In this document: positions 1 to 25,289 of the stretch, piece after piece
How the letters are laid out: each line of letters begins with the position of its first letter
Numbering within the stretch: the first letter of the stretch is position 1
Source of the DNA: Candidatus Aenigmatarchaeota archaeon
GTDB lineage: Archaea > EX4484-52
Assembly: GCA_023137195.1 (NCBI GenBank)
Contig: JAGLPV010000034.1
Coordinates: 1-25,289, forward strand
Reading direction: 5' to 3'
DNA length: 25,289 nucleotides
Translations under genes and position numbers: made by a program
The notes under the pieces: model-generated
What the model saw: only the letters and a program-made list of their open reading frames with translations
Told to the model about the DNA's origin: nothing
Databases searched by the model: none

Positions 1-121
1 GATTACATAGATTTCCACGAGATTTAAAGATAAATTCAAACTGAATTATCTTGTGTTAATCGCAATAATCTTGTGGATTTCAACGGTTCTGTGCATTCTT
101 GTGTCTTCTTGTGGATAAATA
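1..121. repeat. REP/MITE-like imperfect palindromic repeat, truncated by the window edge
   Basis: 1-23 (GATTAcataGATTtcCACgAGAT) is an imperfect reverse complement of 48-70 (ATCTTGTGttAATCgcaaTAATC). 87-121 has a (C)TTGTG unit with about 10-bp periodicity and ends in TGTGGATAAATA, identical to 13433-13444. Confidence 0.65.
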
Positions 122-157
122 CAAATATTCTTTTAATATTCCTCTACTTATCCCCCT

Positions 158-2068
158 ATGAAAAAAGTAGAACTTCTGCTTCCCGCAGGAAATATGGATT
201 GTCTTAGAGCCGCAGTAAACAATGGCGCTGATGCGGTTTACTTGGGCTTAGACAGATTCAATGCAAGAAAATCTGCCGAAAATTTCAATGAAAATAACAT
301 ATTCGGAGTTGTGCAATACTGCCATAAAAGAAAGGTCGAAGTATATATTACGCTCAATATTCTTGTCAAAAACAAAGAAATAGAGGAATATTTCTATGCT
401 GCAAATGTTGCCTATTCTGCCGGCGTTGATGCAATAATAATACAGGATTTTTGCATGATTCCGTTGCTAAAAAAGAATTTTCCAAAACTAAAAATCCATC
501 TTTCAACACAGGCAAATACACACAATAGTTATTCTGTTCCTGATGGAGTAGATAGAGTTGTACTTGCAAGAGAACTCCCTTTTGAGGATATAAAAAAAAT
601 ATCATCAAAATTCGAGACAGAAATCTTTGTTCACGGTGCTTTGTGCTTTTCTTACAGCGGCATGTGTCTTTTCTCTTCAATTGCAGGCAGAAGGAGTGGG
701 AATAGGGGTCTTTGCGCTCAGCCATGTCGAATGATGTACAACAACAAATATCTTTTGAGCACTATGGATTTATGCCTTCTTGAAAAAATTCCGGAACTAA
801 TAGAGGCAGGAGTTTCTTCCCTTAAAGTAGAAGGAAGAATGAGAAATCCTTTATATGTTGCAACAGTCGCAAGAATATACAAAAAATACATCAATGCGCA
901 TTACAATAAAAAATTCAGAATTGAGGAAAAAGACATTCTTGAATTAAAAATCGCATACAACAGGGAATTTACATTTGGATTTGGTTTTACCGAATCAATA
1001 ATCGATTCCAGAAAGCCCATGAAAAGAGGCGTGTTTATGGGTGTTTTCGAAAAGGGAAAACTTGAACTGAAAGAACCTTTGAAAATCGGGGACGGTATAG
1101 GAATATGGACAAAAAATAAGGTCCTTGGATATACGGTAAACCACATCAAAAAAGAGGGCAAGTGTATTACAGAAGCATTCCGTGGAGATATTATTCAAAT
1201 AGACACAAAAGGGGCGGGAGACAAAGATGCAGTTTACAAGACTTCTTCTGTCGATTCCAAATATAATCTGGGCGAAGAAGTAAAACGCATTGAACCAAAA
1301 ATAAAGCCATTTACATTTTCTTTCCCGAAAATCAAGAGTTATTCAAACGAGGATGGATTTGAAATTTTTGCAAAAGTATACAGCAAAAAAGAGGCAATAA
1401 AAGCAGACAACGCAGGAGCAAATAGAATATACTATGATGTATTAAACGAAGACTGTGCAGAGGTCAAAAAGTTAATGAAAAATGCCAGCTTTTTTTTATC
1501 CACTCCGCGAATAATCATAGATTCACAGATGAAAGACATTGCAGAAAAAATAGATAAAATAAACCCGGATGGAGTTCTGGTCTCAAACAGGGGCTTGCTT
1601 GGTTTTGTGAAAAAATACATCGTTCATCTGGATTATTCTTTTAATTGTTTCAATGATATAGATGTAGACTATTATTCTAATTTCACACCGATAATTTCCC
1701 CGGAATTAAATTTTTATGAAACACGGGCTTTTAAAAACAAGAATTTTATCGTGATGATTCATGGGGATATTGTTTTGATGAACAGCAGGCAGAAGCTAAA
1801 AGCACCTGAATTAATAGATAAGGATGAAAGGCATTTTAGAGTAAGGCGAAATAATAATATAACGCAAATATTGAATTCATCGCAACTTGGACTTTTCAAC
1901 ATGGCAAAAAGATATTTAGATATTGGCATAAGATATTTTTACATTGATCTGGAAAAAGATTCAGGCAAATACATACGCGTCTACAAAGAGATTTTTACTT
2001 CAGAGGATTTTTATGACAGGAAACTCAAAAAAGGATACACGACCGGTCATTTTGACCGAGGGGTTTGA
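158..2068 (+). CDS. U32 family ('peptidase') Fe-S protein, long RlhA/TrhP-like type; probable RNA hydroxylation factor
   Basis: N-terminal ELLLPAG and GADAVYLG; cluster motif HGALCFSYSGMC...SGNRGLCAQPCR; LKVEGRMR; degenerate second barrel; C-terminal YTTGHFDRGV. Confidence 0.85.
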   Translation: MKKVELLLPAGNMDCLRAAVNNGADAVYLGLDRFNARKSAENFNENNIFGVVQYCHKRKVEVYITLNILVKNKEIEEYFYAANVAYSAGVDAIIIQDFCMIPLLKKNFPKLKIHLSTQANTHNSYSVPDGVDRVVLARELPFEDIKKISSKFETEIFVHGALCFSYSGMCLFSSIAGRRSGNRGLCAQPCRMMYNNKYLLSTMDLCLLEKIPELIEAGVSSLKVEGRMRNPLYVATVARIYKKYINAHYNKKFRIEEKDILELKIAYNREFTFGFGFTESIIDSRKPMKRGVFMGVFEKGKLELKEPLKIGDGIGIWTKNKVLGYTVNHIKKEGKCITEAFRGDIIQIDTKGAGDKDAVYKTSSVDSKYNLGEEVKRIEPKIKPFTFSFPKIKSYSNEDGFEIFAKVYSKKEAIKADNAGANRIYYDVLNEDCAEVKKLMKNASFFLSTPRIIIDSQMKDIAEKIDKINPDGVLVSNRGLLGFVKKYIVHLDYSFNCFNDIDVDYYSNFTPIISPELNFYETRAFKNKNFIVMIHGDIVLMNSRQKLKAPELIDKDERHFRVRRNNNITQILNSSQLGLFNMAKRYLDIGIRYFYIDLEKDSGKYIRVYKEIFTSEDFYDRKLKKGYTTGHFDRGV

Positions 2069-2070
2069 TA

Positions 2071-2694
2071 TTATTTGAAGTTGATGTAAGGCAATCCTGC
2101 CGCAGTTTCTTTAATTTTCTCTTCATTCTTCTGTAAAATTGCCATTGCATCCCAAAGACCATTCAAAAAAGCCTGCCTTCTTCCTTCAAGCATGTCAAAC
2201 TCAACAACATGTTCACCATATCGGATAACTTTTTGGGCAAGGTCTATATCAAATTCGGTTGATGGATTTTGTTTAACATACTCTGCCAATTGAGTTATTT
2301 TTTCAGTAGGCACGATTATTCCGACCAGACCTAAACTTGCGCAATTGCCTGCAAAAATCTCTGCAAAACTCCCGGCGATTACAGCATTAATTCCAAACCT
2401 GTGCAATGCCTGGGGTGCGTGCTCTCTTGAAGAACCGCAGCCATAATTGGCACCGGCAATAAGTATTGTCGCCCCCTTATATTTTTCATCATTCATGGGA
2501 TGTTCTTCTACAGTTTCTCCTTCTTTGAATCTTTCATCAAAATACAAATACTCTCCCATTTTTTTGAATGTGATTTCTTTCATGTATCGGGCAGGAAGTA
2601 TATCATCTGTATTTTGATCATTTGCAGGTTTTGGTATAGCGATTCCTTTTATATTGGTTATGACCTTTTCAGGTATTTTAAATTCGTCCATCAT
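2071..2694 (-). CDS. leuD: 3-isopropylmalate dehydratase small subunit
   Basis: NTDDILPARY, NYGCGSSREHAPQAL and SFAEIFAGNC motifs; GGAGGAGG SD; overlaps the leuC stop. Confidence 0.95.
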   Translation of the reverse strand: MMDEFKIPEKVITNIKGIAIPKPANDQNTDDILPARYMKEITFKKMGEYLYFDERFKEGETVEEHPMNDEKYKGATILIAGANYGCGSSREHAPQALHRFGINAVIAGSFAEIFAGNCASLGLVGIIVPTEKITQLAEYVKQNPSTEFDIDLAQKVIRYGEHVVEFDMLEGRRQAFLNGLWDAMAILQKNEEKIKETAAGLPYINFK

Positions 2695-4100
2695 AATGAT
2701 TCCTCCTCCAGATATTTTCTTGGGTCGGTTATTTTTCCCTCTATCGCTGTGGCGGCAGCCGTAATCGGACTCATCAAATGCGTCCTTCCTATTGGACTTC
2801 CTTGTCTGCCTTTGAAATTCCTGTTCGATGTAGATGCACTTCTTTGAGTTCCCTCTAATTTATCTGGGTTCATTCCAAGACACATAGAGCATCCTGGGTG
2901 TCTCCACTCTGCTCCCGCATCCACAAATATCTTGTCTAATCCTATTTGTTCAGCATGGCGTTTGACAGCTTCAGAACCAGGCACAACCAAAGTTTTTACA
3001 GAAACCTTTTTGCCTTTTAAAATCTTTGCAGTGGCTTCCAAATCGCTTAATCTTCCATTGGTGCAGGAACCAATAAATACAACATCAACAGGAGTTCCCT
3101 GTACTTCTATTCCTCCTTCCAGTCCGATGTATTCCAAAGCATCCTCTGCTTCTTCTTTTTTTTTATCTGTAAAATCATCGGGTTCGGGTATTTTTTCATC
3201 AATTGCGATTGCCTGTCCAGGGTTCACACCCCATGTAACCATTGGCTTTACTTGTGAAACATCAATGCTCAATATATCATCGTACTCTGCATCTTCGTCT
3301 GATGCAATAGATTCCCAGTATTCTACAGCTTTTTCAAAATCCTCTTTTGGAGCATAATGTTTGTCTTTCAAATATTGGAAAGTTGTTTTGTCCGGGTTTA
3401 CATATCCTGAACGAGCGCCTCCCTCTACTACAAGATTGCATAAAGTCATTCGCTCTTCCATGCTCATGTTGTCAACTACATCTCCGCTAAATTCATATGC
3501 AAAGCCAACTCCTCCTTCAACACCTGTTTTTTTAATCATATAAAGAGCTAAATCCTTTGCAGTAACTCCTTCCGAAAGAATTCCGTTAAATTTTACGCAT
3601 CTTACTTTCAACTTGTCCATTGCCATAGTCTGTGTTGCAAGAACGTGGCTAACCTGTGTTGTTCCAATGCCAAATGCAAGCACTCCAAAAGCACCGTAAG
3701 TGCAGGTATGACTGTCGCCGCATACAACTAATTGACCGGGACATATCAATCCCAGTTCAGGATATATAACATGACACACGCCCTGCTTTCCTGAGTCCGA
3801 ACCAAAATAAGTTATGCCAAATTCTTTTGTATTATCTTCAATTGTTTTTGTCATCAATTCCGCCTGTTCATCCTTAAATGGTCTTGAACAATCATCTGTA
3901 GGAATGACATGGTCTGTTACTGCAAATGTAAGTTCCGGATGCTTTGCATTAAGCCCTCTTTCCCTTAACATTTCAAATGCCTGCGGACTTGTAACTTCGT
4001 GCATCATGTGCCTGCCTACAAATATCTGAGTCTGTCCTGTCGGTAATTTCCCGACAATATGGTTTTCCCAGATTTTGTCATATAAAGTTCCTTTGGACAT
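2691..4100 (-). CDS. leuC: 3-isopropylmalate dehydratase large subunit (bacterial type)
   Basis: TLYDKIW, HEVTSPQAF, GDSHT, IGSCTNGR, PGCSMCLGMNPD and STSNRNFKGRQG motifs. Start moved from the track's TTG at 4133 to ATG 4100, which follows an AAGGAGG SD. Confidence 0.97.
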   Translation of the reverse strand: MSKGTLYDKIWENHIVGKLPTGQTQIFVGRHMMHEVTSPQAFEMLRERGLNAKHPELTFAVTDHVIPTDDCSRPFKDEQAELMTKTIEDNTKEFGITYFGSDSGKQGVCHVIYPELGLICPGQLVVCGDSHTCTYGAFGVLAFGIGTTQVSHVLATQTMAMDKLKVRCVKFNGILSEGVTAKDLALYMIKKTGVEGGVGFAYEFSGDVVDNMSMEERMTLCNLVVEGGARSGYVNPDKTTFQYLKDKHYAPKEDFEKAVEYWESIASDEDAEYDDILSIDVSQVKPMVTWGVNPGQAIAIDEKIPEPDDFTDKKKEEAEDALEYIGLEGGIEVQGTPVDVVFIGSCTNGRLSDLEATAKILKGKKVSVKTLVVPGSEAVKRHAEQIGLDKIFVDAGAEWRHPGCSMCLGMNPDKLEGTQRSASTSNRNFKGRQGSPIGRTHLMSPITAAATAIEGKITDPRKYLEEESL

Positions 4101-4101
4101 T

Positions 4102-5196
4102 TTATGCCTCCTTAACGTAATTGCAAGCTGCATCGGTTAATTGGTCAAGGGTTTTCTCTTTGTATTGCGGATTTCTTACATTTTCAAGCGCAGCATTTTT
4201 TATCGCCTCAGCTGCTTTTACCTCGCCAACCTGCTCAAGCAACATTGCATAAGACAAAAACGCAGCTTCCGGCTTTACCTGCTGGATTAAAGATGCGTCG
4301 TATTTCCCGTCAGCACCATACCATTTGTCCGGAGCAGTCCCGTGGATTGGTTCAAACATTGAAGGAAAGCTTCCTGTTGGATTTATATTTCCTGACACTG
4401 CTGTTCCGATACCCCCTTGTATAATAGCACCTGCATCTGTTGCAATATCCCCGAACATGTTTTCTGTCAATACAACATCAAACTGTTTTGGGTTAATAAG
4501 CATCTGCATAAGGAAATTGTCAATGTGCATGTATCTTACATCAATATCCGTCCTGTTTTTATATTCTTCAAAAACCCTTTGCCATGGACTTGCGGCATAT
4601 ACCAGGACATTTGTCTTGAACACAAAATGCATCACCGGCTTGTCTGCTTTTTTTCTTTCAACTGCTCGCTTTAGGGCAAATTCAGCTAATCTCTTTACGC
4701 CTTTGTATGTGCATTTCATTATCTGATATCCTGCTTCTTCATCCGTCCCTTTTTTTTCAATCCATCCGGCATCAACATAAAGTCCTTCTGAATTTTCCCT
4801 GCATATCTCGAAATTGATATCTTTGGCTGTTTTTCCAACTATTACAGAAGGAACACCGTCCGGCAAAATTACCGGTCTTAAGTTAACATACTGGTCAAAT
4901 GCCTGCCTTAGTTTCAGCAATATCCCGACTTCCAATATTCCCGGCTTAATTTTTCCCGGGTCGCCGATAGCTCCAAGAAAAATCTGGTCGTATTTTTTTA
5001 GCTCGTCAAGTTCTTTTTGACCAAGCTCTTTCATGTCGTGCTTTATGAAATAATCAGCATTATAATCAAAGCGTGTGTGCTGAATTGGTCTTGTTAACTT
5101 GTTTTCTGCGGCTTTTACAACTTTCAATGCGGCATCTGTAACTGTTATCCCGTTAAGGTCCCCTGGGAGTACTGCAATGTTGTGATAATTTTCCAT
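4102..5196 (-). CDS. leuB: 3-isopropylmalate dehydrogenase
   Basis: [44 protein letters not shown] and [10 protein letters not shown] motifs; directly upstream of leuCD. Confidence 0.9.
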
Positions 5197-5206
5197 ATTA
5201 TTTCGA

Positions 5207-5240
5207 GGAGGGTATTTTTTTATAGTTTTACATACCTCCC
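5207..5240 (-). promoter_or_regulatory. Imperfect inverted repeat enclosing a TATA-like box upstream of leuB
   Basis: Minus strand reads GGGAGGTAT-gtaaaacTATAAAAAa-ATACCCTCC. TATAAAAA (5224-5217) lies 20 nt before the leuB ATG. Confidence 0.5.
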
Positions 5241-5335
5241 ATATTCTCTCTGCAAATAAAAGTATAGATTACATGGTATCTTAAAAGCAATTTTGATTAC
5301 ACCAGAGAGGAAATAACGAATAATACAATCCTTTG

Positions 5336-5374
5336 TTATACAATAGTGAGCAGAACCAAGCGGAGTGAAAACAT
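5336..5374 (-). CDS. Putative BCAA-rich leader peptide MFSLRLVLLTIV (an in-frame upstream ATG at 5386 adds MGDV)
   Basis: ATG follows GGGAG. 7 of 12 codons are Leu/Val/Ile (4 Leu). It lies 140 nt upstream of leuB on the same strand. Confidence 0.55.
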   Translation of the reverse strand: MFSLRLVLLTIV

Positions 5375-5424
5375 AACATCTCCCATGCAACTAAAAGGAG
5401 GGGATGTGTATGACACCACCCCTA

Positions 5425-6252
5425 CTAGAAATAAATCTCAGAAAATTTGTTCATGAGCTCTTTTGTTGTTGAACCAACACCACCATCACCAATCTTTGTT
5501 TTATCTATTTGAACAACAGGAACAATCTTTTTTGTTGTGCCCGTGATAAACACTTCATCTGCTTTTTTCAGTTCATTAAGAGTAAGTATATCTTGAGATA
5601 CAGGGAAGCCAATATTTGTTGCCATTTCAGCAACTTTTAGTGCTGTTACGCCAGGTAAAACATTTTGTGATGGCGTTTTTATCTTTTTGTTTTTTATTGC
5701 AAATATATTAAAAGTACATCCCTCTCGGACAGTGCCATTTTCTTCTACAAAAAGTGCATCGTCATAGCCTCCTTTTTTGGCGTTCAAAAATGCAAGTACT
5801 GATGGCATAAAGCTCAAATTTTTTGTTTGTGGAAATACGCGAAGAGTATTAGTAGTTTGCAATTTTATTCCCTGCTCGTATTCTTGCTTATCTAAAAAAT
5901 CGATTTGGGAAGAAAAAATAATCAGATTTGGTTTACATGTTTCACTTGAGTAGATAGGAATATCCTTTTCTCCACGAGTAATTGTTATTCTTATACGTCC
6001 ATAGTTATGATTGTTTTTTTGGATTGTTTCCTCAATTAGATTAATCAATTCTTTTTTTGACCAGGGAATTTTTAGATATATTTGATTACAACCATCTAAC
6101 AATCTATTAATATGTTCTTCTAGCCAAAAAATTTGACCGTTGATTGCTGCAATAGTATCAAAAACACCATCTCCATAGAGTAAGCCGTGATCAAATACAG
6201 AAATCTTGGCTTCTTTTTCATTAACAAATTTTCCATTTATACAAACTATCAT
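5425..6252 (-). CDS. Class IV PLP-dependent aminotransferase (IlvE/D-amino-acid transaminase/PabC family), substrate uncertain
   Basis: DHGLLYGDGVF, EEHINRL, RITITRG, catalytic K in QTKNL, EG..FN, LPGVT and DEVFITGT motifs; AAGGTGA SD; TAG TAG double stop. Confidence 0.85.
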   Translation of the reverse strand: MIVCINGKFVNEKEAKISVFDHGLLYGDGVFDTIAAINGQIFWLEEHINRLLDGCNQIYLKIPWSKKELINLIEETIQKNNHNYGRIRITITRGEKDIPIYSSETCKPNLIIFSSQIDFLDKQEYEQGIKLQTTNTLRVFPQTKNLSFMPSVLAFLNAKKGGYDDALFVEENGTVREGCTFNIFAIKNKKIKTPSQNVLPGVTALKVAEMATNIGFPVSQDILTLNELKKADEVFITGTTKKIVPVVQIDKTKIGDGGVGSTTKELMNKFSEIYF

Positions 6253-6303
6253 ACTTATATTTCACCTTATGTAAAAAAAATAATCCAATGTATTTATATA
6301 ATT

Positions 6304-6648
6304 ATGGATAAAAAAATTCTCGTGTAGTATCCTACTATTATTGCATTATGAATTTAATATATATTTTTTAGCATCTATTTAGTCCCCTTTGAAAGTATAT
6401 CATTTTGTATCATCATTATAAAAAATTTGAATTGTGATGTGATTAAAAGAATTTAGTTCAATTTGGATGGAGAAACCTACAATGTTTTGTAGTCTTTTAA
6501 TTGCTTGTTATATTCTCCTGATGGATAAATTTTAGTGCAACGTCCCGAAGGAGAAAATTCAGAGTTCGAGTTTTGGCGTCTTAAAGACGAAGTCCAATCC
6601 AGTAACACATCAAAGACATATGATTTAGAAAATTTTAAAAGAATATAA
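6304..6648 (+). pseudogene. Possible decayed gene remnant
   Basis: One frame reads MDKKILV*...FNLDGETYNVL*SFNCLLYSPDG*ILVQRPEGENSEFEFWRLKDEVQSS...FKRI*, with 6 internal stops. It is protein-like only by eye. Confidence 0.25.
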
Positions 6649-6664
6649 TTCTAATTCTATTATT

Positions 6665-7342
6665 ATAGTAAAATACATAGATTTATCACATACATTTGAA
6701 GATAGAAGGCCTGGTTTTAAGATGAAAAATGAGGATGGATCATATACTCAATACACAGCAAAAATCCATCCATTCCTGACACATCAACAAACAAAACCAA
6801 AATTCCATGGTAAATGTTCTTTTGAGATTACAGAAATGACTTTTCAGACTTCAGTCGGGACATATTTGGATTCGCCATTCCATAGATATTCAAATGGCAG
6901 GGATATTAGTGAATTAAAAATTGAAGAGCTTATTTTAACCGAGATTGTAATTGATGTTAAAGGTGAATTTGAAGCAATAGGTCTAGATGCAATTCCAAAA
7001 AAAATTGATTTGAAAGGAAAGGCCGTTCTCTTCAATTTTAGATGGGATGAATATTGGGGGACTGAAAAGTACCAATCTTATCCATTTATCTCAAAAGAAG
7101 TAGTTGAATTTTTAATAAAATCAGGAGTTAAACTTGTGGGTGTGGATACTGTGAATATTGATAGTTCTAAAGATTTAACAATACCAGCACATAGCTTATT
7201 TTTGAAAAAAGAAATTTTTATTGTTGAAAATTTAACAAATGTAGATAAATTACAAGATAAAAAATTTACTTTTTTTGCTGTTCCGATTAAAGGGAAAAAG
7301 ATTGCAGCTATGCCAATCCGAGCCTACGCACAGGTCGAATAA
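6665..7342 (+). CDS. Cyclase / kynurenine-formamidase-like metal-dependent hydrolase; canonical start missing
   Basis: GTYLDSPFH, VGVDTVNID, AH..F, IVENLTN and PIRAYA motifs. The family N-terminal motif KYIDLSH lies in frame upstream of ATG 6722 and is preceded only by ATA/ATT codons. Confidence 0.8.
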   Translation: MVKYIDLSHTFEDRRPGFKMKNEDGSYTQYTAKIHPFLTHQQTKPKFHGKCSFEITEMTFQTSVGTYLDSPFHRYSNGRDISELKIEELILTEIVIDVKGEFEAIGLDAIPKKIDLKGKAVLFNFRWDEYWGTEKYQSYPFISKEVVEFLIKSGVKLVGVDTVNIDSSKDLTIPAHSLFLKKEIFIVENLTNVDKLQDKKFTFFAVPIKGKKIAAMPIRAYAQVE

Positions 7343-7372
7343 AACTCTCCTACACTTTCTACCTCCGGTTTG

Positions 7373-7395
7373 ACATTTACTAAATGTTCTTTTTT
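7373..7395 (+). terminator. Weak hairpin plus T-tract after the cyclase gene
   Basis: ACATTT-act-AAATGT followed by TCTTTTTT. Confidence 0.3.
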
Positions 7396-7521
7396 CACAA
7401 TTTTTACACAAGCAAATTTTTTGACGAAAAACAATAAAAACCACCAATATAATGTTTTTAATGTCATAAATAAAGTTCTGACATAAAATATACTTTATTT
7501 AGATACGAAAAAATTTTCATG

Positions 7522-7772
7522 TTGTGTCTAAATTGGCATACGAGATACAGTTTATACACAATAAAGAATTTGACAGTTAGACTTATGTCTTTATTCTTAA
7601 AATCATTGTGAAGAAACTTCTATTGATAATTAATGTAAGACTCTTTTATTGTTTTTTAATTGTTGTGCAAATTAAAGGGAAAGATTACAAAACATTAAAA
7701 GTAGTAATTGGCGTAAGACTCTTTTATTGTGTCTAAACTCCTATCTTGCGTACAAGTTTAGACACAATAAAA
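7522..7772. repeat. Cluster of inverted and direct repeats (MITE/IS-end-like remnant)
   Basis: Perfect 18-bp inverted repeat 7722-7739/7755-7772; degenerate copy in the opposite orientation at 7522-7575; exact 18-bp direct repeat GTAAGACTCTTTTATTGT at 7635-7652 and 7713-7730. Confidence 0.75.
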
Positions 7773-7774
7773 AA

Positions 7775-9607
7775 TCAACAACTCTTATTATACAACAGAT
7801 TGGCTCCTTCCTCAAATGCCTCAATACTTGCAACAAGAATATCCGGGCTGGTTCCCATCGCAATTACAGACACATTATTTTTTTCATCCTTTACAGCCAT
7901 TTTAATATCTACAACAGCATCAGCATGCTTGGTATTTATTTTTACCTGGTAATCTGTCAAGGCATAATTCATATTGTTTTTGGCAAGAACTTTCTGGAAT
8001 GCTTTAATCAAAGCATCTACCGGACCGACACCGTCAGATGATTCTTCATATTCTTTGTTTTCGTATTCCAGCTTGATATTTGCAACAGGTTTTTCCTTTT
8101 TACTCGCAGTTACGCCAAAGTCAATAATTTTTATTGTTTTTTCTTTCCCTTTTCGTATGCTGTTTTCTACAATCATCTGCAAATCAGACCGTTTTATTTC
8201 TTTTCCTTTGTCAAGGAAAGATGTTATCTGATCTCTTGCATTGACTAAATCCGAATTCATTATATCAACATCAAACTCGATTTTTACAGTTTTCTTTAAT
8301 TGCTCTTCTGTTGGAATCTTGTCAAACAATATTTTTTTGTCTTCTGCATCTGTATTTGCAGAACAAATCTGGTAGAATTTCTTGTCCAAAAACCTGTCCA
8401 CTTCCGAATCCACAGGGTTAATTACAGGGGATGTCGGAAGCACTTTCAATACAGATGTAGGGTCTTTCAAGCCAGCGCCGGTCATTACAATTACAATTTT
8501 TTCATCTTTGTTTACCTTTTTCATCTCTACTAATTTTTGCAGTGCTGCAAGACCTGTTGCGGCAGAAGGTTCCACGAAAATAGATTCTGTTTTTGCCAGG
8601 AGTTTCTGGGCATTGAGAGTTTCTTCATCTTTCACATCCAGTGCCATGCCATTGGAATCATAAATTGCTTTCAGGATTTTTTTCCCGTCTAATGGTTCGC
8701 CTACGCATATGGCAGAGGCAACAGTAGCTGGTTTGTCCTGTATTTCGTAATTCATTGTTTGTTTTTCATAAGCGCACACAACCGGGTTTGCCCCGCTTGC
8801 CTGGACGCCAATCATCTGCGGAAGAGAGTCAATAAACCCGAACTTCTTGTATTCTGTAAACCCTTTCCATATTGCAGAAGAATTTGTCCCGCACCCGATA
8901 GGGATGATAAGTTTGTCCGGAGCCGTCCAGTTCAATTGTTCTGCAATTTCATATGCCTGGGATTTTTGCCCTTCTGCCCTGAACGCATAATCGCCGCATA
9001 AATAAAAATCATGCTTTTGGCTCAGATTAATTGTTAATCTTACTGCATCTGCATAAGTTCCTCTTATCTGGATTAATTTTGCCCCGTAAGAAAGAGTCTG
9101 CGCCAGTTTTCCAATCGGTGTTCCTTCAGGCACAATCACATAGCAGGGAAGTCCTGCTTTGGAGGCAAAGGCAGAGACAGATGCTGCCATATTTCCTGTC
9201 GATGCGCAACAGACAGCTTTTTTCCCAAGTTCAAGCGCTTTTGTTATCTCGACCATCGTTCCCCTGTCCTTGAAAGCTCCTGTTGGGTTCGCCCCTTCAT
9301 ATTTAATATACAGATGATTTAGTCCAAGCATTTTTCCAAGAGTTTTACATTCATACAAAGGAGTATTCCCCTCGTTTAAACTCACTATTTTGCTCATATC
9401 CTCAATAGGATAAAAATTAAGATATTTCAGGCTGCTGATTGGCGCAGTCTTAATTAGATGCATGTTTAATTTTTCAGTGATTTTGTCATAATCATACACT
9501 ACATCAAGAGCACCACCGCAGTCCATACAATTGGAAGAGGTCTCTTCTTCTTTCCATTCCTTTTTACAGTCAACACATATTAGTTTATATAATTTTTTAT
9601 TTTCCAT
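7775..9607 (-). CDS. thrC: Threonine-synthase-family PLP enzyme fused to the LeuA/CimA subdomain II and allosteric (LeuA_dimer) domain
   Basis: N-terminal CxxC..CxxC, LNEGNTPL, NPTGAFKDRG (PLP Lys113), ASTGN, RAEGQKS, EPSAA and TGAGLKDP. The C-terminal ~120 aa carry GVGPVDA, LTDYQV and GTSPDILVASIEAF. The symbol indicates family only; the reaction is uncertain. Confidence 0.85.
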   Translation of the reverse strand: MENKKLYKLICVDCKKEWKEEETSSNCMDCGGALDVVYDYDKITEKLNMHLIKTAPISSLKYLNFYPIEDMSKIVSLNEGNTPLYECKTLGKMLGLNHLYIKYEGANPTGAFKDRGTMVEITKALELGKKAVCCASTGNMAASVSAFASKAGLPCYVIVPEGTPIGKLAQTLSYGAKLIQIRGTYADAVRLTINLSQKHDFYLCGDYAFRAEGQKSQAYEIAEQLNWTAPDKLIIPIGCGTNSSAIWKGFTEYKKFGFIDSLPQMIGVQASGANPVVCAYEKQTMNYEIQDKPATVASAICVGEPLDGKKILKAIYDSNGMALDVKDEETLNAQKLLAKTESIFVEPSAATGLAALQKLVEMKKVNKDEKIVIVMTGAGLKDPTSVLKVLPTSPVINPVDSEVDRFLDKKFYQICSANTDAEDKKILFDKIPTEEQLKKTVKIEFDVDIMNSDLVNARDQITSFLDKGKEIKRSDLQMIVENSIRKGKEKTIKIIDFGVTASKKEKPVANIKLEYENKEYEESSDGVGPVDALIKAFQKVLAKNNMNYALTDYQVKINTKHADAVVDIKMAVKDEKNNVSVIAMGTSPDILVASIEAFEEGANLLYNKSC

Positions 9608-9618
9608 TTTAACACTCC

Positions 9619-9643
9619 GAGGACAAAAATTAAATTTGTCCTC
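9619..9643 (-). promoter_or_regulatory. 9-bp perfect hairpin between the ridA stop and the thrC SD
   Basis: GAGGACAAA-(7 nt)-TTTGTCCTC, immediately followed on the minus strand by GGAG-tgttaaa-ATG. Confidence 0.5.
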
Positions 9644-10032
9644 TATCGAATAATAATCTCTGCTATTGCGTCAATCTCTATTTGTGCACCTTTTGGAAGT
9701 TTTGCGACACAAACAGTTGAACGTGCAGGTTTGCTTGTAGAAAAATAAGAAGAATATATTTCATTTACTTTAGAAAAATCGTCAATGTTTGTCAAGTATA
9801 TTGTTGTTTTGACCACCATTTCAAGACTGCTATCGGCGGCCTCAAGAACAGCTTTTATATTGTCCAGAACCTGTTTTGCCTGGACTTCAATGCTCTCATC
9901 CATGAATTCCTGTGTCTGTGGGTTTATTGCAATCTGACCGGAAAGATAAACAATATTGTTTATTTTCACAGCCTGTGAATAAGGACCAATTGCATCCGGT
10001 GCATTACTGGTGCTTATTATTTCTTTGGACAT
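9643..10032 (-). CDS. ridA: RidA family reactive enamine/imine deaminase
   Basis: APDAIGPYSQA, SGQI, VVKTTIYL, F..VNEIY, PARSTV (catalytic Arg) and LPKGAQIEIDAIA motifs. Confidence 0.93.
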   Translation of the reverse strand: MSKEIISTSNAPDAIGPYSQAVKINNIVYLSGQIAINPQTQEFMDESIEVQAKQVLDNIKAVLEAADSSLEMVVKTTIYLTNIDDFSKVNEIYSSYFSTSKPARSTVCVAKLPKGAQIEIDAIAEIIIR

Positions 10033-10054
10033 AACCCTTAAATAACTGCATAAT

Positions 10055-10062
10055 TTTATAAA
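10055..10062. promoter_or_regulatory. Palindromic TATA box, putative bidirectional promoter for ridA-thrC and ilvBNC
   Basis: TTTATAAA lies exactly 22 nt from the ridA ATG (10032) and 22 nt from the ilvB ATG (10085). Neither gene has a strong SD. Confidence 0.7.
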
Positions 10063-10084
10063 TCTAAATTATCGTATTGGGACT

Positions 10085-11797
10085 ATGAAAGGAAGTCAGA
10101 TGATTTTAAATACACTGAAAGACAACGGAGTAAATACAACTTTTGGATATCCCGGTGGATCAGTAATCCCTTTGTTTGATGCAGTCTATAATGACAATGA
10201 GTTCAGGAATATTCTTGTCAGGCATGAGCAGGCAGCAGCCCATGCGGCAGACGGGTATGCGAGGGCATCCGGCAATGTCGGCGTTGCGATAGCAACAAGC
10301 GGTCCGGGAGCGACAAATTTAGTGACAGGACTTGGCACAGCATATTATGATTCTTCTCCCGTACTTGCTTTCGGAGGACAGGTTTCTGTAAATTTCTTAG
10401 GCAAAGATGCATTCCAGGAATCAGACATGATGGGAATAACCCTCCCAATCACAAAACACAATTTCCAGATAAGAAACCCTGATGATATAAATGCAACAAT
10501 CAGGAAAGCAATCAAGATAGCAACAAGCAGGAGACCGGGACCAGTATATGTAGAACTGCCAAAAGAATGCCAGGTCGGAGACATCACAAAACCAAATCCG
10601 AAAACAGCAGAGGTTCTAAATTGCGGTCCTATGCCAAGAGCAAAAAAAGAAGACATAAAAAAACTCGCAGACGGTCTGCTTAATACTCAAGCCCCTCTTA
10701 TTTTGGTAGGAGGAGGAGTTTTATTAGCAAATGCATCTGGGCAGATAAATAAACTCATAGAACTGCTTAACATCCCTGTGGCAACAACACTCATGGCAAA
10801 AGGAGTAATCCCGGACAATCATCCTCTTAACCTCGGGATGATAGGTATGCACGGCAGGAAGAGCGCAAATTACGCAATTATGAATGCTGACCTGATAGTT
10901 GTTTTGGGATGTAGGTTTTCAGACAGGATTACAGGAGATACAGATGCATTTGCAAGAGATGCAAAGATAATACAGATTGACATTGACTCATCTGAAATAA
11001 ACAAGAACATTGATATTGACATGTCCATAATAGGAGATGTAAAATCAATCCTTGATGATCTTTTAGCAGTCCTTAAAATGAAGATAAAATCGCCGAAACA
11101 GACAGATTGGTCAAAGAAGATGAAAAAGATAAAACAGCTTTGTTGTTGCGATATAGATATTGGAAAAACTCCAATTGACCCGAGGAAAGTGATAAAGGAA
11201 ATAAATGCTGCAATAAAAGACACGGATATTGTCACAACCGGCGTAGGACAGCACCAGATGTATGCCGCTCATTTCCTTGAAAGAAAATACCCCAGGACAT
11301 TTATTACCAGTGGAGGATTCGGCACAATGGGATCCGGATTCCCTTTTGCAATAGGTGCAAAAATAGCAAAGCCGGATGTTGAAGTTATTGACATAGACGG
11401 GGACGGCTCGTTTATAATGAACTCACAGGAGCTTGCAACATGTAAGGAAGAAAACATTAAAGCAACTCCTGTAATTTTAAACAACAATTATCTTGGAATG
11501 GTAAGGCAGTGGCTGGAAATATTTTACGGCAGGAGGTATTCACAGGTGGGTTTGGGGAATACCACGGATTTTGTAAAGATGGCAGATGCTTACGGATTGG
11601 AAGGGATATTGGTGGAAAAGCCGTCTGAAATTAAGGATGCTCTGAAAGAGGCAATGGGAAATGATGAGACTACTATTGTAAATATTATGATAGAGAAAGA
11701 GTCCAATATACTGCCTATGCTTCCGCCGGGAGGGACATTAAAAGAGGCATTTGGTGGGTGCATGGAACAGGCAGGATATGAGTGCTTTGAGAAATAG
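10085..11797 (+). CDS. ilvB: Acetolactate/acetohydroxyacid synthase large subunit
   Basis: FGYPGG, RHEQ, TSGPGATN, GQV, AFQE, MIGMHG, RFSDR, VGQHQM, TPP motif GDGS...LNN and GMVRQW. Confidence 0.97.
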   Translation: MKGSQMILNTLKDNGVNTTFGYPGGSVIPLFDAVYNDNEFRNILVRHEQAAAHAADGYARASGNVGVAIATSGPGATNLVTGLGTAYYDSSPVLAFGGQVSVNFLGKDAFQESDMMGITLPITKHNFQIRNPDDINATIRKAIKIATSRRPGPVYVELPKECQVGDITKPNPKTAEVLNCGPMPRAKKEDIKKLADGLLNTQAPLILVGGGVLLANASGQINKLIELLNIPVATTLMAKGVIPDNHPLNLGMIGMHGRKSANYAIMNADLIVVLGCRFSDRITGDTDAFARDAKIIQIDIDSSEINKNIDIDMSIIGDVKSILDDLLAVLKMKIKSPKQTDWSKKMKKIKQLCCCDIDIGKTPIDPRKVIKEINAAIKDTDIVTTGVGQHQMYAAHFLERKYPRTFITSGGFGTMGSGFPFAIGAKIAKPDVEVIDIDGDGSFIMNSQELATCKEENIKATPVILNNNYLGMVRQWLEIFYGRRYSQVGLGNTTDFVKMADAYGLEGILVEKPSEIKDALKEAMGNDETTIVNIMIEKESNILPMLPPGGTLKEAFGGCMEQAGYECFEK

Positions 11798-11809
11798 ATT
11801 AATAAGATT

Positions 11810-12301
11810 ATGAAAACATACATTATTTCAATACTGGTCGCAGATGAGCCAGGCGTTTTATTGAAATTATGCGGCTTGTTTGTCAGGAGAGGTTTTAATA
11901 TCAACACAATCGCTGTCGGCTCAACCGAGAAAAAAGGACTTTCCAGAATAATGATAACCCTTAATTCTGATGGGAAAAAGATAACCCAGCTAAAAAAGCA
12001 ATTAATCAAGGTAATAGATGTGGTGGGCGTCTCTGATTTGACAGAAAATACAATAGTAGAGGAATTGTGCTTGATTAAACTGGGCATAAACGGGGAAAAA
12101 GAAAGGGATGAAATCATAAATAATGTAAATCTATTCAAGGCAAAAATAATAGACATAAACAAGACAAACATAATCATCCAGATAACAGACCGACCGAACA
12201 AAATCAAGAATTTTATTGACGTTTTATCCGATTACGAGATAGTAAAGATTACAAGAACAGGAACCGTAGCAATCAAGGACATCGGAACTAATAATAATTA
12301 A
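11810..12301 (+). CDS. ilvN: Acetolactate synthase small regulatory subunit
   Basis: ACT domain (DEPGVL, LFVRRGFNI), KQL.K.IDV, EL.LIK and C-terminal RTG.VA; lies between ilvB and ilvC. Confidence 0.92.
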   Translation: MKTYIISILVADEPGVLLKLCGLFVRRGFNINTIAVGSTEKKGLSRIMITLNSDGKKITQLKKQLIKVIDVVGVSDLTENTIVEELCLIKLGINGEKERDEIINNVNLFKAKIIDINKTNIIIQITDRPNKIKNFIDVLSDYEIVKITRTGTVAIKDIGTNNN

Positions 12302-12313
12302 ATAAGGATTAAT

Positions 12314-13309
12314 ATGGAAGAAGCAAAAATATATCACGACGCAGATGTAACAACATCTGTTTTAGAAGGCAAGACAATAGCTGTAATTGGCTACGGTGCA
12401 CAAGGCAAAGCTCAGGCAAACTGCATGAAAGATTCAGGATTAGATGTGATTGTAGGTTTAAGAAAAGATGGTGCTTCATGGCAAAAAGCCATCGACGACG
12501 GGATGAATGTTGATGAAATAAGTGAGGCGGCTAAAAAGGCAGACATCATCCATATTTTAATACCGGACGAGATACAAAAGACTATTTACGATGAGCATAT
12601 CAAAGAACATGTTACAGAAGGAAAAGCAGTCAGTTTTTCCCACGGGTTTAACATCACTTACAAGCAGATAGCTCCGCCTCAAAATGTTGATGTAATTATG
12701 GTTGCTCCAAAATCCCCGGGGACAGAGGAAAGAAAAAGATACTTGGAAGGATTCGGAGTGCCGGGACTTGTTGCAGTTGAAAACGACTACAGCGGGAATG
12801 CAAAAGACACAGCTCTTGAGATGGCAAAAGCAATGGGTTTTACAAGAGCAGGAGTTTTTGAATGCACATTCAACCAGGAGACATATTCTGATTTATTCGG
12901 TGAACAGTGCGTACTTTGTGGCGGAATGACAGAATTGATTAAAGCAGGATTCGAGACACTTGTAAAAAGAGGATACCCTCCACAGATGGCATATTTTGAA
13001 TGTATGCATGAAGTGAAACTTATTGTTGACCTTCTTTATGAAGGAGGAATGCAGCACATGTGGCATGTTGTGTCGAACACAGCAGAATACGGCGGAAGAA
13101 CAGTTGGTCCAAAAATAATCACAGAAGAGGCAAAGCGGGAAATGGAAAAAGCATTGGACAGGATTGAATCAGGCGAGTTTGCAGAAGAATGGCTTAATGA
13201 ATACAGGAGTGGAAACAAAAATTTCAATGAACTGAGGAAGGCAGAAGAAAGCCACGAGATAGAGATTACTGGTGCAAAAATCAGGAAGTTGTTCGAAAAA
13301 AAAGAATAA
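12314..13309 (+). CDS. ilvC: Ketol-acid reductoisomerase (class I)
   Basis: IGYGAQG, GLR..GAS, FSHGFN, VAPKSPG, DLFGEQ.VLCGG, AYFEC.HE and SNTAEYG motifs. Confidence 0.97.
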   Translation: MEEAKIYHDADVTTSVLEGKTIAVIGYGAQGKAQANCMKDSGLDVIVGLRKDGASWQKAIDDGMNVDEISEAAKKADIIHILIPDEIQKTIYDEHIKEHVTEGKAVSFSHGFNITYKQIAPPQNVDVIMVAPKSPGTEERKRYLEGFGVPGLVAVENDYSGNAKDTALEMAKAMGFTRAGVFECTFNQETYSDLFGEQCVLCGGMTELIKAGFETLVKRGYPPQMAYFECMHEVKLIVDLLYEGGMQHMWHVVSNTAEYGGRTVGPKIITEEAKREMEKALDRIESGEFAEEWLNEYRSGNKNFNELRKAEESHEIEITGAKIRKLFEKKE

Positions 13310-13314
13310 AAAAA

Positions 13315-13444
13315 CCACAGGAATGCACAAGATGCAGGAAAATTCTATATTTTCCGCACATTCAACTTTGTTGAATGACGCACAGGAACATAGAAGAAGG
13401 AAAAATCACTTTCCTGTGAATTCCGTGCGTTCTGTGGATAAATA
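13315..13444. repeat. REP/MITE-like multi-hairpin element, same family as 87-121
   Basis: Outer imperfect inverted repeat CCACAGgAATGCAC..CAGGAAA / TTTCCTG..GTGCGTTCTGTGG. Inner perfect stem CATTCAAC-ttt-GTTGAATG (13359-13377). CACAGGAA (13381) is complementary to TTCCTGTG (13411). Confidence 0.7.
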
Positions 13445-13470
13445 TATAAAAATAAATCCCATAAATAACT

Positions 13471-13647
13471 ATGAAACCGGAAATGATTTTCTATATTACA
13501 GGAGGTTTTTTTGCAATCGCAACATTACTGTATTTTGCAGGAGAATACATTCTGCTGTTCGGGAAGGAAATCAAGCTGACAATCCTTTTGTGCCTGACAA
13601 TAATATTTTATTCAGCAGGAACTTTCCTTAAAATTAAAGACATGTGA
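13471..13647 (+). CDS. Small two-TM membrane protein, 58 aa (below the ORF-track cutoff)
   Basis: MKPEMIFYITGGFFAIATLLYFAGEYILLFGKEIKLTILLCLTIIFYSAGTFLKIKDM. TATATAAA lies 20 nt upstream; the stop overlaps the next ORF (GTGA). Confidence 0.75.
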   Translation: MKPEMIFYITGGFFAIATLLYFAGEYILLFGKEIKLTILLCLTIIFYSAGTFLKIKDM

Positions 13648-14486
13648 TTGATATGATAGGATTTGTATTTTTTATATTGTTTATTCCATTGCTTATAATT
13701 TTAGGTCTTGCTTATTTTCGCACAAAAAAGATTTATCCTCTTATGTATATTCTGTCGGCATTTTCATACATCATTACATTGGCTTATTTTATCGGTGCAT
13801 GGGGATTGAAAAAAGACGCGATAATTGCAACACTCGGGGTTTCAGCAATATTGCTGATAGCAATTGGTTATAATATTTCTCATTCAAAAAAACAGCATGA
13901 ATTAAAGCGCATAAAACGATATGGCATTATTTTACCCATTACAATAATTGTTTTTGCATCAATCATAGGTTCTGCAAATATTGGAATGGAGCGGCAGACA
14001 GACACAGTATCTTCTGTTAAATACAGCGAGATATTTTCAGACGAGAAAGGAGAGCTTTATAGCAATGCACTAGAAAACCAAGTGTTTCTCCAGACAATTA
14101 CAATTAAAAACAATTTCTTTCTTTCTGCATATCAAAAAATTCCAAAATACACCATTTGCTTTTATCCTTTAAATGAAAGCTGTGATGTTCATTCTTATCC
14201 AATGTATTATGAAAACAATAAATCTTTTTACAAAGATATTATTGAAATACTTCCTCGGTCTGAAAAAACAGTACAGATAAGAATTCCGAAATTGTATAAC
14301 TATGAAGATAGAATTGGTGCAAATATCGAGCCGGTGTTGGTCGGGCAGAGATATAAGGGATGCAATTACGATGAGATATTACTGGTTGACAGAAACCCTA
14401 ACGGAGAAAGAGATTACGGTTATGTTGAATGCAGTTCTTTGTCAAAAGAGCAGATAGATAGCGCAATTAAAATTGAAATCAATTAA
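13644..14486 (+). CDS. Hypothetical membrane protein, about 4 N-terminal TM helices plus a Cys-containing soluble domain
   Basis: Hydrophobic segments in aa 1-115 and a polar C-terminus with 4 Cys. The start may be ATG 13653. Confidence 0.75.
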   Translation: MIDMIGFVFFILFIPLLIILGLAYFRTKKIYPLMYILSAFSYIITLAYFIGAWGLKKDAIIATLGVSAILLIAIGYNISHSKKQHELKRIKRYGIILPITIIVFASIIGSANIGMERQTDTVSSVKYSEIFSDEKGELYSNALENQVFLQTITIKNNFFLSAYQKIPKYTICFYPLNESCDVHSYPMYYENNKSFYKDIIEILPRSEKTVQIRIPKLYNYEDRIGANIEPVLVGQRYKGCNYDEILLVDRNPNGERDYGYVECSSLSKEQIDSAIKIEIN

Positions 14487-14501
14487 TTCGTCAATAATGT
14501 T

Positions 14502-14948
14502 ATGGAATATGAAGAAGTAAAAAGAGGTCGCTCATTTATCCTGAAATTTGAACACAAGGATAATTTTCTGGACGAGTTATTGTCTTTTGTAAAAGAAAAG
14601 CAGATACGAGCCGGGAAAATTGAAATAATCGGCGCCTTAAAAAACGCAAAAGGTGCTGTTGGACCACAAACAGATGAACTCCCGCCGACACCAGTCATAA
14701 AAGAAATAAATAATGCGCATGAAGTTGTGGGCGTCGGGACAATTTTTTGGCAGGATGACGAACCAAAGTTACATCTACATTGCGCAATAGGGCATAAAGA
14801 TGATGCAAATGTAATATGCATCCGGCAAGATACAGAAGTCTTTATTGTAATCGAAGCAATATTGCAGGAATATGTAGAGACTACCGCAGAAAGAAAAATT
14901 GATGAGGAAATTAAGATGCCGCTTTTGAGTTTTGAACCCCTTCCTTGA
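14502..14948 (+). CDS. PPC/DUF296 domain protein (AF0104-like)
   Basis: IGAL, E..GVGTI, P.LHLH..IG (HxH Zn motif) and VFIVIE; typical length. Confidence 0.85.
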   Translation: MEYEEVKRGRSFILKFEHKDNFLDELLSFVKEKQIRAGKIEIIGALKNAKGAVGPQTDELPPTPVIKEINNAHEVVGVGTIFWQDDEPKLHLHCAIGHKDDANVICIRQDTEVFIVIEAILQEYVETTAERKIDEEIKMPLLSFEPLP

Positions 14949-15073
14949 CACTAATTTTGTAATTATGCAAACCCGCTTTATTTCTAATTGTGGCATATTC
15001 GCCATAATTAAATTTAGGATTATGTAATTTTTTATTCACACTACTTAATAAACTTAAACTGAAAAATAATATA

Positions 15074-16399
15074 ATGAATTTTCTGGAAAAATTATTTGGG
15101 AAAAGAGAAAAGACTAAAAGAACAAAAGAGACAGAAGAAAAACCACTCTGCGTAACAATAAAATTTGAGCAGGCAAACGCATTTCTTAAGGAGACTGCCG
15201 CCCCTTTCCTAGAATCAATAAATGACATGACAGACAGTGCCATAAAAAACATCAAAGACCATTTCAAAGACCTTGATGAGAACCTTGATGCTTTGGAAAA
15301 AGCAGTGCCTGAAGAACATGCAGAAGACAGACCAAGGAAACTTATGCTCGGCAACAGGGCTGCCTTTATAAGAAAAGTAAAAACATTTGAAAATAATATT
15401 GCCTTTCCATCCACAAAAGTGGTGCCGAAAATCAGGGAATTCTATAAATCTCTTATAATGGATATGAATGTACTGCTAAAAGATACACACAAAAACATCT
15501 ACTTTTCGAACATGCTTTTTCCTGATGAGATGGAAAAAACAATAGGCAGTTTAAGAGAGATGGGGCATATTGCAGACCAGTCGATAAAGGAGTTGGACAG
15601 CAACAAAGAAAAAATAGAGATGATTGAACAGGCGGAAAATAACATAAAAAAAGTGCATGACCTCACAACAAAAAAGAAAACTATTTTTCAAAGTCAAAAG
15701 AAAAGCAAAGAAAACATTAAAGAACTCCAAAGAAAGAAAGAAGAACTGATTAAAGAACTTGATTACCTCAACACCAGCGAAGAGAGAAAGACTCTGGGAA
15801 AAGAAGAAGAAAAACTTAAATCTCTTGAAGAAGAAATAGACAATATAAGAAACACAATAATCAATATGTTCTCGCCCCTGTCAAAGACCATGAAAAAATA
15901 TGAAAGAGACAGTGCAGGACTAAGCAAAGAAGAGAGAAATACGCTTTGCCTGTATATTGATTCGCCCGTAGAAGCATTAATTGGAGACAAGGATATGAAG
16001 ACTCTTGACAAGATAATTCTCAATGCAGAAAATATGATAAAAGAGGGAGGAATAACTCTAAAGGATAAAAAGCAGGAAGAAAAGATACTTCATCATATGA
16101 GCCGGCTAAAAAATCACGAAGAGTTAAAAGACATTCTTGTTGGTTATGAACGAACTAAAAGACAGGCAGAAGAGACAAGCAACTCTATAAAGGACATGAA
16201 TATAAGCGAAAGAATATCATCAACAGAGCATGAACTTGCGGCTTTAAATGAAAATATTGTGACAGAAAAAGAGAATATGGCAGGACTGGGAAAATCTATT
16301 CCTGAAGTCGATAATGAGATATTATTGAAGGTAAAAGAGCTGGAGAATGAACTAAGTGGGATTTCTGGGAAGGATGTGACGATGAGTATTGATTTATAA
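15074..16399 (+). CDS. Hypothetical K/E-rich coiled-coil protein
   Basis: 441-aa ORF with heptad-like K/E/L stretches; no Walker motifs recognised. Confidence 0.75.
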   Translation: MNFLEKLFGKREKTKRTKETEEKPLCVTIKFEQANAFLKETAAPFLESINDMTDSAIKNIKDHFKDLDENLDALEKAVPEEHAEDRPRKLMLGNRAAFIRKVKTFENNIAFPSTKVVPKIREFYKSLIMDMNVLLKDTHKNIYFSNMLFPDEMEKTIGSLREMGHIADQSIKELDSNKEKIEMIEQAENNIKKVHDLTTKKKTIFQSQKKSKENIKELQRKKEELIKELDYLNTSEERKTLGKEEEKLKSLEEEIDNIRNTIINMFSPLSKTMKKYERDSAGLSKEERNTLCLYIDSPVEALIGDKDMKTLDKIILNAENMIKEGGITLKDKKQEEKILHHMSRLKNHEELKDILVGYERTKRQAEETSNSIKDMNISERISSTEHELAALNENIVTEKENMAGLGKSIPEVDNEILLKVKELENELSGISGKDVTMSIDL

Positions 16400-16454
16400 G
16401 AAAATTTAGAGAAACACAAAAAGAGGTAATAGTTTTGACAATACCATAATTACA

Positions 16455-16464
16455 TTTTTATAAT
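16455..16464 (+). promoter_or_regulatory. TATA-like box of ilvD
   Basis: TTTTTATAAT 18 nt before the ATG; no SD; the same 10-mer precedes ilvE. Confidence 0.5.
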
Positions 16465-16482
16465 TATTATCCAAATAAAAAT

Positions 16483-18108
16483 ATGAAATCAGACATCTTA
16501 AAAAACAGCATAGAAACCCTTCCTCACAGAGCACTGCTGATGAGTGCGGGATTAAAAAAAGAAGACTTTTCAAAACCATTTATTGGTGTCGCAAACAGCT
16601 ATAACGACATAATCCCCGGGCATATTCATTTAAATGAATTAACCAAGGAAGTTAAACGCGGAATCAGGGATGCCGGCGGAGTTCCATTAGAATGGGGTGT
16701 CCCGGGCGTCTGCGACGGCATTGCAATGCATGTTGAAATGAGATTATCCCTTCCATCGCGAGACCACATTGCCGATAATATAGAAATAATGACATTAAGC
16801 CATTCCCTTGACGGATGGGTTGGAGTCACAAACTGCGATAAAATTACACCAGGAATGCTCATGGCAGCAGGACGCCTGGATTTGCCTTCGATAATCCTTA
16901 CTGGTGGACCAATGAAAGCAAATACTGGAGCTGACGGGAAGAAACACCACCCTATTGAAGGGTTTGGTATTGCCGGTCAGGTTCTGGGCGGAAAAATGTC
17001 AGAAGAAGAGGCAAACAAAATGCTTGATTGTATGGTTTGCGGCGCCGGATCATGCGTCGGTCTGTTTACTGCAAACACAATGGCAACAGTGACAGAGGTA
17101 TTGGGAATGTCTTTGACCGGCTGTTCAACAACACTTGCCATAGACCCGTTAAAGAAAAAGCAGGCATATGAGAATGGGGAAAAAATAGTAGAACTTGTAA
17201 AAAGCAATACAACTCCTTCTTCAATTATGACAAAGCAGGCTTTTGAAAATGCAATTATGGTCGATATGACGATGGGTGGAAGCACAAATGCAGTATTGCA
17301 TATCATTGCAATCGCAAAAGAATTGGGCATAGAAATTTCAACAGATTTGTTCGATGAAATTTCAAAGAATGCTCCAAATCTCTGCCATATAATCCCAGCA
17401 GGACCTTATGAAATGTCAGATATTGACAGGGCGGGTGGCGTTCCGGCAGTATTAAACAGGCTCAAAGATATGCTAAAAGACAGCCCGACAGTAAATTCAA
17501 AATCAATAAAGCAAATCGCAGAAGAGGGTCGCGTATCAGATGATGAAATAATAAGACCTTTAGACAATCCATATTTTAAAGAAGGAGGCATCGCAGTCCT
17601 GAAAGGAAATATTGCAGAAAGCTCTGTAATAAAACAAACAGCAGTATCACAGGATATGATGAAACATTCGGGACCTGCAAAGGTATATTGCACAGAAGAT
17701 GATTTGCTCCATGCAATAAGCGCAAAAAAAATCGCAGAGGGAGATGTTGTTGTTCTGTCTTTCCAGGGACCTTGCGGAGCACCCGGAATGCCCGAAATGC
17801 TCACCCCCACAGATGCAATCAAGGGAGCGGGATTCAAAAAAGTCGCCTTAATAACAGACGGAAGATTTTCGGGCGGAACAAGCGGACCATGCATCGGACA
17901 CATTGAGCCAGAAGCATATCTTGGCGGAAATATTGGTGCAATAAAAGATGGAGATATAATTGAAATAGACATCCCCAATAGGACGCTTGAAGTAAAATTG
18001 ACAGATGAACAAATAAAAGCAAGATTAAGTGAAGTAAAAACTCCGGAAAGAAAATTAAGCCCTTTTTTGAAAAAATACAGGGAAAACAATACACGAAAAA
18101 AAGAGTAA
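16483..18108 (+). CDS. ilvD: Dihydroxy-acid dehydratase
   Basis: KPFIGVANS, PGHIHL, VCDGIAM, CDKITPG, GSCVGLFTANTM, GGSTNAVLH, GP.G.PGMPEML and LITDGRFSG motifs. Confidence 0.97.
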   Translation: MKSDILKNSIETLPHRALLMSAGLKKEDFSKPFIGVANSYNDIIPGHIHLNELTKEVKRGIRDAGGVPLEWGVPGVCDGIAMHVEMRLSLPSRDHIADNIEIMTLSHSLDGWVGVTNCDKITPGMLMAAGRLDLPSIILTGGPMKANTGADGKKHHPIEGFGIAGQVLGGKMSEEEANKMLDCMVCGAGSCVGLFTANTMATVTEVLGMSLTGCSTTLAIDPLKKKQAYENGEKIVELVKSNTTPSSIMTKQAFENAIMVDMTMGGSTNAVLHIIAIAKELGIEISTDLFDEISKNAPNLCHIIPAGPYEMSDIDRAGGVPAVLNRLKDMLKDSPTVNSKSIKQIAEEGRVSDDEIIRPLDNPYFKEGGIAVLKGNIAESSVIKQTAVSQDMMKHSGPAKVYCTEDDLLHAISAKKIAEGDVVVLSFQGPCGAPGMPEMLTPTDAIKGAGFKKVALITDGRFSGGTSGPCIGHIEPEAYLGGNIGAIKDGDIIEIDIPNRTLEVKLTDEQIKARLSEVKTPERKLSPFLKKYRENNTRKKE

Positions 18109-18110
18109 TG

Positions 18111-18120
18111 TTTTTATAAT
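18111..18120 (+). promoter_or_regulatory. TATA-like box of ilvE
   Basis: TTTTTATAAT 19 nt before the ATG; no SD. Confidence 0.5.
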
Positions 18121-18139
18121 ATATTCAATAAAAAAGAAT

Positions 18140-19042
18140 ATGGAAAAACCAAAATCCGATTTTGTCTGGATGAATGGGAAATTCATAAAATGGCAGGACT
18201 CAAATGTCCATATAACAACACACGCACTGCATTACGGCTCAAGTATATTTGAAGGCATAAGATGCTACAATACAAAAAATGGTTCGGCAGTATTTAAATT
18301 AAAAGAGCATGTAAAACGATTTTTCGAGTCCGCAAAAATATACCGGATGGAAATTCCATACAGCAAAGAAGAAATCCAAAAAGCAATAACCGAGACTATT
18401 AAAAAAAACAACTTGAAAGAATGCTATATCCGTCCATTGGCATACAAAAATGATGAAGGAATGGGACTGAATCCCTTGAACATATGTGTTGATGTTGCAA
18501 TAATGGTGTGGTACTGGGGATCATACCTCGGTGACGGTGCAATTGACGTAAAAGTTTCCTCATGGAACCGGATGGCTCCAAATACATTTCCTGCGCTTGC
18601 GAAGGCAGGAGGTAATTATATAAATTCCCAGCTGGCAAAAATGGATGCAGTAATTAATGGTTATGATGAAGCAATAATGCTGAATACAAATGGTTTTGTA
18701 ACTGAAGGGAGCGGCGAAAACTTATTTTTAATAAAAGACGGCACAATCTACACACCTGCTCTTTCAGATTCCGTCCTTAAAGGAATAACAAGAGCTTCTG
18801 TTATGTGTATTGCAAAAGAGATGGGATACATTCTAAAAGAAGAAACAATCCCGCGCGAGATGTTATACATCGCAGATGAATTATTTTTCACAGGTACAGC
18901 CGCAGAAATTGCTCCAATAAAAAGCGTAGATAAAATAAAAATTGGAAACGGCAAAACCGGACCTGTAACGCAAAAGATAAAAGACAAATTCCTTTCTATA
19001 TTAAAGACAGGGGAACCAAAAGAATGGTTTGGTTTTGTTTGA
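18140..19042 (+). CDS. ilvE: Branched-chain amino acid aminotransferase
   Basis: HALHYG..IFEGIRCY, YIRPL, AKAGGNYINS, EGSGENLF, LKGITR and FFTGTAAEIAPI motifs; follows ilvD. Confidence 0.95.
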   Translation: MEKPKSDFVWMNGKFIKWQDSNVHITTHALHYGSSIFEGIRCYNTKNGSAVFKLKEHVKRFFESAKIYRMEIPYSKEEIQKAITETIKKNNLKECYIRPLAYKNDEGMGLNPLNICVDVAIMVWYWGSYLGDGAIDVKVSSWNRMAPNTFPALAKAGGNYINSQLAKMDAVINGYDEAIMLNTNGFVTEGSGENLFLIKDGTIYTPALSDSVLKGITRASVMCIAKEMGYILKEETIPREMLYIADELFFTGTAAEIAPIKSVDKIKIGNGKTGPVTQKIKDKFLSILKTGEPKEWFGFV

Positions 19043-19046
19043 ATCA

Positions 19047-19116
19047 AACATTATTTTTTTCTTCGTTTGTACCTAAACCCAAAACCCTTTAATTCAAGTG
19101 CCACTGCCTGTTTTTG
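19047..19116 (-). repeat. Displaced duplicate of the ecfT 3' end (att-like direct repeat of 20200-20269)
   Basis: 64/70 nt identical to 20200-20269. It encodes QKQAVALELKGFGFRYKRRKK* versus QKQAVALELKGFGFRHKRRKK* in ecfT. Confidence 0.92.
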
Positions 19117-19259
19117 AGTAACAAAAAACTCAAAGAGTAAAATTCGAGTTCTATGTATTTGATTGTAGGGCGTCTTTATGTCTGCAGGACAGAATGTCTG
19201 AAAGTTCTATCAAATAAGCGAATACGACACATAAAGAAAAATAATCAATGAGCTCACAA

Positions 19260-19478
19260 TCAAAAATCAATTCTTTTTTTACCTATTATCCTAAGTCTAA
19301 TCATTAGATGTATAACGAAGATAACAAATGCTCCTCCTAAGATAGATTCTGGTTTAATCACATCATAATGTACTAAAATCAGCAATATTAATGTTATAAT
19401 GGCACACGCGCCCAATAGCCATTTTTTCCATGGCTTTAATCTAAACCATACTTCTTTTAAGTTATTTATAATATCCAT
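19260..19478 (-). CDS. Small two-TM membrane protein, 72 aa
   Basis: Two hydrophobic helices flanked by basic residues; divergent from the phosphoesterase across a TATA-rich 44-bp spacer. Confidence 0.65.
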   Translation of the reverse strand: MDIINNLKEVWFRLKPWKKWLLGACAIITLILLILVHYDVIKPESILGGAFVIFVIHLMIRLRIIGKKRIDF

Positions 19479-19522
19479 AATATTACTTTTTATATAATTA
19501 TAGGAAGTTATTCTATATATTT

Positions 19523-20089
19523 ATGAGACCAAAAACATTTATCACGTCGGATTTGCATTTAGACCATACAAACATAATCAAATATTGCAAAAGACCATTT
19601 CTAAATGCCAAAGATATGAATAAAACTCTTATTGATAATTGGAATAATACAATAAGCAATAAAGATATTGTTTATTTCTTAGGTGATTTAGCTTATGGCA
19701 TAGGAAGCAAGTCAACAGATTATTGGTTGAAACAATTAAATGGAAAAATAATATTCATAAAAGGAAATCACGATAAATCAAATAAAATTAAATTCCATGA
19801 AACATACCTATTAAACTATAGAGGATATAAATTCTTTTTATCTCATATGCCGGTACAAGTTCCAAAAGATTCAGGGCATCAATCCACACTTGAATATTTC
19901 CCAAGTAATGAACCAGAGCAATTTGAAAAAAATTGTAATATATGGGCAATTTACGGACATCATCACAATAACAACTTGAAAAAACATCCATTTATTGATA
20001 AGAAGAATAGACGAATAAATGTATCTACTGAATTAACAAATTTTCGCCCCATTGATATGGATGACTTAATCAAGAAGATAGAAGAATAA
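19523..20089 (+). CDS. Calcineurin-like metallophosphoesterase
   Basis: All five metal-binding motifs are present: SDLH, LGD, KGNHD, SH.P and GHHH. Confidence 0.9.
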   Translation: MRPKTFITSDLHLDHTNIIKYCKRPFLNAKDMNKTLIDNWNNTISNKDIVYFLGDLAYGIGSKSTDYWLKQLNGKIIFIKGNHDKSNKIKFHETYLLNYRGYKFFLSHMPVQVPKDSGHQSTLEYFPSNEPEQFEKNCNIWAIYGHHHNNNLKKHPFIDKKNRRINVSTELTNFRPIDMDDLIKKIEE

Positions 20090-20203
20090 TCCAAGTTTTT
20101 TCATCCATTATAACTCATTTTTCGAAGAAAAAGGCAATATGTCCGAATGACTTCAAATCCTCTGTCTAAAAAAGGAACTAAATTTTATTGAAATTAATTA
20201 ACA

Positions 20204-20905
20204 TCATTTTTTCCTTCGTTTATGCCTAAACCCGAAACCCTTTAATTCAAGTGCCACTGCTTGTTTTTGTGCACGCTCAAGAGAAATAGTAAACAAAGGA
20301 ATCAACAGGTATGCATATCCTTTAATCTTGTCCTTAATTTTTCCCTGGCGAATGGAAAAACCCCTTGCCTTTTGAGCATCAAGAATCTGATCAAGGTCAT
20401 AGAATATCAGCGTAATTGAACGATTTACAAAGATAAACAGAAAAATAACACTCTCCGGAATCCTATACCCAAATATATTTATTCCCGACAGCCGCTTTAC
20501 CAGTTTCAGTGGATTGGTCGTAATAATAAAGAGCGTAGAGGAGCAAAGAAGGCAGAATAGTCTTGAACCAATAAACACCCCCATCTTAAATCCTTCCATC
20601 GAGATTTGCGGATTGAAAAAGAAAAGAGACATACTCTCCCCCGTAAACGACCGGTAGAAAAACAAGTGGAATGCAAGGATAAACGGAAAAACAAAAATAA
20701 AAAAGAAACGAATCTGCTGCATGAATCTTTTATGCAATCCACAGTATATTGCCGTAGCATACAAAAGAACAACAATCACTAGCAACTGTGGGAGATTGGC
20801 ATAAAGACATACAATCCAGAAAATTACCAGTAGAAATATCTTGATAAGAGGATCTATTTTATAGAGAAATCCATTTCCCTCTTCATATTCAAATATGTTT
20901 TTCAT
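20204..20905 (-). CDS. ecfT: ECF transporter transmembrane T component
   Basis: IDPLIK at the N-terminus, TM helices, TTNP..L, AQKARG and ALELKGF coupling motifs. Confidence 0.9.
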   Translation of the reverse strand: MKNIFEYEEGNGFLYKIDPLIKIFLLVIFWIVCLYANLPQLLVIVVLLYATAIYCGLHKRFMQQIRFFFIFVFPFILAFHLFFYRSFTGESMSLFFFNPQISMEGFKMGVFIGSRLFCLLCSSTLFIITTNPLKLVKRLSGINIFGYRIPESVIFLFIFVNRSITLIFYDLDQILDAQKARGFSIRQGKIKDKIKGYAYLLIPLFTISLERAQKQAVALELKGFGFRHKRRKK

Positions 20906-22308
20906 TGTTCTGTCAGCCTCCTGTTTTTTATGACAAATGTCCTGTCAACAAGTGATTTATAATAGCCCGGGCGATGAGATATTACAATAATTGTCTTACC
21001 TCTTTTCTTCAGGTCTGCAAGATATTCAATAAGTTGCATCTTCCCATCAAAATCCAGATATGTTAAAGGTTCATCTAAAATAACAATCTCTGGCTCAGAA
21101 ACAAGCACAGAGGCAAGAGTCACCCTGTGTTTTTCCCCTGCCGAAAGAGCCTGTGGACTTTTGTTGCGATATTTTTCCAGATCAAAAAAAGAAAGCATTT
21201 CATCAATCTTCTTCCCTGAATTTTCTTTTTTTACCAAATCGAGGGTTAATTGCAGTTCTTCCTCGACAGAATTTTTAAATATCTGGTGATCAGGATTCTG
21301 GAATATAAAGCCCGCCTGTTTTACAATATCTTGTTGGGAATATTTTTCCAGGGCAGTTCCATTCATCTTTATTTCTCCTGCCTGTATATCCAGCAGTTTT
21401 ATCACATGCTTTACAAGCGTTGTTTTACCACTTCCGTTACCACCCAGAAGCAAAATAAATTCATTATTTTTTATAGAGGCATTTATATTTTCCAGTACAG
21501 GGGTTTGTGTTTTATAATTAAGATTTTTTATAGATATTTTTGTTTTTTCTTCAGCGCTTTTGCATGTCTTTATAGTATTCCATTGATATTTTTCCGGCTC
21601 TATGCCAAGGGCACCAATAGAACTTTTGCTAAGAAATGTCATGTCTGAAGTGTCTTCGACTATTTCTCCATGTCTCATAACAACAAAACGCGAGCAATGT
21701 TTTGCAAAGCAAGTATCGTGAGTTATTAGGATAATGGTTTTACCTTCTTTATTGAGCTTCTCAAGAGTTTTTGCGAGTTGTTCTTTTTCCCTTCTGTCCA
21801 ACTGTGATGTCGGCTCATCAAGTATTAATATATCCGGGTTTACACACAGGATTGAAGTAAGAATCGCCTTTTGTTTTTCGCCTTCAGACAAGCTGAATAA
21901 TTTTTTTTTAAGAAGATAAGAAAAAGTCTCATCTGAGAATAGTTCTGCTATTTTCTCATCTGCCGACAGACCGAAATTCTCCATTTGAAACCTGATTTCT
22001 TCTTCAATTGTCGGCAAAAAAAGCTGGGATTCGTAATCCTGCAGAAGAACCCCGACATCCCTTGTAATATCATGAATTGCGTGATGCAATATATTTTTTT
22101 TGTTAACAAGAACCTTTCCTTTATATTTCCCGTGAAAAAAATGAGGAATGATTCCGCACATGCATAGTGCCAGTGTGGTCTTGCCAGAACCATTTGGACC
22201 CATAAGAGCAATAAATTCACCTCTGCCAATATCCAGATTTATGTTCTTCAAAACTGGGTTTTTTGATTCAGAAAAAGAAAAGAAAAGATTTTCAATTCTC
22301 AGGACCAT
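20902..22308 (-). CDS. ECF transporter fused double ATPase (A-A')
   Basis: Two ABC domains: GPNGSGKTT/LSEGE/ILDEPT and GGNGSGKTT/FQNPD/LSAGE/ILDEP. Confidence 0.92.
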   Translation of the reverse strand: MVLRIENLFFSFSESKNPVLKNINLDIGRGEFIALMGPNGSGKTTLALCMCGIIPHFFHGKYKGKVLVNKKNILHHAIHDITRDVGVLLQDYESQLFLPTIEEEIRFQMENFGLSADEKIAELFSDETFSYLLKKKLFSLSEGEKQKAILTSILCVNPDILILDEPTSQLDRREKEQLAKTLEKLNKEGKTIILITHDTCFAKHCSRFVVMRHGEIVEDTSDMTFLSKSSIGALGIEPEKYQWNTIKTCKSAEEKTKISIKNLNYKTQTPVLENINASIKNNEFILLLGGNGSGKTTLVKHVIKLLDIQAGEIKMNGTALEKYSQQDIVKQAGFIFQNPDHQIFKNSVEEELQLTLDLVKKENSGKKIDEMLSFFDLEKYRNKSPQALSAGEKHRVTLASVLVSEPEIVILDEPLTYLDFDGKMQLIEYLADLKKRGKTIIVISHRPGYYKSLVDRTFVIKNRRLTEQ

Positions 22309-22309
22309 G

Positions 22310-23095
22310 TCATTCCCTGTGGATTAACCATCGAAGCTTCGGGTTTTTATCTATGGCAATAACAAGAGGCACTGTGACAAGTGTTGAAATAAAAGCCACT
22401 ATTATCCTTTCCCACGCTGCTGCAAATGCAAAAGGAATATACATGTCGCCGACAGCTTTTGCAGTCATTCCAAGAATGTTGTAGCCATATAGTCCAAACA
22501 TAAGATTGCCCATCATTGCATCAATTTCCAGCCCGATGAAAGATATAAGAAAGATTGTAGGAAAGAGATATTTTGTGTTGAGTTCTTCACAGAATGTTTT
22601 TCTGACAAGAGATACTGCCGGGATTACCAGCAATATGGCGATATATTTATCCCACAGCGCCCACATAGGGACATGGATATTTCCCGGGGCAAGGAAAAAT
22701 AATCCGAGGAGAATAAGACCGTACATTGCAGAAATAAGTGCTTTTCTGTACATCAGCATTGTTATGAAAAATGCACCTGATGCCATGGTCAGGAATCCTG
22801 CCTGTAAGAATAAACTGCTGGGTTTGTACATGTTGTAAATAAAACTGCCCATTGTAACGCCAAAAGCACCCAAAAAACCAGTTGAACCTGCTGTTGCCGC
22901 AATTGTTTCTATAACAGCAGTAAGGTTCACAAAACCTATGTTTGGCAGTGGGGCTAAAGCAAGAACAATAGTTATTGCAGCAAAGACGCCAATCATTGTA
23001 ATGGCAAGTGTTTTTGGGATGGGCGGAGCATCTTCATTTTCATTATTGTAATTAAAATCTGACTTTTTATATGACTCTTTTTTTGATTTTACCAT
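22310..23095 (-). CDS. Probable ECF transporter S (substrate-binding) component
   Basis: Multi-TM protein with an N-terminal AxxxA-like helix (IGVFAAITIVL), directly upstream of the ECF A-A' and T genes. The start is likely ATG 23095 rather than TTG 23146. Confidence 0.75.
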   Translation of the reverse strand: MVKSKKESYKKSDFNYNNENEDAPPIPKTLAITMIGVFAAITIVLALAPLPNIGFVNLTAVIETIAATAGSTGFLGAFGVTMGSFIYNMYKPSSLFLQAGFLTMASGAFFITMLMYRKALISAMYGLILLGLFFLAPGNIHVPMWALWDKYIAILLVIPAVSLVRKTFCEELNTKYLFPTIFLISFIGLEIDAMMGNLMFGLYGYNILGMTAKAVGDMYIPFAFAAAWERIIVAFISTLVTVPLVIAIDKNPKLRWLIHRE

Positions 23096-23183
23096 AATCT
23101 TGCTCTTTGGATTTTTCCTGTTTTGTTTTTCATTATATATTATCAATATTATAGATTCAAGGTATATAAATATTTTGTTTTGC

Positions 23184-24155
23184 CTATCTGATTTCGTCTC
23201 TTACTTCATCTGCCGCAAGGCACATATTCTTTAATTTAGCAAAGGCAATATCAGAGGGAAGCAGTTTAACGCCACAGTCCGGGTCAACATACACTTTTTT
23301 CGGCTCGACAATCTCAAATGCCCTGCGGATATTTTTCTTTATCTCTTCAACATTTTCCACGCGCCGTGTATGGACATCAAGACATCCGAAGCCGATATCT
23401 TTTGTATAGTCGTACTTTTTGAAAACTTCAACATCACAGAAATTTTTGTTTGCAAATTCAAAGTCGAACTGGTCTGTATTGAATTCCAGGATGTCAGGAT
23501 ATATCTTAGAATAATCCCCGTAGCATATATGTATCCCTGTGTATGCCTTGATTCCACGCGTTGCAATCTCTATTGAATTTTTCGCGATTTCCAATTCTTC
23601 CGGGTGCGTAGGGATTGCCGGGTCATCTATCTGGATATAATCTGCCCCTGCCCTGACAAGTGCTTTTAGTTCCTTGTTTATGACTTCAGCAAGCTCGTAT
23701 ATCGCCTCGTCTTTTTTGGAATAAAATTCATTAAAGCTCCAGTCAACAATTGTATATGGTCCTGTTATCGGGACTTTTATGCCTTTGCTTGTAATAGTTT
23801 TGAGGTATTTGTACTCAGGTATTGTCAACTCATCCCTGTATTTGAGTTTATCTACTATCGCGGGTTTTCTATAGTAGTTGTTGCCCCACACCCTAACATC
23901 GCCGTAGATTTTAAAGCCATCTATATGATCTGCAAAATATGATGTCATCTCATCTCGCCTCATCTCGCCGTCCCAGAGGATATCGATCCCTGCTAATTCC
24001 TGTTCTTTTACAACAGTTTTTATGGAATCCGTATAGGACTGTTCCAGGACTTTGTCCGAAACTCCGCCGTATTTATGATCTTTTATCATTTTATTGAGCC
24101 ATTTTGGTTTTGGATAACTGCCGACAATGGTTGTTGGTAATAGTTTTTTAGTCAT
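23184..24155 (-). CDS. metE: Cobalamin-independent methionine synthase, catalytic half (split MetE2)
   Basis: PTTIVGSYP, DGE.RR, TGPYTI, IQIDDPA and Zn ligands HIC, E(FAN) and PDCG. The ATG at 24155 follows a GAGGTGA SD. Confidence 0.9.
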   Translation of the reverse strand: MTKKLLPTTIVGSYPKPKWLNKMIKDHKYGGVSDKVLEQSYTDSIKTVVKEQELAGIDILWDGEMRRDEMTSYFADHIDGFKIYGDVRVWGNNYYRKPAIVDKLKYRDELTIPEYKYLKTITSKGIKVPITGPYTIVDWSFNEFYSKKDEAIYELAEVINKELKALVRAGADYIQIDDPAIPTHPEELEIAKNSIEIATRGIKAYTGIHICYGDYSKIYPDILEFNTDQFDFEFANKNFCDVEVFKKYDYTKDIGFGCLDVHTRRVENVEEIKKNIRRAFEIVEPKKVYVDPDCGVKLLPSDIAFAKLKNMCLAADEVRDEIR

Positions 24156-25131
24156 ATTTTTCACCTCTAAAACAATCACACATATTCATTAATTTTTCAG
24201 ATGCCTTAACATAAGGCAGTAGTTCAAGCCCTGTATTTGGAGATAAAAAAAACGTATCTGCATCACAGCAATCCAGAATATTGTTGATTTTGTTTTTTAC
24301 ATCCTCTCTTTTCTCCATCTTTGTTGTCCTTCCGTCGACGATTCCCGCCTGAATTTCTTTTTTTGTTTTATATTCTTTCAATAATTCCAGATTTTTTTCA
24401 TATCCTTCGACAAAATCAAGACCTATGACATCTACATTAAAATCAAGGATTTCCGGGAATATATTGGAAGCGTCCCCATAATAAGTGGCAAGGAAAAATT
24501 TTGCATCGACGCCACGGACAATTTTTTTAATTGCTTCTTTTGCAATCTCCAAATCATTTTTGTCTGCCTGAAGCAAGGACGGTTCATCGAGTTGAATGTA
24601 TTTTGCTCCTTTTTTCACAAGACTCTTTGCTTCTCCATTAATAATACTGGCAATGTCCATTACAACTTCTTCTTTATTGTTGTAGAATTCATTTTTTGAA
24701 AGTTCTGCAATGCTGTAACAGGAAAGCACGGCTTTTGTTTGAGGCTGTGTTTTATATGCGAGTTCAAATTCATCAGAAATCATGTTGTCTTTTAGTTCCA
24801 ATTTGGATGCTACAACAGGTACGCGATAATATGCGTTATTGTCGAAATATCTTGTCAGACCGGTCATCTTAAATCCTTCTATTTTCGTGCACAGATGGCA
24901 CAAAAAATCCTGCCATGTCAGTTGACCGTCAGCGAACAACTCAATGCCTGCTTTTTTTTGTTCATCCAGAATATCGTTTATTGCTCTTTGTTCTATTTCT
25001 TCGCTTATCTCTTTTAGGTTTTCCTTCTGGGAGCCTTCAAGTTTTTTGAGGTATTCTGCAAACCACGGCGGACGTGGATAGCCGCCCATTATTGTTGGAA
25101 TAATTGTTTTTTCTCTATATTTATGTGGCAT
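24148..25131 (-). CDS. Methionine synthase N-terminal-like half (split MetE1, non-catalytic)
   Basis: GGYPR, RYFDNNAYY (compare KWFDTNYHY), IQLDEP, TYYGD, GLDFV and GIVDGR motifs; no Zn ligands; overlaps metE2. Confidence 0.85.
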   Translation of the reverse strand: MPHKYREKTIIPTIMGGYPRPPWFAEYLKKLEGSQKENLKEISEEIEQRAINDILDEQKKAGIELFADGQLTWQDFLCHLCTKIEGFKMTGLTRYFDNNAYYRVPVVASKLELKDNMISDEFELAYKTQPQTKAVLSCYSIAELSKNEFYNNKEEVVMDIASIINGEAKSLVKKGAKYIQLDEPSLLQADKNDLEIAKEAIKKIVRGVDAKFFLATYYGDASNIFPEILDFNVDVIGLDFVEGYEKNLELLKEYKTKKEIQAGIVDGRTTKMEKREDVKNKINNILDCCDADTFFLSPNTGLELLPYVKASEKLMNMCDCFRGEKYD

Positions 25132-25190
25132 AATATTTACACTTATTTATTGAATCTCTATATTAAAATATTAAATATATTAACATAAAA

Positions 25191-25289
25191 TCAAATCAAC
25201 CTGTTTACAACATCATAGTTGTCCTCTTTTATACCCTGTATGCATATCCCTGAAACTTTTGTTTTTTTTAGTTTTACAATCAGATTACA
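25191..25289 (-). CDS. 3' end of a gene entering from the window edge, possibly methylenetetrahydrofolate reductase (MetF)
   Basis: Open frame CNLIVKLKKTKVSGICIQGIKEDNYDVVNRLI* resembles the final helix-strand-helix of MTHFR. It lies upstream of split metE. Only 32 aa are visible. Confidence 0.4.
   Translation of the reverse strand, partial: CNLIVKLKKTKVSGICIQGIKEDNYDVVNRLI

Follow-up and report, generated by a model that had tools for sequence, protein, structure and literature searches.

The window, i.e. the whole stretch of 25,289 nucleotides that was analysed, carries a cluster of branched-chain amino acid genes in which ridA and a gene fusing a ThrC-like to a LeuA_dimer domain stand divergent from ilvB. 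The main features are as follows.

7722..7772, minus strand: perfect inverted repeat of 18 nt with a 15-nt loop, directly 3' of the fusion stop codon; putatively terminator-like or a binding site
7775..9607, minus strand: ThrC-like::LeuA_dimer fusion gene (610 aa), predicted to encode a 2-oxobutyrate-forming enzyme
7793..8200, minus strand: LeuA/CimA-type allosteric (LeuA_dimer) domain of the fusion (PF08502, 91.6 bits)
8477..9385, minus strand: fold-type II PLP domain of the fusion, containing the catalytic Lys113 and, in the pocket, the changed residues M140, G205, D206 and C239
9488..9607, minus strand: N-terminal four-cysteine Zn-ribbon of the fusion (residues 1-40), with C11, C14, C27 and C30 invariant in 43/43 homologues
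9643..10032, minus strand: ridA, Rid-family imine/enamine deaminase (TIGR00004 score)
10033..10084, no strand: AT-rich ridA-ilvB divergent intergenic region of 52 bp, presumed from the sequence as read to be a shared promoter region
10085..11797, plus strand: ilvB, acetohydroxyacid synthase large subunit (TIGR00118, 721 bits; cut-off 538)
11810..12301, plus strand: ilvN, acetohydroxyacid synthase small subunit
12314..13309, plus strand: ilvC, ketol-acid reductoisomerase
16483..18108, plus strand: ilvD, dihydroxy-acid dehydratase
18140..19042, plus strand: ilvE, branched-chain aminotransferase

Besides ilvN, ilvC, ilvD and ilvE, the window also holds leuBCD. Neither ilvA nor cimA is found among the 22 window ORFs scanned, as had been claimed in an earlier reading of the sequence alone (the sequence-only reading). 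The same reading placed ridA beside the fusion gene and head-to-head with ilvB, which agrees with gaps of 35 bp (ridA upstream of the fusion gene, on the same strand) and 52 bp (ridA start to ilvB start, an AT-rich spacer of which TTTATAAAT is part). Judged solely by their spacing, ridA and the fusion gene are probably co-transcribed. The RidA protein scores 181 bits against TIGR00004 (cut-off 106.25) and keeps the arginine in a 'KPARS' motif; the 'PARS' arginine motif is presumably the functional motif of the Rid family.

The fusion protein consists of the Zn-ribbon, a ThrC-type PLP domain (PALP, PF00291, residues 75-377) and the LeuA_dimer regulatory domain (PF08502, residues 470-605), and its LeuA-like stretch starts near residue 409. 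It falls below the IlvA cut-offs (TIGR01127, 108.1 vs 378.75; TIGR01124, 64 vs 411.3), and a Thr_dehydrat_C domain (PF00585) is not found in it, the regulatory domain being PF08502. The HMGL-like TIM barrel (PF00682) is also absent from the fusion, PF08502 alone being shared with LeuA/CimA. In the structural alignment to ThrC that the sequence-only reading had proposed, the top Foldseek matches of the AF2 model (pLDDT 84.7) are ThrC structures, with target-normalised TM-scores of 0.78-0.85. The PLP lysine, K113, aligns with K61 of 1uim (Thermus ThrC). In the C-terminal part, the best NCBIfam match covers LeuA model positions 313-503, and LeuA models score 82 bits vs 53 bits for CimA models; because of this preference, leucine could be the effector. 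The only PDB sequence matches of the C-terminal domain are 3f6g/3f6h (E 4.7e-7), which we take to be the isoleucine-bound citramalate synthase domain of Leptospira (PDB molecule name 'alpha-isopropylmalate synthase').

Three ThrC motifs had been described as altered, and all three changes (ASTGNM, CGDYAFR and PIGCGTN) are present in the fusion and prove to be a property of the family. M140, G205, D206, Y207, R210, G238, G240, T241 and N242 are invariant in 43/43 fusion homologues (48-82% identical), which indicates that the changes are not chance decay; C239 lies outside this invariant list and is present in 9/9 fusion rows of the alignment shown. The canonical residues are kept in co-resident ThrCs: 12/14 non-fused ThrC paralogues of fusion-bearing genomes retain STGNT and NSxN(P/S)xR, and 11 of these 12 also retain GNAGN, the other (L090) having GNAAN. 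The two departing paralogues, L106 (throughout) and L107 (at GNLGN), are divergent long-branch rows. Residues were mapped by counting along the alignment of the fusion to 1uim. We assume that T88, N154, S155, R160 and N188 of Thermus ThrC are the ligands of the O-phosphohomoserine phosphate. At these five positions the fusion keeps only R210 (R160), and the other four are replaced (T88 by M140, N154 by G205, S155 by D206 and N188 by C239). The NSxNPxR loop also has a one-residue deletion relative to ThrC.

At species level, at least 471 genomes carry the fusion; they belong to DPANN archaea, Patescibacteria and Methylomirabilota. In a PLP-domain tree with the non-fused paralogue L106 as outgroup, 77 fusions form one clade (SH-aLRT 99) separate from the other 13 of the 14 non-fused ThrC paralogues (98). 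Genes of the ilv set occur at 36/80 fusion loci, comprising 7/9 archaeal loci plus L013 and 28/37 Patescibacteria loci, 24 of the latter with ilv directly downstream. RidA is encoded adjacent to the fusion at the same proportion of archaeal loci (7/9 plus L013) and within 13/37 Patescibacteria loci. At Methylomirabilota fusion loci there are no ilv or ridA neighbours; glyQS lies upstream and putA and panE downstream, and this neighbourhood does not hint at a function. Within the phylum of the window's own genome, the fusion occurs in 8/11 genomes with ilvC and 0/31 without it, and three ilvC-bearing genomes lack both the fusion and ilvA.

Pathway content was compared in two sets of genomes. 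In the first, comprising 50 fusion genomes, ilvC is found in 46, whereas ilvA above its cut-off and the Thr_dehydrat_C domain are each found in 0/50; an unregulated dehydratase-like catalytic domain occurs alongside the fusion in 7/50. The second set is drawn from a single Patescibacteria class and comprises 78 genomes with ilvC, 49 with and 29 without the fusion. Full-length IlvA-like genes occur in 15/29 genomes without the fusion vs 0/49 with it (Fisher p = 2e-8, which is overstated since related genomes are not independent). An expected anti-correlation with citramalate synthase (TIGR00977) was not found in this set (18/49 with vs 6/29 without the fusion; Fisher p = 0.2). CimA-like paralogues also occur in two sister-genus genomes (G001 and G005), and genome G010 has two LeuA-family genes. 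Because citramalate synthase and CimA-like genes coexist with it, the fusion is not always the sole possible source of 2-oxobutyrate. The expectation that fusion genomes lack ilvA and cimA thus held for ilvA (regulated 0/50, full-length 0/49) and does not hold generally for cimA (present in 18/49). The companion expectation, that they keep a second thrC, holds in 32/50 genomes and fails in the 18/50 where the fusion is the sole ThrC homologue found. Homoserine dehydrogenase (PF00742) is missing from 22/50 fusion genomes, 21 of which carry ilvC. The single-chromosome genome G023 has ilvB, ilvC, ilvD, ilvE and the ridA-fusion pair, with homoserine dehydrogenase, any other ThrC, IlvA and any LeuA-family gene all absent.

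The window's own genome is 84.8% complete. The sequence-only reading had held that its proposal would be damaged if ilvA/cimA lay elsewhere in the genome and the fusion were the only thrC, accompanied by hom/thrB; in this genome a further ThrC of the long type (470 aa) is encoded next to a candidate homoserine kinase, with homoserine dehydrogenase apart from that pair. Only three PALP proteins are found in the genome, the best match to a Cys_Met_Meta_PP enzyme is partial (41 bits), and an orthologue of the CimA-like gene of the sister genus is not found. A short LeuA-family gene on contig C15 encodes a catalytic domain of 341 aa and no regulatory domain. This unassigned gene reaches none of the equivalog cut-offs, LeuA catalytic domains match it best in the PDB, and the genes around it give no clue to its role.

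Taken as a whole, we lean towards reading the fusion as a branched-chain-amino-acid-regulated analogue of threonine ammonia-lyase that is derived from ThrC and no longer makes threonine. The sequence-only reading had proposed either a threonine deaminase or a phosphohomoserine lyase feeding acetohydroxyacid synthase; comparative genomics supports the former, and the latter is disfavoured for reasons given below. The substrate, product, effector and role of RidA that we infer would be as follows. The ancestor would have been a short Zn-ribbon-type threonine synthase; its descendant would no longer make threonine, with four of the five phosphate-holding residues replaced and K113 and the remaining fold retained. 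L-threonine would be deaminated by beta-elimination to 2-aminocrotonate/2-iminobutyrate, which the co-encoded RidA would hydrolyse to 2-oxobutyrate and ammonia. Acetohydroxyacid synthase, encoded by the divergent ilvBN, would then take 2-oxobutyrate into isoleucine synthesis. The LeuA/CimA-type domain would let a branched-chain amino acid, most logically isoleucine, exert feedback control. Counting against this reading are the passed threonine-synthase cut-offs, the genomes in which citramalate synthase or CimA-like paralogues coexist with the fusion, the incompleteness of the window's own genome and its unassigned LeuA-family gene, the unregulated dehydratase-like domains in 7/50 fusion genomes, the three genomes with homoserine dehydrogenase whose sole ThrC is the fusion, the Methylomirabilota loci, and the three ilvC-bearing genomes of the same phylum with neither fusion nor ilvA.

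Other readings of the fusion can be considered. One that is unlikely, but deserves weight, is a lyase that works by gamma-elimination and forms its 2-oxobutyrate not from threonine but from another substrate (candidates are O-phosphohomoserine, homoserine or its esters, methionine or homocysteine). Gamma-elimination is the opening step of ThrC chemistry, the operon, ridA and the exclusion of IlvA fit any 2-oxobutyrate-forming reaction, and the remodelled pocket is strictly conserved and not drifting, hinting that some ligand is still bound there. However, O-phosphohomoserine or homoserine as substrate is disfavoured by the 22/50 fusion genomes without homoserine dehydrogenase, including G023, and by the replacement of 4/5 phosphate ligands, one of them by aspartate. 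A more specific form, for which we see a slimmer chance, is that the fusion keeps ThrC gamma-elimination and that the rebuilt pocket (Met, Gly-Asp-Tyr, Cys) binds a scavenged, non-phosphorylated four-carbon amino acid and converts it to 2-oxobutyrate. Such a substrate, e.g. methionine, homocysteine or a homoserine ester, may come from the host or the environment, and if this were true, episymbiotic archaea and bacteria would enter isoleucine synthesis by a route not known before. Some other fold-type II PLP reaction (serine deamination, cysteate-synthase-like beta-replacement or racemisation), with a regulatory or coincidental ilv link, is improbable: ThrC relatives have diverged before, and cysteate synthase 9k3c is among the structural matches, but the ilv association recurs in archaea and bacteria, IlvA is excluded, and no partner genes of another pathway are conserved near the fusion loci. 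It is very improbable that the fusion is a true threonine synthase that merely acquired branched-chain-amino-acid allostery: although it passes the threonine-synthase equivalog cut-offs (NF006050, 309.3 bits against 303; TIGR00260, 274.8 against 167.1), all source names seen for the family are 'threonine synthase' and 18/50 genomes yield no other ThrC homologue, 15 of these 18 also lack homoserine dehydrogenase (three have it), the window's own genome has its separate ThrC, the phosphate ligands are replaced, the gene lies in ilv operons with ridA rather than with hom or thrB, and mutual exclusion with IlvA would not be predicted.

If the threonine ammonia-lyase reading is correct, the missing first isoleucine step would be filled in at least 471 species-level genomes, among them those of methanotrophic Methylomirabilota and of many DPANN archaea and Patescibacteria with seemingly incomplete ilv operons. 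It would also amend a systematic 'threonine synthase' misannotation through which metabolic reconstructions of ultra-small symbionts predict too much threonine prototrophy and miss prototrophy for isoleucine. The fusion would clearly exemplify non-orthologous displacement, a synthase having turned into a lyase through deletion of the phosphate site that directs its product. It would also be the first known instance of a PLP enzyme under the control of a LeuA-type allosteric domain. Neither the ThrC-LeuA_dimer fusion nor its predicted 2-oxobutyrate route was found described in full-text searches of the non-subscription literature.

Several known systems resemble the fusion in part. Short Zn-ribbon ThrCs (NF006050/PRK08197; 2zsj, 6cgq, 2d1f and 1uim) have the fold, the FKDRG lysine motif and the Zn-ribbon in common with it; solved ThrCs are 38-43% identical to it in Foldseek alignments (phmmer E 1e-78 to 7e-68), and short bacterial ThrCs give target-normalised TM-scores of 0.82-0.85. 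Unlike ThrC, the fusion has about 200 LeuA-derived C-terminal residues, lies in ilv and not thr operons, and forms its own clade. The mammalian phospho-lyase THNSL2 is, we assume, a ThrC homologue that converts O-phosphohomoserine to 2-oxobutyrate and not to threonine; unlike THNSL2, the fusion family no longer has the phosphate ligands, and homoserine dehydrogenase is missing from many of its genomes. As a precedent, ThrC from Microcystis aeruginosa forms 2-oxobutyrate in vitro by deaminating threonine, as do the Thermus and Bacillus enzymes at high threonine (PMC12172450). Unlike the fusion, the Microcystis enzyme has no LeuA domain and still prefers O-phosphohomoserine, and the paper mentions no fusion (PMC12172450). 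In LeuA and CimA, PF08502 is carried on an HMGL-like TIM barrel, whereas in the fusion it is carried on a PLP enzyme; in CimA it responds to isoleucine (PMC13381585). Like the fusion, IlvA (TIGR01124/TIGR01127) pairs fold-type II PLP catalysis with an allosteric domain at the C-terminus; the two share a predicted place in the pathway and have a complementary distribution; ilv linkage and mutual exclusion indicate here that the fusion works like IlvA, not that it belongs to the same family. Unlike IlvA, the fusion has no Thr_dehydrat_C and combines a catalytic domain descended from ThrC with a regulatory domain descended from LeuA.

Pfam and NCBIfam scans of 22 ORFs of the window gave the gene layout listed below.

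Genes around the fusion gene, as assigned by the Pfam/NCBIfam scan (coordinates, strand, assignment)
2071-5196, minus strand: leuD, leuC, leuB
5425-6252, minus strand: class IV aminotransferase
6722-7342, plus strand: cyclase-family gene
7775-9607, minus strand: fusion gene (ThrC-type PLP domain and LeuA_dimer)
9643-10032, minus strand: ridA
10085-13309, plus strand: ilvB, ilvN, ilvC
13644-16399, plus strand: two ORFs without assignment, either side of a PCC-domain gene
16483-18108, plus strand: ilvD
18140-19042, plus strand: ilvE

Neither ilvA nor cimA was found among these 22 ORFs, as the sequence-only reading had stated for the cluster. Its description of ridA as lying with the fusion gene and head-to-head with ilvB also agrees with the distances: ridA and the fusion gene share a strand across a 35-bp gap, and the ridA and ilvB starts are 52 bp apart, separated by an AT-rich spacer. 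Between ilvC and ilvD, two ORFs with no Pfam or NCBIfam match (13644-14486(+) and 15074-16399(+), 280 and 441 aa) flank the PCC-domain (PF03479) gene at 14502-14948(+), which in sister genomes adjoins ilvD or the fusion gene (loci L009 and L011). The 430-bp AT-rich intergenic region 3' of the fusion gene (7343-7774) carries a perfect 18-nt inverted repeat directly past the stop codon (7722-7739/7755-7772), a 33-nt direct repeat (copies from 7627 and 7705) and, at 7549-7569, a further copy of a related 17-21-nt motif, AGTTTA[T/G]ACACAATAAA. Two adjacent overlapping genes, 23184-24179(-) and 24148-25131(-), both match Meth_synt_2, the catalytic domain of cobalamin-independent methionine synthase, and are reminiscent of an archaeal-type MetE in split or duplicated form.

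The fusion protein has 610 residues and comprises an N-terminal four-cysteine ribbon (C11, C14, C27 and C30, invariant in an alignment of 43 homologues), a PALP domain (residues 75-377) and a LeuA_dimer domain (residues 470-605). Its scores exceed the cut-offs of two threonine-synthase equivalogs, NF006050 (309.3 bits against 303) and TIGR00260 (274.8 against 167.1), and lie far under those of the IlvA models, e.g. 108 bits against 378.75. The short ThrCs 2zsj, 6cgq, 2d1f and 1uim are sequence matches of the PLP part (E 1e-78 to 7e-68). The structural alignment to ThrC proposed by the earlier reading leads to the same family, as an AlphaFold2 model built with 43 homologues as input (mean pLDDT 84.7, pTM 0.72) has ThrC structures as its top Foldseek matches (target-normalised TM-score 0.78-0.85), with 38-43% identity to the short ThrCs. 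For the last ~200 residues, bacterial LeuA models align over their positions 313-503 (82 bits) and CimA models fit less well (53 and 34 bits); the sole PDB sequence match of this part is 3f6g/3f6h (E 4.7e-7).

All three altered ThrC motifs reported earlier (ASTGNM, CGDYAFR and PIGCGTN) are found in the fusion protein, and M140, G205, D206, Y207, R210, G238, G240, T241 and N242 are invariant among the 43 homologues, which are 48-82% identical. In one alignment of 14 non-fused ThrC paralogues from fusion-bearing genomes with nine fusion proteins, 12 of the paralogues retain STGNT and NSxN(P/S)xR, and 11 of those 12 also retain GNAGN (L090 has GNAAN). The other two paralogues, both divergent and on long branches, differ: L106 in each of the three motifs, L107 at GNLGN. 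Every one of the nine fusion proteins carries STGNM (as SSGNM in two), G-DY-xxR and GCGTN. Released phosphate steers ThrC to threonine instead of 2-oxobutyrate, and in Thermus ThrC the residues T88, N154, S155, R160 and N188 reportedly bind the phosphate of the substrate, a role attributed to Omi et al. 2003 and Murakawa et al. 2011. This role fits the mapping, since all five positions, counted in a HMMER alignment with Thermus thermophilus ThrC (1uim), fall on conserved polar motif residues. K61 and R160 are kept as K113 and R210, and T88, N154, S155 and N188 correspond to M140, G205, D206 and C239; by this mapping, therefore, four of the five phosphate ligands are replaced in the fusion protein, with an acidic residue in one case.

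The same two-domain architecture was seen in all 120 best matches of a protein search, whose source names, wherever given, are 'threonine synthase'. A pattern scan with one genome per species identified 471 stretches encoding a relative, and the best 80 belong to DPANN archaea, Patescibacteria and Methylomirabilota, apart from a few that come from differently labelled bins. A quick tree was built by maximum likelihood (91 rows, 400 columns, LG+G4; L106 as outgroup), leaving out four of the 80 loci in which the gene runs off a contig end. In it the full-length fusion PLP domains, 77 in number, all form one clade (SH-aLRT 99) and 13 of the 14 non-fused ThrC paralogues form a separate clade (support 98), the fourteenth being L106. 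The fusion clade contains an archaeal subclade (nine rows, the starred set), with L087 at the base of the whole clade, a Methylomirabilota-type subclade (30 rows, support 100) and a Patescibacteria subclade (37 rows, support 97). In-frame TGA codons occur in one Patescibacteria fusion gene (G133, C22:16547-18370; 40 codons), in ilvC of the same genome (12) and in the IlvA-like gene of G253 (C21:10392-11522; 26), consistent with TGA-recoding lineages; the fusion family would thus span genetic codes.

Gene neighbourhoods were surveyed by tblastn with the window's own proteins (E <= 1e-8, coverage >= 0.4) at the best 80 of the 471 loci, and at least one ilv gene was found in 36. The archaeal clade has ilv genes at seven of nine loci and an adjacent same-strand ridA at seven; the partial archaeal locus L013 has both an ilv gene and an adjacent ridA. 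Among the 37 Patescibacteria loci, 28 have ilv genes and 13 have ridA (adjacent in eight), and ilvE, ilvD or ilvB lies directly downstream of the fusion gene on the same strand in 24, the usual order being fusion-ilvE-ilvD-ilvB-(ilvN)-ilvC-(ridA). Neither ilv genes nor ridA were found at the 25 loci grouped by script as Methylomirabilota-type or at eight other unplaced loci. At a Methylomirabilota locus, the fusion gene follows glyQ and glyS and is otherwise alone.

The genome of the window (1.42 Mb, 57 contigs, 84.8% complete) encodes three PALP-family genes only, and the best non-fusion IlvA match reaches 27.6 bits. A second ThrC of 470 aa (Thr_synth_N, PALP and THR4_C; 268.7 bits on TIGR00260) is encoded on contig C4 and converges with a gene of the apgM family (L002:2630-3841, -). 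The role of the latter is ambiguous because it scores over the cut-offs of two models, the 'proposed homoserine kinase' TIGR02535 (554.6 bits against 446.3) and NF003242 for cofactor-independent phosphoglycerate mutase (567.4 bits against 426). Contig C39 carries homoserine dehydrogenase and leuA, and a second ilvE as well. Against the counter-case, with ilvA or cimA elsewhere and the fusion gene as sole thrC beside hom and thrB, stand the second ThrC beside the candidate homoserine kinase and the absence of an ilvA match in the 84.8% of the genome recovered. A 341-aa LeuA-family catalytic domain (HMGL-like) without LeuA_dimer (G000:C15:3281-4060; L008:1492-2517) is under every NCBIfam equivalog cut-off and has uninformative neighbours, a weak UbiA-like gene and a DUF6879 gene. 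It may be an unregulated citramalate synthase, and its candidate roles may extend to homocitrate or another synthase. Two sister-genus genomes encode a 528-530-aa LeuA-family paralogue (G001:C40, L119:3568-5154; G005:C118, L120:2982-4574) with Leptospira-type (R)-citramalate synthase (CimA) as best model (386-398 bits, cut-off 950); its orthologue was not found in the window's genome, ~15% of which is missing.

Fifty fusion-bearing genomes, mostly incomplete bins in which absence means 'not found', were then compared. As predicted for ilvA, none has ilvA_1Cterm over cut-off or Thr_dehydrat_C (PF00585), the latter being present in 5/14 control genomes. Seven have a catalytic-only dehydratase-like match (G011, G038, G039, G040, G045 and G049 at 258-336 bits; G046 as two adjacent frames of 142 and 108 bits). 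Citramalate synthase TIGR00977 is over cut-off in one (G014), and 15 have no LeuA-family match at E <= 1e-20. The expectation that a second thrC is kept stands for 32 genomes with at least one further ThrC-family match but not for the 18 in which the fusion is the sole match. All Methylomirabilota-type genomes have at least one further match, a canonical short ThrC in eleven (G037, G041-G050; 300-342 bits) and long-type in G040. Homoserine dehydrogenase (PF00742) is present in 28 and not found in 22, including 15 of the 18 with the fusion as sole ThrC homologue; KARI_C (ilvC) is present in 46, including 21 of those 22. The exception to incomplete bins is G023, a single 1.37-Mb chromosome record, which holds ilvB, ilvC, ilvD, ilvE and the ridA-fusion pair, and no homoserine dehydrogenase, other ThrC, IlvA-like gene or LeuA-family gene was found on the whole chromosome. 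In G023 a threonine synthase would lack an endogenous substrate, and the Ile/Val pathway would have no 2-oxobutyrate source besides the fusion protein. Two fusion-bearing Patescibacteria genomes, in which PF00742 was not found, carry an operon (L114, G022:C5:31438-35415; L116, G028:C1:150138-154169) for a stand-alone LeuA_dimer protein (137-138 aa), a long-type ThrC (427-452 aa), another PALP enzyme and an AAA_33/shikimate-kinase-like P-loop kinase. The free LeuA_dimer protein might regulate in trans, and the kinase might be a non-canonical one acting on homoserine or in the threonine pathway.

Distribution was also examined in 42 own-phylum genomes, all of one order and overlapping G001-G005 in part (identical match coordinates). 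The fusion (complete, or in fragments at contig ends) is in eight of the 11 with ilvC and in none of the 31 without; in the three ilvC-bearers without a detected fusion (80-89% complete), ilvA was not found either. One Patescibacteria class supplied 401 genomes, 78 with ilvC, of which 49 have the fusion (two as contig-end fragments) and 29 do not. Full-length IlvA-like genes occur in 0/49 and 15/29, respectively (one a contig-end fragment; 250-305 bits, model positions 1-378, frames of 397-431 aa, under the equivalog cut-off), and fusion-bearing G126 has a 319-aa catalytic-only dehydratase. TIGR00977 occurs in 18/49 (one a contig-end fragment under cut-off) and 6/29. Fisher's exact test gives p = 2e-8 for IlvA-like genes, which is overstated since related genomes are not independent, and p = 0.2 for citramalate synthase. 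Among these 78 genomes the fusion therefore excludes IlvA and does not exclude CimA, and the expectation that fusion genomes lack cimA does not hold in general. Citramalate synthase is in none of the 15 IlvA-bearers; elsewhere CimA can coexist with an IlvA-like gene, as the control genomes of Thermus, Thermotoga and Sulfolobus match both at the thresholds used. In eight of the 78, neither the fusion nor an IlvA-like gene nor citramalate synthase is present.

Several features together point to the fusion protein as a regulated 2-oxobutyrate-forming enzyme in IlvA's place: the phosphate site is lost, an allosteric module of LeuA type is attached, the gene lies in ilv operons and beside ridA, and it occurs in genomes in which homoserine dehydrogenase was not found and excludes IlvA. 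The Rid family hydrolyses released enamine/imine; the window's ridA product passes the Rid-family model and would act so on what the fusion enzyme releases. The PF08502 domain senses leucine in LeuA. The effector of the fusion enzyme would act through this domain, which in CimA senses isoleucine (PMC13381585). Threonine is the most likely substrate, as no pathway is required ahead of it and its deamination by ThrCs is established (PMC12172450); a lyase acting on another substrate would share the ilv context and is unlikely. An enzyme of some other PLP reaction is improbable beside the exclusion of IlvA. A regulated true ThrC, which the equivalog scores and source names favour, is the least probable, as the fusion protein departs from ThrC both at the substrate site and in its pathway context.

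No description of a ThrC-LeuA_dimer fusion was found in the open literature, subscription journals and preprint supplements being outside the scope. Judged by its sequence, the fusion protein is a descendant of the ThrC family, and as a 2-oxobutyrate-forming enzyme it probably works like IlvA, a likeness of role and not of family membership.

Follow-up and report, generated by a model that had tools for sequence, protein, structure and literature searches.

Threonine synthase (ThrC) converts O-phosphohomoserine to threonine. The phosphate is needed to direct the water addition that yields threonine, and the reaction is known to give 2-oxobutanoate as a by-product. Mammalian THNSL2 is a ThrC-like phospho-lyase. 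In plant threonine synthase, which is a true ThrC, an N-terminal extension forms the effector site together with the dimer interface; the site is not provided by a transplanted LeuA domain of the kind described below. The plant enzyme is reported to be allosterically controlled and activated by S-adenosylmethionine (PMC9081730). Bacillus subtilis ThrC is described as having weak threonine-dehydratase activity and as able to rescue the loss of ilvA (bioRxiv 10.64898/2026.09.15.751699), and a moonlighting ThrC of Microcystis aeruginosa is reported to convert threonine to 2-ketobutyrate in vitro and in vivo; as that paper describes it, this cyanobacterial protein is still a threonine synthase and carries no LeuA-type domain (PMC12172450). 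The LeuA/CimA-type regulatory domain, which sits on a DRE-TIM (HMGL-like) barrel in LiCMS (3F6G/3F6H, isoleucine-bound) and in Mycobacterium tuberculosis LeuA (3FIG/1SR9), has, by one account, served on its own as an engineered isoleucine biosensor (PMC13381585).

Here we analyse a stretch of 25,289 nucleotides from a Candidatus Aenigmatarchaeota archaeon (contig JAGLPV010000034.1; hereafter the window), in which a regulatory domain of this kind is attached to a ThrC-derived PLP enzyme. From its active-site substitutions, gene context and gene content, we propose that the fusion acts as a functional counterpart of threonine dehydratase (IlvA) and is not a threonine synthase, a reading to which we assign a probability of roughly 55%.

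Domain architecture of the fusion

The fusion gene (7775..9607) encodes a protein of 610 amino acids (P0001) made up of a ThrC-derived PLP domain, a LeuA subdomain II and a LeuA_dimer domain. It lies on the minus strand, as do all the features of the protein given here; the preliminary description of this DNA had left the strand unstated. An N-terminal ribbon of four cysteines (9509..9586), C11, C14, C27 and C30, is invariant in the fusion family and resembles the N terminus of PRK08197-type threonine synthase. Pfam places the PALP catalytic domain (PF00291; 8477..9385) at residues 75–377, with the PLP lysine K113 retained (243 bits against a cut-off of 35, E = 5.5e-72), and the LeuA/CimA allosteric domain LeuA_dimer (PF08502; 7793..8200) at residues 470–605 (91.6 bits against a cut-off of 24.9, E = 5e-26). 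The latter match covers positions 1–130 of the 131 in the model and scored 95.3 bits in a scan of the whole genome. A linker and a helical region resembling LeuA subdomain II (approximately residues 400–486; 8150..8410) were recognized from the NCBIfam LeuA models and the structure model. The LeuA models aligned from residues 409–421 to residues 600–608 (model positions of approximately 305–505), and because this span includes the helices that precede the regulatory domain, the resemblance to subdomain II holds as well.

This two-domain architecture is far beyond chance, and it confirms the earlier proposal of a ThrC-like enzyme joined to the LeuA/CimA allosteric module. The preliminary description had expected these two Pfam families, had placed LeuA_dimer at about residues 489–610 and the subdomain II resemblance at about residues 432–486, and had quoted motifs that are all present in P0001 (GVGPVDA at 526–532, LTDYQV at 550–555 and GTSPDILVASIEAF at 585–598). 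It had also held that the module sits on a fold-type II PLP enzyme in place of a DRE-TIM barrel, which is borne out by the HMM match, the predicted fold and a predicted homodimer formed through pocket-equivalent residues. The Pfam scan of P0001 gave no match to the barrel family PF00682; the domain that precedes the module is PALP.

The fold-type II PLP domain is shared with the class-I ThrCs of Aquifex (2ZSJ), B. subtilis (6CGQ), M. tuberculosis (2D1F) and Thermus thermophilus (1UIM), with E values of 1e-78 to 7e-68 over residues 61–400; the B. subtilis enzyme (E = 3e-75) is one of the nearest homologues of known structure. The fusion retains the PLP lysine, R210 and the EGQK motif of these enzymes and has approximately 210 additional residues at its C terminus. 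P0001 passed the threonine synthase cut-offs of both TIGR00260 (274.8 bits against 167.1) and NF006050 (309.3 bits against 303; aligned to residues 4–391), and it missed those of the IlvA models TIGR01127 (108.1 bits against 378.75) and TIGR01124 (64 bits against 411.3). The ACT-like Thr_dehydrat_C domain was absent from P0001 in the Pfam scan, with LeuA_dimer in its stead. The preliminary description, which called the enzyme 'ThrC-like', had left its catalytic function open. Passing both equivalog cut-offs, having true ThrCs as its closest solved relatives and retaining K113 and R210 are all consistent with a genuine threonine synthase regulated by branched-chain amino acids, so that the supply of threonine would follow the demand for isoleucine. 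We consider such an enzyme unlikely in view of the active site and the host genomes described below.

Both domains were present in 120 of 120 homologues among the database matches listed, and the match was full length at all 80 of the genomic loci that were kept, which come from DPANN archaea, CPR bacteria and NC10/Methylomirabilota. The fusions formed a clade of their own (75 of 75 together, SH-like support of 0.82). The family is common, and its database entries are routinely annotated as 'threonine synthase'. The preliminary description knew of no characterized example, and our literature searches likewise found no published characterization of a ThrC–LeuA_dimer fusion.

Fold, pocket and dimer of the regulatory module

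The structure model of residues 405–610 had a pLDDT of 90.1, and helices in the model of the subdomain II-like region span residues 400–408, 411–416, 434–445, 451–466 and 473–485. The top four Foldseek matches to the C-terminal model were all the isoleucine-bound LiCMS regulatory domain (best E = 1.4e-10, TM scores of 0.83–0.88, r.m.s.d. of 2.2–2.6 Å), and the top ten comprised only this domain and M. tuberculosis LeuA. By sequence, too, residues 399–610 had no significant match in the PDB other than the LiCMS/LeuA regulatory domain. The C terminus of P0001 scored best against LeuA models (NF002086, 78.9 bits), whereas its nearest structure is CimA, and effector specificity therefore cannot be assigned from HMM scores.

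The pocket-equivalent residues of P0001 are V530, D531, L550, Y553, I557, A564, V566, P588 and I590. Seven of these correspond to identical residues of LiCMS (D531, L550, Y553, I557, A564, V566 and P588 to D431, L451, Y454, I458, A466, V468 and P493, respectively), whereas LiCMS Y430, T464 and Q495 are replaced by V, A and I. D531, L550, V566 and P588 are present in all 75 fusions examined and I557 is present in 72. At the three positions I557, V566 and P588, the fusions thus keep the LiCMS residues, and LeuA-type proteins from the same genomes mostly have A, A/G and T/E; the 25 rows of this comparison include two wrong-frame open reading frames (L108 and L110) and one row (L115) that is the same gene as L082_LeuA (identical NCBIfam rows), and the majorities hold with or without these three, that is, also among the 22 distinct valid sequences.

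A two-copy prediction gave a dimer with a score of 0.55, compared with 0.00 for the best control, although similar LeuA/CimA dimers have already been solved and the prediction may reflect memory. Of 30 solved pairs used for calibration, 20 reached the mark set for such scores, compared with 1 of 23 single chains. Different runs shared at least 93% of contacts, with a partner pLDDT of at least 79. The predicted interface comprises residues 494–504, 526–531, 550–557, 560–564 and 588–592 and takes in the pocket equivalents. Conservation of the pocket residues argues for ligand binding and not mere dimerization, and we infer that the fusion may be under feedback control by a branched-chain amino acid. 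The same conservation counts against a different account, in which the C-terminal module serves only for dimerization and 2-oxobutanoate is supplied by citramalate, propionate carboxylation or methionine cleavage, or in which the enzyme has a different fold-type II activity, such as the dehydration of serine to pyruvate or a β-replacement. ThrC-like enzymes with different chemistry do exist, for example cysteate synthase (PDB match 9k3c), but we regard this account as doubtful, and slightly more so than the other alternatives considered here.

Substitutions in the active site

We compared the active sites of 75 fusions with those of 21 canonical ThrCs from fusion-bearing genomes (11 class I and 10 class II, including that of the window's own genome). 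Six positions (K, T, N, S, R and N) are invariant in all 21 canonical ThrCs, across both classes. The fusions retain only the first and the fifth throughout, as K113, the Schiff-base lysine of the FKDRG motif that is invariant in the 75 fusions as well as in the 21 canonical ThrCs, and R210 (75 of 75). The others are changed from T to M140, from N to G205 and from S to D206, each in 75 of 75 fusions, and the final N is mostly replaced at position 239 (C in 51, F in 11, V in 9 and N in 1, accounting for 72 of the 75). The NSxNPxR loop is also one residue shorter in the fusions than in canonical ThrCs, and M140, A141, G205, D206, C239, G240 and T241 of P0001 are family-specific residues that replace those of canonical ThrCs.

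In Thermus numbering, assigned through the 2zsj alignment, the T, N, S, R and N positions are T88, N154, S155, R160 and N188, which we take to be the site for the substrate or product phosphate in ThrC; R210 of the fusion is R160. Work by Omi in 2003 and by Murakawa in 2011 reportedly addresses the roles of the ThrC T/N/S/N residues around this phosphate. The T/N/S/N set typical of ThrC is thus not kept in the fusions. Replacement of residues that are invariant in every canonical ThrC compared, one of them by aspartate, is difficult to reconcile with genuine threonine synthase activity. Retention of R210 means that some anionic group could still bind, which is consistent with a phospho-lyase that would form 2-oxobutanoate, along with phosphate and ammonia, directly from O-phosphohomoserine or a different activated homoserine; threonine would be bypassed, and the enzyme would be subject to isoleucine feedback. 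The side reaction of ThrC and the activity of THNSL2 offer precedents for such an enzyme. However, the remaining phosphate-site residues are gone, with the invariant D206 in their place, and we judge a phospho-lyase to be as improbable as a genuine threonine synthase.

Gene neighbourhood

In the window, ridA (9643..10032, minus strand; TIGR00004, 181 bits against a cut-off of 106), which encodes a Rid family enamine/imine deaminase, lies 35 bp upstream of the fusion on the same strand, and RidA is likely to be its co-transcribed partner. This ridA–fusion pair is divergent from ilvB–ilvN–ilvC (10085..13309, plus strand), which encode the large and small subunits of acetolactate synthase and ketol-acid reductoisomerase. 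Genes for dihydroxy-acid dehydratase (ilvD) and branched-chain aminotransferase (ilvE) follow at 16483..19042 (plus strand), and leuD, leuC, leuB and a class IV aminotransferase gene lie downstream of the fusion on its own strand (2071..6252, minus).

A similar linkage was observed elsewhere. In 39 of the 42 CPR- or archaea-labelled loci (out of 80), ilv genes or ridA are on the same strand as the fusion; an ilv gene lies no more than 300 bp downstream in 26 of the 42, and ridA adjoins the fusion in 15. By contrast with class-I ThrCs, which are found in hom–thrC operons, the fusion is found in ilv operons, and at none of the 80 loci did we find a hom gene beside it (the queries did not include thrB). 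Its repeated, tight placement at the head of ilvE–ilvD–ilvB–ilvC operons further argues against unrelated fold-type II chemistry or a separate source of 2-oxobutanoate. The operons and RidA support a phospho-lyase as well as they support the dehydratase that we favour, and the same is true of the phyletic pattern described below. Among the 26 NC10-labelled loci, 25 have neither an ilv gene nor ridA within 10 kb. In two CPR genomes (G017 and G029), a solo CimA-type regulatory domain is encoded directly upstream of a class-II thrC; such domains may therefore regulate true ThrCs as well, a point in favour of reading the fusion as one.

Gene content of the host genomes

We next consider the genomes of 50 of the 80 loci, most of which are incomplete MAGs, so that absences are weak evidence except in G028, a closed chromosome. 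IlvC is present in 46 of the 50. The IlvA cut-off of TIGR01127 was reached in none of the 50, and in 41 the best match to this model was weak (142 bits or less) and nearly always the fusion itself, at approximately 77–129 bits. Short dehydratase-like genes scoring 227–312 bits were found in eight genomes (G009, G019, G041, G043, G046, G047, G048 and G050), and G042 has two adjacent dehydratase-like fragments of 108–142 bits, bringing the genomes with such genes to 9 of 50. Within the phylum of the window's genome (42 genomes), the full-length fusion was found in 6, all of them among the 11 with IlvC, and in none of the 31 without IlvC.

A second ThrC-family gene is present in 32 of the 50 genomes. 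In NC10 genomes such as G040 and G044, a canonical thrC adjoins hom and the fusion is elsewhere. Many hosts therefore do not need the fusion as a ThrC. The other 18 genomes have the fusion as their only ThrC-family gene, as would be expected if it made threonine, but homoserine dehydrogenase (Hom) was not found in 15 of these 18 and ThrB exceeded its cut-off in none of the five genomes tested. With Hom and ThrB missing, O-phosphohomoserine would be unavailable in many hosts, and both a genuine threonine synthase and a phospho-lyase would lack their substrate. In closed G028, IlvC is present and Hom, ThrB, a second ThrC, an IlvA-like gene and an HMGL-type gene are all absent. Several of the fusion genomes, G028 among them, are without Hom, ThrB, a second ThrC and CimA. 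The window's genome does contain Hom and aspartate kinase, which is compatible with a phospho-lyase; its only PALP genes are the fusion, TrpB and a class-II ThrC. A genuine threonine synthase would also leave the source of 2-oxobutanoate unexplained in genomes that have neither IlvA nor CimA.

A citramalate route was not found in NC10 genomes G040 and G049, in which the lone HMGL-family gene passes the 2-isopropylmalate synthase equivalog cut-offs. Two observations lend some support to another source of 2-oxobutanoate: the window's genome has a 341-amino-acid HMGL-like gene, and relatives in genus g2 encode an extra HMGL protein of approximately 530 amino acids. We considered the 341-amino-acid gene as a candidate citramalate synthase and found this unlikely, because it reaches no family cut-off and genes of its short type are found mainly where IlvC is missing (of the 7 genomes of the phylum that have such a gene, 6 are without IlvC).

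Discussion

Our analysis suggests that the fusion is probably the source of 2-oxobutanoate, a precursor of isoleucine, in many uncultured microorganisms that lack the usual enzyme for this step. In the mechanism that we propose, the isoleucine branch would be entered through an enzyme built on a class-I threonine synthase scaffold, whose PLP domain has kept the Schiff-base lysine K113 and lost residues that are invariant in true ThrCs. Since the phosphate-site residues are lost and ThrC needs phosphate for water addition, we propose that the reaction runs as the last steps of ThrC in reverse, starting from L-threonine. L-Threonine would be converted to the PLP–aminocrotonate intermediate, from which 2-aminocrotonate/2-iminobutanoate would be released, and the co-encoded RidA would hydrolyse this product to 2-oxobutanoate and ammonia. 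2-Oxobutanoate would then pass to IlvBN, IlvC, IlvD and IlvE. The C-terminal module of LeuA subdomain II and LeuA_dimer is predicted to dimerize, and its interface pocket may bind the end product, most likely isoleucine, leading to inhibition of the enzyme. We infer threonine as the substrate, 2-oxobutanoate as the product, isoleucine as the effector and the negative sign of regulation from the domain architecture, fold, conservation, active-site substitutions, operon context and gene-content patterns observed here.

Such an enzyme would resemble IlvA in its reaction, in catalysing the first isoleucine-specific step, in its linkage to ilv genes and RidA and in its C-terminal end-product allostery, and both proteins belong to the PLP fold-type II superfamily. 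It differs from IlvA in sequence and in carrying LeuA_dimer where IlvA has the ACT-like Thr_dehydrat_C. We see an even chance that, having lost the phosphate site and gained a LeuA/CimA isoleucine-sensing domain, the fusion replaces IlvA, and also CimA, across CPR bacteria, DPANN archaea and NC10/Methylomirabilota, and probably in other phyla.

If this is correct, the fusion would be an independently evolved answer to the same regulated step and a natural switch from synthase to lyase by deletion of a product-binding site. It would also make the LeuA/CimA regulatory domain a portable sensor, able to control an unrelated catalytic fold. In hundreds of genomes the 'threonine synthase' label would be mistaken and the apparent gap in isoleucine biosynthesis would not be real, and the missing first step of isoleucine synthesis would be filled in reconstructions of Methylomirabilis-type methane oxidizers and of many CPR and DPANN genomes.

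A threonine synthase-like domain joined to a LeuA-type regulatory module

The preliminary description had proposed that one ORF joins a ThrC-like domain to the LeuA/CimA module, and the domain searches bear this out: a single long ORF (7775..9607) encodes 610 amino acids with Pfam PALP (residues 75–377; 243 bits) and LeuA_dimer (residues 470–605; 91.6 bits, cut-off 24.9) domains. NCBIfam threonine-synthase models cover residues 4–391. The likeness to LeuA 'subdomain II' also held, as positions ~305–505 of the NCBIfam LeuA models, which comprise these accessory helices and the regulatory domain, align with residues 409–608. The quoted motifs are present and the coordinates stand, the sole correction being the strand, which is minus. 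A whole-protein AlphaFold2 model from 35 family sequences had a mean pLDDT of 84.1 and pTM of 0.72, with low confidence in the linker (residues 380–387); residues 405–610 modelled alone (41 sequences) gave a pLDDT of 90.1. We read the fusion, with a probability of roughly 0.55, as an isoleucine-controlled, IlvA-like threonine dehydratase on a ThrC scaffold.

Substitutions in the catalytic domain

Among solved structures, the catalytic domain is closest to true class-I threonine synthases, with Aquifex 2ZSJ first (1e-78) and B. subtilis 6CGQ, M. tuberculosis 2D1F and T. thermophilus 1UIM also among them. We set 75 fusions against 21 canonical ThrCs drawn from genomes that also carry a fusion (11 class I and 10 class II, including the second ThrC of the window's own genome). 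At six positions all 21 canonical enzymes carry K, T, N, S, R and N, whereas all 75 fusions carry K113, M140, G205, D206 and R210, followed at position 239 by C in 51, F in 11, V in 9 and N in 1. One residue is missing from the NSxNPxR loop of ThrC in the fusions, and GNAGN is replaced by GxGTN. Counted along the 2ZSJ alignment, minus 2, the six positions are equivalent to Thermus K61, T88, N154, S155, R160 and N188, which we take to be the site holding the substrate phosphate in Omi et al. 2003 and Murakawa et al. 2011. Judged by sequence, the catalytic domain is of ThrC descent, yet no canonical ThrC. In 'product-assisted catalysis', the freed phosphate reportedly steers water addition to threonine, not 2-ketobutyrate.

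Because the fusion passes ThrC HMM cut-offs and keeps R210, we considered that it might be a genuine threonine synthase controlled by branched-chain amino acids, or a direct O-phosphohomoserine phospho-lyase. The invariant D206 in the former phosphate site counts against a phosphorylated substrate, and we regard either as improbable. The dehydratase reading has precedents: B. subtilis ThrC shows weak IlvA activity, which can rescue ilvA mutants when derepressed (bioRxiv 10.64898/2026.09.15.751699), and threonine deamination in vitro is described for T. thermophilus and Microcystis ThrCs (PMC12172450).

The regulatory module resembles an isoleucine-binding domain

Foldseek against the PDB ranked first the Ile-bound regulatory domain of Leptospira citramalate synthase (LiCMS; 3F6G/3F6H; E 1.4e-10 to 4.4e-10, TM 0.83–0.88 on target, rmsd 2.2–2.6 Å, 28–29% identity), followed by M. 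tuberculosis LeuA (167–177 aligned columns). The LiCMS domain was also the only significant PDB sequence match to residues 399–610 (E 4.9e-7). The preliminary description had called for dimer modelling, and a two-copy prediction of residues 405–610 scored 0.55 (runs 0.56, 0.55 and 0.55), and the highest-scoring of three controls 0.00. In the calibration, 20 of 30 solved pairs and 1 of 23 single chains came up to the mark. At least 93% of contacts were common to the runs, and partner pLDDT was at least 79. This supports a predicted pairing, with the qualification that the predictor may remember solved LeuA/CimA dimers.

The predicted interface (residues 494–504, 526–531, 550–557, 560–564 and 588–592) holds equivalents of the LiCMS isoleucine-pocket residues, presumably those of Zhang et al. 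2009, with numbering checked on the 3F6G alignment. The fusion is identical to LiCMS at D531, L550, Y553, I557, A564, V566 and P588, and differs at V530, A562 and I590. Fusions keep the LiCMS residue at I557 (72/75), V566 (75/75) and P588 (75/75), whereas a LeuA-type set from the same genomes, whose 25 rows include two wrong-frame ORFs and one duplicate, has A (22/25), A or G (20/25) and T or E (20/25) there. The pocket thus appears modestly closer to the Ile type than to the Leu type. We regard a third alternative, a purely structural tail or some other reaction, as improbable. The CimA regulatory domain acts as an autonomous Ile sensor (PMC13381585).

Two Patescibacteria genomes (G017 and G029) encode a free-standing LeuA_dimer protein of 137–138 residues, whose gene directly precedes that of a class-II threonine synthase (L104:3186-3599 (-), with thrC at L104:1840-3123 (-); and L105:3595-4011 (-)), an arrangement that speaks for the rival readings. 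For the G017 protein, TIGR00977 (146 bits) gives a match to the regulatory C-terminus of citramalate synthase. Such proteins could be trans-acting regulators of ThrC, or else the product of some other gene having been split.

Genomic context

PLP dehydratases such as IlvA yield enamines/imines that RidA-family proteins hydrolyse. The fusion is preceded in the window by ridA, which shares its strand and ends 35 bp away; ilvB-ilvN-ilvC diverges from this pair, ilvD-ilvE lies further along, and a class IV aminotransferase gene and leuB-leuC-leuD come next on the fusion's strand. We queried 80 loci with the window's proteins, grouping them by record label. Among 42 CPR or archaeal loci, 39 had co-directional ilv or ridA genes, 26 had ilv within 300 bp downstream and 15 had adjacent ridA, the usual order being fusion-ilvE-ilvD-ilvB-(ilvN)-ilvC-(ridA). 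In the 26 NC10 loci these counts were 1, 0 and 0, and the fusion gene is solitary.

Other genes were seen nearby. Three ORFs lie between ilvC and ilvD (13644-16399 (+)), of 280 and 441 residues with no Pfam or NCBIfam match and of 148 residues with a PCC domain (PF03479). The fusion and the aminotransferase gene are separated by a putative cyclase/arylformamidase-like gene on the other strand (PF04199; 6722-7342 (+)). At 23184-25131 (-), two MetE-like methionine synthase genes of half size (331 and 327 residues) stand in tandem; the first passes NF003317 and the second is under the cut-off. In two NC10-labelled loci (L028:1336-2529 and L067:1-498), the fusion directly follows a second ThrC-like gene of the same orientation, which is 33–35% identical to the fusion's catalytic part.

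Gene content of fusion-bearing genomes

We surveyed 50 genomes from the 80 loci; related genomes are not independent samples, and since most are incomplete MAGs, absences weigh mainly for the closed genome G028. None of the 50 reached the IlvA model cut-off. The best match was weak (at most 142 bits) in 41, and in nearly all of these was the fusion itself (~77–129 bits). Nine genomes have a short dehydratase-like gene besides the fusion, at 227–312 bits in G009, G019, G041, G043, G046, G047, G048 and G050 and as two adjacent fragments (108–142 bits) in G042. IlvC was found in 46 of 50.

A second ThrC is present in 32 genomes; it adjoins hom, with the fusion elsewhere, in NC10 genomes such as G040 and G044. 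The other 18 have no other ThrC, which counts in favour of a true threonine synthase; in 15 of these 18 no homoserine dehydrogenase was found, and ThrB exceeded its cut-off in none of five genomes tested. The closed 1.37-Mb chromosome of G028 carries IlvC, RidA and the fusion, and no Hom, ThrB, other ThrC, IlvA-like or HMGL-family gene. By its gene complement, G028 cannot make O-phosphohomoserine and lacks the citramalate route. The NC10 genomes G040 and G049 each have a single HMGL-family gene; both, like the equivalent gene of G048, a larger NC10 genome, exceed the equivalog cut-offs for 2-isopropylmalate synthase (TIGR00973, 755–767 bits versus 598.7), leaving the fusion as the only visible candidate for 2-oxobutanoate supply there.

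In the window's phylum, IlvC occurs in 11 of 42 genomes. Six of these 11 have full-length fusions and two more possible fragments; none of the 31 genomes lacking IlvC has a fusion, and the 11 gave no IlvA-like match other than the fusion. The PALP genes of the window's genome, which is 85% complete, number three (the fusion, TrpB and a 450-aa ThrC passing TIGR00260), and the genome has one LeuA passing IPMS cut-offs. It also encodes a 341-aa HMGL-like protein (C15:3272-4297 (+)) under all NCBIfam cut-offs, an IPMS/citramalate/homocitrate-synthase-like catalytic domain without a regulatory domain; this short type occurs in seven phylum genomes, six without IlvC.

A role as alternative homoserine kinases has been proposed for phosphoglycerate-mutase-like homologues, and a 403-aa gene of this kind (L002:2818-4029 (-), contig C4) converges on the canonical thrC of the window's genome. 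Four related genomes of the phylum have LeuA-like frames with one in-frame TGA each (G051:C43, G073:C42, G075:C22 and G079:C113), which could reflect a pseudogene, sequencing error or recoding.

Distribution and origin

All 120 database homologues listed have both Pfam domains (48–82% identity, ~100% coverage, 605–671 aa) and, where the source names them, are called 'threonine synthase'. A scan of one genome per species gave 540 relatives; the 80 loci kept all match residues ~1–609. The closest of these are Nanohalarchaeota-labelled MAGs (77–78% identity), and the other record titles are Woesearchaeota, Iainarchaeum and Micrarchaeota, many Patescibacteria lineages, Methylomirabilota/NC10 including Ca. 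Methylomirabilis, and single Baltobacteraceae and Chlamydiae-labelled MAGs. ESM Atlas clusters with both domains, a lead only, had Balneolota as their commonest phylum. A FastTree built on the catalytic domain placed all 75 fusions in one clade (SH-like support 0.82, stem 0.43). This clade lies apart from the 11 class-I ThrCs that such genomes also encode and contains archaeal, NC10 and CPR sub-clades, which fits a single origin.

Proposed reaction and control

Both halves and the proposed reaction are of known kinds; in the literature searched, we did not find the combination described, nor a ThrC scaffold turned regulated entry enzyme of the isoleucine branch. The architecture and fold, the substitutions across the family, the operon context and the patterns of gene content are shown here; the substrate, product, effector and sign of control are inferred. 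As a threonine dehydratase, the fusion would bind L-threonine as an external aldimine on PLP, and β-elimination of water, the reverse of ThrC's last step, would give PLP-aminocrotonate. With the phosphate site gone, rehydration would not be favoured and 2-aminocrotonate would be released, to tautomerise and be hydrolysed by RidA to 2-oxobutanoate and ammonia. Isoleucine bound at the C-terminal dimer interface would then inhibit the enzyme.
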